59,812 bases of DNA from Omnitrophica WOR_2 bacterium GWF2_43_52 (GTDB lineage: Bacteria; Omnitrophota; Gorgyraeia; Gygaellales; UBA12090). Every line of letters starts with the position of its first letter. The first letter of the stretch is position 1. Shown one piece after another: positions 1 through 59,812 of the stretch. The translations under genes were made by a program, and so were the position numbers. The stretch is from the NCBI GenBank assembly GCA_001805445.1, contig MHGF01000036.1:96010-155821 (forward strand). The letters run 5' to 3'. Under the pieces are notes generated by a model. It searched no databases and was not told where the DNA came from. It saw only the letters and a list, made by a program, of their open reading frames with translations.

Positions 1-98
1 GGCGATGGACGATAGGCGATGGACGATAGGCGATAGGCGATGGACGATAGGCGATGGACGATAGGCGATAGGCGATGGACGATAGGCGATAGGCGAAT
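1..98. repeat. Tandem 7-nt word repeat (GGCGATG / GACGATA / GGCGATA) running into the window edge
   Basis: Read directly. Units GGCGATGGACGATA and GGCGATA alternate for about 13 heptads. Probably one arm of an element truncated by the window start. Confidence 0.85.
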
Positions 99-107
99 AT
101 CACTCTA

Positions 108-557
108 ATGATTCGTAAGGCAACGATAAAGGATATTAAGGAAATACAGCGGTTGATTAACAGTTTTGCCGATAAGGATCTTATGCTGCCGCGCTCTTTG
201 AATGAGCTTTATGAAAATATCAGGGACTTCTTTGTGTGTGAGGATAAAAAGAAAGTTATCGGCTGCTCGGCTTTGCATATTTCTTGGGATGATTTAGTTG
301 AGATAAAGTCATTGGCTGTTGATAAGAAATACCAACGTGAAGGCATAGGCAAGGCTTTAGTTGAAACCTGTATTGATGAGGCAAAGAGTTTAGGGGCAAA
401 GAAAGTATTTACCCTTACCTATGTGCCGGATTTTTTTAAGAAAATAGGCTTCGCGCGGATAGCGCACGGCAAATTGCCGCATAAAATTTGGGCTGAGTGC
501 ATCAACTGCCCGAAGTTTCCTGATTGCCGGGAAATAGCATTAATCAAGAAAATATAA
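108..557 (+). CDS. GNAT family N-acetyltransferase (short NAGS-like type)
   Basis: 149 aa. Acetyl-CoA binding region QREGIGKALVETCIDEAKSLGAKKVF and a Cys-containing tail CINCPKFPDC, as in short amino-acid N-acetyltransferases. Confidence 0.75.
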   Translation: MIRKATIKDIKEIQRLINSFADKDLMLPRSLNELYENIRDFFVCEDKKKVIGCSALHISWDDLVEIKSLAVDKKYQREGIGKALVETCIDEAKSLGAKKVFTLTYVPDFFKKIGFARIAHGKLPHKIWAECINCPKFPDCREIALIKKI

Positions 558-559
558 AA

Positions 560-675
560 GTCACCAGGTCACAAAGACACCAAGTCACAGGTAAAAGAAA
601 AAAAGACTTAAAGTGAGTGTATAATTATCGCAAGATTTTAGCGGGTGACGTGGTGGCCTTGTGACGTTGTGACCC
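560..675. repeat. Imperfect long inverted repeat built from 8-nt words (GTCACCAG GTCACAAA GACACCAA GTCACAGG ... complement)
   Basis: Left arm 560-591 and right arm 643-675. By hand, about 24 of 29 aligned positions are complementary. The roughly 50-nt AT-rich spacer contains TATAAT at 620-625. Lies in the leader of the acyl-CoA dehydrogenase gene. Confidence 0.75.
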
Positions 676-695
676 ATTCAATGGAGGATTAACAG

Positions 696-1850
696 ATGAT
701 GGATTATTTGTTGACTGAAGAGCAGGTGATGATTAGAGATTTATGCCGTCAGATTGCTAAAGAAAAAATTGCGCCGCTTGCCGCGGAATATGACAAAAGC
801 GAAAAATTCCCGCATGGGATTATGAAGATTATCGCCGATGCTGACCTCTTTGCGATATTTGTCCCGCTAGAGTATGGTGGAACCGGAGGCAGAGTCTTGG
901 ATATGGCAATTGCTACCGAAGAATTATCGCGTGCCTGCGGAGGGATTGCCGTCTGCTATGCCGCGTCTGCTTTAGGAACGTACCCGATTGTGTTATTTGG
1001 AAATGAAGAGCAGAAAAAGAAATATCTGCCGGATTTAGCCAAAGGCAAGACCATCGCGGCATTCGGCCTTACCGAGCCAGAAGCCGGTTCAGATGCCTCC
1101 GCAATCAAGACTACCGCTGTGAAAAAAGGTGATCATTATGTTTTAAACGGGACAAAACATTTTATCACTAACGGCGGAGAGGCCGGGGTGTATACTGTGG
1201 TTGCCATGACCGACCGTACCAGGGGCGCCAGGGGAGCGTCAGCGTTTATCGTCGAAAAAGGGACTCCCGGTTTTAGCTTTGGCAAAAAAGAAGAGAAGAT
1301 GGGGATACGCGCTTCAACTACCTGCGAGCTTATTTTCACAGATTGCAAAATCCCCAAGGAAAATCTTATTGCCAAGGAAGGCATGGGATTTATTGTCACC
1401 ATGAAGACCTTTGATATGTCCCGTCCCGGAGTCGCCGCGCAGGCACTCGGCATTGCCCAGGGAGCTCTGGATATCGCGGTTAAGTATGCCAAGGAGAGGC
1501 ATCAATTTGGCAAGTCTATTGCTTCTTTTCAAGGAATACAGTGGATGCTTGCGGATATGGCAACCAAGGTTGAGGCATCACGCGCGCTTATCTATGCGGT
1601 TGCAAGGATGGTTGACAGCGGTAATACCAGCGTGGCGAAAGAGTCTGCCATAGCAAAGCTCTTTGCGTCTGATGCCGCGATGGAGGTAAGCACCAACGCC
1701 GTGCAGATTTTAGGCGGCTACGGCTATATGCGGGATTATCCCGCGGAGAAGTTTATGCGCGATGCCAAAATTACCCAGATATACGAAGGAACTAATCAGA
1801 TTCAACGTAACATTATCGCCCTGCAATTGATTAAAGAGATGGCAAAATAG
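696..1850 (+). CDS. Acyl-CoA dehydrogenase (short-chain/butyryl-CoA dehydrogenase-like)
   Basis: 384 aa, family resemblance over the full length. Motifs GLTEPEAGSDA and C-terminal IYEGTNQIQRNIIA. Followed by etfB/etfA. Confidence 0.93.
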   Translation: MMDYLLTEEQVMIRDLCRQIAKEKIAPLAAEYDKSEKFPHGIMKIIADADLFAIFVPLEYGGTGGRVLDMAIATEELSRACGGIAVCYAASALGTYPIVLFGNEEQKKKYLPDLAKGKTIAAFGLTEPEAGSDASAIKTTAVKKGDHYVLNGTKHFITNGGEAGVYTVVAMTDRTRGARGASAFIVEKGTPGFSFGKKEEKMGIRASTTCELIFTDCKIPKENLIAKEGMGFIVTMKTFDMSRPGVAAQALGIAQGALDIAVKYAKERHQFGKSIASFQGIQWMLADMATKVEASRALIYAVARMVDSGNTSVAKESAIAKLFASDAAMEVSTNAVQILGGYGYMRDYPAEKFMRDAKITQIYEGTNQIQRNIIALQLIKEMAK

Positions 1851-1862
1851 GAGGAATGAGCC

Positions 1863-2246
1863 ATGGATCGAAAAGCGAAAGTTTTGATTATTGATGACGA
1901 AGAAGATTTCTGTCATTTTGTAAAACTCAATTTGGAGCGAAGCGGAAAATTCCAGGTATGGGCGTCTACAAAAGCAGTGACAGGAATCAATACCGCCAAG
2001 ATACAGCAGCCGGATGTCATCCTCCTTGATATTCTTATGCCCGAGATGGACGGTTCTCAGGTTGCGGAAAATCTGCTTAATGATGAAGCTACCAAGAAAA
2101 TCCCTATTATCTTCCTTACCGCCTTGGCACAGCGAAAAGAGGTTGAAGACTCAAGCGGTATTATCGGCGGGCGCACCTTTATCGCTAAGCCGGTAACACA
2201 AGATGAACTCATCAAACGCATTGAGGAGGCTATCGGTACGAGTTAA
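1863..2246 (+). CDS. Stand-alone response regulator receiver (CheY-like)
   Basis: 127 aa. Acidic pocket IIDDEED, phospho-acceptor context ILLDILMPEMDG, conserved Lys in IAKP. No output domain. Confidence 0.85.
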   Translation: MDRKAKVLIIDDEEDFCHFVKLNLERSGKFQVWASTKAVTGINTAKIQQPDVILLDILMPEMDGSQVAENLLNDEATKKIPIIFLTALAQRKEVEDSSGIIGGRTFIAKPVTQDELIKRIEEAIGTS

Positions 2247-2277
2247 GAGAAAAGAAAGATAAAAGCGAAGAAGAGAA

Positions 2278-3057
2278 ATGAACATTATCGTCTGCATTAA
2301 ACAAGTTCCGGAAACTACGGAAGTAAGGATCAATCCAGAAACCAATACCCTGATGCGTGAAGGGGTAAAATCTATTATTAACCCATTTGATATGTACGCG
2401 ATAGAGGAGGGTGTGCTAATCCGGGAGAAAGTTGGCGGAAAGGTTACTGTGGTGACTATGGGCCCTCCGCAAGCGGAGGCGGCATTACGAGAAGCAATTT
2501 CACTTGGCGCTGATGAAGCGATTTTATTGTCTGATAGGGCATTTGCCGGAAGCGATACCTGGGCCACAAGTTATACTTTGGCAGCCGCGATAAGAAAAAT
2601 TAAAGATTACCAGCTCATCATTTGCGGAAAACAGGCATCTGACGGCGATACTGCCCAGGTCGGCCCCGGAATTGCAACTCACTTAGATATTCCTCAGGTA
2701 ATTTATGTAAAAAAAGTAGAAGAAATAAAGGATACAACCATTAGGGTTTGGCGCATGACAGAGGATGGTTATGAGGTTATTGAAGCGCCTTTTCCTGTGC
2801 TTTTTACTGTGGTGAAGGAAATTAACACCCCGAGGCTTCCTTCACTTAAAGGAATTATGCGTTCCAAGCAGGCAAAGATTACCGTCTGGACGCATAAAGA
2901 TATTGAAGCGGATTTTGCCCAGCTTGGTTTAAACGGCTCTCCCACCCAAGTGGCAAAGGTATTTACCCCTGCCCCGCGCGGTAAAGGACAGATGTTGTCA
3001 GGGACAACCGATGATATAGTTGCCGGATTGGTTAACATATTAAAGGAACAACAATGA
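2278..3057 (+). CDS. etfB: Electron transfer flavoprotein beta subunit
   Basis: 259 aa. Typical EtfB N-terminus MNIIVCIKQVPE. Position between acd and etfA. Confidence 0.9.
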   Translation: MNIIVCIKQVPETTEVRINPETNTLMREGVKSIINPFDMYAIEEGVLIREKVGGKVTVVTMGPPQAEAALREAISLGADEAILLSDRAFAGSDTWATSYTLAAAIRKIKDYQLIICGKQASDGDTAQVGPGIATHLDIPQVIYVKKVEEIKDTTIRVWRMTEDGYEVIEAPFPVLFTVVKEINTPRLPSLKGIMRSKQAKITVWTHKDIEADFAQLGLNGSPTQVAKVFTPAPRGKGQMLSGTTDDIVAGLVNILKEQQ

Positions 3058-3058
3058 C

Positions 3059-3078
3059 CCTGCCTGTTGACAGGCAGG
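3059..3078 (+). terminator. 8-bp perfect hairpin CCTGCCTG-TTGA-CAGGCAGG after etfB
   Basis: Read directly. There is no U-tract, so it may be an intra-operon RNA structure rather than a terminator. Followed by heptad words CGGTAAA CGGTTAG CGGTACA CGGTACA (3079-3126). Confidence 0.4.
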
Positions 3079-3149
3079 CGTGTACTGTTTACGGTAAACG
3101 GTTAGCGGTACACGGTACACGTAACGTAATCTTTTGTTAGGGTAGTGAA

Positions 3150-4352
3150 ATGCCAATACAAGTTATTTTTGAAAAATGCACCGGTTGTACGGTGTGCGTG
3201 AAGGTATGCCCTTTTGATGCCATTCGGATGATGGATAAGAAGGCAGTCATCAATTTAGATAAATGCACTTTGTGCGGGGCGTGCGCGCCGGCATGCAAGT
3301 TTAAAGCGATTCTTTTGGAGAAATCAGAGGCCGGCAGTCCGAAATCGGATTTAAGGCACTATAAGGGGGTGTGGATATTTGCCGAACAGAGAAAAGGCAA
3401 AGTACAGCCTATTGCCTTTGAATTATTAGGAAAGGCCAGGGAATTAGCCCGAGATTTAGAAACAGATGTTTCGGCGGTACTCTTGGGGGATCGCCTTGAA
3501 GAAGAGATACAGGAACTTATCTGGCGCGGGGCGGATAAAGTGTACGTGGTTGAAAAAAGAGAGTTAGCTAATTATCTGGATGAGCCTTACACAAATGTAA
3601 TCGTTGAGTTAATAAAGAAATATAAACCCGAGGCTTTTCTCTGCGGAGCAACGACTATCGGAAGGTCGCTTATCTCCCGTATCGCCATTAAAATCAAGGC
3701 AGGGCTTACCGCGGATTGCACCGATTTAGCGGTTGACAAGGAAAAAAAGATGCTCCTGCAGACCCGCCCCGCGTTTGGCGGGAACATTATGGCAACGATT
3801 ATCTGCCCCGCGTATAGGCCTCAGATGGCAACGGTGCGCCATAAGGTGTTTCCAGAAAGCCCAAGCGATATGAAGCGTAAAGGAAAGGTTATCAGAGAGA
3901 ATCTTGACGGCCCTATACTTGAAAGCCGCACCAGCCTTTTGGATATCATTGACGAGATTGAATCTACGGTGAACATAGGAGACGCGGATATTATTGTTGC
4001 CGGAGGAAGGGGAATGAAGACCCCTGAGAATTTTAAAATGTTAGAAGATTTGGCTAAAGCGTTGGGCGGCGCGGTCGGGGCCTCGCGTGCCGCGGTAGAT
4101 AGCGGTTGGATGCCTTATTCGCATCAGGTAGGCCAGACTGGCAAGACCGTATGCCCTAAGATATATATTGCCTGTGGTATTTCAGGCCAGATTCAGCATT
4201 TAGTGGGTATGCAATCAGCCAAAACTATCATTGCAATCAATTCTGACCCATACGCTCCTATCTTTAAGATTGCCAATTACGGGATAGTGGCGGATATATT
4301 TGAAATCATTCCCATCTTAACCAGGCGTTTAAAAGAAGTATGTAAAAAGTAG
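3150..4352 (+). CDS. etfA: Electron transfer flavoprotein alpha subunit with N-terminal 2x[4Fe-4S] ferredoxin domain
   Basis: 400 aa. Two ferredoxin motifs, CTGCTVCVKVCP and CTLCGACAPACK, followed by an EtfA body with GISGQIQHLVGM. Confidence 0.9.
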   Translation: MPIQVIFEKCTGCTVCVKVCPFDAIRMMDKKAVINLDKCTLCGACAPACKFKAILLEKSEAGSPKSDLRHYKGVWIFAEQRKGKVQPIAFELLGKARELARDLETDVSAVLLGDRLEEEIQELIWRGADKVYVVEKRELANYLDEPYTNVIVELIKKYKPEAFLCGATTIGRSLISRIAIKIKAGLTADCTDLAVDKEKKMLLQTRPAFGGNIMATIICPAYRPQMATVRHKVFPESPSDMKRKGKVIRENLDGPILESRTSLLDIIDEIESTVNIGDADIIVAGGRGMKTPENFKMLEDLAKALGGAVGASRAAVDSGWMPYSHQVGQTGKTVCPKIYIACGISGQIQHLVGMQSAKTIIAINSDPYAPIFKIANYGIVADIFEIIPILTRRLKEVCKK

Positions 4353-4368
4353 TGCGTGGTAAAAGAGA

Positions 4369-4413
4369 GTTCCAAACCCGCATTGGAACAAGTTTCCAAT
4401 GCGGGTTTGGAAC
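4369..4413 (+). terminator. 20-bp perfect stem-loop (GTTCCAAACCCGCATTGGAA / TTCCAATGCGGGTTTGGAAC)
   Basis: Arms at 4369-4388 and 4394-4413 with a 5-nt loop, 16 nt after the etfA stop. No U-tract follows. Confidence 0.55.
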
Positions 4414-4426
4414 TAGGTAATCTCAA

Positions 4427-5368
4427 GTGAAAAAGACAGCATTAGTTACAGGAGGGGCGGGATTTTTAGGCTCCTATCTTTGCGAGCGTTTACTCGGTTT
4501 AGGTTTTAAGGTCATTTGCCTGGATAATTTAATTACCGGAAACATTAAGAATATCGAAACTTTCCGAAAGGATCCCCGGTTTGAATTTATCCGCCACGAT
4601 GTCAGTAAGCCCATCTTTATTAAGAGTAAAATTGCCTTTGTGCTTCATTTTGCTTCACCCGCGAGCCCTGCCGATTATTTAAACTATCCTATTCAAACCC
4701 TCAAGGTCGGCTCACTCGGAACGCATAACGCCCTGGGAGTAGCCAAGGAAAAAAAAGCGCGTTTTCTTTTGGCCTCTACCTCCGAGGTTTACGGGGACCC
4801 TCTTGTGCATCCTCAAACTGAAGAGTACTGGGGGAATGTGAATTGTATCGGCCCGCGCGGGGTCTATGATGAGGCAAAGCGTTTTGCTGAGGCAATTACT
4901 ATGGCTTATCACCGGGTGCATAAGGTGGACACGCGAATCGTGCGCATTTTTAACACCTATGGGCCCAGGATGCGTAAAAATGACGGCCGGGCAATACCCA
5001 ATTTTATTTCTCAGGCGCTGCTTCATAAGCCTTTGACTGTTTACGGCAAAGGGCGGCAGACGCGCTCATTTTGCTATGTTGATGATTTAATTGACGGGCT
5101 TATCAGGCTTCTGATGAGTTCCGTGGCCTCTCCCGTAAACATCGGGAATCCTAACGAGATGTGTTTGATTGATTTGGCAAAACTGATTGTGAAGTTCGCT
5201 CAGAGTAAAAGTAAAATTCATTTTAAGCCTTTACCCGTAGACGACCCTAAACAGCGCCGTCCTGATATTACAAGGGCAAGAAAATATTTGAAATGGCAGC
5301 CTAAGGTCAGCCTTGCCATGGGGCTTACGAAGACAATCGCCTGGTATAGAACTGTTATGGACACCTGA
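4427..5368 (+). CDS. UDP-glucuronate decarboxylase-like NAD-dependent epimerase/dehydratase (UDP-xylose synthase type)
   Basis: 313 aa, GTG start. Motifs [36 protein letters not shown] and YDEAKR (YxxxK). Confidence 0.82.
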
Positions 5369-6762
5369 TGAGCGAAGCAGCGATACTAGTGGTGGTTATT
5401 GTTTTAGGCAGTGGTGTCGCTTTAGGATTGGTATATTTCGCCAGCCTTTCCGGGCATACAAACCTCAAGGGGGGGAAAAATAAAATAGTCAGAGACTTCG
5501 CCGGAAGCGATACCCTCAAACAGGCAATAGCTTCCCAGATAGTCTCGGCAGTAGATTCGGAAAAGGCCTGCCTGCGTTTAAGCGAGGCGGTAACCGATAT
5601 TGTTGGCAAGGAGCTGGAAAAAAGGCTTACGCAGAACAGCCAGGAGCTAAGCCAGAAATATGAAACCATCATTAAGGAAAAAACGCATAACGAGGAAATT
5701 GCCTGGCGGAAATATCAAAAAGTAGCGGAGGATAAAAAGGAAACCGAGGCAGTTATTCACAGTATCGCCGAAGGCCTGGTCGTGGTAGATTCCCATGGTA
5801 AGGTGATTATGATGAATCCCGCGGCAGAGAAACTCCTGGGGGTTTCAAAGAAAGATAAGCTGGGCCAGCAAATAACCGATAACATGAAAGATGAACAGCT
5901 GGTTTCCCTTATCAGAAAACACCCGGGTAAGGAGGGTAGAGAGATAGAGCTGGCGACCCACGCCGATGAGACAAAAAAAACACTGCGGGCAAGCACTGCG
6001 GTTATAGAGAATGAAGAGGGTAAGACCGTTGGCATGGTTTCAGTCTTAAGCGATATTACGAAGCAAAAAGAACTGGATCAGATGAAATCTGGTTTTGTGG
6101 CTAATGTTTCTCATGAATTGCGCACACCCCTTGTTGCCATGGAAAAATCAATTGCTTTGATTTTAAATAAGGATGCGGGCCCTCTTACCCAGACGCAGGA
6201 GCAGTTTTTGAGCATTGCCCATCGTAATCTCGAGCGGCTTAGCGGCTTGATTAATGATTTATTAAATCTTTCTAAGTTTGAGGCCGGGAAGGTTGAACTT
6301 AAAAAGAGTCCTGTAGCAATTGATAAGGTAATTATAGAGTCTATTGAGGGAATCCAAAACTGGGCAAAGGCACGGGGCGTTCTAGTCATCACTAAGATTG
6401 AAGCATCGCTTCCGGAGATAACGGTTGATGCTAACCGTATTATTCAGGTATTAACCAACCTTATCAGTAACGCGATTAAATTTACGCCTCAAGGCGGCAC
6501 CATCACCGTTGAAGCAAAGCTTTTTGACGCGCAATCTATGCTCATCAGCGTTGCTGATACTGGTATAGGTATCGCCAAAGAAAACCTTTCTAAGCTTTTT
6601 GAAAAGTTTTACCAAGTCGGGGAACGGGTGGCAACCGATATCAGCGGAACAGGCATAGGCTTATCAATAGTCAAAGAGATTGTTGAGCTGCACCGCGGCA
6701 GGATTTGGGCAGAGAGCGAAAAAGGGCAAGGCGCGAAATTTACTTTTACCTTACCGGTATAG
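5368..6762 (+). CDS. Sensor histidine kinase (TM, coiled coil, PAS, HisKA, HATPase_c)
   Basis: 464 aa. PAS-like AEGLVVVDSHGKVIMMNPAAEKLLG, H-box SHELRTPL, N box NLISNAIKFT, G boxes DTGIGI and GTGIGLSIV. Confidence 0.9.
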   Translation: MSEAAILVVVIVLGSGVALGLVYFASLSGHTNLKGGKNKIVRDFAGSDTLKQAIASQIVSAVDSEKACLRLSEAVTDIVGKELEKRLTQNSQELSQKYETIIKEKTHNEEIAWRKYQKVAEDKKETEAVIHSIAEGLVVVDSHGKVIMMNPAAEKLLGVSKKDKLGQQITDNMKDEQLVSLIRKHPGKEGREIELATHADETKKTLRASTAVIENEEGKTVGMVSVLSDITKQKELDQMKSGFVANVSHELRTPLVAMEKSIALILNKDAGPLTQTQEQFLSIAHRNLERLSGLINDLLNLSKFEAGKVELKKSPVAIDKVIIESIEGIQNWAKARGVLVITKIEASLPEITVDANRIIQVLTNLISNAIKFTPQGGTITVEAKLFDAQSMLISVADTGIGIAKENLSKLFEKFYQVGERVATDISGTGIGLSIVKEIVELHRGRIWAESEKGQGAKFTFTLPV

Positions 6763-6791
6763 GCGTAGCTTGCCAAAAGTGAGGTAGGAAC

Positions 6792-6860
6792 ATGTTAAAA
6801 GCGGATATCAGGGTATTAGGGGATTGGTGTTTGGAAATCAGGAAATTGGGGATTAGGAAA
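6792..6860. repeat. Solo arm of an 8-nt word repeat (GGATATCA GGGTATTA GGGGATTG ... AAATCAGG AAATTGGG GATTAGGA), preceded by ATGTTAAAAG
   Basis: Read directly. Same word family and same 5' boundary motif as the element at 49682-49870. Confidence 0.7.
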
Positions 6861-6913
6861 GAAACACGGAAAAACATGGTCAATGATATAGAGAATATGA
6901 GTAGAGGTTAGAT

Positions 6914-7303
6914 ATGGAAGAAAAAAATATTAAGGTTTTGGTTACCGATGATGAAGATGATTTCAGGCTGCTCATGAGCTTCTGGCTTCAATCCAAGGGG
7001 TATCAAGTCATTGCTGCCAGTAACGGCGAAGAAGCGATTAAATTGATACAGTCTGAGTCTCCGGATATTGTTTTTATGGATTTGAATATGCCGGTCATGG
7101 ACGGAGCGGAAACTATCAAAAAAGTGAGGGAATTTAATAAGGATATTCCTATTATTCTTATCAGCGCGTATTTGGATGACGTCAAAGTTAAGGATGCGAC
7201 GAGCCATGGTATTGCCGGGGTATTCTTTAAAGGTAAGGATTTTTCGCAAGGCCTGAGTTTACTTGAAACCGTATTACGGAAGCATAAAAACCTGCAAAAA
7301 TAA
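6914..7303 (+). CDS. Stand-alone response regulator receiver
   Basis: 129 aa. VTDDEDD and VFMDLNMPVMDG. No output domain. Downstream of the histidine kinase. Confidence 0.85.
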   Translation: MEEKNIKVLVTDDEDDFRLLMSFWLQSKGYQVIAASNGEEAIKLIQSESPDIVFMDLNMPVMDGAETIKKVREFNKDIPIILISAYLDDVKVKDATSHGIAGVFFKGKDFSQGLSLLETVLRKHKNLQK

Positions 7304-7438
7304 GAGGATAGGTATAGGCTTTGTTACTAGTACAATGTTACATAAATTTATGTCATAATGTAGTTACCGTAGGGGTCAGCGTAAGCTGACCTTGTAATAT
7401 CGTTGCCTTACGGCAACCGCTACTAATGAACTAAACCT

Positions 7439-8284
7439 ATGTATGAAGAATACTGGCGGTTAAAAGAGAAGCCGTTTGAAAATACCCCTGATCCGCGGTT
7501 TATTTATTATTCTCAGCGCCACGAAGAGGCTTTATCGCGCATGCTTTATGCTATGCGGGAGCGCAAGGGGGCCGCGCTTTTAACCGGAGAATGCGGCAGT
7601 GGAAAGACGCTCCTGAGCCGTGTCCTTTGGCAGGAATTACAGCAGGAAAACCGCTACCGTGCGGCCTTTATCCTTAACCCGAGGCTTTCCAGCTTTGAAT
7701 TTGTCCAGGAGATATTCTTGCAGCTTTCCGGTACCAATGCCGCCCTCACGAAAATTGATTTGTTTCATGCCCTGCATAATGTGTTGTATTCAAATTATGA
7801 CGCGGATAAGCACAGTATTATTGTCATTGATGAGGCCCAGGCCATAAGCCAGGAAGATATTTTTGAGGAATTGCGCCTCCTGCTTAATTTTCAGCTTAAT
7901 AATAGTTTTCTGCTTACCTTAATTCTCTTGGGGCAGCCTGAGCTAAAAGAACGGATACATACATTGCCTCAGCTAAGGCAAAGGATTGCCATTAAGTACC
8001 ATTTAAATGCCCTTTCAAAAGAAGAAACCAGCGGCTACATCAGGCATCGTCTCAAGGTGGCAGGTTCAAAAGAACCGATATTCCATGAGGATAGCCTGGA
8101 GGAGATTTACCGGTTTTCTGGCGGGATACCTCGGAGGATTAATAATATCTGTGATATGGCATTATTGATAGGCTATAGCAAGAAGCTCACCGGAATCGAT
8201 AAAAAGATAATCACTGAGGTAGCCCTTGATTTAGGGGAGGCGATGATGCATGAGGCCAAACATTTAGAGGTGCAGGTAGAATGA
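7439..8284 (+). CDS. ExeA/GspA/MshM-like AAA ATPase, paralog 1
   Basis: 281 aa. N-terminal PFENTPDPRF, Walker A GECGSGKT, Walker B IIVIDEAQ, GGIPRRINNICD. No peptidoglycan-binding C-terminal domain. Confidence 0.8.
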   Translation: MYEEYWRLKEKPFENTPDPRFIYYSQRHEEALSRMLYAMRERKGAALLTGECGSGKTLLSRVLWQELQQENRYRAAFILNPRLSSFEFVQEIFLQLSGTNAALTKIDLFHALHNVLYSNYDADKHSIIVIDEAQAISQEDIFEELRLLLNFQLNNSFLLTLILLGQPELKERIHTLPQLRQRIAIKYHLNALSKEETSGYIRHRLKVAGSKEPIFHEDSLEEIYRFSGGIPRRINNICDMALLIGYSKKLTGIDKKIITEVALDLGEAMMHEAKHLEVQVE

Positions 8285-16159: not shown

Positions 16160-16232
16160 TACCGAGGCTCAGCCTTGACACAGGTTCAGCCTTGACACAG
16201 GTTTTTAGCGTATTTAAGGCTGAGCCTCGGTA
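16160..16232 (+). promoter_or_regulatory. 17-bp-arm perfect hairpin enclosing a perfect 17-bp tandem duplication, ending 4 nt before a start codon
   Basis: Arms TACCGAGGCTCAGCCTT (16160-16176) and AAGGCTGAGCCTCGGTA (16216-16232). Tandem CAGCCTTGACACAGGTT at 16170-16186 and 16187-16203. Confidence 0.6.
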
Positions 16233-16235
16233 CAT

Positions 16236-17444
16236 ATGGCAAAGAATTCCGTGTGCAAACAGATAAAAATGATGCGTAAGGAAGACATTTTCATCCGCTA
16301 TTGCGCCCGCCTCAAGGTAGATAACGCCTTAGTAAGGAAGATAGAAAATCTGCCGCTTCCAGCGCTAGACTGGGAGTATATTGTAACACGCGCGCAGGAA
16401 CAGGGGGTTGCCGCGTTATTGTATAAGTGTATTCTAAATAATAATTTTTCTTCCATTGTTCCCCTAAAGGCGCTAGAGGGCTTAAAAAACTATTATTATT
16501 TGCTTCTTGAGCGCAATATTCTTATTCTTAAGGCCTGGGAAGATGGTTTAGCGGTATTGGCTAAGGAAAAAATAGAGGTGCTTGTCTTTAAGGGCCCGGC
16601 TTTATTGGAGCAGGTATATAATGATCCCGGGCTGCGGCCGATGGGAGATATTGATATCCTGGTAAGATTTCAAGATTTAGCCGCGGCAGGCAGGGTATTG
16701 GAAGGGCTGGGCTATCGTGCCGCGCTTGAGGTAGGAGGAATTTCTTCAGGCTGGATAAACGCGCAAAGAAATTCCATTATGTATTTCAGGGACGCGCAAA
16801 ATTCCGCATTTTTCTGGCATGTCTATTGGCACATTATTAATTTCCTGCCCTATAGCCCGGCTATTGTGAAGAAGATAGATATGCTTCGGATTTGGCAGGA
16901 GGCTTCCTACGGTAAGGTTAACGGCCTTCGCTGGCGCGGGTTTTCTTTACATCATCATTTGATTTATTTATCCCTGCATGCCTTTAGCCATAGATATGAA
17001 CCGCTCATTTTGATATGCGATCTGAATGAATTGATTCAAAGTCAAAAAGAGAATATAGATTGGGATGTTGTGATTGAAGAAGCGAAGGTTTTAGGTTTGG
17101 AAAAGTACCTTTATTATAGTTTGTATCTTTTGGTTAGCATCCTGGATACGGATATTCCCGGGGGCGTGTTAGAACGGCTAAGGCCTGAAAGGGTTAGTGT
17201 GTGGGAACGGAAGTTTATTCGCGCGATTTTAGAAGGCAGGCCTTTTTTCTTGGGCGAAATTTTTGCCTCTTTGGCTATGAATGAGAATGTGAGAGAGAGG
17301 TTTGCCTATTTGCATACGCTTCTTTTCCCTCGCCGTCAGGAAATGGCTATCATCAGGCAAAAGGATTGCGCGCGCGTAGGCATTGGCGATTACCTAAGCC
17401 GTATCGTATTTTCTTTTAGTTATTACAGGAAAGACGCTTCTTAA
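16236..17444 (+). CDS. Nucleotidyltransferase family protein (NTP_transf_5-like)
   Basis: 402 aa. FKGPALLEQVYNDPGLRPMGDIDILVRFQDLAAAGRVLEGLGY fits the uncharacterised nucleotidyltransferase family often found beside PqqD/HPrK-like genes. Confidence 0.55.
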   Translation: MAKNSVCKQIKMMRKEDIFIRYCARLKVDNALVRKIENLPLPALDWEYIVTRAQEQGVAALLYKCILNNNFSSIVPLKALEGLKNYYYLLLERNILILKAWEDGLAVLAKEKIEVLVFKGPALLEQVYNDPGLRPMGDIDILVRFQDLAAAGRVLEGLGYRAALEVGGISSGWINAQRNSIMYFRDAQNSAFFWHVYWHIINFLPYSPAIVKKIDMLRIWQEASYGKVNGLRWRGFSLHHHLIYLSLHAFSHRYEPLILICDLNELIQSQKENIDWDVVIEEAKVLGLEKYLYYSLYLLVSILDTDIPGGVLERLRPERVSVWERKFIRAILEGRPFFLGEIFASLAMNENVRERFAYLHTLLFPRRQEMAIIRQKDCARVGIGDYLSRIVFSFSYYRKDAS

Positions 17445-18247
17445 TATTGCCCCAGGGTTGCGTACTTACGGGCCTTTTTTAGGCTCAACGAGAATATGCG
17501 TAAGCTTAAAGGCGCAAGAATCAGGGAAAACAATGCCAGAAAAGTTATTTCTCTTTGTAATTGCATGATAGTATAGTTGCGGTATACCGCCAGTTCTATT
17601 GCCCGGATAGCATAGGTTATAGGGAAGAATTGAGCCAGGAATTGCAGCCAATCAGGAAGAATAGTTATCGGGAAGTAAACGCCGCTTATCAGCCCTTCCA
17701 TAGTACCGACTATCCAATTAAAGGGGTTTCCCCGTTTAAATAAAAGGGTAAAGCTCGCGGAAATTATCCCCAACGCGTTGAAAGAGCTGATAGAAAGAAG
17801 CATGATGATACCGGAGGATAGGATATTGATCTTAGAAAAGTCAATATGGAAGAGGTATACCCCAAAAATAATATAGAGAGCCATTTCTATTGCCGCGTTG
17901 ATTAAATTCCAGAGCCCCATTGAGAATAAGATAGTGTAAATTTTCGCGGGGCTTAACAGTATCGCCTCAAGCGTTCCCTGGACTTGTTCATTGTGGATTT
18001 GGCTGGAAAAAGAGCCCGCGCCAATGCCTATATAACTAAAGAACGCCATGGCTAAGAGGACATAAGAGAAATAGTTTACCCCGAATTCCTCCAAATGGCT
18101 TACTATAGTTTGGCCAAAGAGCCTGTCTATAAAGAAATAGCTGAGCACGCTTACCAGAACAGTAAAAATATTAAAAAGGAAAGATAACCGGTAGCTTGAT
18201 TCTACAAGGAAATCTTTTTTTAAAAAGGCAAAGGCAGTTCTAAACAT
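17441..18247 (-). CDS. ABC-2 type transporter permease
   Basis: 268 aa, about six predicted TM segments. Overlaps the ATPase gene by 8 nt. Confidence 0.75.
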   Translation of the reverse strand: MFRTAFAFLKKDFLVESSYRLSFLFNIFTVLVSVLSYFFIDRLFGQTIVSHLEEFGVNYFSYVLLAMAFFSYIGIGAGSFSSQIHNEQVQGTLEAILLSPAKIYTILFSMGLWNLINAAIEMALYIIFGVYLFHIDFSKINILSSGIIMLLSISSFNALGIISASFTLLFKRGNPFNWIVGTMEGLISGVYFPITILPDWLQFLAQFFPITYAIRAIELAVYRNYTIMQLQREITFLALFSLILAPLSLRIFSLSLKKARKYATLGQY

Positions 18248-19034
18248 AGCGCGATTTGGTCAAGGTAATAAATATTTCTCCTAAGCCGGCGGCGGGCTTA
18301 TCCACGAATGTTCTTAGCTCATCCAGTGTCCCCATGCCAAGGATTGTTCCTTTGCGCAGTATCATAAAGATATCCGCGAATTCCATGGCCTCATCCATAT
18401 GATGGCTGGTAAAAATTACCGTTTTAGCCTCTTTTTTTACTAATTTGTCCCTGATAAAATTCCTTAGGTAAACGGCACTTGGGTAATCCAGGCTTTTTGT
18501 CGGCTCATCCAGCAAAATAAGCTCAGGATTATGGATAATTCCCCGCATCAGCGCGAATTTCCGTTTCATGCCTGTAGAATAAGAATCAAAGCGCTTATCG
18601 GCATAGTCAACCTCAAATAAATCCAGCAGTTCATCAATGCGCCTGCGGGTATTTTCTTTGTTTAAACCATAGAGTGCCGCGAAAAAATCCAGGTTTTGCC
18701 TTCCGGTAAGCCTCCAGTAGAAGCTTCTTTCTTCATCAAGGATAAGGCCGACGAAAGATTTTAACTTCTCATCGTCTTTTCCGGTGTGATATCCGTTGAC
18801 TATAATATCGCCTTGGTCAGGGAGGATGAGGGTCGCGATAATTTTAAGCAGGGTGGTTTTTCCCGCGCCGTTAGGGCCAAGGATACCCAGAATTTTGCCC
18901 CTCGACAAACCAAAGGAGAGGTTATCCAGCGCTTGTATGGTGATGTTTTTGGCCGCAAGGCCCAGGAGTGAGCGTAAAGAAAGCGGCGGCCTGAATTCCT
19001 TGGTAATGCCTGAGACGGTTACTATTGATTCCAT
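18240..19034 (-). CDS. ABC transporter ATP-binding protein
   Basis: 264 aa. Walker A GPNGAGKTT, signature YSTGMKRK, Walker B ILLDEPTKSLD. Confidence 0.92.
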   Translation of the reverse strand: MESIVTVSGITKEFRPPLSLRSLLGLAAKNITIQALDNLSFGLSRGKILGILGPNGAGKTTLLKIIATLILPDQGDIIVNGYHTGKDDEKLKSFVGLILDEERSFYWRLTGRQNLDFFAALYGLNKENTRRRIDELLDLFEVDYADKRFDSYSTGMKRKFALMRGIIHNPELILLDEPTKSLDYPSAVYLRNFIRDKLVKKEAKTVIFTSHHMDEAMEFADIFMILRKGTILGMGTLDELRTFVDKPAAGLGEIFITLTKSRYV

Positions 19035-19064
19035 GAGGAGGTATCATAGCACAATAAATTATAC

Positions 19065-19092
19065 TTGACAAATATTCGTTAAACTGTATAGT
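19065..19092 (+). promoter_or_regulatory. Candidate sigma70-type promoter TTGACA-16 nt-TATAGT
   Basis: TTGACA at 19065-19070 and TATAGT at 19087-19092, in the divergent AT-rich gap between the exporter and the MerR-like gene. About 160 nt upstream of the ATG at 19254. Confidence 0.35.
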
Positions 19093-19253
19093 GTTTACAG
19101 TAAGTACAGTAAATACTATGAATACGGTATATTCAGAATATGCGGAATATCTGGTATATCCAGATTATACAGTAGTTTACATTGAAAAAGCCAATTTTAA
19201 ACACTAATTCCCACAAATAAAATGAGGTTTTTCAGCGATAACTACAGTAAATT

Positions 19254-19487
19254 ATGATGGCAGACGGCACTTTAATTACAATTCGCGAGATAGTCAAAAG
19301 GCATAACGTTACTTCTTTTACCGTTAACCATTATACGGATATCGGTCTTTTGAATGTGGTGAGCAAGAAGAAAAACGTCCGCTTGTATGATGCCTCAGAA
19401 GTCAAGGAACGGCTCAAGCGTATCGTGGAGCTCAAAGACCAGGGATATCCGCTGCGTTTAATCAGAATGGAGCTATTGAAAGGCTAA
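19254..19487 (+). CDS. Small MerR/excisionase-type helix-turn-helix protein
   Basis: 77 aa. ITIREIVKRHNVTSFTVNHYTDIGLL is an HTH pattern. First gene of the glycan locus. Confidence 0.5.
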   Translation: MMADGTLITIREIVKRHNVTSFTVNHYTDIGLLNVVSKKKNVRLYDASEVKERLKRIVELKDQGYPLRLIRMELLKG

Positions 19488-19491
19488 CCCC

Positions 19492-20352
19492 ATGCGTATA
19501 CCTATCTGTGCTGCTATAGGCATCATTGGAACACTTGTTTTCCATCCTCTTCATGGCTTTGGGCAGGGTTCAAGGGAAGAAGCCATCGATTACTATAAAA
19601 AAGGAAGGCACTTGTACGAACAGGGCAAGTATAAGGATGCCTCAGAGGCATTTGAAAGGGCCTTAGAAACGCAGGCTCAAGAAAAAAAAGAGCTCGTAAA
19701 AAAAGCGCGAGAGAAGGCCGAGACGCCAAACGTTACCCAGGGAATCCCTGAATATGTCGTAGGTGAGGAAGATGCCTTGTTTATTTCGGTATGGCAGAAT
19801 AAGGATCTTGATCAGGAAGTGGTGGTGCGCCCTGACGGGAAGATCTCTTTCCCGTTAATCGGGGATATCCAGGCAAGCGGCTTAACCATATCGGGTCTAG
19901 ATGACGTTATTACCAAGGCGCTTCAGGAATATATCAAATATCCCGATGTTTCCATAATCGTCAGAAAGCTTGGAGGCAAGAAAATCATTATGTTGGGAGA
20001 AGTAGTAGGCCCTGGAGTGCGTTCGGTTACGGGCAGAAGGACGATCCTTGAGGCAATTGCCTTATGTGGAGGTTTTACTAACCACGCGGTAACCTCAAGC
20101 GTAGTTCTTATCCGGGGAGGCTTTAGCAAACCCAAAGGAATGAGGCTTAACCTTGAGCGGGCCATAAGCAAGGCGGATATGAGCCAGAATGTCGTCCTTG
20201 AGCCGGAAGATATCGTGTATGTGCCTAAGAAATTTATCGCTAACGTGAATTATTTTGTTACTCAAATTATCGGCCCTATAGCCCAGGGAATGTATACCGC
20301 CGAAAAGCTTTCTACCTTTGGGCAGACGCCGGCGGCAGTTACCTCACAATAA
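19492..20352 (+). CDS. Polysaccharide export protein (Wza-like; Poly_export + SLBB)
   Basis: 286 aa. YVVGEEDALFISVWQNKDLDQEVVVRPDGKISFPLIGDIQASGLT, followed by an SLBB-like segment. Confidence 0.8.
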   Translation: MRIPICAAIGIIGTLVFHPLHGFGQGSREEAIDYYKKGRHLYEQGKYKDASEAFERALETQAQEKKELVKKAREKAETPNVTQGIPEYVVGEEDALFISVWQNKDLDQEVVVRPDGKISFPLIGDIQASGLTISGLDDVITKALQEYIKYPDVSIIVRKLGGKKIIMLGEVVGPGVRSVTGRRTILEAIALCGGFTNHAVTSSVVLIRGGFSKPKGMRLNLERAISKADMSQNVVLEPEDIVYVPKKFIANVNYFVTQIIGPIAQGMYTAEKLSTFGQTPAAVTSQ

Positions 20353-20369
20353 TCAAAGACAGGAGAGCA

Positions 20370-22298
20370 ATGAATTTACCGCAATACGAATTAAATATCA
20401 GCGACTACCTGCGTATTATCCGCAAGCGTAAAAGTATCATTATTGTTTCTTTTGTGCTGGTTACGGCTTTAAGCCTTTTTTACGTTTCGAAGCAGAAGGC
20501 GTGGTATGAGGCAGTAACAACAGTCAAGATAGCAGAGCGAAAAACAATCGCGGGGCTTCTTGCCGAATGGATTGCCTATAACCCCGGCAATATCATGGAA
20601 TCGGAGACCAAGCTTATCACGGGTTTTCCCGTAATGAAGAAAGTTGTGCTCCGTTTGAAAATGGTAGATGAAAATGCCGCGGACGAAGATATTTTTAATG
20701 CTATCGCGCAGGTACAGGGAGGTGTGAGCGCGAAAACATTTAAGGATACCAATATTATAGAGATTATCGCGCGAAGTGATAATGCCAAAAAGGCAATGGA
20801 ATTGGCAAATATGGTTGCCGGTGTGTATGTAGAGGAGAATTTGCTGGAGAAAAATAAACAGGCAAGCACAGCGCGTAAGTTTATTGAGGAGCAGTTGTCT
20901 TCGCTCGACGAGAAGTTGAGAAAGAATGAAGAAGGCCTCAAGACATTCGGCGAAGAAGTCAAAGGTATTCGGGGAAGTTCCGCTATACAGGAAAAATTAG
21001 TGCAGCTGGAATTTGAGTTGCAAAGCCTTTTGCAAAAATATACCCATAAGCATCCCGCGGTACGGCAGCTAAAGGATCAAATGAAGGAGTTAGAGGAACA
21101 GCAAAAAGGATTTTCCGGCAGGGAACTTGAATACGCGAGGCTTCAGAGGGAAGTAGAAGTAGGCCGTAAACTCTATGCCATGCTTAAGGAAAAGCTTGAA
21201 GAGGCGCGTATTAATGAAGCGCAAAGAGTGAGCGATGTTTCAGTTGTTGATCCCGCGGTAGTGCCTTCGGCACCGATGAATCCTGAAAAGAAGGCGGGGG
21301 TACTCTTGAGCGGCCTGTTAGGAATTATTTTGGGGATAATTCTCGCGTTTGTCTTTGAAAGTTTGGATACCTCTATAGGGACTATTGAAGATGTTGAACG
21401 CCTTACAAGCTTGCCTGTATTAGGGGTTGTCCCTTTGATCAGCAGTCAACTGCAGGAAAAAGAGGAGGAAGAAGCAAAAGGCATAGTTGAGAGATTTCTG
21501 CGTCATTTCTTTGCTTCTCATCAGCCAAAGGCGGATGAACGGTATGTGCGCCTCATTGTCCACCATGAGCCTCGTTCAGTAATTACTGAAAGCTACAGAA
21601 CCATACGTACTAATCTTAAGCTTAACCCTTCACTGCGGACTATTCTTGTTACCAGCGCGCAGCCTTCAGAAGGGAAAACAAGCGTGTTAACTAATTTAGG
21701 CTTAATGATTGCTCAAACTGGCGCAAAGATACTTTTAGTTTCAACAGACTTGCGGCGCCCTACGTTAGCCGAGACCTTTGGGATAAAAAGGGAGCCGGGA
21801 TTAAATGAAGTGGTGAATAAATCCGTGACCTTAGACGCAGCGATACGCGGTATCTCCGATATCATGCTGGGCGATCTGAGGTTAGACAAAATTATGGAAT
21901 CCCCGGGAATAGAAAATATTCATATTTTAGCTTCGGGAAGCATTCCTGTCAATCCTGCGGAACTCCTGATGTCAAAGGAAATGCAAAGCCTTATAGGAGA
22001 GCTAAAACGCAGATTTGACATTATCTTGATGGATTCCCCTCCTGTATTACCGATAAGCGACGCGAATCTTCTTGCTTCAAAAGTTGACGGGATAATCTTA
22101 GTCTATGAAGCCGGAAGAACAGCCCGCAGCGCGCTCTTGCGCGCCAAGATCCAGCTTGAGTCAGCGGGGGCAAAAATCTTGGGAGTAGTATTAAACCACA
22201 TAAGAGTAAGGACTGACCTGCTCATGCATCCTCCAGGCTACTATAAATATCGGTATCACGAGAAACCTTCAGAAAAAAACGGTAAGCCTGAAAAATAA
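20370..22298 (+). CDS. Chain-length determinant fused to BY-kinase (Wzc/GumC-like)
   Basis: 642 aa. Wzz-type N-terminus with TM segment, long coiled coil, second TM. Walker A SAQPSEGKTS, Walker B ILMDSPP, C-terminal Tyr cluster GYYKYRYH. Confidence 0.85.
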   Translation: MNLPQYELNISDYLRIIRKRKSIIIVSFVLVTALSLFYVSKQKAWYEAVTTVKIAERKTIAGLLAEWIAYNPGNIMESETKLITGFPVMKKVVLRLKMVDENAADEDIFNAIAQVQGGVSAKTFKDTNIIEIIARSDNAKKAMELANMVAGVYVEENLLEKNKQASTARKFIEEQLSSLDEKLRKNEEGLKTFGEEVKGIRGSSAIQEKLVQLEFELQSLLQKYTHKHPAVRQLKDQMKELEEQQKGFSGRELEYARLQREVEVGRKLYAMLKEKLEEARINEAQRVSDVSVVDPAVVPSAPMNPEKKAGVLLSGLLGIILGIILAFVFESLDTSIGTIEDVERLTSLPVLGVVPLISSQLQEKEEEEAKGIVERFLRHFFASHQPKADERYVRLIVHHEPRSVITESYRTIRTNLKLNPSLRTILVTSAQPSEGKTSVLTNLGLMIAQTGAKILLVSTDLRRPTLAETFGIKREPGLNEVVNKSVTLDAAIRGISDIMLGDLRLDKIMESPGIENIHILASGSIPVNPAELLMSKEMQSLIGELKRRFDIILMDSPPVLPISDANLLASKVDGIILVYEAGRTARSALLRAKIQLESAGAKILGVVLNHIRVRTDLLMHPPGYYKYRYHEKPSEKNGKPEK

Positions 22299-22351
22299 TA
22301 GAGACCAGCGGGAAATTAGTTCATTCTAAAAGCATTACCGAGGAAATACCG

Positions 22352-23638
22352 TTGCCTACATATTATCTTGTTATAGCTATTCTTGCCCTTATCATCTTTT
22401 TCATTTCTCTGATTAAAACCGACGTCGCCCTGATTATTTTAATTCTGGCGATGCTTTTTTCTCCGGAGTTTAGGGCAGGCGATATCCCTGGCCGCGCTGT
22501 GGTATTGCGTATTGATGATGTGTTTCTGCTGGTGATATTCATTGGCTGGTTGGCTAGGATGGCGATTAATAAGGAGTTTGGGCTTTTGAGGGCTACTCCC
22601 TTAAATCTGCCAATTCTTACGTATACCTCTATTTGCATTGTGGCGACGCTTATGGGAGCACTGCGGGGCCAAATAAGGATGACCCAGGGTATTTTTTATC
22701 TTTTGAAGTACCTTGAGTATTTTTTTCTTTTTTTTATGGTGGTTAATAATATTCAGAGCAAAAAACAGGCGAAGCTTTTTGTCTATTGCTTATTCACAAC
22801 CTGTTTTTTAGTTTGTCTTTATGCCTGGATTGCTAAGGGAAGTATAGAAGGAAGGGTCACCGCGCCATTTGAGGGTAAAGAAGGTGGAGAGCCAAATACC
22901 TTTGCCGGATATTTGATATTAATGATGGCGTTGATGATTAGTTTTATTATTCATACGCAATCTCAAAAACAGAGGATACTCTTTCTTGCTCTTTTAGGGT
23001 TTGCTTTTGTTCCGTTTATCTTGACTCTTTCCCGAAGCGGATGGTTATCCTTTTTTCCCATGTATGTAACATTCCTGGTGATACCGCATCGCTACCGATT
23101 GTTAATGTTTGCGGGTTTGCTTATGCTTATTGCGCTTATGCCGGTTGTGGCGCCGGAACGCGTGCGCTTACGGGTAATGGAAACGTTTGCTCCGGAAAAA
23201 ACATATAAAGTTTTGGGTAAAGATTTGAATATCGCGGAGTCAGCGGCAGCGCGTATTGATTCCTGGCAGATTGGATTTCAGCGTTGGGCGCAAAGGCCGA
23301 TTCTTGGTTTTGGAATTCCCGTAGGAACAGTGATTGACAATCAGTATACGCGCGTATTGGCGGAGACGGGAATTATTGGGATTTTGGCATTTTTTTGGAT
23401 TATCAAAGCCCTTTTTGCCTCAGCCCGGAGGCTTTGTGTGGTTATGAAGCACGATACCCTGAGCCAGGCTCTTGGCATTGGGTTTATCGCTGGTTTAGTT
23501 GGGCTTTTGGTATTATCGAGTTCAGCGGCAGTGTTTATCCTTATACGGATAATGGAGCCGTTTTGGTTTTTGGCCGCGATAATAACGGTTCTGCCTGAGA
23601 TAGCGCAAGAGGCGGATAACGCGCACACCTATGGATGA
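22352..23638 (+). CDS. O-antigen ligase/polymerase-like membrane protein (Wzy_C type)
   Basis: 428 aa, polytopic, TTG start per the track. LTLSRSGWLSF motif typical of the family. Confidence 0.6.
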   Translation: MPTYYLVIAILALIIFFISLIKTDVALIILILAMLFSPEFRAGDIPGRAVVLRIDDVFLLVIFIGWLARMAINKEFGLLRATPLNLPILTYTSICIVATLMGALRGQIRMTQGIFYLLKYLEYFFLFFMVVNNIQSKKQAKLFVYCLFTTCFLVCLYAWIAKGSIEGRVTAPFEGKEGGEPNTFAGYLILMMALMISFIIHTQSQKQRILFLALLGFAFVPFILTLSRSGWLSFFPMYVTFLVIPHRYRLLMFAGLLMLIALMPVVAPERVRLRVMETFAPEKTYKVLGKDLNIAESAAARIDSWQIGFQRWAQRPILGFGIPVGTVIDNQYTRVLAETGIIGILAFFWIIKALFASARRLCVVMKHDTLSQALGIGFIAGLVGLLVLSSSAAVFILIRIMEPFWFLAAIITVLPEIAQEADNAHTYG

Positions 23639-25202
23639 AAATAGTTTATCGCAGAAGATAATAAGGAATACTTTCTTTAATATTATAGGGCGAGCGTGGG
23701 GAATGTTGGTTTCTTTTTTGTTAACACCGTATATTATCCGTTCTCTCGGTTTAGAAAGATTTGGTATCTGGGCTGTGGTAACTATACTCACCACCTATTA
23801 CGGTTTATTGGATTTTGGCTTAGGCGCGTCTTTTATAAAATATATCAGCGAATTCCATGCAAAAAATGAAAGGGATAAAATAAATCAGGTTGTCAATACA
23901 GGATTCATTCTTTATTCATTTTTAGCCATAGCAATCATTGGTGTATCAGTGTTCTCAAGGCGCTTCTTGCTTGATTCTTTCAATATCCCTTCTTATCTGC
24001 AAAGTGAAGCTTGGTTTGTTCTATGCACCGGGATTATCATATTTGTTGCCTCAAATGCCTTTGGGCCATTTGTTTCTCTCCAGGGTGGATTACAAAGGAT
24101 GGATATATCCAATAGAATAGCAATAGGTATTTCATTGCCGTATATTGTAGGCACATTATTTTTCTTGAAGAATGGCTATGGATTGCCCGGATTAATGGTT
24201 AACAATTGCCTTATTTTTGTTTTACAGAGCGTCATTAACATCGCCGTTGCCTTTAAGATTTTTCCCGGCTTAAGGCTTCATTCCTGCCACTTCAGCAAGG
24301 ATATAGCTAAAAAATTGTTAGGATTTGGTTTTAGAATGCAGCTCGCCAGGCTTTCAGGCGTAGTGACAGCTCAGACTGATAAGATTTTGATTGCCTGCTT
24401 TTTATCGCTTAGTTTGGTTACGTTTTACCAGCTCGGAAGCAGTATTGTCTTTTACGCTCTTTCTATCTCCGGTTTGTTTGTTTCGGCATTAATGCCGGCC
24501 TTTTCTGAAATTGAAGCCAGGGGTGAACGGCTGAAACTTATTGACGCGTATTTATTGACTACAAAGTATTTATCATTTCTTGTGGTGCCGTTATTTATAC
24601 TCCTGATACTATCGCCATTTTATATAATGACGGCCTGGATGGGCCGAGGATATGAAAAATCGGGTGTCATTATTCAAATCTTGGCGGCAGGCTATCTGGC
24701 CAATACGATTGCGCAAATTGCTTCTTCCGTATGCGCGGCTATTGATAGGCCTCAGTTGTTGGCGGCGGCTTCCACGATGATTATTGTGCTTAACATCGGT
24801 TTGAGCCTAATTTTTGTAAACATTTTTGGATTTTTGGGAGTTGCGTGGGGAACAATGATTGCTGTTAATCTTGGGACTATGTACTTCTTCTTTCAAGTAA
24901 ATAAGGCGTTAGGGATTTCTCAGAAGAAATTGATTAAAGTGACGCTCCCCTATCTTGCGACGGGTATCTTTTGCGCGTTGGCAGTCTACAGCGTGGATAT
25001 CGCCGCGCATAAGATATTTCTGACATCCTCGCGGCCTTTGGCTTTAGGGGCATTTACTGCGAGGAGCGTACTATTTCTCATCGCGTATGTGGCTTGCGCG
25101 CGGTATCTAAAATTACTCGATGAAAATGATATGCTTCTCTTTAAACAGAAGTTTCCCTTTGCCAATCGCGTACTATCGAAAATATGCAAGGTGAAAATTT
25201 AA
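23631..25202 (+). CDS. Oligosaccharide flippase (Wzx/MOP superfamily)
   Basis: 523 aa, about 14 TM segments. N-terminus IIRNTFFNIIGRAWGMLVSFLLTPYIIRSLGLERFGIW. Confidence 0.8.
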   Translation: MDENSLSQKIIRNTFFNIIGRAWGMLVSFLLTPYIIRSLGLERFGIWAVVTILTTYYGLLDFGLGASFIKYISEFHAKNERDKINQVVNTGFILYSFLAIAIIGVSVFSRRFLLDSFNIPSYLQSEAWFVLCTGIIIFVASNAFGPFVSLQGGLQRMDISNRIAIGISLPYIVGTLFFLKNGYGLPGLMVNNCLIFVLQSVINIAVAFKIFPGLRLHSCHFSKDIAKKLLGFGFRMQLARLSGVVTAQTDKILIACFLSLSLVTFYQLGSSIVFYALSISGLFVSALMPAFSEIEARGERLKLIDAYLLTTKYLSFLVVPLFILLILSPFYIMTAWMGRGYEKSGVIIQILAAGYLANTIAQIASSVCAAIDRPQLLAAASTMIIVLNIGLSLIFVNIFGFLGVAWGTMIAVNLGTMYFFFQVNKALGISQKKLIKVTLPYLATGIFCALAVYSVDIAAHKIFLTSSRPLALGAFTARSVLFLIAYVACARYLKLLDENDMLLFKQKFPFANRVLSKICKVKI

Positions 25203-26182
25203 CGTGTAAGGTTTGCGGCATTACATCAGAGAATAAGGTGTATGCCGTACGCGAGATGATGTTTGGCTTGCAAGATGAATTTATATATTTTGAATGCGGG
25301 AATTGCGGCTGCCTGCAGATAAAGGATATACCGGCAGACTTGTCTAAGTATTATCCTCCCGAGTACTATTCTTTTAAAAATCCCGCTTATTTAACTGGCG
25401 CTATGTCTGATAGTTATCTCAAGAGCTATCTTAGGCGAAAAAGAACATTTTACGCGATGTATAACAAAGGCATGCTTGGGAGGCTGCTTTTGGCGCTTTA
25501 TCCTATAAGTAATGCCTTGGCCGAATCTTTGGAATGGCTTAAAAAATGTAACGCCTCTTTTGATTCTAAGATATTGGACGTTGGCTGTGGCAAAGGAAGG
25601 TTATTGTTAGAATTAAGCCGATGCGGTTTTAGCGATCTTACCGGAGTCGATCCATATCTTGACAGTGATATTGTATATAAGAATAAAGTAAGAGTTTTAA
25701 GGAAGGAATTATCCGAGATAGAGGATACGTATCATGTGATAATGTTTCATCATTCTCTCGAGCATATGCGGGACCCTGGGGGTGTCTTTAGGGATATTGC
25801 GCGCCTATTGTATGATGAAGGAGGGCATGCGGTAATAAGGACCCCTACCGTCTCGTCATTTGCCTGGCGGCACTACGGGCAGGATTGGGTTCAGATAGAC
25901 GCCCCGCGTCATTTCTTCTTGCATTCCCTTAAGAGTATTGAAATCTTAGCAAAAAGAAACGGGCTTAAAATAAAAGAAATAATCTTTGATTCTACCGAAT
26001 TCCAGTTCTGGGGGAGCCAGCAGTATAAGAGAGGCATCGCGTTATTTGACCATAAGGCATATTGTGTAAGGCCAGCGGATATCATCAGTAGCCAGGATAT
26101 GAGGTTATTTAAGCTAAAGGCTCTTGCGTTAAACAGGGAAAAAGCTGGCGATCAGGTATGTGTCTATCTGGCTAAAAATTAA
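25184..26182 (+). CDS. Class I SAM-dependent methyltransferase with N-terminal Zn-ribbon
   Basis: 332 aa. CKVCG...CGNCGC, then ILDVGCGKGRLL and IMFHHSLEHM. Confidence 0.7.
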   Translation: MQGENLTCKVCGITSENKVYAVREMMFGLQDEFIYFECGNCGCLQIKDIPADLSKYYPPEYYSFKNPAYLTGAMSDSYLKSYLRRKRTFYAMYNKGMLGRLLLALYPISNALAESLEWLKKCNASFDSKILDVGCGKGRLLLELSRCGFSDLTGVDPYLDSDIVYKNKVRVLRKELSEIEDTYHVIMFHHSLEHMRDPGGVFRDIARLLYDEGGHAVIRTPTVSSFAWRHYGQDWVQIDAPRHFFLHSLKSIEILAKRNGLKIKEIIFDSTEFQFWGSQQYKRGIALFDHKAYCVRPADIISSQDMRLFKLKALALNREKAGDQVCVYLAKN

Positions 26183-26194
26183 AAGGAAACTATT

Positions 26195-26857
26195 ATGAAC
26201 CAAAATTGTTTATTATTTGGGGCCATGAATCTTAAAAGAGATGAGATTGAAGGCAGGGAGATTATTGAGATCGGCGCCTGTGATATTAATGGGAGCATGA
26301 GGCCATTATTTGAATCGTACAACCCTAAAAGGTATATCGGTGTCGATATAGCAAGAGGGCCTATGGTTGATATCGTGTGCGATGTGAGTGATTTAGTGAA
26401 TAGATTCGGCAGGCAAAGCTTTGATGTGGTGATATCTACCGAACTGCTTGAACATGTAAGAGACTGGAGGACGGCGATACATACTATGAAAGGTATTTGC
26501 AAGCCCGGCGGCATACTCTTGCTCACAACACGTTCTTTCGGGTTTTGCTACCATGGGTTCCCGTATGACTTTTGGAGATATGAGATAGAAGATATGCGCT
26601 ATATCTTTCAGGACTGCCGCATAGAAAAATTAGAAAAAGATCCGCAAAAAGGAGTTTTTATCAAAGTAGTCAAGCCCAGGGATTTTACGGAGCAAGATTT
26701 GTCTGGCTATAAACTTTATTCCATAATCAGTAATAGAAGGATTCTTGAGGTAACCGATAATAACCTGCGGAGCTGGCATTTTAAAATGATGGTTTTTAAA
26801 CAGAAATTGAATGAATTCATGCACAAGCAAATTGATGCCCTATTTTCAGTCAGATAA
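26195..26857 (+). CDS. SAM-dependent methyltransferase-like protein
   Basis: 220 aa. IIEIGACDINGS, then VVISTELLEHV and KPGGILLLTT. Confidence 0.55.
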   Translation: MNQNCLLFGAMNLKRDEIEGREIIEIGACDINGSMRPLFESYNPKRYIGVDIARGPMVDIVCDVSDLVNRFGRQSFDVVISTELLEHVRDWRTAIHTMKGICKPGGILLLTTRSFGFCYHGFPYDFWRYEIEDMRYIFQDCRIEKLEKDPQKGVFIKVVKPRDFTEQDLSGYKLYSIISNRRILEVTDNNLRSWHFKMMVFKQKLNEFMHKQIDALFSVR

Positions 26858-26945
26858 CCTAATAACGTTCATATCCTTGAGGCTTTGCGCGGCTATTGCT
26901 TGAGCAAAAATTTGATATTCCCTAAGAGGTGATAATTCTAAAACC

Positions 26946-27956
26946 ATGGCACAAACATATTCTAGAGTCGCGGTTATTATTTTAAATTGGAATGGAAAAG
27001 AGGACACCCTTCTCTGCCTGGATTCGGTATATAAAATGAAGTATCCCCGCCTTGAAGTTATTGTGGTTGATAACGGTTCAAGTGACAATTCCGCGATAGC
27101 TATCCGCGAAAGGTTTAAGGATGTGGTGCTCATAGAAAATAAGGAGAACCTTGGATTTTGCGGAGGTAACAACATAGGCATCCGGTATGCCTTAAGCCAG
27201 AAGCCTGATTATCTGCTTATCCTTAATAACGACGCGGTGGCAGAACCGTCGCTTATACAAGAGCTCAAGGCGGTTGTTGATTCCGATCCCCTCATCGGGG
27301 CAGTGAGCCCGATTATCACCTTTTATCATAATCAGGAGTTGATTTATTTCTTGGGGACAAAAATAGATTGGGGTAACGGGGATTTCTGCTCGCAATACCC
27401 GCGGCAATACATAGAATCAGCGAAAGGGTTAGTAGATATTGATTTTACCGGCTGGTGCGCGACGTTCATGAAAAGAGAGGTAATGGAAAAGGTTGGGCTT
27501 TTGGATGAGGAGTTTTTCGCTTATTACGATGACGCTGATTGGGGTACGCGCTGCAAAGCCCGTGGCTTAAGGACTGTGCTTTATCCAAAAAAACTGGTGC
27601 GCCATAAGGTCTCCGGTTCTACTGGAGGGAGTTTTTCGCCTTCGGTGTATTTCTATCTTTTTCGCAATAGGCTGTTCTTTATCAGAAAACATGCTCACTT
27701 CTTAAGAAAACTGCAATTTAGCTTTTGCTACGTAAGGGATAGCTATAAGCAATATGATAGTTTGTTAAGAGATAACCAGCAGGAAAGGGCGCGGGCAGTT
27801 ATGGATGCGGTTTGGTCAGCCTTGAATAATTGCCTGTTTGACAAAAGAGTACCTATGCCTGAGGAGTTTAAGTCTTCACGGAATATTTTTACGCTTATGT
27901 TTCTTTGGGGATTAACATTGAAAGCTGTATTTGGGTTAAAATCAGCCACACGATAA
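26946..27956 (+). CDS. Family 2 glycosyltransferase
   Basis: 336 aa. VAVIILNWNG, VVDNGSSDNS, NLGFCGGNN, YYDDADW. Confidence 0.85.
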   Translation: MAQTYSRVAVIILNWNGKEDTLLCLDSVYKMKYPRLEVIVVDNGSSDNSAIAIRERFKDVVLIENKENLGFCGGNNIGIRYALSQKPDYLLILNNDAVAEPSLIQELKAVVDSDPLIGAVSPIITFYHNQELIYFLGTKIDWGNGDFCSQYPRQYIESAKGLVDIDFTGWCATFMKREVMEKVGLLDEEFFAYYDDADWGTRCKARGLRTVLYPKKLVRHKVSGSTGGSFSPSVYFYLFRNRLFFIRKHAHFLRKLQFSFCYVRDSYKQYDSLLRDNQQERARAVMDAVWSALNNCLFDKRVPMPEEFKSSRNIFTLMFLWGLTLKAVFGLKSATR

Positions 27957-27960
27957 AACT

Positions 27961-29124
27961 ATGCGTATAGGCATTGATGCTCGGGTGTTGCAAAATGAAA
28001 GAAGGGGCCAGGGGCAGTATGTGTATTATCTCATTCAGGAATTAATAAAATTAGGCCGGCACGACGAATACCTGCTTTTTTATAACGGATTTAAGAAAGG
28101 TAGATTCGCCTTTGGTGAGGATATCCCTAATCTCAGGCAGGTATGGGCTTCTATTCCAGGGTCATTGCTTAAGCCTTTATGGTCGCGTTGTAAGTTTCCC
28201 CCCATAGAGTATTTGTTAGGTAAGGTTGATGTGTTTCACCATACCTTTAATTATAACTTTACGCATTACACCCCTGTCCCTGCGTACGCGCCATCGGTCG
28301 TTACCTTTAACGGTATGGCGCCTCCTGAAACTATCTGGGATAGCGCTCAATACAACCTGAAAGAAATTGACCGTTGGTTCAGAATAATCGCGCGGTCAGC
28401 CGCGAAGATAATCGCGGTATCGCGCATGGCAAAGGATGATTTACTAAAAAGGGTTAATGTTCCCGAAGAGAAAATAAGAATCATATATTGCGGTGTCAAC
28501 GAAAATTTCATGAGCACTCCAGATCCCCTACAGACTGACCTCACGTTAGTAAAGTATGGGTTAAAGGGGGCCAGGTATATTTTTTACGCGGGCGCGGCAG
28601 AAAAGAATAAGAATTTAGACGGGCTTATTGATGGCTTTAGAATGATTATGGGCAAACCAGGGATAGATGATATACATTTGGTAATGGCCGGGAGTATCGA
28701 TGATAATTTTCAAAGGCTTATGCGTAAGGTAAAGGAGTTGGGCCTCGATAAACGGGTGATATTCCCCGGGTATATAAGCCATGAATCTTTGCCTTCTTTG
28801 TATAGAGGGGCCGAAGCTTTTGTCTTGCCCACTTTTAGAGAGTGGTTTGGCATCCCGGTTTTAGAGGCAATGGCATCGGGTGTGCCGGTTGTGGTTTCAA
28901 AAAATACCGGGGCATTAGAGATTGTGGGAGACGCGGCAGTAACCTTTGATCCTTTTGATACGCGGGATATAGCGGCGGCTCTTGAGAAGATAGTACGAGA
29001 CCGCCCGTTACGGCGGGATTTGATTGCTCTTGGGCTCAAGCGGGTATCTGGCTATAGCTGGAAAAAGGCCGCGGAGGAAACATTATCAGTGTATAAAGAA
29101 GTGGGGGAGGGTTGTGGGCATTAA
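27961..29124 (+). CDS. GT4 (GT-B) glycosyltransferase
   Basis: 387 aa. C-terminal EWFGIPVLEAMASGVPVVVS motif. Confidence 0.85.
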   Translation: MRIGIDARVLQNERRGQGQYVYYLIQELIKLGRHDEYLLFYNGFKKGRFAFGEDIPNLRQVWASIPGSLLKPLWSRCKFPPIEYLLGKVDVFHHTFNYNFTHYTPVPAYAPSVVTFNGMAPPETIWDSAQYNLKEIDRWFRIIARSAAKIIAVSRMAKDDLLKRVNVPEEKIRIIYCGVNENFMSTPDPLQTDLTLVKYGLKGARYIFYAGAAEKNKNLDGLIDGFRMIMGKPGIDDIHLVMAGSIDDNFQRLMRKVKELGLDKRVIFPGYISHESLPSLYRGAEAFVLPTFREWFGIPVLEAMASGVPVVVSKNTGALEIVGDAAVTFDPFDTRDIAAALEKIVRDRPLRRDLIALGLKRVSGYSWKKAAEETLSVYKEVGEGCGH

Positions 29125-29830
29125 TTCAATTCTAAAGAATGTGAAAGAGATTGAGCATGCCTCTTTGGAGTTAAGAAAATCAGGTGTCCCTATTGCTGAG
29201 GGCGCGGCTAAGTCCTGGGATATGGGGCGGGCTTTTGATTTTATCCGCGGCCATAGCAAGAAAGACGCCTGTATTTTAGACGTAGGCGCGTATAAGTCGA
29301 GGTTGCTTGAATGGTTATATACAGATGGCTATAGGGGGCTTTACGGCTGCGATATTTCTGGTATTGAGTGGAGATGGGTAGCCTCTCTCTATTTACGCGA
29401 AATGCGCTTCCTGGATTTATTGGGATGGCTCTGTGGGAAGGGCCCGATACGTTTAAGCAGGCAGGATTTACTGAAGACAAAATATCCATCAAGCCACTTT
29501 AATGTTATTACGAGTATTTCGGTAATAGAGCATGGCGTTGATACGAGGCTTTATGTAAAGGAGATGAGCCGGCTCCTAAAGCCAGGAGGATATTTGATTA
29601 CCTCTTGCGATTACTGGCCAACATATATCGAGACCTTGGGAACTTTACCCTATGGGCTTAACTGGAATATCCAGACTCAAAAAGATGTCGAGGGTTTAAT
29701 ACGCCTGGCGGCAGATTCTAATCTTTTCCTTATTGAACCGATGGATTTTAGTTATGAAGAGCCGGTGGTTAAGTGGAATGGCAAGGAATATACATTTGCT
29801 TTTTTTATTTTTAAAAAAGATGGCCCATAG
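29114..29830 (+). CDS. SAM-dependent methyltransferase-like protein
   Basis: The track ORF starts at 29024, deep inside the preceding gene. GTG 29114, after GGGGGAGG, is the preferred start; ATG 29222 is an alternative. Motifs ILDVGAYKSRL and LKPGGYLITS. Confidence 0.5.
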   Translation: MGINSILKNVKEIEHASLELRKSGVPIAEGAAKSWDMGRAFDFIRGHSKKDACILDVGAYKSRLLEWLYTDGYRGLYGCDISGIEWRWVASLYLREMRFLDLLGWLCGKGPIRLSRQDLLKTKYPSSHFNVITSISVIEHGVDTRLYVKEMSRLLKPGGYLITSCDYWPTYIETLGTLPYGLNWNIQTQKDVEGLIRLAADSNLFLIEPMDFSYEEPVVKWNGKEYTFAFFIFKKDGP

Positions 29831-30623
29831 ATTACAACACAGGCCATGGCTTATGCGCCTGCCGTTTTTATCTCTTCGCGAAAAGCTTTATTATAAATTC
29901 TACGCCCAGAGAGCGGGGGAATTCAAGGATTTATATCAGAGCGCTCATTTGGCCTTTTTGCCAAACGTACAGTTGCAATTGGTTCCTACTGACTCGAGCC
30001 ATCAATGGATTGCGCTGACCGGTTTCTACGAATTAATCTTAACGAGAACTATCGTCAAGCTCGCTAAGGAAGGGGGGGTACTGGTTGATGCCGGCGCGAA
30101 TTTCGGTTATTACTCTTGCCTTTGGGCAGGGCTCAATCCGAATAATCGGGTGATTGCCTTTGAGCCATCTCCGTTGTGCCTGCCGCATCTTAAAGGTAAC
30201 GTTATGCAGAATAATCTCGGGGGTAAGGTTGAAATAAGAGAGATAGCCTTAGGGAAAGAAAACGGTACCGCTCTGTTTGATTTAGGCCCGAACGAGCAAA
30301 CAGGCTGGGGCGGATTTGCTTTATCAGCTGGCGAGAGGCAAGCTGAGGTTCGCGTAGCGCGCCTTGATGACATTTTAGAAGATATCGTAAGCCATAAACC
30401 AGTAGATGTGTTAAAGATAGATGTTGAAGGCGCTGATACCTGGGTGCTTTTAGGCGCGAAGAATGTGCTCAGGGATAAAAAGATAAAGCATATTTTCTTT
30501 GAAGAAAATAGTACGAGGATGCGGCCTTTACATATCGCGCACAATGAAGCGGTAAGGTTTCTTCAGTCTTTTGGGTATACCGTGAAGTATTTGACGCAAA
30601 GTATTGTCTACGCTCATTCGTAG
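29820..30623 (+). CDS. FkbM family methyltransferase, copy 1
   Basis: Start trimmed to ATG 29820. LVDAGANFGYYS and VLKIDVEGADTWVL. Confidence 0.72.
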   Translation: MAHRLQHRPWLMRLPFLSLREKLYYKFYAQRAGEFKDLYQSAHLAFLPNVQLQLVPTDSSHQWIALTGFYELILTRTIVKLAKEGGVLVDAGANFGYYSCLWAGLNPNNRVIAFEPSPLCLPHLKGNVMQNNLGGKVEIREIALGKENGTALFDLGPNEQTGWGGFALSAGERQAEVRVARLDDILEDIVSHKPVDVLKIDVEGADTWVLLGAKNVLRDKKIKHIFFEENSTRMRPLHIAHNEAVRFLQSFGYTVKYLTQSIVYAHS

Positions 30624-30635
30624 GGTGAAGTGATT

Positions 30636-31784
30636 ATGAAGGTATCTCTCTGCGCGGCCTTTAATAAGGAAAAAGACGGTATCTCTGATTATTCCGGCTA
30701 TCTTGCCCAAGAACTCGCAAGGTTTGTGGATGTGCGTTTGGTGGCCCTGCGGCATTTTATAGCCGAAGATAATTTTTATCGACAGAAGGCTGGTGAGGCT
30801 AATGAGGCTGATATTGTTCATATCCAATTTAATTACCCCTATTTTAACGGCGACATGCCTTACAGGAATAAGCTTTTATTTTTTTTAAAATACATCACAA
30901 AACCTGTGGTGATAACAATGCATGAAGTAAGAATAGGGTATGAGCCGATAACATCAAATGTCACTCCTGCCCACAGGCGGCTGGTTTTTAACAATACCTT
31001 ATTCTTCTGGAATTTCTGGAGCCGTCTTTATCATAAGGATATAGTGAAAAGGGCGCGCAGGGTTATTGTGCATACCCGCGCTCAGCATGAAATGATAGCG
31101 CGTTTAGCCAAAGATAAGGAAAGCATTGTCCTTATTCCCCATGGCATTGTGGTAATAGAACAGGATAAAAAAAATATCGCTCCTTTTGCGGCAAAAAGAA
31201 GCCTGGGGGTAGAGGGAAAAAGAGTAGTAAGCATAGTTGGCTTTATCAATAAGAAAAAGGGGTACGCGTTGGCTTTTGAATGCCTCAAGGAACTTCCGGA
31301 TGATGTGATGCTGCTTATCGCCGGAGGGCCGATGACAAATAATCTGGTTGATAGCCGCTATTATCGTTGTATCCAGAAAGAAATATCTGCGGCAGGGCTC
31401 ACCAAAAGAGTAAAAATAACAGGCTATCTCACGGTGCAAGATATCCCCGAGGTTATGGCGGCAACGGATATATGCCTGGCGCCATTTTCATCTTTAAGCG
31501 CTTCAGGGGCATTGAGCTTGTGCATAGCCTATAATAAAGCGATTATCGCCTCAGATATAGAAGGCCATCAGGAGATTAATGGCCGGGTCAAATGCCTTGA
31601 GTTGTTTCGTCAGGGAGAGGCTAAGGATTTATTAGAAAAAATAAATTGGCTTTTAGTGGATCAAAATCATTTATTAGGGCTTAGAGAAGCCGCGAAAGTG
31701 TATAGCGATAAATTTAGTTACGCCAGGATCGCCGAAAAGACGGCTTTGCTTTATCGGGAAGTCATTGATTCGCTATATCCATAA
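30636..31784 (+). CDS. GT4 (GT-B) glycosyltransferase
   Basis: About 382 aa. GT-B C-terminal half with LLIAGGP...ITGYL and SASGALSLCIAYNKAIIASD. Confidence 0.68.
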   Translation: MKVSLCAAFNKEKDGISDYSGYLAQELARFVDVRLVALRHFIAEDNFYRQKAGEANEADIVHIQFNYPYFNGDMPYRNKLLFFLKYITKPVVITMHEVRIGYEPITSNVTPAHRRLVFNNTLFFWNFWSRLYHKDIVKRARRVIVHTRAQHEMIARLAKDKESIVLIPHGIVVIEQDKKNIAPFAAKRSLGVEGKRVVSIVGFINKKKGYALAFECLKELPDDVMLLIAGGPMTNNLVDSRYYRCIQKEISAAGLTKRVKITGYLTVQDIPEVMAATDICLAPFSSLSASGALSLCIAYNKAIIASDIEGHQEINGRVKCLELFRQGEAKDLLEKINWLLVDQNHLLGLREAAKVYSDKFSYARIAEKTALLYREVIDSLYP

Positions 31785-31794
31785 GGAATACTCT

Positions 31795-32610
31795 ATGTTT
31801 TTTCTGGAGAAATGCGCGAGGATGCTCAGGCATATGCCGGCCTTAAGAAGAATGAAATTCTTCTGGGATTTCATTACTCCCGCGTATGAATGTGTGTTGA
31901 AGCTCTTGTATGGAAATACGCTGAGGCGCCGCATAAATAATACGGATAGTGTCTATATCCCTTTTCATTTAAGGCGTTTTACCGGTACCTATGAAATTGA
32001 TATTTGGAAGAAGGCAATGGATGAGGTTCGTTTAGGAGATACCGTTGCTGATGTGGGGGCTTTTTTTGGATTTTACACCTTTCCCTTCCTGAAACGAGTG
32101 GGACCTTATGGCAGAGTTGTTGCCTTCGAGCCAGATCCGGGAAATTTAGCTTTTCTTAAGAGTATAACGAAACGATATACAATGGGCCTAAGGCTAGAGA
32201 TTGTCGGTTTCGCGGTTGGCCAATCACGTGGAAAATTGAAATTTGACGCTCAAGGCATTTCTACTTCCTCAGTGGCCATTGAAAGCAATCCCAAAGGCCA
32301 GGTTATGGAAGTTGCCTGTGTGAGCTTGGATGAATTTTTTGCTGATGAAAAATTGGATATCATAAAAATCGATGTGGAAGGCTATGAGGAAAAGGTTCTC
32401 GCGGGAGCAAGAAATATTTTAAAGAGGAAAAGCGGGTATCCCCGGGCTATTTTTATTGAAGTGCATCCGTATGCCTGGAATGTGTACGGTACCAGCGATA
32501 CCGCACTACTGGATATCTTAGCAGATGCGGGTTATAAAGTCAAAAATGTCAACGGAGACACGATGTTTGCTCTTAAGGAGTATGGCGCTATCATGGCGTT
32601 AAGAGAGTAA
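31795..32610 (+). CDS. FkbM family methyltransferase, copy 2
   Basis: Start trimmed to ATG 31795. VADVGAFFGFYT and IIKIDVEGYEEKVL. Confidence 0.72.
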   Translation: MFFLEKCARMLRHMPALRRMKFFWDFITPAYECVLKLLYGNTLRRRINNTDSVYIPFHLRRFTGTYEIDIWKKAMDEVRLGDTVADVGAFFGFYTFPFLKRVGPYGRVVAFEPDPGNLAFLKSITKRYTMGLRLEIVGFAVGQSRGKLKFDAQGISTSSVAIESNPKGQVMEVACVSLDEFFADEKLDIIKIDVEGYEEKVLAGARNILKRKSGYPRAIFIEVHPYAWNVYGTSDTALLDILADAGYKVKNVNGDTMFALKEYGAIMALRE

Positions 32611-32627
32611 GGAGAAAAGAAAGTTTT

Positions 32628-32763
32628 ATCCCGACGCTTTAAAACCGCGGCCTTCAGGGGCGCGGATGGAGTTCCGGCGTTTTCGGCCGGAACAAGTCGG
32701 TCGGGATTCCGCCCCGAAGGGGCAAGAAGAAAAGGAACCCCGGGTTTAGCCCGGGTGGGTTCC
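32628..32763 (+). other. G+C-rich, multi-hairpin non-coding island between two glycan genes
   Basis: Helices read by hand: ATCCCGAC (32628-35) with GTCGGGAT (32700-07); CCGCG with CGCGG; GTTCCGGC (32671-78) with GCCGGAAC (32686-93); GCCCC-GAA-GGGGC (32711-23); GGAACCC (32734-40) with GGGTTCC (32757-63), with an inner CGGG/CCCG. Confidence 0.5.
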
Positions 32764-32769
32764 ATTGAT

Positions 32770-33930
32770 ATGCCGCAAAAAATAAAGAAGATGCTCTTTC
32801 TTACTGTTGATTTTCCTCCTATGGGAGGAGGGATGTCCAGGCATAGCTTTGACGTAGCCCTTGCCTTGCGGCAGCTTAAAGAGCCGGTGGTTATTGCGGC
32901 CCCGCAGGCAGGCCGCGATAAAGACGTTATCGCTGAGGTGGGCTTTTCGGTTGTCCGCTTACCGGGGATTGTCCCTGGGCGCATTTTTGATAATTACCTA
33001 AGAAGCGTTGTAATTTTCTTTCTTTATGGTTTCTATTATTGTGTGAGCCGGCGGGTAAAGGCGGTAGTGGTAAATACCTGGTCGATAGCCGGGGTTGCGG
33101 CGTTTCTTATAAAAAAAACTTTAGGGATTCCTTATTTTGTGTTTGCCCATGGCCTTGATGTATATGCTCCTTTAGCCAATCCGAAAGTGTATCACGTGAT
33201 GCGGGTTGTGCTTAAAAATGCGTCTTTAGTTATTGCCAATAGCAATTGTACCGCAGGGTTAGTAAAAAGAGTAGTAGGAGAGCGCGAAAAAATAGAGGTT
33301 CTCCATCCTGTGATAGATACCAAAAGATTTACTCCACAGCCATCTTTCTTTGATAAGAAAATTGCTGACAAAAAAGTAATCCTTACGGTGGCCAGGCTTG
33401 TTGAGAGCAAAGGCCATGAAGCGGTTATTCGCGCGCTTCCCAGAATTATTCAACACATCCCGCGCCTGCTCTACAAAATCGTAGGTGAAGGCCCCTTGGA
33501 ACAGAGGCTTAAGGAATTGGTGGATACCTTAGGCTTAGGGGACAAGGTTGCTTTTGTCGGTAATGTTCAGGATAATGAACTGGCGGCATATTACGCTTCC
33601 TGTGATGTGTTTGTGATGATAAGCAGGGAAATTAAAGAGCGCGGCGAGGTTGAAGGTTTTGGAATTGTGTTTTTAGAGGCAGGAGCTTGCGCAAGGCCGG
33701 TAGTCGGCGCAAAAAGCGGCGGGGTTCCTGACGCGGTAATAGACGGGGTGACGGGAATTCTGGTGGATCCGCTCAATGAGGAGGAAATAGCGCGAGCCAT
33801 AATCCGCATCCTTCAGGATGAGCCACTGGCTAAGAGTTTGGGGGAAAATGGCAAAAGAAGAGTGGAAACCGAGTTAACCATAGAAAATTTCGCGGATAAA
33901 TTAAAGAGGATTATTAATAACAATGGCTAG
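32770..33930 (+). CDS. GT4 (GT-B) glycosyltransferase
   Basis: Start trimmed to ATG 32770. EGFGIVFLEAGACARPVVGAKSGGVPDAV. Confidence 0.85.
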   Translation: MPQKIKKMLFLTVDFPPMGGGMSRHSFDVALALRQLKEPVVIAAPQAGRDKDVIAEVGFSVVRLPGIVPGRIFDNYLRSVVIFFLYGFYYCVSRRVKAVVVNTWSIAGVAAFLIKKTLGIPYFVFAHGLDVYAPLANPKVYHVMRVVLKNASLVIANSNCTAGLVKRVVGEREKIEVLHPVIDTKRFTPQPSFFDKKIADKKVILTVARLVESKGHEAVIRALPRIIQHIPRLLYKIVGEGPLEQRLKELVDTLGLGDKVAFVGNVQDNELAAYYASCDVFVMISREIKERGEVEGFGIVFLEAGACARPVVGAKSGGVPDAVIDGVTGILVDPLNEEEIARAIIRILQDEPLAKSLGENGKRRVETELTIENFADKLKRIINNNG

Positions 33931-35395
33931 TAAAAAGGTGGTTTTTTTAATGATCTTCCTGAGTGTCGCGGTGCTGTGCATTGGCGGCCTCAATGGGTAT
34001 CTGCCTCTTCAGGAAGATAGCTGTATTTATCTGAGCCTTGCCCAATCATTGTCAAAAGGCTTGGGATATACCTATACCGCGGGGCCGGTTAATGCCCCCG
34101 CTAATTATTATCCTCCTGGGTATCCAGCAATGATTTCTCCCCTTGTGTCTTTCTTTCCGCGACAGTATCTGGCCTCAAAGATTTTAACCGTAGTGTTAAC
34201 TTTAATGTTGATTGGTATCATTTTGTATTCTTTAGAGGAAATGTTTAAAGATACGAGTACTATTTTTGCTGTTTTGTTGGCTTTTAATAGTTTGATTATT
34301 TTTTACTCGCGCCAGATACTTACCGAGATTCCCTATCTACTTTTTTCTTTCTGTGGTATATATTGCTTCACGCGCTACGGCCAGGCCACCCGGATAGTGA
34401 GCCGTTTTCTTTTTCTCGCTGCTTTTTTTATGGCTATAGCTTTTTATGTGCGCGCGATCGGGATTGTCCTGGTGATAGCGGCGTTATTGTATTGTGTGTT
34501 TCGCAGGAAAATCACGCAAGGGATAACGTTGGCGTTCTTATTCTTTATTTCGGTTTTTCCCTGGATATATCACGGCACGCGCGCCAGCAAAAATGCCTAC
34601 ATAGCGGAGTTTGAGCATGCTACGGGCGGTTTGTGGGATTTGCTGCAGAGGTTAACCTATAACCTGGCGGCAACGGTGGGAAAGGAGCTTCCTGATTTGT
34701 TTTTCTATCCGTTCTTAACCGCTCTTGACTCGCGCTCTTTTGTGTTTATCTTTAAATTTTCACTAGGGAGCGCTATCGCCGTGGTGCTCATTGTGGGTTT
34801 TATAAAGAAAATAAGGCAGAAGGGTGTTTGGTTTTTTGATGTGTATAGCGTGGTTTATTTCTGCGTCTATCTTACCTGGACGCATCATGGGGCGCGTTAT
34901 CTGGTGCCGCTTTTGCCGTTTTTATTGTATTATTTATTTTTAGGGGCACACAGTTTACTGAAGCGCGAGTTCTTTATAAAGGGGGTAATCTGCGCGATTA
35001 TTTTTTTGAATATTGCCGGGAGTATCCATGAAATTATCAGGGAGAGAAATAATCCCTATCAACCCGCGGAAATCTCTTTTATACAAGCGGTGGACTGGAT
35101 AAAGAAGAATGTTTCATCAGAAAACATCATTTTATCCAGGCGTAGTAACTGGATTTATGTGTATACGCAGGGTTTGCGTGGAGTGAAGCTCCTTCGCACA
35201 ACCGATACCCGCGCGCACTATGCCTATATTATGGACACTAAGGTTGATTATATCGTGATAGACCAGAATAAGATTTATCGCGATGACGCCCGGGACTATT
35301 TGTTGCCTTTGGTTCGGGATTATCCCGATAATTTTGAAAAGGTATATGCAAGCCCTATGAAGCCGCAAACATATGTGTATAAAGTGATACGATAA
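33923..35395 (+). CDS. GT-C fold membrane glycosyltransferase (GT39/ArnT-PMT-like)
   Basis: 490 aa. Polytopic N-terminal two-thirds with [12 protein letters not shown], plus a soluble C-terminal domain. Followed by a polyprenyl-phosphate sugar synthase-like GT2. Confidence 0.58.
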
Positions 35396-35429
35396 GCTTC
35401 CTCGGGGAAACCGACAGAAGAGGTTAGAT

Positions 35430-36110
35430 GTGAAATTAAGCATTATAATCCCGGCGTATAACGAAGTGAAGACAATTGTTAATGTCCTGAAGCGGATTTT
35501 TGCTTTAAAAACGGATTTAGATTTTGAGGTGATTATAGTCGATGATGGCTCAAAAGACGCTACGGGCAAAGCAGTGAAAAGCTCAGGATTTCCCCTTGTG
35601 TATATTCGCCAGGAAATCAATATCGGCAAGGGGGCGGCGATAAAAAGAGGGATTCGGGAAGCCACAGGAGACATTATTCTTATTCAGGATGCCGACTCGG
35701 AATATGATCCCAAGGATTATCCTGAGTTGGTAAAGCCGATTTTATCTCAAGAGGCAGAGGTGGTCTATGGCTCGCGCATACGTAATAAAGAGAACGCGTA
35801 TTCTTATAAGCGTTATTATTGGGGAGGAAGGCTTTTAAGCTGGTGGACAAATTTTCTTTACGGCTCACGCATAACAGATGAAGCCACCGGGTATAAGGTT
35901 TTTAAGGCGGGAGTATTAAAATCGATGAGGCTTCATTGCCGCGGTTTTGAATTTTGCCCCGAGGTTACCGCGAAGATATTACGACAGGGAATTAAAATTA
36001 AAGAGGTGCCTATTTCTTATTATCCCAGAAGCATTGAAGAAGGAAAGAAAATTTCATGGAAAGATGGAGTAATCGCGCTGTGGACATTGTTAAGGCTGCG
36101 TTTTTATTAA
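35430..36110 (+). CDS. Family 2 glycosyltransferase (polyprenyl-phosphate glycosyl synthase-like)
   Basis: 226 aa, GTG start. [29 protein letters not shown]. Confidence 0.82.
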
Positions 36111-36139
36111 ATAGGTAAAGCTGATAGGGGAATTTTCGA

Positions 36140-38095
36140 GTGAAAAATATACTGTATGTTTCCCCCTACGCGCATATTGGCGGGGGCGAATTGAGCCTGC
36201 TGGCTATCTTAAAGAATCTTAACCGTGAGGTTTTTAAGGTTGAAGTGGTATGCTATGAAGAAGGGCAGTTTGTGGAAAGGATAAAAGAAACAGGTATCAC
36301 CTGCAAAGTTATTAAAAGAAATTCATTCTTTTCTAATTTTTCCATTGTTGGCAGTATCTATTGGCTTATCAGAAAAAAGAAGATTAATCTGGTATGTGTG
36401 AATTCTCTTGATATAAGGGCGGGCTTTGCCGCGTATCTGGCGGGGGTGCCTTTTTTAGGGCATTTGAGGATTATTTTTCCTTTTGCCTGGCCAGACTTTT
36501 TATTTGTCCGTTTATCCGCGAGAATTATGGCGGTATCACATGCTGTAGTCGATGGATTCTGCGCGCATTACCCGCAGTTGAGGAGTAAGTTTGTAGTGCT
36601 GCTTAACGCGGTAGAGATGCCCCTTGGTATTATCCCTGTTCCGCTCCGGGATGAATTCGGCCTTTCGAACAACGCGTGGCTTATTGGTATGGTAGGAAGG
36701 ATTGATCCCTACAAGGGGCATGCTGTCTTTGTTGACGCGGCGCGGCTTATAAAAAAGGGAATCCCTGAGGCCGTCTTTTTTATAGTGGGAGAGGAAGCAC
36801 ATGATCAAGAAGGCAGTCACTATGTGTCGGTTTTAAAAGAACGCATTACTACATGTGGTTTATCCGAGAGTTTTGTCTTTAGCGGTTTCCGTCAGGATAT
36901 CATGAACGTTATTTCGGCTTTGGATACGGTAGTCATCCCTTCATTGGAATTAAAGAAGAAAGGGGGGGTACTCAAAGAGGGGTTTGGCCGTGTAGCTGTT
37001 GAAGCGGCTGTCTGTGGCGTTCCGGTAGTGGCATCAAAGGTCGGGGGATTAAAAGAAATAATCCAAGACGCGGTTACAGGGATTCTGGTGTCTGCCGATA
37101 ACCCTCAAGAATTGGCGGAGGGCGTCGTTACTGTGTTTAAAGATAAAGAAAAGAGGCTCTCTATCATACATGAAGCAAGAAAAAATGCGCGATTATTATA
37201 TGGCCTTTCCGGCCATATGAGGGCTTTAGAAGGTATCTATTGTTCTGTCTTAGGAATAAAACAGGACAATGATAATCCGTGTATGGCCTGCGGCAATACT
37301 TATTTTGGGCGCCTTGAGCAGGATAGCGGCTATGAGGTCTTGCAATGTGTAAGGTGCGGGCTTTCATATGTTGACCCTCTGCCTCCGGAAGAGCTGCTTA
37401 AGGAACGTTATTCGCGCGATTATTATAAGCCTTGGCTTGTGAGGCAGAGAAAAGCCCGCGTAAGAATGTGGAAGAGGCGGATAAAAATAGTAAATCGCTT
37501 TTTTAATAATGCCGGCAGACTTTTAGATGTAGGCTGCGGTGAAGGATTATTCCTGGAACTATCCAAGGCTGATGGTTGGGATGTTACCGGGACTGAATTT
37601 TCTTCGTTCGCGGTACACTATATCAAAGAAAAGCTCGGGATAGAGGCGTATGAAGGCGATGTGACGGACATCGACGTGGGCTCTGAAAAGTTTGACGCCG
37701 TTACCTTGTGGCATGTGTTAGAACACACAAAGAATCCCCTGGAGGTATTAAAAAAAATAAGGGATATTATCAGTGATAACGGCGTTTTGATTGTAGCTGT
37801 CCCCAACCTTAATAATAAAATATCTCAAGTAATATATAGGTTCTTAAAAGGGAAGCGGCTCCATCTTTTTAGCCCTGCTGACCGCGAGTTGCATCTGGTC
37901 TTTTTTACTCCCGCGTCGATACGGATGGTTTTGGATAAGGCTGGGTTTGACGTTATAGAGGTGGTTCCTGATTATGGGTGTATCAGATGGCAAGAACGCC
38001 TGTTGAATAGCGTGAATAGGTTGTTTTATTTAATTTCCGGGCAGATGGTTTTTGACGCTTTTGAGGTGCACGCCAGGCCCCGGGAGCGAGGGTAA
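36140..38095 (+). CDS. Fusion protein: GT4 glycosyltransferase + Zn-ribbon + class I SAM methyltransferase
   Basis: 651 aa. EGFGRVAVEAAVCGVPVVASKVGG (GT4), CMACG...CVRCG (Zn-ribbon), LLDVGCGEGLFL...VTLWHVLEHT (methyltransferase). Confidence 0.8.
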   Translation: MKNILYVSPYAHIGGGELSLLAILKNLNREVFKVEVVCYEEGQFVERIKETGITCKVIKRNSFFSNFSIVGSIYWLIRKKKINLVCVNSLDIRAGFAAYLAGVPFLGHLRIIFPFAWPDFLFVRLSARIMAVSHAVVDGFCAHYPQLRSKFVVLLNAVEMPLGIIPVPLRDEFGLSNNAWLIGMVGRIDPYKGHAVFVDAARLIKKGIPEAVFFIVGEEAHDQEGSHYVSVLKERITTCGLSESFVFSGFRQDIMNVISALDTVVIPSLELKKKGGVLKEGFGRVAVEAAVCGVPVVASKVGGLKEIIQDAVTGILVSADNPQELAEGVVTVFKDKEKRLSIIHEARKNARLLYGLSGHMRALEGIYCSVLGIKQDNDNPCMACGNTYFGRLEQDSGYEVLQCVRCGLSYVDPLPPEELLKERYSRDYYKPWLVRQRKARVRMWKRRIKIVNRFFNNAGRLLDVGCGEGLFLELSKADGWDVTGTEFSSFAVHYIKEKLGIEAYEGDVTDIDVGSEKFDAVTLWHVLEHTKNPLEVLKKIRDIISDNGVLIVAVPNLNNKISQVIYRFLKGKRLHLFSPADRELHLVFFTPASIRMVLDKAGFDVIEVVPDYGCIRWQERLLNSVNRLFYLISGQMVFDAFEVHARPRERG

Positions 38096-39285
38096 TGAAG
38101 AAGCTCATAATGATCCCGCATTTTCTCGATAACCTGGACTGCTTCAGGATAACAGAGGTGAGAGCGGTTAAGGCGTTGAGGGCTCTTTACCTTGCGTTAA
38201 GGTATGGAGCCCTCTTGCCTTTTTTAATTTCTAGAAGAACAGAGGTTGTTAAGCCAGAAGACATAAAAAAGATAGTGGTTCTGCGTTATGACAGGATAGG
38301 GGATATGGTTTTAACAACGCCTCTCTTTGAAGGTTTAAAGAGAAAATTCCCTTCCAGCTTTCTTATCGTTGTTGCCTCTGAAGCAAATAAAGAAATTATA
38401 AGCAATAACCCTTATGTAGACCGCGTTGAGGTATATGAGGGCAGACGGTGGTTTATTGAAAAATTTAGAAAAGAAAAAATAGATCTGGCTGTCGATGTGT
38501 TTTATACCTATGAATTAAAACAAGCGTTCTTAACCTATCTAGCAGGGGCACGATATAGGATAGGGTTTCACAACGCGGGCAGAGAAGTTTTTTTTAATCT
38601 TAAAGGGCCGCGCGAGGATACACGCAGGCCTATGCTTAAGAATATTGTGGTGTTAGGAGAAATGTTGGGGATAGATATGAAAGGTATCAGCCCAAAGCTG
38701 TATGTGTCCGAGAAAGAGGCCTTATGGGCGCAAGAGCATCTTCCTGCCAATGCGCAAGCGCCAAGCGTTTTAAATATTGCGATTCATCCCGGAGCAAATT
38801 ATCCCAGCCAGAGGTGGGAGAAAGAGAAATTCGCGGAAATAGCCGCATGGATAAAAGAAAAATCTTTGGGAAGAGTGATTCTTTTTGGAGATAGAAAAGA
38901 AGAAGGTTTGATTGATTATATTAGAAGCCGCGCAGGGGTGGATGAGGCGGATGTCTTCACGTGCTTAGGGTTAAGGCAGTTCATCGCGCTCTTAGGCAGG
39001 TGCGATCTTTTAATTTGCAATAATTCCGGGCCTTTACATATAGCTATGGCGCTCACTATCCCTACTCTATCAATGATGGGGCCTACAGAGCCGGGGCTTT
39101 GGCAGCCGCGGGGAGATAGCCATAGCGTGATTTACAAGGGCCTGGCATGCAGCCCTTGCTCCCGCGGGGAGTGTACAGCGCATACATGCATGGAATTGAT
39201 AAGCGTGGAAGAGGTGCGAGAGGCTGTCCGTAAAAAAATAAGCGCAATAAGAGGAGAAAATGGGAATGATAATTCACACGGCTGA
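38095..39285 (+). CDS. Family 9 glycosyltransferase (heptosyltransferase-like), copy 1
   Basis: 396 aa. IVVLRYDRIGDMVLTTPLFEGLKRKFP and LLICNNSGPLHIAMAL. Confidence 0.75.
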   Translation: MKKLIMIPHFLDNLDCFRITEVRAVKALRALYLALRYGALLPFLISRRTEVVKPEDIKKIVVLRYDRIGDMVLTTPLFEGLKRKFPSSFLIVVASEANKEIISNNPYVDRVEVYEGRRWFIEKFRKEKIDLAVDVFYTYELKQAFLTYLAGARYRIGFHNAGREVFFNLKGPREDTRRPMLKNIVVLGEMLGIDMKGISPKLYVSEKEALWAQEHLPANAQAPSVLNIAIHPGANYPSQRWEKEKFAEIAAWIKEKSLGRVILFGDRKEEGLIDYIRSRAGVDEADVFTCLGLRQFIALLGRCDLLICNNSGPLHIAMALTIPTLSMMGPTEPGLWQPRGDSHSVIYKGLACSPCSRGECTAHTCMELISVEEVREAVRKKISAIRGENGNDNSHG

Positions 39286-40513
39286 AGATAAGCGCGTCCT
39301 CTATCTAAAATATTTCTTATGCCTTGTTGTTGGCTTTGCTTTCCTTACCTACCTGCACGATGTCGTCAAGGAGGCGCTGACAAGCCCGCTTAAAGATTTT
39401 TATCATTATTTTATGAATACGAAGTTATTGCTGCAGGGCTATGATATATGGAAAACAGATTCACCTGAGCTTATAGCGCAAACAAACCTGATGGTTTCAC
39501 AGTTCGGAGTTTCAGGCAAAGCGGAGGTTCTTCATTCGATGGGGTTTTTTCTTATTTTTTCTCCCTTTACCTTTTTAGCCCCTAAGGCTGCCTCACTGGT
39601 ATGGGTTATGGTATGCCAGATTTCTTTTATCCTTTCAATAGCCGTCATTGTTACATCGTTAGAAAAATTTGATATTTGGAAAGCGCTTTGCGCGGCGTTC
39701 TTGGCGTTTAGTTTTTGGCCCTTAAGGGAAGACCTGCATCTTGGCCAGCCTAACGCTCTCATTCTTTTCTTGTTTTCCTTATCGCTTTTGTCCTTGAAAC
39801 ATAAAAAGTTCCTGCTCGCGGGTATTTTTCTGGGATTAGGCATACAGGTAAAGGAGATCTTTTTACCAATGCTGTTATTTTGCGCGCGTAAAAAATATTG
39901 GAAATCGTTGGCAGGAGCGCTCACGAGTATTTTGTTTATTAAGGGTGCCGCCATTTTTGCCTTTGGAATCGATAAGGAGCTGTCCTATTGGAAACATCAG
40001 CTCTCTTTTTTCTCTCCAGTATTGAATTACACATCGGCGGATGGAGGGATAGATTATGTGAGCATGAGTGTTATAGATTTATGGCATAGATTGTCTGATG
40101 GCTTGCTGCAGGCAGGGATGAGCCAGTTTCTTATAATCATTTTCTTTTCTTTTATTCTTTGGAGGGCATGGAAACTGACGGCTGAAAATAGCCTTGCGCC
40201 TGAAAGACTACCATTAGAATTCTCATGCTTTGTGCTTCTTTGTTTTATATTCAGCCCCTGGATCCATGAGACACATTTTATCGTGTTAGTGCTTCCTTTG
40301 TTAGCTTCGTGGTTGGCTATTGCCCATAGGCCATCGCATAAAGGCTTTATTCTGTTCTCTATCGCGTATTGTATAGTAGGCCTAAAATATTCGTTTATTA
40401 GTTTCCCCATTTTCGCGCGCGGCATACTGGCATCGTTGTTAGCTGTTAAAGCGATAGGATTCCTGATCCTCTTTTTCCTGATTAATAGCTTGCTTAGGGC
40501 GGATGCGCGTTAG
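39260..40513 (+). CDS. Polytopic membrane protein, possibly GT-C type (DUF2029/GT87-like)
   Basis: 417 aa, many TM segments. The loop GQPNALILF...GIFLGLGIQVKEIFLPMLLF resembles polyprenol-dependent glycosyltransferases. Family assignment is weak. Confidence 0.45.
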   Translation: MGMIIHTAEDKRVLYLKYFLCLVVGFAFLTYLHDVVKEALTSPLKDFYHYFMNTKLLLQGYDIWKTDSPELIAQTNLMVSQFGVSGKAEVLHSMGFFLIFSPFTFLAPKAASLVWVMVCQISFILSIAVIVTSLEKFDIWKALCAAFLAFSFWPLREDLHLGQPNALILFLFSLSLLSLKHKKFLLAGIFLGLGIQVKEIFLPMLLFCARKKYWKSLAGALTSILFIKGAAIFAFGIDKELSYWKHQLSFFSPVLNYTSADGGIDYVSMSVIDLWHRLSDGLLQAGMSQFLIIIFFSFILWRAWKLTAENSLAPERLPLEFSCFVLLCFIFSPWIHETHFIVLVLPLLASWLAIAHRPSHKGFILFSIAYCIVGLKYSFISFPIFARGILASLLAVKAIGFLILFFLINSLLRADAR

Positions 40514-40592
40514 AAGCGAGGGCGGTATTTAATTTTAGTAAACAAAAGAAATGTAAGGTGGAAAAGTTGCCGGGTACTCAGCTTGTACGTAT

Positions 40593-41642
40593 ATGGAATT
40601 AACACAGGTTAAAAGAATTATTATCATTAATTTAGGGGGGATAGGAGATATCCTTTTATCCACGCCGGCCTTAAGGGCGTTAAAGCAGCAATTCCCTCAG
40701 AGTGAAATGTCAATCTTAATCTTTCGGCAAAGTTATGCAGCAGTTACTGGCCTGCCGTATATTGAAAACATCCTTTGCCTTGAGCATGGCCTCCGGGTAA
40801 CCGCTCTCTGTAAGAATTTATTAGTAGTATGGAAACTGCGCAAAAGGCATTTTTGCCTGGCGGTCAATATGCGCACGATGCTTTCGCAAAGAAGCGCTGG
40901 GAAGGTAAAAGTACTGCTAGACATTATCAATCCAGGGATTAAGGCCGGAAGGGATACTGAGGGCAGGGGTAGTTTCCTGGATATAAAGATTCCGGAGACA
41001 GAGAGAGGCGAGAAATATGAAATGGAATATGATATAGAGATAGCGCGGGCGCTAGGAGCAGAGGTCAAGGATAGAAATATTGACTTTGAAATTGAGCCTG
41101 TGGCCATAGAAAAAGTCAATAAGCTGCTTAGTGAACATGGGGTTTTGCCGCAAGATTTGGTTATTGGGATTCATCCTGGGGGAAAGCCTTCGCATCGCTG
41201 GCCGTTAGAAGATTTCTCGCGCGTTATAGATGAAATCAGCAAGAGAATAGATTGTAAATTTATTGCTACCGGAAGCCATGATGAAACAGCCTTGGGGGAA
41301 CGTTTAAAAGTAGAGGCGAAAGGAAAACTGATAAATTTTTCCGGCAGGCTTACCCTTAAAGAGCTGGGGGCTTTCATTAAAAGGTGCAGTGTGTATATCT
41401 GCAATGATACCGCACCTATGCACATCGCGGCACTACTGAAGGTGCCGATGGTGGCGCTTTTTACCGCAGGCTACCTGACGCGTTTTGACCCGCGTCACAT
41501 TTCGGATAAGGCAATAGTGTTGCAGAGCAATGCGGAGTGCGCTCCTTGCGATAAGGTAACCTGTAGTTCACTGAAGTGCCTGGTGGCAATTACGCCTGAG
41601 GAAGTGGTTCAGGCGGTTACTTTGCTGTTGGATAAGAAATGA
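40593..41642 (+). CDS. Family 9 glycosyltransferase (heptosyltransferase-like), copy 2
   Basis: 349 aa. IIIINLGGIGDILLSTPALRALKQQFP and VYICNDTAPMHIAAAL. Confidence 0.75.
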   Translation: MELTQVKRIIIINLGGIGDILLSTPALRALKQQFPQSEMSILIFRQSYAAVTGLPYIENILCLEHGLRVTALCKNLLVVWKLRKRHFCLAVNMRTMLSQRSAGKVKVLLDIINPGIKAGRDTEGRGSFLDIKIPETERGEKYEMEYDIEIARALGAEVKDRNIDFEIEPVAIEKVNKLLSEHGVLPQDLVIGIHPGGKPSHRWPLEDFSRVIDEISKRIDCKFIATGSHDETALGERLKVEAKGKLINFSGRLTLKELGAFIKRCSVYICNDTAPMHIAALLKVPMVALFTAGYLTRFDPRHISDKAIVLQSNAECAPCDKVTCSSLKCLVAITPEEVVQAVTLLLDKK

Positions 41643-42310
41643 ACCTGATTGAAAAGGCATATCTGTGGCTGCGCGATATTTCTTCTAAACGGGAAGAACA
41701 AGGGATGTATTCTGCCGGCTATTGGCAGAATAAGGTGAGAGGACAAATCCTTAGGATGCTTTCCAGAGGGCAAGGAAGGCTTTTAGAACTCGGTTGCGGG
41801 GAAGGGTTATTTTTATCACAGCTTGATACGACTAATGCTAAGATACAGCTCTGGGGTGTTGACCGCTGGGAGGAGGCGCTGCAGCATACAAAAAAAAGAT
41901 TCAATGAGGAAAATAGCAAGGCTATTCGTTTGGTAAACGCCGATGCCAATAAGCTGCCGTTTAAAGATGGGATGTTTGACGTGGTAGTATGCGCGAATCT
42001 TTTAATCTGCGTGGAATCTGTATCGGTTGTTCGCTCCATTATTCAAGAGGCAGAAAGGGTTTGCCGTAAGAATGGAACGTTCATTGTTGAATTCCGCAAT
42101 AAGAAAAATATGTTGCTTTGGTTAAAATACTCTTTGGCGAAATATTACGATACGACTACCAAGAGCCACCCCTTAAGCACCTATGATTATGATGCAATGG
42201 TAAGTATTCTCAAGGAATCAGGATTCGCGGTAATAAAAACGCATGTGATAGATTTTCCCTTGAAGGGTATACCGGTAATTTTTATCCTTGAGGCAAGGAA
42301 GATATGCTAA
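41639..42310 (+). CDS. Class I SAM-dependent methyltransferase
   Basis: 223 aa. LLELGCGEGLFL and FDVVVCANLL. Confidence 0.7.
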   Translation: MNLIEKAYLWLRDISSKREEQGMYSAGYWQNKVRGQILRMLSRGQGRLLELGCGEGLFLSQLDTTNAKIQLWGVDRWEEALQHTKKRFNEENSKAIRLVNADANKLPFKDGMFDVVVCANLLICVESVSVVRSIIQEAERVCRKNGTFIVEFRNKKNMLLWLKYSLAKYYDTTTKSHPLSTYDYDAMVSILKESGFAVIKTHVIDFPLKGIPVIFILEARKIC

Positions 42311-43539
42311 AACGCCTTTCAATTATAGGGCATCCTCTGAGGCTGCCTGATGTAATGCGCGGGACTTCTTCATTTTTTAAGAAGAGAAGCCAGGAGTACT
42401 TTCAACAACAGCTATCAGGCATCCTTGGGCTTAAGTATGTTTTTTGTTTGAGTTCAGGGATTGCTGCGTTTTATGTGATTTTGGAAACGTTGAAGAAATT
42501 ATCAGCGCGAAAAGAGGTGATTGTGCCTTGTTATACCGCGCCGAGCTTAGTAGTGGCGATTCAGAAGGCGGGGTTAACGCCGGTAGTGTGCGATATACGC
42601 TTAACTGATTTCAACGCAGATGGAGATGAGGTCCTTAAAAAAATCAATCAGAATACCCTTTGTATTCTAGGAGTGCATATGTTTGGAATTCCTTGGGTGG
42701 ACATTGTGGATTTAAGAAAGAAGATACCGAAAGACATTTTTATCATAGAGGATTGCGCGCAAGCCTTCGGCTCAAGAATACAGGAAAGAGCGGTGGGGAG
42801 TTTTGGGGATATTTCTTTTTACAGTTTTAACCGCGGGAAAAATTTGCCTACTTACGATGGGGGATGTATTGTGACTAATTCTAAGGCGATCGCTGAATCT
42901 GTTGCAGAAGCTATCGCGGGAATTCCTTCCCTGGGAGCTTTTGCAGGAGTTTTATTAGCGCTGAAAGTATGGGCATTGTATTTTTCTTTTAAACCTTCTT
43001 TTTATAGTATTTTTTATCCGCTTATTGCTTGTTTTAAAGATACCAGTGTTCCTGATGATTTTCGTATAGTCCGTTACACTTCTTTTCAGGCCGGGGTAGG
43101 GAGTTCTTTGTTAGTTCACGCGCAGGAAACATTTACCGCGCGCTGTGAAAACGGGAAGAGATTGATTTCTTTGTTACATGGAATTCCGGAGATTATCTTG
43201 CCTAAAATCCCGGAGAATGTGGTTGCTGTGTTTAACCGGTTTCCCCTTGTTTTTAAAGAGGCACGCCATAGGGACAGGGTGATGGAACGATTACATCGAG
43301 CAGGCATAGAGAGCTCGAAACTATACCTGAAGCCTTTGCATCATATTTTTGATGGTTCGACTACGCTCACCATCAATCCTGAGCGAAGTCGAAGGATTGA
43401 TTTAGGATACAAGAAAGATGATTTCCCTAACGCTGTTTATTTTGCCCAAAGGCTCCTGACGCTGCCAATACATCCGCTGGTTGAGCAAGAAGATATTGAA
43501 GTAATGGCAAGGATAATAAAGGAAGTAGTGAGTAGATAG
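42304..43539 (+). CDS. DegT/DnrJ/EryC1/StrS-family sugar aminotransferase
   Basis: 411 aa. IIEDCAQAFGS, PLP-lysine context FYSFNRGKNL, C-terminal FPNAVYFAQRLLTLPIHP. Carries an in-frame palindromic insertion. Confidence 0.78.
   Translation: MLKRLSIIGHPLRLPDVMRGTSSFFKKRSQEYFQQQLSGILGLKYVFCLSSGIAAFYVILETLKKLSARKEVIVPCYTAPSLVVAIQKAGLTPVVCDIRLTDFNADGDEVLKKINQNTLCILGVHMFGIPWVDIVDLRKKIPKDIFIIEDCAQAFGSRIQERAVGSFGDISFYSFNRGKNLPTYDGGCIVTNSKAIAESVAEAIAGIPSLGAFAGVLLALKVWALYFSFKPSFYSIFYPLIACFKDTSVPDDFRIVRYTSFQAGVGSSLLVHAQETFTARCENGKRLISLLHGIPEIILPKIPENVVAVFNRFPLVFKEARHRDRVMERLHRAGIESSKLYLKPLHHIFDGSTTLTINPERSRRIDLGYKKDDFPNAVYFAQRLLTLPIHPLVEQEDIEVMARIIKEVVSR
43356..43393. repeat. Palindromic element inserted in frame in the aminotransferase CDS
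   Basis: Outer stem TTCGACT (43356-62) with AGTCGAA (43387-93); inner stem CGCTCA with TGAGCG. Encodes STTLTINPERSRR just before the conserved FPNA segment. Confidence 0.7.
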
Positions 43540-43558
43540 TAGAGAGTAGTAAGTAGTC
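43522..43558. repeat. Heptad word repeat GTAGTGA GTAGATA GTAGAGA GTAGTAA GTAGTCA spanning the aminotransferase stop codon
   Basis: Read directly. No complementary arm found nearby. Confidence 0.7.
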
Positions 43559-43574
43559 AAAAAAAGAGAAAACA

Positions 43575-44726
43575 ATGATTCCTTTACGTAATGTAGGGCG
43601 ATTTTTTCAAAAGACGCTAAGGCAGCCGTGGTATGCGTTATCGGTGGGGCTGAAAAGAGCTAAGGCATACTTTGCGTATAATTTTTCAAATGGCACAAGC
43701 GCGTATCCTGAGGCAATTACTTTTTTCTTGACCAGGTTGTGCAATCTGCGCTGTAAGATGTGCGGGCAGTGGGGTGATTCCGGCGCAAGTAAAACGCACG
43801 AGCATAGCGCGCTCAGTACGCGTTTATCTCTTGTTGAGATTAAAAAAGTATTGGATGAAATCTCCCGCTTTAAGCCGCATATTACCATTTTTGGGGGAGA
43901 GCCATTAATGCATCCTGAGGCCTTGGAGATTATGCGCTCCATTAAAGCAAAAGGGCTGCATTGCCTGATTATTACTAACGGAGTAATGTTGAGTAATTTT
44001 GCTGAAAACTTAGTGAACGCGGGTATTGATGAGCTCAATATTTCTATCGATGGACAAAGAGAACTGCATGATCACATCAGGGGGCTTGCGGGCGCGTTTG
44101 ACAAAATCGCAGGCGGCGTTGACAGTATTAACGATTTTAAGAAGAAGTTTTCAAAGAATAAACCGCTTATTAATCTCCAGTGCACTATCAATCAGTATAA
44201 CTATGAGCGTTTAGATGAACTTTTAGAAGTCGCAGCAAGGTTTAAAGCCAATTCTCTTACCTTTCATAACCTTATTTTCTTAAACCAAGGCGCGATTGAG
44301 CGGCAAAAGAAATTCGACGGGCTTTTAGGGTGTTCTTCAAAAGAGTGGGAAGGATTTGTCTTTGAGCCGGGGATAGACCCGCAAAAGTTGTATCAGACGC
44401 TTAAAGCTGTTTTGAGCCAAAAGCATCCCTTTAAGGTCGATTATTTTCCCAACTTTTCTAAGGAATCCTTAACCGCGTATTATGATGACGCGTATATGCC
44501 TGAAAATTATGGCAGACGCTGCGTAAGTCCGTGGATGTGCGCGTATATTTTCCCTGACGGAGAAGTAAAGCCGTGTTTAAACAGCAGTTATTCCTTTGGG
44601 AATATAAAAGAGAATGATTTTTCTGAAATATGGAATAGTAAAAAGGCGGTAGAATTTCGCAGATTGCTGAAGAAAAACAAGATTTTTCCGGCGTGTGTCA
44701 GATGCACGGAATTGTATAGGTATTAA
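43575..44726 (+). CDS. Radical SAM protein with SPASM/twitch-like C-terminal Cys motifs
   Basis: 383 aa. LTRLCNLRCKMCGQWG (CX3CX2C). C-terminal CAYIFPDGEVKPC and CVRC. Confidence 0.82.
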   Translation: MIPLRNVGRFFQKTLRQPWYALSVGLKRAKAYFAYNFSNGTSAYPEAITFFLTRLCNLRCKMCGQWGDSGASKTHEHSALSTRLSLVEIKKVLDEISRFKPHITIFGGEPLMHPEALEIMRSIKAKGLHCLIITNGVMLSNFAENLVNAGIDELNISIDGQRELHDHIRGLAGAFDKIAGGVDSINDFKKKFSKNKPLINLQCTINQYNYERLDELLEVAARFKANSLTFHNLIFLNQGAIERQKKFDGLLGCSSKEWEGFVFEPGIDPQKLYQTLKAVLSQKHPFKVDYFPNFSKESLTAYYDDAYMPENYGRRCVSPWMCAYIFPDGEVKPCLNSSYSFGNIKENDFSEIWNSKKAVEFRRLLKKNKIFPACVRCTELYRY

Positions 44727-44728
44727 CC

Positions 44729-44770
44729 TGCACGAATAGACACAAATTACACACGAATGGACACGAATAA
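44729..44770. repeat. Left arm of CACGAAT-word inverted repeat bracketing the GxxExxY gene
   Basis: TGCACGAATAGACACAAATTACACACGAATGGACACGAATAATG. The gene's ATG (44757) lies inside the arm. Confidence 0.8.
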
Positions 44771-45146
44771 TGATTCAAAAGTAATAGTATATAAAGAGCT
44801 TTCATATAAAATAGTCGGATGCCTCTATGAGGTTTACAACGCTCTCGGGCCAGGACATAAAGAAGATATTTACCAAAAGTCGTTAGCGATAGAATTTAGC
44901 AGTAAACATATAAACTATAGTACTCAAAAGAGACTAGCAATAGAATATCAAGGTAAGAAGGTTGGCGTATATGAACCTGATTTTATAATTGAAGATAAAA
45001 TAATTGTAGAAATAAAATCGGTTTTAACTATGCCAAAGGTATTTGAGAAACAATTGTATTATTATCTTAAAGCCTCCAGTTATAAATTGGGATATTTGGT
45101 TAATTTTGGCGCTGATAGGATAGATATACGCCGGCGAGTAAATTAA
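44757..45146 (+). CDS. GxxExxY protein (PD-(D/E)XK nuclease superfamily)
   Basis: 129 aa. GPGHKEDIYQKSL contains G-x-x-E-x-x-Y. Also DFIIEDKIIVEIKS and YLVNFG, typical of this family, which is known from 23S rRNA intervening sequences. Confidence 0.85.
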   Translation: MDTNNDSKVIVYKELSYKIVGCLYEVYNALGPGHKEDIYQKSLAIEFSSKHINYSTQKRLAIEYQGKKVGVYEPDFIIEDKIIVEIKSVLTMPKVFEKQLYYYLKASSYKLGYLVNFGADRIDIRRRVN

Positions 45147-45215
45147 AATTTGTGTGTATTCGTGTGAGCCATAACATCGTTGATATAAAAATGGCGAATT
45201 CGTGAGGATTCGTGT
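45147..45215. repeat. Right arm(s) of the CACGAAT-word inverted repeat
   Basis: AATTTGTGTGTATTCGTG (45147-45164) is complementary to 44731-44748 at 17 of 18 positions. A second block is GAATTCGTGAGGATTCGTGT (45196-45215). Confidence 0.8.
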
Positions 45216-45219
45216 TTAA

Positions 45220-46440
45220 ATGAGAAAAATAAGAATCGCCCACGTAATTACCCGCATGGATTGGGGAGGTTCTCCGGATATTGTCCGGATCCTGTGTGAT
45301 TCATTGGACCCAGAGACATTTGATGCCTGGCTTGTTATCGGTAAGACAGAGTACCCGAGCGCGAAAACAACGGAGTTTTTAGAAAAATTCAAAGATAAAA
45401 CTATTGTTATTCCCCAATTGAAAAGGGATATTGATGTACTCAATGATTTTTTGGCGCTGGTAAGGTTATGCCTTCTCCTTCAGCGCCATAGATTTGATAT
45501 TGTGCATACCCATACGGCAAAGGCAGGATTTTTAGGCAGGCTTGCGGCAAAACTTGCAGGAGTGAAAAAGGTAATTCATACTCCGCACGGCAATAATTTT
45601 TACGGTTATTTTGGAGCGTTAGCTAGTAAATTAGTTGTTATGTTAGAAAAGTTTGCCGATTATTGTACCGATATAACAATAGTATTAACCGAGTTAGAAA
45701 AGAAGGAGTTGATAGAATATGGCGTAAGTAGAAATAAAAAAATAGCCGTAGTCAAAAGCGGCTTAGAATTCGAGGCGTATGGAAATTGCAGTGTTAATAT
45801 TTCTCAAAAGAAAGGGGAGTTGGGAATAGAGGATAACAGCCAAAATATTGTAGCGATGATTGGGCGCTTGGAACTGGTGAAAGGCCCGGAGTATTTTATT
45901 AAAGCCGCGAAATTAGTTTTAGAGAAGTATCCTTCCGTTACCTTTTTGATGGTGGGTGACGGCTCTTTACGGGAAAAGTTGGAAGCAAAAGTAGGGGCAA
46001 CCACAAGGGTTGCCCCTACAGCCGGAAAATTTATTTTTTTAGGCTGGCGCGATGATGTCCCTGAACTATTACAGATTATTGATATAGTGGCCTTACCTTC
46101 TTTAAATGAGGCAGTAGGCAGGATACTGCTTGAGGCAGGCTCCTGCGGTATCCCGGTAATTGCTTCCTGCGTGGGGGGGATTCCTGAAGTTGTGAAGGAT
46201 GGGGTTACCGGCATTTTGGTTCCCGCGAGGAATCCCGTAGCTTTAGCCAATGCTATCGCTGGTTTACTCAGCGATAAAGAAAAAAGAACGCGTATGGGTA
46301 ATGCCGCCAGAGATTGGGTGTGTCATAACTTCAGCGCGGAAAAGATGAGCCGAGACATCGCGCAGGTATATTCCGCTTTGGTGCCTGACACCAAAAGCCA
46401 CTTTGGTGTCAGGCACCAAGATACAGCGCGGAAAATATGA
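45220..46440 (+). CDS. GT4 (GT-B) glycosyltransferase
   Basis: 406 aa. IAHVITRMDWGGS, EAVGRILLEAGSCGIPVIASCVGGIPEVV. Carries an in-frame hairpin insertion. Confidence 0.85.
   Translation: MRKIRIAHVITRMDWGGSPDIVRILCDSLDPETFDAWLVIGKTEYPSAKTTEFLEKFKDKTIVIPQLKRDIDVLNDFLALVRLCLLLQRHRFDIVHTHTAKAGFLGRLAAKLAGVKKVIHTPHGNNFYGYFGALASKLVVMLEKFADYCTDITIVLTELEKKELIEYGVSRNKKIAVVKSGLEFEAYGNCSVNISQKKGELGIEDNSQNIVAMIGRLELVKGPEYFIKAAKLVLEKYPSVTFLMVGDGSLREKLEAKVGATTRVAPTAGKFIFLGWRDDVPELLQIIDIVALPSLNEAVGRILLEAGSCGIPVIASCVGGIPEVVKDGVTGILVPARNPVALANAIAGLLSDKEKRTRMGNAARDWVCHNFSAEKMSRDIAQVYSALVPDTKSHFGVRHQDTARKI
45991..46019. repeat. 12-bp perfect hairpin GTAGGGGCAACC-ACAAG-GGTTGCCCCTAC in frame inside the GT4 CDS
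   Basis: Read directly. Encodes VGATTRVAPT between ...LREKLEAK and GKFIFLGWRDDV. Confidence 0.8.
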
Positions 46441-47771
46441 TACGCCACCCGTTTTTACCCTGTTTTCAGGCCGTTTTGCCTAAGCCGTCGCTATTTTTGA
46501 GGCTATTTCTTACCTTTTATTTAATGACAATATCCAAAACAGCTTTTGCCGAGGAATTGTTACAGGTTAGCGCGGCTATACACATCAGCTCAACCGTAAG
46601 TGATGGGAAACATTCTATAGCCGAGATTGTGCGTATCGCCCGGGAAAATAAGATGCGGGTAGTGGTTATTACCGATAGGGATTTTATGCGCTGGGAATAC
46701 GGGCTGTGGCCGCTGCGCGGCGTGATAAAAAAGGCCGTTACCTCCAATTCAGTCGGGGAATACGGCGTCAGGCGGTATCTTAAAGATATAGAAAAAGCGC
46801 AGAAGGATAATCCTGATATGCTGATTATTGCGGCTGTTGAGTCAGCCCCGTTTTATTATTGGCAGGGCAGTCCTTTGAAGAAAAACCTGAAGCTTAAGAA
46901 TTGGCATAAACATATGCTGGTTGTCGGGCTTGAAAATGAACTGGATTATCAGAATCTGCCTACGGTTTCTAATCTTCGGAAATCATCATGGCCGGCGCGC
47001 TATGACCAATATCATGGAGACCAGGCTGATAGGCCGTATCAAAATCTGATTGATTATGTGAATAGCCGGGGCGGTTTGATTTTTTGGGCCCATCCTGAGG
47101 CAGAGAATGTGGGAACGCGGGGAGCCATCGGTATCGAGACCAAGCCATATCCTGACGCGCTGCTTAAGACGTATGGTTATACGGGCTTTAGCGTATTTTA
47201 CGAGGGCTACACTACCATCGGTTCCCCCGGAGGCATTTGGGATACTACGCTTAAAGAATATTGCCAGGGTAAAAGAAAACAGCCGGTATGGGCGATTGGG
47301 GGTTTATGTTTTGACCAGGTTGGTGAGCTTACAGAGATAATGAAAGATTTGCGGGTAATCGTGCTGATTTCGGATTGGAGTAAGAAAGCAGTCCTTAAGG
47401 CTTTAAAAGAGGGCAGGGATTACGTGGTGTTAGGCAAGGGTGGCCTTAGACTGGAAAGTTTTGAGGTTACCGATAGCCTCAAACAGAATAAGCCTGCGAT
47501 GATGGGAGAGGAAATAGCCCTTTCGGCAAACCCACGGATAAAGATAAAAGGTTACTGCTTAGAAGAGGCTGATGTTAAAATAAAGATAAAATTGATACGA
47601 GGGGGTGAGATTATTAAAGTCTTTGAGGCCGCAAGCCCCTTTGAAATAGAATATCAGGATGAGGCCGTTATCGCGGCTAACAAGACATATTACCGCCTGG
47701 AGATAACATCGCCGGGTGGTATGTTAGTGACGAATCCGATATTCTTAATCAACGAAAAAGTAATCCAGTAA
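46437..47771 (+). CDS. Hypothetical exported protein, distantly PHP-domain-like
   Basis: 444 aa with an N-terminal hydrophobic segment. AAIHISSTVSDGKHSIAEIV...VVVITDRD and FWAHPE resemble a degenerate PHP phosphoesterase pattern. Weak call. Confidence 0.3.
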   Translation: MIRHPFLPCFQAVLPKPSLFLRLFLTFYLMTISKTAFAEELLQVSAAIHISSTVSDGKHSIAEIVRIARENKMRVVVITDRDFMRWEYGLWPLRGVIKKAVTSNSVGEYGVRRYLKDIEKAQKDNPDMLIIAAVESAPFYYWQGSPLKKNLKLKNWHKHMLVVGLENELDYQNLPTVSNLRKSSWPARYDQYHGDQADRPYQNLIDYVNSRGGLIFWAHPEAENVGTRGAIGIETKPYPDALLKTYGYTGFSVFYEGYTTIGSPGGIWDTTLKEYCQGKRKQPVWAIGGLCFDQVGELTEIMKDLRVIVLISDWSKKAVLKALKEGRDYVVLGKGGLRLESFEVTDSLKQNKPAMMGEEIALSANPRIKIKGYCLEEADVKIKIKLIRGGEIIKVFEAASPFEIEYQDEAVIAANKTYYRLEITSPGGMLVTNPIFLINEKVIQ

Positions 47772-47778
47772 TTGGTCA

Positions 47779-47851
47779 GTTATCAGGGGTCAAAGAAAAT
47801 GGGTCCTGTCCCCGCCTGCGGCGGGGCCACCCATTTCCCCGTTTAGTGACC
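47779..47851 (+). terminator. Dispersed-repeat copy forming a nested hairpin after the preceding CDS
   Basis: Outer stem AAATGGGT (47797-804) with ACCCATTT (47829-36); inner stem CCCCGCC (47810-16) with GGCGGGG (47820-26). The 5' part, GTTATCAGGGGTCAAAGAAAATGGG, is shared with 52472-52520. Confidence 0.55.
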
Positions 47852-47911
47852 GATTACGCCCTACAAGAGTTTTAACTTTTATTTTCTAACGCGCTGTGGT
47901 ATAAATAGATA

Positions 47912-48613
47912 ATGATTGTAGCCGTGCATCAGCCTCAGTATATCCCCTGGCTGGGGTATTTTGATAAAATTGATAAGTGCGATTGTTTTGTTTTTCTGGA
48001 TAATGTGCAATATAAGCACAGGGAATATCAGAATAGAAACAAGATACGCACTAAAAGCGGATGGATTTGGCTTACTGTGCCTGTGGTGTATAAGGGCCAT
48101 AGCAGCCAAAAGGTAGCGGAGGTTGTTATCGATACGAGTTTTGATTGGCAGAAAAAACACTGGGGCAGCCTTGTCAGTGATTATGGCAAAGCAGTATTTT
48201 TTGAGGAATATAGGCCTTTCTTTGAAGCGGTATACGCAAAAAAATGGGAAAGGCTCATTGACTTGAATATCCATATTATTACGTATATCCTTAAGCAGTT
48301 AAAGATTGAAAAACCGTTATATTATGAAACCGCGATAGGCACGACCACTCAGGCAACCGACCGCATCATTGAGATATGCCAAAAGCTAAGCGCTGATACG
48401 TATCTCTCGGGTATCGGGGGAAAGGTATATTTAGAGGAAGAAAAATTTACCCGCTCGGGAATAAAATTAACCTATCAGAATTTCGCGCATCCACAGTACC
48501 ATCAGCAATTCGTAACCAAAGATGATCCGTTTCTTAGGTATATGTCTATTCTTGATTTATTGTTTAACGAAGGCCCGGAAAGCGTGAAAATATTACGAGG
48601 AGTAACATGTTAA
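47912..48613 (+). CDS. WbqC family protein
   Basis: 233 aa. MIVAVHQPQYIPWLGYFDKI...FVFLDNVQY...YQNRNKI...WLTVPV is the characteristic WbqC-like N-terminus. Confidence 0.75.
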   Translation: MIVAVHQPQYIPWLGYFDKIDKCDCFVFLDNVQYKHREYQNRNKIRTKSGWIWLTVPVVYKGHSSQKVAEVVIDTSFDWQKKHWGSLVSDYGKAVFFEEYRPFFEAVYAKKWERLIDLNIHIITYILKQLKIEKPLYYETAIGTTTQATDRIIEICQKLSADTYLSGIGGKVYLEEEKFTRSGIKLTYQNFAHPQYHQQFVTKDDPFLRYMSILDLLFNEGPESVKILRGVTC

Positions 48614-48710
48614 AAGCGCTTGGGTCTATAGTCTATAGTCTATGGTCTATAGCCGATGGTTTATTTCATTGACTATCGACTATTGACCATCGACTATCGA
48701 CCGTTACTTA
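48607..48710. repeat. Word-repeat hairpin (TCTATAG-type heptads / GACTATC-type heptads) with conserved ends ATGTTAAAAG ... ACCGTTACTTA
   Basis: Left arm 48622-48660, right arm 48671-48702. About 26 of 35 aligned positions are complementary. The 5' motif overlaps the WbqC stop codon. Confidence 0.75.
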
Positions 48711-48780
48711 TTACTGTTAACAGAGAAGAATATCCCGCCTCACCTGTCTGCCGGTATGTAAGGCGGGATCAATTCGCACA

Positions 48781-48828
48781 TTGACTTATGTTCATCCGCT
48801 ACAACGCTTAGCGGATTCCATAAGTCAA
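48781..48828 (+). promoter_or_regulatory. Leader hairpin upstream of ExeA paralog 2
   Basis: TTGACTTATG (48781-90) pairs with CATAAGTCAA (48819-28), and ATCCGCTA with TAGCGGAT. Ends 24 nt before ATG 48853. Preceded by the 9-bp stem ATCCCGCCT (48732-40) with AGGCGGGAT (48761-69). Confidence 0.5.
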
Positions 48829-48852
48829 GTGCTCATTGAGGAGATAGCCGTT

Positions 48853-49668
48853 ATGTATGAGGAATATTGGGGTTTAAAAGAAGCGCCTTTTGAGAATACC
48901 CCTGACCCGCGGTTTCTGTATTATTCTAAAGAGCATGAAGAAGCCCTTTCCCGGCTGATGTACGTACTGGAAGGAAGGAAAGGCGCCGCTATGCTTACGG
49001 GTGTCTTTGGCTGCGGCAAGACCGTGCTCGCGAGGGCATTTTTAAGCCGTATCAACCGCAATATCTATCCGGTCGCGATGATTACCAATCCGTATCTGAA
49101 ATTGGTGGAATTTTTGCGTTCTATCGCGCGGCAAATGGGCGCGGAAGGGCTTCCTGAGAAATTGACTGAGATGTCCGCGGACCATTTCCTCCAGGTAATT
49201 GAGGAAATGCTTAATAATAATGCCAAGGACGGCCGGCATACCGTTATTATAATCGATGAAGCCCATGTGATTACCGATAACGATATCTTTGAGGAGTTGC
49301 GGCTGCTTTTAAACTTTCAATTGGAGGATAAGTTTTTGATTACTTTGATTCTCATGGGCCAGCCGGAACTTACTGAAAGGATCAAAAAGAATAAGCAGTT
49401 TTCTCAAAGAATCGCTATCGGCTACAGCCTTGGCCCATTGAATGAGGCGGAGTCCCGGCTCTATATCGCGCACCGTCTTCGGGTTGCCGGCAGCACTCAT
49501 GAAATTTTTTCACCGGAGGCGCTAAAACCAATAGTAGAGAATTCCGGAGGTATCCCGCGAAGAATAAACCAGATTTGCGATATGGCATTAGCGGTTGGTT
49601 TTGGCACTGAGGCAAAACTTGTTACCGCGAAGATTATTGCGGAAGCTGTTGAGAGTATAGGGATGTAA
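48853..49668 (+). CDS. ExeA/GspA/MshM-like AAA ATPase, paralog 2
   Basis: Start moved from TTG 48781 to ATG 48853 because MYEEYWGLKEAPFENTPDPRF aligns with the N-terminus of paralog 1. Walker A GVFGCGKT, Walker B IIIDEAH, GGIPRRINQICD. Confidence 0.8.
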   Translation: MYEEYWGLKEAPFENTPDPRFLYYSKEHEEALSRLMYVLEGRKGAAMLTGVFGCGKTVLARAFLSRINRNIYPVAMITNPYLKLVEFLRSIARQMGAEGLPEKLTEMSADHFLQVIEEMLNNNAKDGRHTVIIIDEAHVITDNDIFEELRLLLNFQLEDKFLITLILMGQPELTERIKKNKQFSQRIAIGYSLGPLNEAESRLYIAHRLRVAGSTHEIFSPEALKPIVENSGGIPRRINQICDMALAVGFGTEAKLVTAKIIAEAVESIGM

Positions 49669-49681
49669 TTAAGAAAGCGCT

Positions 49682-49870
49682 ATGTTAAAAGTGGATATCG
49701 GGTTATCAGGAGATTGGGATTTTCCCGCTATAGTCTTTGACGAGGCGGGATCCCGCCCAAGGCGGGAGGAGATCAGGGAATCAGGAGTTCGGGGGCTATA
49801 AACAAACCTGACATCCCGATATCCCGATACCCAAATCCTGATACCCTGATTTTCTGATAACCGTAAGTTA
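49682..49870. repeat. Word-repeat element (ATCAGG/GGGAT words and complement) with ends ATGTTAAAAG ... ACCGTAAGTTA and a central GGCGGGATCCCGCC palindrome
   Basis: Left arm 49692-49727, central palindrome 49744-49757, right arm 49807-49862. Read directly. Confidence 0.75.
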
Positions 49871-49909
49871 ATGTAGATAATAACACATTATTTATTATAC
49901 GAGGGAGAG

Positions 49910-50533
49910 ATGAAAATGAATATATTAGCCATAGGCCCACATCCTGATGATATAGAATTTGGCTGCGGGGGGACTCTGATGAGGTATGCTCAAAAAGGAC
50001 ATGACGTATTTATTATGGTGCTTACTGATGGCAGCTATGGTGGGGATCCGGAAGTAAGAAAAAAGGAACAAATCGAATCCGCAGGCTATATCCCCGCGAA
50101 AGAACTTTTTTGGGGTAATATTAGGGATACAGAGCTTGAGGATACGCGAAAGCTTATTATCGGCATAGAATCTGTCGTCACTAAGGTTAACCCGGACATT
50201 GTATTTCTCAATTACCCTCCAGACGTGCATCAGGACCACCGTGCCGCGGCCCACGCGGGGGTTTCCGCCACCCGCTATATCAAAGAGGTTTTATTCTATG
50301 AGGTCCCTACGACACAGCATTTTGAGCCGGATATTTTTGTTGATATTAAAGAGGTCATGGACAGAAAAATGGAGCTTTTAGGGCTTCATGCTTCCCAGGT
50401 GCATAAAGTAAAGGTTGAAAATCTGACCATTTTGGAAAGCGCTAAGTCTTGCGCTAATTTCCGCGGCTTCCAGGGCCGGGTTAAATATGCCGAAGGATTC
50501 AAGGCATTGCGTTTATTGAGGGAAATAGCCTAA
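49910..50533 (+). CDS. PIG-L/LmbE family N-acetylglucosaminyl deacetylase
   Basis: 207 aa. ILAIGPHPDDIEFGCGGTL and HQDHRA motifs. Confidence 0.85.
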   Translation: MKMNILAIGPHPDDIEFGCGGTLMRYAQKGHDVFIMVLTDGSYGGDPEVRKKEQIESAGYIPAKELFWGNIRDTELEDTRKLIIGIESVVTKVNPDIVFLNYPPDVHQDHRAAAHAGVSATRYIKEVLFYEVPTTQHFEPDIFVDIKEVMDRKMELLGLHASQVHKVKVENLTILESAKSCANFRGFQGRVKYAEGFKALRLLREIA

Positions 50534-50534
50534 G

Positions 50535-51572
50535 ATGAAGTATATCGTATGCGTAGCGCTTCCTTTTCTAGTTACGTTTATGCTTACCCCTTTTTTTATA
50601 AGGCTTGCCAAAAGGTTTGACATCGTCGATCATCCGGGCAAGCGAAAGATTCATAAAAAAGCGATTCCCCTTTTGGGAGGAGCCGCGATTTACTGCGGTT
50701 TACTTGCTGGGCTGTTAGTTAATCAAGGGGCTATCGCTTCTTTACTGCCGATTATTGTCGGAGCGACTATTATTTTAAGCGTAGGCTTGGTTGATGATAT
50801 CCGGGGCTTGAGCGCCCAGCTGCGTTTTTTCGTTGAGCTTTTCGTGGTTTTGGTGCTCGTTAAGTTTGGGGTATGCGTAAGCTTTTTGCCTTCGGGTTTT
50901 TGGGGTGATTTAGGAGAGATCGCGGTAACGCTGGTATGGGTAGTAGGAGTAACGAATGCCTGCAATTATTTAGACGGCCTTGATGGCCTGGCAACGGGTT
51001 CAGCAATCATAAATTTGTTTAGCTTCAGCGTTATTTTGCATGCCACCAATCAGCCGGATTTAGCCGTATTGGCGATTGCCCTAACTTCCGCGTGCCTTGG
51101 ATTTTTGCCTTATAATTTCAGAAAGGCAAAGATATTTCTCGGGGATGCGGGAAGCACCTTCCTGGGCTTTAGCCTTGCCTGTATTGCCATCAGCGGTAAT
51201 TGGGCCCAGGATAATGTCGTAAAACTTTCCATTCCTATGCTGGTATTGGGAGTCCCCATATTTGATATGATATTTACCACGATATTAAGGATAAGAGAAG
51301 AAAAAGTAAAAACACTCATGGAGTGGCTACAATACGGGGGGAAGGACCATTTCCATCATTATGTGGTTGATTTGGGATTACATACGCAAGGGGCGGTGGT
51401 TTTTATTTATATCCTCACGCTTTCCTTAGGGATCAGCGCCATTATGCTTAGTAATGATACCGCGCTTGAGGCAGTCTTGTCGATTTCGCAGGCGGTGATA
51501 ATTTTCATAGTGGTAGCGGTATTGATTGTTGTCGGAAAAAGGCGCAGAAGCGGCTGGAGTATTACTAAATAA
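50535..51572 (+). CDS. Polyprenyl-phosphate N-acetylhexosamine-1-phosphate transferase (WecA/MraY family)
   Basis: 345 aa, polytopic. VDDIRGLSA, NACNYLDGLDGLA, GDAGSTFLGF. Confidence 0.85.
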   Translation: MKYIVCVALPFLVTFMLTPFFIRLAKRFDIVDHPGKRKIHKKAIPLLGGAAIYCGLLAGLLVNQGAIASLLPIIVGATIILSVGLVDDIRGLSAQLRFFVELFVVLVLVKFGVCVSFLPSGFWGDLGEIAVTLVWVVGVTNACNYLDGLDGLATGSAIINLFSFSVILHATNQPDLAVLAIALTSACLGFLPYNFRKAKIFLGDAGSTFLGFSLACIAISGNWAQDNVVKLSIPMLVLGVPIFDMIFTTILRIREEKVKTLMEWLQYGGKDHFHHYVVDLGLHTQGAVVFIYILTLSLGISAIMLSNDTALEAVLSISQAVIIFIVVAVLIVVGKRRRSGWSITK

Positions 51573-51595
51573 TTACTGCTGAAAAACCTTTATTT

Positions 51596-51680
51596 TGCAC
51601 GAATAGGCACAAATTACACACAAATACACACGAATTACTTCGTCGCTGTATTCGTGATGATTAGTGTGTAATTCGTGTTT
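51596..51680. repeat. CACGAAT-word inverted repeat without an enclosed gene (empty-site copy)
   Basis: TGCACGAATAGGCACAAATTACACACAAATACACACGAATTA matches the left arm at 44729 in roughly 38 of 43 positions (by eye). The complementary TATTCGTG...GTAATTCGTGT follows after about 12 nt. Confidence 0.78.
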
Positions 51681-51729
51681 AAAAGACGCTTTTTCAGTGA
51701 TAACTAAATAAAATGAAGAAGGGGGTATA

Positions 51730-52119
51730 ATGGCAGAAGACACTACAAAACGAATCTTAGTCTGCGATGATGATGTAAGCGTGGTAAGTTTCTTGACCCT
51801 ATTTTTGAAAAAAAACGGGTTTGAGAAAATTGACGTAGCTTCCTGCGCGAAAGACGCGTTAGAAAAAGTGAAAACAACTATCTATAACCTGGTGCTTCTT
51901 GATATCCGGCTTCCGGATATGGAAGGCGTCTTAGTCCTTCAGCGTATCAAAGAAATTAACTCTAAGACTGACGTGATCATGATGACCGGCTACCCTGAAA
52001 TGGAGACCGCGCGCCAAAGCCTGACCTTGGGCGCCTACGATTATATTGTCAAACCATTTGATTTAGATTATATGAGGCTGGCAGTATTAACCAAGCTATT
52101 GTTACAGCCAGAATCATAA
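51730..52119 (+). CDS. Stand-alone response regulator receiver
   Basis: 129 aa. VCDDDVS, VLLDIRLPDMEG, VKPF. No output domain. Confidence 0.85.
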   Translation: MAEDTTKRILVCDDDVSVVSFLTLFLKKNGFEKIDVASCAKDALEKVKTTIYNLVLLDIRLPDMEGVLVLQRIKEINSKTDVIMMTGYPEMETARQSLTLGAYDYIVKPFDLDYMRLAVLTKLLLQPES

Positions 52120-52192
52120 GTATCTAGTACACCGTGACATTAGTTATTGACAATGCGTTATCGTGTCTGGATATAAGGCGCGCGGGTCCTGT

Positions 52193-52327
52193 CAAGGTTA
52201 TGTTTTCGCAGGGACGTTCGGCCTGCTCCTGCGGCAGTCCTCACTCGGCGTAAATTTTTGCGCTCCTCGCTTTGCTCGGAGTCCAAGCCGCAAAAATTTC
52301 CGTACGCCCTACTCAAACATAACCTTG
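52193..52327. repeat. Long nested imperfect palindrome in a 733-nt non-coding gap
   Basis: Perfect 13-bp outer arms CAAGGTTATGTTT (52193-205) and AAACATAACCTTG (52315-327). Inner arms GGCGTAAATTTTTGCG (52247-62) and CGCAAAAATTTCCGTACGCC (52289-308), with a 4-nt bulge. Confidence 0.7.
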
Positions 52328-52471
52328 CCACCCTCGCTGGCAAGGTGAAGTCTTGTAGGTAGTAAAAATTTATTTCACAGTGCGATAGAATCTTGCGTAC
52401 TTTTTGGCAGGTGAAATTTATGGATTGTCTGCTATTTTCTTGGGATATGAAAAACATCGCGTACCCTGCCG

Positions 52472-52520
52472 GTTATCAGGGGCTAAAGAAAATGGGGACT
52501 GTCCCCCATTCAATGACGCA
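52472..52520. repeat. Second copy of the GTTATCAGGGG...AAAGAAAATGGGG...CCCCATT dispersed repeat
   Basis: GTTATCAGGGGCTAAAGAAAATGGGGACTGTCCCCCATT, with stem AATGGGG/CCCCATT (52491-52510). Compare 47779-47851. Confidence 0.7.
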
Positions 52521-52852
52521 TTATAACTTTGCGGCTATTTCTCTTGACAAAGCCAAATTATATGCTATAAAAGAATAAGGATTCATCATCGTAACTTACG
52601 TTGTTTCAGGGCAATAGTGAAATAGTAGCAGTTTTCGCATAACATTATTTGCGGCCGGTTTCAGGAAAGATTTTTTGTAAAAAGGAGGCTTTGCGTTGCA
52701 GCCTTTTATATGTTATATGGAGGGATGTAGCAAAATTATCAGCAGGTTACTCATTATATGACGAGACCTATAAATTCAGGAATTCTTTCACTCAAAAAGC
52801 TTGACTTCAAAAGGAAGTTAGGCTTTTTTATTTGTTCTCTTAGGAATATAAC

Positions 52853-53725
52853 ATGAGTTATTTCAAGATATTAGGATTTCAAAAGGAACCCTTCTCGACA
52901 AGCCCTGATCCCGAATTTTTTTATTTGTCAAAAGAGCATGAGGTCTCACTTAACAATATCCTCATAGAGCTTCGCCTTAAAAGGGGGCTTTCGGTTATTT
53001 TGGGTGATGTGGGTACGGGCAAGACCAGCCTCTCCCGTAAGCTTATTCAGGAGTTAAAGCAAAGGAATGATTTTATCTTTCACATGATTTTGGACCCATC
53101 ATTTGAAAATGAGTATTCTCTCCTTGTCTCATTGGCAAAAAATTTTGAGATTGCCGGTAATAGAATAGATACCAGCCTTTCGGTTGTTGACCTCAAAGAG
53201 TCGTTAGAACGTTTTCTTTTTCAAAAAGGCGTCAGTGAAGAAAAGACTGTGGTGTTGGTAATTGACGAGGCGCAGAAATTAAATGACGCTTCCCTTGAGG
53301 CGCTGAGGGTCCTTCTGAATTATGAGACTAATGAGTTTAAGCTTTTACAGCTGGTACTCTTAGGGCAGCTTGAGCTGCATTCAAAGATACTGTCAATACC
53401 GAATTTTTTTGACCGCATCAGTTTTAAATATACGCTGAATCCCTTAGGTTTTGAAGAAACCAAGGAGATGATAGAATTCCGTATGCGCCAGGCAGGGTAT
53501 ACCTCAAGCATGTATTTATTTCTCGATGAAGCGATACGGGAAATCCATCAGTATACGCGGGGTTATCCCCGGCAGATTATGATGCTCTGTCACCGGGCAT
53601 TAAAGGCGTTAGTCTTAAAGAATAAATTCGCCGTTGATCTGCGGTTAGTCCGCGAACTTATCGAAGATGAGGTAAGGACAGGCTGGCACAGAAAAGACCT
53701 GCTCTTGCAAAAAAATAGTTATTAA
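52853..53725 (+). CDS. ExeA/GspA/MshM-like AAA ATPase, paralog 3
   Basis: 290 aa. EPFSTSPDPEFFYLSKEHE, Walker A GDVGTGKT, Walker B VLVIDEAQ, RGYPRQIMMLCH. Confidence 0.75.
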   Translation: MSYFKILGFQKEPFSTSPDPEFFYLSKEHEVSLNNILIELRLKRGLSVILGDVGTGKTSLSRKLIQELKQRNDFIFHMILDPSFENEYSLLVSLAKNFEIAGNRIDTSLSVVDLKESLERFLFQKGVSEEKTVVLVIDEAQKLNDASLEALRVLLNYETNEFKLLQLVLLGQLELHSKILSIPNFFDRISFKYTLNPLGFEETKEMIEFRMRQAGYTSSMYLFLDEAIREIHQYTRGYPRQIMMLCHRALKALVLKNKFAVDLRLVRELIEDEVRTGWHRKDLLLQKNSY

Positions 53726-53727
53726 CC

Positions 53728-55245
53728 ATGGCAACTCTAAATTCTTTCGGTGTTAGGAAAACTAACCGCGCGATATTTTTTACTGTCATACTCTGGATTG
53801 TGGCGCTGGGGGCGGGTTTCTATTTTTACGCCAGGAAAGAGAGAAGTAATCTTGTACGGGAATTGGAGCTTGTAACCAAACAGAAAAACGCGCTCAATTA
53901 TCAGCGCGATGAGGTGATGAAAGCTGTCGCGCCTTTAAAAAAAGAGATAGAGCATCTGCAGACAGTTATTTTAAAAGAAAAACGCGTTCATGAATCTCAG
54001 CCAACGCAGCCGGCTGGCACTCCCCCCGCGGCTTTAAAAATAGAGAAGAGTGCTTCAGAGGAAAAAGTCAATAAGCCGCTTCCCGAGAGTAATCCCACAG
54101 CCAAGGATAGGATTTTAGATACCGAAAAAGGGTTAACCCGCCTGAAGGAGTATGTGAAAAGCCTGGAGGAGGAGAAGGCTTCTTTAAAGGAAAAGGCCTA
54201 TCACCTTAAACTCAAGCTTGATGAAAAAGAAAGAGAAGTAGGCATATTGAGTAGCGATAATACAGGACTCAAGGATAGTTTTCCCAAGGTTCTCCAGGCT
54301 AAAAATAAGCTGGAGGCAGAGTTTGCCACGGCTGCCGATAGCCTCGAAAAGGTAAAAAATGAGCTTTCCCAAAAGGAGCAGCAGGTTGCTTCATTAGGCA
54401 AGGCAAAACAGGTTTTAGAAAATAAGGTTGATGAATTAAATGATAAGCTGGCGGTGTTTTCTAATACCACGACGGATTTAGAAAGGCAGCTTGCGCATTA
54501 CCGGCAAGAAAAGTCTTTTTTGGAGAAAGAGCTGCTTAAGGCAAAAGAAGAGCTCTTGAAGCAAAATGATTCTGCTGAGCCTTGGGCCAAAAAAAATGCC
54601 GGGCTTACCGAGGCTTTAGAGGTTAAAGAAAAACAGGTGAAAAGTATTTCAGAAGAACTTTCGCAGGTAAAAGAATCAAAAAGGAATTTGGAAGTAGAGC
54701 TTGGTGAATTGAAGCTTGCCAAGATTGCCAATGAAAATCAGATCAGCCAGTTGAACGCGCGGGTCAGTGAATCAACGCTTTCCTATGACAATCTTAAAAG
54801 TACGGTGAGCCAGTTGTCTAACCTTCTGACCAAAAAAGAGGTTGAAATAAGCGAGAGACAGAGAGAAATAGCTCTTATGAAGGAACAGCTTGACAATCTT
54901 GTGAAGGAAAAAAACACGTTACTGGCAGCCTTGGATGAGAAAGAAAAGGCGGCAAACAGCTTGAATGCTTCGTTAAGCCGTATGGGTTCTCAGGTTGTTA
55001 TTTTGCAAGAGCAATTGGCCGCGCCCAACAGGCTGCAATCAAAAACCTTGGAGCAGCTTGACCAATTGACTACCGTAAGCAACTTTCTTCAGGAAAGGAT
55101 TTCGGGAATATCCAAGGAATTAGATACCATCCATACGCAGGCTGACCTGGATAAGCAAAAAGCAGAGGACCTGCGTAAAAAGGTTGAACTTACCTTAGAT
55201 ATTGATAGAGAGGATGGAGATGCCTCGCCTTTTGATAGTAAGTAA
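53728..55245 (+). CDS. Membrane-anchored long coiled-coil protein
   Basis: 505 aa. One N-terminal TM segment (AIFFTVILWIVALGAGFYFYA), then an uninterrupted heptad-rich E/K/L/Q sequence. Starts 3 nt after the ExeA-like gene. Confidence 0.7.
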   Translation: MATLNSFGVRKTNRAIFFTVILWIVALGAGFYFYARKERSNLVRELELVTKQKNALNYQRDEVMKAVAPLKKEIEHLQTVILKEKRVHESQPTQPAGTPPAALKIEKSASEEKVNKPLPESNPTAKDRILDTEKGLTRLKEYVKSLEEEKASLKEKAYHLKLKLDEKEREVGILSSDNTGLKDSFPKVLQAKNKLEAEFATAADSLEKVKNELSQKEQQVASLGKAKQVLENKVDELNDKLAVFSNTTTDLERQLAHYRQEKSFLEKELLKAKEELLKQNDSAEPWAKKNAGLTEALEVKEKQVKSISEELSQVKESKRNLEVELGELKLAKIANENQISQLNARVSESTLSYDNLKSTVSQLSNLLTKKEVEISERQREIALMKEQLDNLVKEKNTLLAALDEKEKAANSLNASLSRMGSQVVILQEQLAAPNRLQSKTLEQLDQLTTVSNFLQERISGISKELDTIHTQADLDKQKAEDLRKKVELTLDIDREDGDASPFDSK

Positions 55246-55246
55246 A

Positions 55247-55271
55247 CCCCGTTAGAAAGGACGGGGCTTTT
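55247..55271 (+). terminator. Rho-independent terminator-like hairpin CCCCGT-8 nt-ACGGGG followed by CTTTT
   Basis: Read directly, immediately after the stop at 55245. Confidence 0.6.
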
Positions 55272-55314
55272 ACACCGCTCTTTCTATAAGGAATTAAGCT
55301 TTCATATCTTTCAT

Positions 55315-55340
55315 CCCCGCCATAAATGGCGGGGCTTTCT
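55315..55340 (+). terminator. Second terminator-like hairpin CCCCGCCA-TAAA-TGGCGGGG followed by CTTTCT
   Basis: Read directly. 8-bp perfect stem. Confidence 0.55.
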
Positions 55341-55451
55341 GACGGGGTAAAAAAAAGAATGTTTGCCAGCAGGGTTAAAACGAAGTGTTGAGTGTATTCT
55401 GTTAACCAAGAGTCCGGAGTATTCTTCAAGGATTGACTTTATAGATGCAGT

Positions 55452-56138
55452 ATGTTGCCAAAGAAGCCGCTTACCCCAGAGAAACAATTATTGAAGCTGA
55501 TAGAAGATCCGGTTGCTAAAGATACTGTATCTTTAGCTGCTCTTAAGCATCATGGCTTAAGCTTTTTTTCCATTCCCGCGTGGATAGCGAGAGTTGCTTA
55601 CCTTAACGGCAGGTTTCTTAAATGGCTGAAAGATTCAAAGCCTCGCCGCATTGATAGTAAAGCCATTAATATTATTTTGTTTGGTTTCGTGTGTTTCTTA
55701 GGGGTTAGTTTCATAATCACTATAAGTGTTTCAATCCTAAACCAGAAGAAAATCCCTGAGCTAACACTGCAGGCATCAAGCGCCATAAAGCAACTGGAGG
55801 GTTTTGGAGAAAAAACAGCACGCGGAAAATCCGTGGCGTATTATTTGGAAAAGGTATCGGCACGAGATATTTTTAAGATGGGGCCCAAAAAAACCGAAAC
55901 TGCCCTTGTGCCGGAGAAAACCGGTGGTTCTCTCGCAAAGATTCTTGAGGCAACAGCTCATTTAAAACTCGTAGGGATTTCATGGTCAAGCGATCCTGAC
56001 GCGATGATAGAAGACACGAAAGCGCTCAAGACTTTTTTTGTAAAGCGGGGGCAGATGATAGATAATGTCAAGGTCCAGGCGATTTTTAAGGATAAAGTGG
56101 TTTTGAGTTATGCCGGAGAAGAGATCGAACTAAAATGA
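55452..56138 (+). CDS. GspC/PilP-like secretin-associated protein
   Basis: 228 aa with one TM segment (IILFGFVCFLGVSFIITISVSIL). The C-terminal LKLVGISWSSDPDAMIEDTKALKTFFVKRGQMIDNVKVQAIFKDKVVLSYAGEEIEL resembles the HR/PilP beta-domain. ATGA overlap with the secretin gene. Confidence 0.45.
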   Translation: MLPKKPLTPEKQLLKLIEDPVAKDTVSLAALKHHGLSFFSIPAWIARVAYLNGRFLKWLKDSKPRRIDSKAINIILFGFVCFLGVSFIITISVSILNQKKIPELTLQASSAIKQLEGFGEKTARGKSVAYYLEKVSARDIFKMGPKKTETALVPEKTGGSLAKILEATAHLKLVGISWSSDPDAMIEDTKALKTFFVKRGQMIDNVKVQAIFKDKVVLSYAGEEIELK

Positions 56139-58141
56139 AAGAATACAGGCGGGGGTTCGTTTTTTACTTTTTATTAAGCTGTTTGGCGGCTGGCCGAATA
56201 GAGGCGGAGGATACGCTTATCCAGACAGCTCAGGCGACAGTCGTCAGTAAACAGCCTATGGCTGCAGCCGGCCCCCTGCAGGGTAAAATCAGTTTAGACC
56301 TGCGCAATATTGATGCCGTTGATGCCATTAAATTCCTGGCGATGAAAGCGGGATTGAATATCGTTGTCACCAAGAGTGTTGCCGGCAGGGTGAGCCTGAC
56401 GGTTGAAAATGTCAATGTGAAGGATGTCTTTGACATCATGTTGCGGTTAAATAATCTCGCGTATGACACCAAAGGCGATATCTACAGCATTATGACTGAA
56501 GACGAATATAGAGTGCTCTACGGCAAGAAATTTTCCGATACCCGCCATGTGAAGGTATTTCGCCTTAATTACGCGATTCCCGAACAGGCATTTAATCTTT
56601 TGGACGCGGTAAAAAGCGGGATCGGCCGTTTGCTGGTTGATGCGGAATCAGGCACGGTGATGATGATGGATACGCAAGAAAAGATTGAGGAGGCAGAAGG
56701 TATACTGGGAAATTTGGAGCAGAAAAATACCGTTAAGATAATAGGCTTGAAATACGCTAAGGCTAAGGATGTTGAGGAGCAGCTTAAGGCACAGCTTGAC
56801 ATAAAAAAAGTGGGGACCATAAAATCAGATGAGCGTACCAATCAGATAATTGTCCAGACGCTTCCTGAAAGGATGAAAAATATCGAAGAGCTGGTAAAAG
56901 GGCTGGATAAAAAGACGCGGGCGGTTTTGGTAGATACCAAGATACTCAAGATTAAATTTACCAATCAGTTAGACAGCGGTATTGAATGGGAAGGGCTTTT
57001 CAGCTTGGCCCAAACCCATGGCTTGACGTATTTAGGCTCGTATCCTTTCAGCCTTATTCAGAAATCAACCGCCGCCTGGCAATCGAGGCAGCAGGTCCTC
57101 AGTTCCCTGGGTGATAGTGTCGGCTCGTATCCTTTTAGCGGGACCGCGGTAGATAGTGTTGTGGGTTCAAAAGTAAAGCCCGGAGAGGCGATGCATGTGG
57201 GAGTTATTAATGGTAAGCGCGATTTTGATGTATTGATAAAATATCTGCAGACATTTGGGAAAACCAAAATCCTCGCTAATCCGACGTTAACCGTGGTTGA
57301 TAATCATGAGGCAAAGGTGCATGTAGGGGAGCGCCGGGCCTATGTTACCACGACAACGACCGCGGGGACCACGACCAAGACTACTGCTGAGGAAGTAACC
57401 TATGTTGACATAGGGGTGCAGCTTACCATTACGCCGACTATTAATGAGGATGGGTATGTCACGATGAAAGTAAAGCCTGAGATAAGCAGTGTCATAGGAA
57501 ATGTGGAGAGCTCCGAAGGCAATCTCATTCCTATTATTGATACGACGACTGCCGAAACTATGGTGATGACTAAAGACGGCTCTACGGTAATTATCGGAGG
57601 CCTGGGAAAGGAAGAAAAGAGCGAAAGCTCACGGCAGGTCCCGGTATTGGGGGATATCCCTTTTCTAGGGAATTTATTCCGGTCAAAAACCCAGCTTACT
57701 GAACGCACCGAATTATTGATTTTGCTCACACCGATTATTTATGACGGGGATAAGCTTATTACGCCGCAGGATAAGGATTCGGAAAAATTCGGGGTTAAAG
57801 AGTTTAAGAAATTTGATGTGTTTAAAAAAGAGTATCCTATAGAAATCCCTGAGCCGATTAAGCCCATGCGCCAGGATGCGAGTAGTGATAATCAACCGGA
57901 AGAAAGCCCGGAAGAAGGTAAGGAAGATGGCGGCTTGAATCAGGCGGTAACTATTAAAGAAAATGATGGGGAAGCAGCCTCCGGGCACTTAGTTCCCAAG
58001 GGGCTTAAGGTTTACGGTTTGGATGAGGTTAAGGTTGACCATATAAGCTCTGAGGCTTTGGTGGCGGCTCAGGATACTAACGATGCCATCCCTCAAGACT
58101 TATCCCTGAAGGGGTTTCGGGCATATAGCGATCCTCGTTAA
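56135..58141 (+). CDS. Secretin (PilQ/GspD/MshL family) with an acidic C-terminal extension
   Basis: 668 aa with a signal peptide. N0-like ISLDLRNIDAVDAIKFLAMKAGLNIVV, two Secretin_N-like repeats, and a secretin core ILANPTLTVVDNHEAKVHVG...VPVLGDIPFLGNLFRSKT...ELLILLTPII. Confidence 0.9.
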   Translation: MKEYRRGFVFYFLLSCLAAGRIEAEDTLIQTAQATVVSKQPMAAAGPLQGKISLDLRNIDAVDAIKFLAMKAGLNIVVTKSVAGRVSLTVENVNVKDVFDIMLRLNNLAYDTKGDIYSIMTEDEYRVLYGKKFSDTRHVKVFRLNYAIPEQAFNLLDAVKSGIGRLLVDAESGTVMMMDTQEKIEEAEGILGNLEQKNTVKIIGLKYAKAKDVEEQLKAQLDIKKVGTIKSDERTNQIIVQTLPERMKNIEELVKGLDKKTRAVLVDTKILKIKFTNQLDSGIEWEGLFSLAQTHGLTYLGSYPFSLIQKSTAAWQSRQQVLSSLGDSVGSYPFSGTAVDSVVGSKVKPGEAMHVGVINGKRDFDVLIKYLQTFGKTKILANPTLTVVDNHEAKVHVGERRAYVTTTTTAGTTTKTTAEEVTYVDIGVQLTITPTINEDGYVTMKVKPEISSVIGNVESSEGNLIPIIDTTTAETMVMTKDGSTVIIGGLGKEEKSESSRQVPVLGDIPFLGNLFRSKTQLTERTELLILLTPIIYDGDKLITPQDKDSEKFGVKEFKKFDVFKKEYPIEIPEPIKPMRQDASSDNQPEESPEEGKEDGGLNQAVTIKENDGEAASGHLVPKGLKVYGLDEVKVDHISSEALVAAQDTNDAIPQDLSLKGFRAYSDPR

Positions 58142-58188
58142 GAAGCAGGACGCTAAGTTCAACAAGAGAGCGGGAATCAGACAAGGTA

Positions 58189-59812
58189 TGAAAAAAAAGT
58201 TTTTTCATCATACGGCGTGGGTTGTACTTTTAATTACCGGTATTCCTTCTTTTGCTTTTTGTGAAGAGGCTATTTTTGATGACGAGTTAAGCAGTTTTGT
58301 CAAAGATTTTAATACCTTAAAAGAAGAATTGGTAACCACGAGGCAGGCATACCAGAAATTACAGGAAAACTATAATGCCACGTTAAAGGATCGCGACACA
58401 ACGCTTATTCAGTTGCGGCAATTACAAAAAGAAAAAGCCGCGGCGGAATTGCAGCTTAAGGAACTGCAGATAAAAATGCTCACCCTTGACTCTAAAGGCA
58501 GGGAACTTTCAGGGTCGCTAGAAACTAAAGAAAAGTCGTTGGGGGAAATAACCCAGTACTATCAGCAGGCACTAACTAAAAGCAAAGAATATGAAGCAAA
58601 GGTCACCGGGTTACAGAATGAAAAAACAGCCTTGCAGGCTGAAGTAAATAAACTTAAGAGCCAGCAGGCAAGCTGGGAGGGCCAGAGTAAAGAGCTTACG
58701 GGTTCACTGCAGCAATTGACCGGCAGTATTCAGGATAAAGAGAAATTGATCGCGGAACTAAAGCAGTCACAGGCAGAGTTATTAAAGAAGCAGCATGAGG
58801 CTCAGCTAAAACTACAGGATTATGAAATTATCCGTAACAAACTGCAAGGGCTTGAGAATGAAAAAGCGTCATTGCAGATAGAGGTAAGTAAGTTTAAAAG
58901 CCAGCAGGCAAGCTGGGAGGGCCAGAGTAAGGAGCTTACGGGTTCTCTGCAGCAATTGACCGGCAGTATTCAGGATAAAGAGAAATTGATAGCTGAACTA
59001 CGGCAGTCACAGGCAGAGCTGTTAAAGAAGCAACAGGATGCCCAGGGAAAGATCCAAGATTTTGAGGTAAAATTTACTTCGTTAGAGCAGCTTCAGAAAG
59101 ATAAAGCTACTGTAGAATCACAGCTTGACGTTGTCGAGCAGAAGGCTAAGGAATTGAAAGAAACCTTGGAGGTAAGAGAAAAAGCTTCACAGGAGTTAAA
59201 TAAGCAATACCAGGAAATAACCAGCCGCCTGAAAGAGTATGAAGGAAAGTCCGCGCAGCTTGAGAATGAAAAAGCGTCATTGCAGATAGAGGTAAATAAG
59301 TTTAAGAGCCAGCAGTCAAGCTGGCAGGGCCAGAGTAAAGAGCTTACGGGTTCTCTGCAGCAATTGACCGGCAATATTCAGGACAAAGAGAAAGTGATCG
59401 CGGAGCTGCGGCAGTCACAGGCAGAGCTGTTAAAAAAGCAGCAAGAGGCCCAGGGAAAGATCCAAGATTTTGAGGCAAGGTTTACTTTGTTAGAGCAGCT
59501 GCAGAAAGATAAAGCCGCTGTAGAATCACAGCTTGACGATGTCGTACAGAAGGCCAAAGAATTGAAAGAAACCTTGGAGGTAAGAGAAAAAGCTTCACAG
59601 GAGTTAAATAAGCAATACCAGGAAATAACTAGCCGGGCAAAAGAATATGAAATAAAGTTAGCGCAGCTTGAGAATGAAAAGGCGTCATTACAGCTAGAGG
59701 TGAATAAGTTTAAGAGCCAGCAGGCAAGCTGGCAGGGCCAGAGTAAGGAGCTTACGGGTTCTCTGCAGCAATTGACCGGGAGTATTCAGGATAAAGAGAA
59801 AGTGATCGCGGA
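58189..59812 (+). CDS. Exported coiled-coil repeat protein, 3'-truncated by the window end (not in the supplied track)
   Basis: ATG at 58189, open to the window end (541 codons translated by hand). Signal-like MKKKFFHHTAWVVLLITGIPSFAFC, then Q/E/K/L-rich coiled coil with repeated LENEKASLQIEVNKFKSQQASWEGQSKELTGSLQQLTGSIQDKEK. Confidence 0.78.
58611..59812 (+). repeat. In-frame tandem DNA repeats: one 240-bp unit, then 408-bp units (58851, 59259, 59667...)
   Basis: The landmark AGCCAGCAGGCAAGCTGG recurs at 58659, 58899, 59307 and 59715 (spacing 240, 408, 408). Units differ by scattered substitutions only. Confidence 0.9.

What the first reader, a model, noticed from the sequence alone, without database searches (positions are those of the whole stretch)
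52853..59812. Secretin module with ExeA-like ATPase and two long coiled-coil proteins, but no pilus or T2SS core genes in view
The order is: ExeA paralog 3, a TM coiled-coil protein (505 aa), two terminator-like hairpins, a GspC/PilP-like protein, a secretin (668 aa), then an exported coiled-coil repeat protein of more than 541 aa.

In Aeromonas the ExeA-ExeB pair assembles the T2SS secretin, and in MSHA pili MshM accompanies the secretin MshL. Here the ATPase lacks a peptidoglycan-binding domain, and the partner position is occupied by a coiled-coil protein.

The secretin carries an acidic C-terminal extension of about 130 aa. It contains two similar short motifs, PKGLKVYGLDE and LKGFRAYSDPR. 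No GspE/PilB ATPase, platform protein or (pseudo)pilin lies within the visible 7 kb.

This may be a minimal or divergent outer-membrane channel system whose cargo or tether is the repeat protein.
Basis: partly seen in the sequence, partly recalled or inferred. Interest (0 to 1): 0.65.

Follow-up and report, generated by a model that had tools for sequence, protein, structure and literature searches.

The report
Pilus-free double-secretin module of Omnitrophota
This is a gene cluster found across the uncultured phylum Omnitrophota that encodes two outer-membrane secretin channels and their own helper proteins but no pilus or secretion motor, and it sits beside sugar-polymer export genes, so it may be a new way of using secretins.

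Summary
The genome is an Omnitrophota bacterium from groundwater.

Sequence beyond the window (L001) does not bring canonical T2SS or T4P genes. It brings the rest of the coiled-coil protein (1350 aa, ending in a TPR domain), a second secretin (53% identical), a shorter coiled-coil-TPR protein, a small exported protein and an STT3 oligosaccharyltransferase.

The module is conserved in order in 37 Omnitrophota loci. No GspE/PilB, GspF/PilC or pilin gene lies within about 10 kb.

- The ATPase's partner is the 228-aa protein, not the 505-aa coiled-coil protein. Its C-terminal domain has the GspC/GspB/PilP HR fold. This makes a GspA/GspB-like pair.
- The long coiled-coil protein is a paralogue of the second secretin's TPR partner. 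It is probably not cargo.

The secretin tails are disordered and carry motifs specific to each paralogue. These motifs track the matching TPR clades.

The module is linked to Wza, an HD-GYP protein and a two-component system. My best reading is a filament-gene-free secretin gate serving a surface-polymer pathway. It could instead be the outer-membrane part of a machine encoded elsewhere.

Verdict: new variant of a known kind; interest 0.55.

The parts
52853..53725 (+). GspA/ExeA/MshM-like cytoplasmic AAA+ ATPase (290 aa). It has no TM segment and no peptidoglycan-binding domain.
   Evidence: AAA_22 E=1e-20. TIGR03015 174.6 bits, below the 324.5 cut-off. Orthologues are 65-79% identical in 33 of 37 loci; the other four are cut off upstream.
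53728..55245 (+). Inner-membrane-anchored coiled-coil protein (505 aa) with a conserved C-terminal motif, QKAEDLRKKVELTL.
   Evidence: One TM helix at residues 13-31; only coiled-coil family hits. Proteins with the same architecture and C-terminal motif follow the HD-GYP gene in other clades.
55247..55334 (+). Two GC-rich hairpins (55247-55266 and 55315-55334), each followed by CUUU. They may act as partial terminators between the coiled-coil gene and the HR-protein gene.
   Evidence: -12.1 and -16.1 kcal/mol, z about -3.2. The terminator scan did not call them.
55452..56138 (+). GspB/GspC-like bitopic protein (228 aa). It has a conserved cytoplasmic N-terminus (TPEKQLLKLIE), a TM helix at about residues 69-98 and a C-terminal HR domain (161-228).
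   Evidence: Alignment A1. AlphaFold2 pLDDT is about 88 for the HR domain. The top eight Foldseek hits are GspC-HR, PilP, LspC and PulC; 3oss_C has TM 0.81 and rmsd 1.0 A. The only PDB profile hit is 3oss_C. The gene overlaps the secretin start by 4 nt in 35 of 36 loci.
56135..58141 (+). Secretin A (668 aa): signal peptide, N0/STN, two ring domains, secretin barrel and a disordered acidic tail.
   Evidence: Pfam. NCBIfam scores are all below cut-off: GspD 243, PilQ 239, MshL 180. AlphaFold2 architecture. Foldseek ranks T2SS secretins first.
57998..58126 (+). Two A-type tail motifs: KGLKVY (57998-58015) and KGFRAY (58109-58126).
   Evidence: KG[FLMI][KR]x[YV] occurs 22 times in A tails and 0 times in B tails, against 0.05 expected from shuffles. 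It usually sits 7-10 residues from the C-terminus. The pattern was defined after looking at these sequences.
58188..59812 (+). N-terminal 541 aa of the exported coiled-coil-TPR partner A. The full protein is 1350 aa in L001 and ends in a TPR domain.
   Evidence: The TPR end is 40% identical to that of the protein after secretin B (E=5e-37).
58850..59812 (+). Tandem repeat of 408 nt (136 aa) inside the coiled-coil gene, 2.5 copies at 90% identity, continuing past the window end.
   Evidence: Assemblies differ in the length of this gene: 1060 aa, 1350 aa, or split in two.
7439..8284 (+). ATPase paralogue 1 (281 aa). In other genomes it lies inside the module, next to the HD-GYP gene.
8281..9429 (+). 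Degenerate HD-GYP-type protein (382 aa). Orthologues inside the module in other genomes are intact HD_5 proteins.
   Evidence: The window copy has no Pfam hit. Orthologues hit HD_5 at E=1e-19 to 1e-27. The consensus keeps the HD and GSGYP motifs.
5368..7303 (+). PAS histidine kinase and response regulator. In other genomes their orthologues lie directly upstream of the module.
   Evidence: 41-61% identity in L017, L022, L026, L027.
19234..25202 (+). MerR, Wza, Wzc, Wzy and Wzx flippase. A Wza orthologue follows the module in other genomes.
   Evidence: Wza lies within about 4 kb of the HD-GYP gene in 6 of 6 informative loci of one clade.
48781..49668 (+). ATPase paralogue 2 (295 aa), 52% identical to paralogue 1.

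Best explanation
The finding is the first half of a conserved, Omnitrophota-wide envelope module built around two paralogous secretins and lacking filament genes.

Shown:
- A cytoplasmic GspA/ExeA-like AAA+ ATPase is encoded next to, often overlapping, a bitopic inner-membrane protein whose periplasmic end has the HR fold of GspB/GspC/PilP.
- That gene overlaps secretin A by 4 nt.
- Each secretin gene is followed by an exported coiled-coil protein ending in a TPR domain.
- The [secretin + coiled-coil-TPR] pair was duplicated once, early.
- Each secretin paralogue has a disordered C-terminal tail with its own short motif, and the motif type tracks the TPR clade.
- The module also carries a small exported protein, an HD-GYP protein and a TM coiled-coil protein.
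- It is linked to a PAS kinase and response regulator and to Wza.

Inferred mechanism:
- The HR domain caps the secretin N0 ring and ties it to the inner membrane, as OutB/GspB does.
- Its conserved cytoplasmic peptide couples it to the ATPase, as in GspA-GspB.
- The TPR domains read the secretin tail motifs and act like a pilotin or scaffold.
- The assembled gates serve export of a surface polymer or glycoconjugate made by the linked glycan genes, under c-di-GMP and two-component control.

The long coiled-coil protein is a structural partner of secretin A, not its cargo.
For: Conservation:
- 37 loci share the same gene order.
- The HR gene is present in 36 of 37 loci and overlaps the secretin by 4 nt in 35 of 36.
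- The ATPase is present in 33 of 37 loci; the other four are cut off upstream.

HR fold: Foldseek finds GspC-HR 3oss_C at TM 0.81 and rmsd 1.0 A, and the top eight hits are all HR/PilP domains.

GspA-GspB precedent: archetypes with a GspA lacking the periplasmic part, next to a DUF3391-type gene, are described in PMC9239104.

Duplication:
- The secretins are 53% identical and the TPR ends 40% identical.
- Secretin A and B copies fall in separate clades for most lineages; the TPR domains split cleanly into A and B clades.
- Tail motifs are paralogue-specific: 22 against 0, and 23 against 4.
- Single-secretin modules have a B-type tail and a B-type TPR.

No filament genes:
- Pfam-annotated flanks of 7 genomes show none.
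- A regex scan of the loci held (L001-L040) found none.
- A separate PilMN / PilOP-like / PilQ-like cluster exists in Omnitrophota.

Polymer link:
- The window module sits in a locus of more than 60 kb with Wza, Wzc, Wzy, Wzx and glycosyltransferases, and STT3 follows it.
- Wza follows the module in 6 of 6 informative loci of another clade.
- The HD-GYP protein is part of the module.
Against: - No substrate is identified, and there is no expression or experimental data; no RNA runs hold this sequence.
- Wza is already an outer-membrane polysaccharide channel, so a secretin is not obviously needed.
- In some genomes the flanks are housekeeping genes (L042) or giant ORFs, so the glycan linkage is not universal.
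- GspA/GspB in Proteobacteria are secretin assembly factors, not motors. This fits equally well with secretins that serve a machine encoded elsewhere.
- The TPR-tail and ATPase-HR contacts are inferred, not modelled.
- The tail motif patterns were defined after inspection of these same sequences.
- The secretin tree for the window's own clade is not cleanly A versus B.
Confidence: 0.45

Rival explanations
1. The module is only the outer-membrane half (secretins plus assembly and anchoring factors) of a type IV filament machine (T4aP, Tad or T2SS-like) whose ATPase, platform and pilins are encoded elsewhere in the genome.
For: - GspA/GspB and TPR pilotins are assembly factors in known systems (PMC9239104).
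- The TPR domains give weak hits to PilW and Tgl.
- Omnitrophota commonly encode T4aP and Tad (PMC10066038).
- MSHA loci also hold a secretin, an ExeA-like ATPase and a TPR protein together (my own knowledge).
- In L032 a PilN-domain gene and a short secretin lie just upstream of the module.
Against: - No filament gene lies within about 10 kb in 37 loci.
- Omnitrophota have a separate cluster of a PilM/N-like gene, a GspM/HR-like gene and a PilQ-like secretin in a housekeeping context, so the T4aP-type alignment complex has its own secretin.
- The Tad-like loci described upstream of giant genes include their own gspD-type gene (10.1101/2023.11.21.568195).
- Two paralogous secretins with private partners are kept across the phylum.
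Confidence: 0.3
2. The secretin rings and coiled-coil-TPR proteins are mainly structural. They would form an abundant envelope scaffold or a tether between inner and outer membrane in these very small cells, like the secretin-based envelope complex of Deinococcus radiodurans, rather than a dedicated export route.
For: - The exported coiled-coil proteins vary widely in length (335-1628 aa) and are inner-membrane-anchored or periplasmic.
- No cargo is evident.
- There is a Deinococcus precedent (PMC10828601, abstract seen).
- The HR protein would tie the ring to the inner membrane.
Against: - A dedicated, highly conserved AAA+ ATPase, an HD-GYP protein and a two-component system suggest a regulated activity.
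- The linkage to Wza and glycan genes suggests transport.
Confidence: 0.12
3. The long coiled-coil protein is the cargo: a surface fibre pushed out through secretin A.
For: - It has a cleavable signal peptide.
- If fully extended, its length (up to about 1250 aa of coiled coil) would far exceed the width of the periplasm.
- Its repeat number varies between assemblies.
Against: - It is a paralogue of the short partner of secretin B and keeps the same C-terminal TPR domain.
- In L015 and L043 the protein at this position is only 335-379 aa.
- Single-secretin modules lack it.
- No motor for pushing a folded fibre is evident.
Confidence: 0.08

Closest known systems
GspA-GspB (ExeA-ExeB / OutB) secretin assembly and anchoring pair of type II secretion, especially the Alteromonas-type archetype (PMC9239104)
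   Same: - An AAA+ ATPase gene lies next to a bitopic protein whose periplasmic HR domain binds the secretin N0 domain.
- In the Alteromonas archetype GspA lacks the periplasmic peptidoglycan-binding part, and a DUF3391-type gene sits beside gspB. Here an HD-GYP-type gene belongs to the module.
   Different: - There is no gspC-N operon and no pseudopilus genes.
- The ATPase has no TM segment at all.
- The HR protein has a distinctive conserved cytoplasmic peptide.
- There are two secretins.
- The phylum is non-proteobacterial.
MSHA pilus mshL-mshM-mshN block (secretin, ExeA-like ATPase, TPR protein)
   Same: The same three protein types are encoded together (my own knowledge). MshL is the third-best NCBIfam match for the secretin.
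   Different: - MshL scores 180 bits, below the 250 cut-off.
- There are no mshE, mshG or pilin genes.
- The TPR proteins carry long coiled coils.
- The secretin-partner pair is duplicated.
Secretin pilotins and docking of the secretin C-terminal S-domain (GspS/AspS, PilF/PilW/Tgl, TadD)
   Same: An accessory protein is encoded beside the secretin, and the secretin has a C-terminal extension with a conserved motif. The TPR domains give weak PilW and Tgl hits.
   Different: - The partners are not lipoproteins; they have type I signal peptides or a TM anchor.
- They carry coiled coils of 200-1250 aa.
- Binding has not been tested.
Secretin-dependent slime nozzles of cyanobacteria and Myxococcus (PMC12475490)
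   Same: A secretin is implicated in export of a non-protein polymer. Here the module lies beside polysaccharide genes.
   Different: - Those secretins belong to full T4P or T2SS loci.
- Here no filament genes are linked.
- No experiment exists for this module.
XrtA/PEP-CTERM-associated ATPase (TIGR03015) of exopolysaccharide loci
   Same: It is the best curated match for all three ATPase paralogues, and the context is an exopolysaccharide locus.
   Different: - Scores of 175-204 bits fall below the 324.5 cut-off.
- No exosortase was seen in the annotated window.
- Those loci are not known to hold secretins.

Membership tests
Secretin superfamily | C-terminal secretin barrel domain (PF00263) with Secretin_N ring domains and an N0/STN domain | tested here: met
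   PF00263 E=5e-48, two Secretin_N domains, STN. The AlphaFold2 model shows N0, two ring domains and the barrel. Foldseek hits secretins at E=1e-25.
T2SS secretin GspD (TIGR02517) | Score above the curated cut-off | tested here: not met
   243 bits against a cut-off of 351.
Type II secretion system | GspE ATPase, GspF platform, GspL/M and pseudopilins encoded with the secretin | tested here: not met
   None in the window, in 10 kb downstream, or in the Pfam-annotated flanks of L041-L046. A regex scan of loci L001-L040 found none. Genes elsewhere in the genome could not be examined.
T4aP secretin PilQ (TIGR02515) | Score above the cut-off and pilMNOP next to the gene | tested here: not met
   238.8 bits against a cut-off of 284. 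No pilMNOP genes are adjacent except in L032. A separate PilMN / PilOP-like / secretin cluster exists.
MSHA secretin MshL (TIGR02519) | Score above the cut-off | tested here: not met
   179.8 bits against a cut-off of 250.
GspA/ExeA | AAA+ ATPase domain encoded next to a GspB-type HR protein | tested here: met
   AAA_22 with intact Walker A and B motifs. The gene is adjacent to or overlaps the HR gene in 22 of 37 loci; a TM coiled-coil gene lies between them in the window's clade.
GspA/ExeA | TM segment and periplasmic peptidoglycan-binding domain (PF01471) | tested here: not met
   The protein is 290 aa with no TM segment and no PF01471 hit. GspA archetypes that lack this part are known (PMC9239104).
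GspB/GspC/PilP HR-domain proteins | HR beta-domain fold | tested here: met
   Foldseek: 3oss_C TM 0.81, rmsd 1.0 A, 30% identity; the top eight hits are all HR domains.
GspB/GspC/PilP HR-domain proteins | Pfam T2SSC or T2SSB above the gathering score | tested here: not met
   T2SSC 19.4 against 27, and T2SSB 17.0 against 28.4, for the window protein. Many orthologues do carry a precomputed PF11356 hit.
GspB/GspC/PilP HR-domain proteins | Binding to the secretin N0 domain | not testable with these tools
   This needs complex prediction or a binding assay.
XrtA/PEP-CTERM-associated ATPase (TIGR03015) | Score above the cut-off and an exosortase locus | tested here: not met
   174.6 bits (ATPase 3) and 203.5 bits (ATPase 2) against a cut-off of 324.5. 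No exosortase appears in the annotated genes.
HD-GYP c-di-GMP phosphodiesterases | HD_5 domain with HD and GYP motifs | tested here: inconclusive
   Orthologues in L029 and L037 hit HD_5 at E=1e-28 and 2e-19, and the consensus keeps HD and GSGYP. The window copy (8281-9429) has lost the motifs and has no Pfam hit.
TPR pilotins (PilW/PilF/Tgl) | Lipoprotein signal and a family score above the cut-off | tested here: not met
   PilW scores 28-32 bits against a cut-off of 154. The proteins have type I signal peptides or a TM anchor and no conserved lipobox.

The most novel reading that the evidence does not exclude
This is a new kind of secretin-based export machine that needs no pilus or pseudopilus. 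A GspA-like AAA+ ATPase would act through a GspB-like HR protein on one or two secretin rings held by coiled-coil-TPR struts. The machine would move an exopolysaccharide or glycoconjugate, or the long coiled-coil fibre itself, out of very small Omnitrophota cells under c-di-GMP control.
Probability: 0.2. Interest if true: 0.85.

Novelty: new variant of a known kind. Interest (0 to 1): 0.55.

Why it matters
Secretins are known as outer-membrane gates of filament-driven machines (T2SS, T4P, T3SS, Tad) and of filamentous phage. A secretin module kept across a whole phylum with no filament genes would widen that picture. This module has a GspA/GspB-type pair, duplicated secretins and private coiled-coil-TPR partners.

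It would add an independent case to the recent claim that secretins can serve polymer export. It would also give a concrete envelope structure to look for in Omnitrophota, an uncultured phylum whose cell surface is thought to be central to its host-dependent lifestyle.

The paralogue-specific tail motifs and matching TPR clades form a testable recognition code for secretin assembly.

Tried and rejected
- RNA evidence: only DNA metagenomes from groundwater and soil hold the sequence, so operon structure and expression could not be checked.
- PDB sequence searches with the ATPase and with the window's HD-GYP-like protein gave nothing useful.
- The small exported protein (164 aa, L001 19457-19951) has no Pfam or NCBIfam hit.
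- The terminator scan did not call the two hairpins. Direct folding showed them.
- Lipoprotein secretin ('LLSC' in secretin A): rejected, because the Cys is not conserved and orthologues have type I signal peptides.
- A possible link to the T2SS-like locus reported upstream of Omnitrophota giant genes: that locus is described with gspE, gspF and rcpC, which this module lacks. I treat it as a different system, but I could not see the figure.
- Literature searches for Omnitrophota or Omnitrophica with 'secretin' found no description of this module.
- The regex scan for GspE-type Walker A motifs and prepilin N-termini had no positive control, so its negative result rests mainly on the Pfam-annotated loci.

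Full report
**1. The observation**

All five ORFs are present at the stated coordinates.
- 52853-53725 encodes a 290-aa AAA_22 ATPase with intact Walker A and B motifs. It has no TM segment and no peptidoglycan-binding domain.
- 53728-55245 encodes a 505-aa protein with one N-terminal TM helix followed by coiled coil.
- 55452-56138 encodes a 228-aa protein with weak T2SSC and T2SSB hits.
- 56135-58141 encodes a 668-aa secretin with STN/N0, two Secretin_N domains and the secretin barrel.
- 58188 to the window end encodes an exported coiled-coil repeat protein.

The two hairpins between the coiled-coil gene and the 228-aa gene are real: -12.1 and -16.1 kcal/mol, z about -3.2. Their T-tails are weak, and the generic terminator scan missed them.

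The secretin tail is 135 aa, net acidic, and predicted disordered.

**2. Organism and what lies downstream**

The same secretin is encoded on contigs of 'Omnitrophica WOR_2 bacterium RIFCSPHIGHO2_02_FULL_45_21' and related groundwater assemblies. Close homologues are named Omnitrophota or Omnitrophica.

A longer contig (L001, GCA_003451255.1) shows what follows the window:
- The coiled-coil protein is 1350 aa.
- A second secretin follows (586-631 aa depending on the start codon, 53% identical to the first).
- Next comes a 384-aa TM / coiled-coil / TPR protein.
- Then a 164-aa exported protein with no family hit.
- Then an 853-aa STT3-type oligosaccharyltransferase and a GT2 glycosyltransferase.

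No GspE/PilB, GspF/PilC or pilin gene appears.

**3. Conservation as a unit**

One scan of species-representative genomes, plus look-ups of homologues, gave 37 distinct Omnitrophota loci. The shared order is:

[PAS kinase, response regulator, MerR] - ATPase - HR protein - secretin A - coiled-coil-TPR A - secretin B - coiled-coil-TPR B - small exported protein - (second ATPase paralogue) - HD-GYP protein - TM coiled-coil protein - Wza.

- The HR gene overlaps the secretin start by 4 nt in 35 of 36 loci.
- The ATPase gene overlaps the HR gene by 42-48 nt in 15 loci and abuts it in 7 more.
- Three loci with enough flanking sequence have a single secretin followed directly by the short TPR protein (L018, L027, L045).

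In the window genome the same parts are all present but spread over the whole window:
- kinase and regulator at 5368-7303
- ATPase 1 and the HD-GYP-type gene at 7439-9429
- Wza and Wzc at 19492-22298

About 30 kb of Wzy, flippase, glycosyltransferase and methyltransferase genes separate these from the secretin part.

**4. What the parts are**

*The 228-aa protein.* It has an invariant cytoplasmic peptide (TPEKQLLKLIE), a TM helix and a C-terminal beta-domain.
- The AlphaFold2 model of that domain has pLDDT of about 88.
- It matches the GspC HR domain crystallised with GspD N0-N1 (3oss_C: TM 0.81, rmsd 1.0 A, 30% identity).
- The next hits are PilP, LspC and PulC HR domains.
- The only PDB profile hit is the same chain.

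GspB/OutB has this same fold, binds the secretin N0 domain, and is usually encoded next to GspA (PMC9239104). Archetypes are known in which GspA lacks its periplasmic part and a DUF3391-type gene sits beside gspB (same paper). The ATPase and the 228-aa protein are therefore best read as a GspA/GspB-like pair.

*The 505-aa coiled-coil protein.* It sits between the pair only in the window's clade. In other clades a protein with the same architecture and the same C-terminal motif follows the HD-GYP gene.

*The long coiled-coil protein.* It ends in a two-repeat TPR domain that is 40% identical (E=5e-37) to the C-terminus of the protein after secretin B. The same architecture holds in distant loci. 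Its length ranges from 335 to 1628 aa.

A tree of the TPR domains splits cleanly into an 'after secretin A' clade and an 'after secretin B' clade. The single-secretin modules fall in the B clade. Most of the secretin tree shows the same A/B split, but the window's own clade is less clean. The unit [secretin + coiled-coil-TPR] was thus duplicated early.

*The secretins.* All secretins, TPR partners and small proteins have signal peptides, and none has a conserved lipobox. Secretin A has N0, two ring domains, the barrel, a short helix and a disordered tail.

The tails carry motifs specific to each paralogue:
- KG[FLMI][KR]x[YV] occurs 22 times in A tails and never in B tails. It usually sits 7-10 residues from the end.
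- Kx[YF][RQKE]x[YE] occurs 23 times in B tails and 4 times in A tails.
- Shuffles give 0.05-0.25 occurrences.
- These patterns were written after seeing the sequences, so the counts are descriptive.

Single-secretin modules have both a B-type tail and a B-type TPR. Motif type and TPR clade travel together. This is why I infer that the TPR domains read the tails, as pilotins read secretin S-domains. That contact has not been tested.

*The HD-GYP protein.* The gene paired with ATPase 1 is an HD_5 (HD-GYP) protein in other genomes. The window copy has lost the HD and GYP motifs and has no Pfam hit.

**5. Family membership**

The secretins belong to the secretin superfamily, but they pass no curated subfamily threshold: GspD 243 against 351, PilQ 239 against 284, MshL 180 against 250. 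PDB sequence hits and Foldseek rank T2SS secretins slightly ahead of PilQ and InvG.

The ATPases are closest to TIGR03015, the ATPase of PEP-CTERM exopolysaccharide loci, but score below its cut-off.

**6. Does a filament machine use these secretins from elsewhere?**

I could not scan whole genomes. Two points argue against the idea.

First, Omnitrophota carry a separate three-gene cluster in a conserved housekeeping context:
- a PilM/PilN-like protein
- a GspM-plus-HR protein
- a secretin that scores best as PilQ

The T4aP-type alignment complex therefore has its own secretin. In L032 that cluster happens to lie next to the module, so one genome at least has both.

Second, the T2SS/Tad-like loci reported next to Omnitrophota giant genes are described with their own gspD, gspE, gspF and rcpC.

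Published surveys of Omnitrophota discuss T4aP and Tad but not this module. The rival cannot be excluded, and I give it 0.3.

**7. Likely function**

The linkage points to the cell surface.
- The window module sits inside a Wzx/Wzy-type polysaccharide locus and is followed by an STT3 oligosaccharyltransferase.
- Wza lies within about 4 kb of the HD-GYP gene in all six loci of another clade that extend far enough.
- An HD-GYP protein, a PAS kinase with response regulator, and a MerR gene accompany it.
- Secretins have recently been shown to be needed for slime secretion in cyanobacteria and Myxococcus (PMC12475490).

I therefore favour a regulated outer-membrane gate for a surface polymer or glycoconjugate. 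In this model it is assembled and anchored by the GspA/GspB-like pair and the coiled-coil-TPR partners.

The weak points:
- No cargo is known.
- Wza is already a channel.
- The linkage is not universal.
- There are no expression data.

**8. Verdict**

The module is a new variant of a known kind. It is built from known parts (secretin, GspA/GspB-like pair, TPR accessory). The arrangement is a phylum-wide one without filament genes and with a duplicated secretin-partner pair, and I found no description of it in the library searched.

Noticed in passing
window 9400-19034: A RiPP-like cluster sits between the HD-GYP-type gene and MerR/Wza. It holds two PqqD-like genes, radical SAM enzymes (10521-12017, 13872-15005), a GNAT/S24 protein, a TPR protein, a ScmC-like protein, an NTP_transf_5 protein and an ABC exporter on the minus strand (17441-19034). 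Homologues of some of these genes also follow Wza in L029 and L038.
   Followed up: partly
window 8281-9429: The window's copy of the module's HD-GYP protein has lost the HD and GYP motifs that all 11 aligned orthologues keep. It may now be a c-di-GMP sensor or an inactive remnant.
   Followed up: partly
L043 17947-21926; L044 18930-21926; L045 19078-20693: In three genomes very large ORFs (1405+, 4476 and 2241+ aa) begin a few genes after the module. Giant Omnitrophota genes have been reported next to secretion-like loci, but the published description (gspE, gspF, rcpC) does not match this module.
   Followed up: partly
L001 20000-22007; L002 13643-16508: An 853-aa STT3/PglB-type oligosaccharyltransferase and a GT2 glycosyltransferase follow the module in the window genome. 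This hints at N-linked protein glycosylation in this bacterium. I did not test whether the coiled-coil or secretin proteins are targets.
   Followed up: no
L047 10001-14176; L032 3950-6900: A separate conserved Omnitrophota cluster holds a 474-486-aa PilM/PilN-like protein, a 291-331-aa protein with GspM-like and HR-like parts, and a PilQ-like secretin of 494-561 aa. In L047 and one other contig it lies in a housekeeping context. In L032 it lies beside the module instead, and its secretin ORF there is only 273 aa, possibly truncated.
   Followed up: partly
window 58850-59812; L001 12716-13733; L002 6555-9737; L004 6558-10687: The coiled-coil gene differs between assemblies of the same organism (1350 aa, 1060 aa, or split in two). 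The difference is probably repeat collapse around the 408-nt tandem repeat, but real copy-number variation is possible.
   Followed up: partly
window 19234-19467: A small MerR-family gene precedes the module ATPase in L041, L042, L043 and L046. In the window genome it precedes Wza instead. This fits the idea that the module and the Wza locus are one rearranged unit.
   Followed up: partly
L040 7119-14649: The only hit outside the Omnitrophota lineage came from Pseudomonas piscis. By ORF order and size it looks like pilMNOPQ, aroK and aroB followed by a 528-aa ExeA-like ATPase; I named these genes from memory, not from a tool result. A GspA-like ATPase may therefore lie near a T4aP secretin there too.
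   Followed up: no
L041 19228-20316; L043 15789-16796; L044 17055-18026; L046 18543-19526: In the window's clade an extra gene of 323-362 aa lies between the short TPR protein and the small exported protein. The L041 copy gives a weak SurA_N_3 hit, so it may be a periplasmic chaperone. The window genome (L001) lacks this gene.
   Followed up: no
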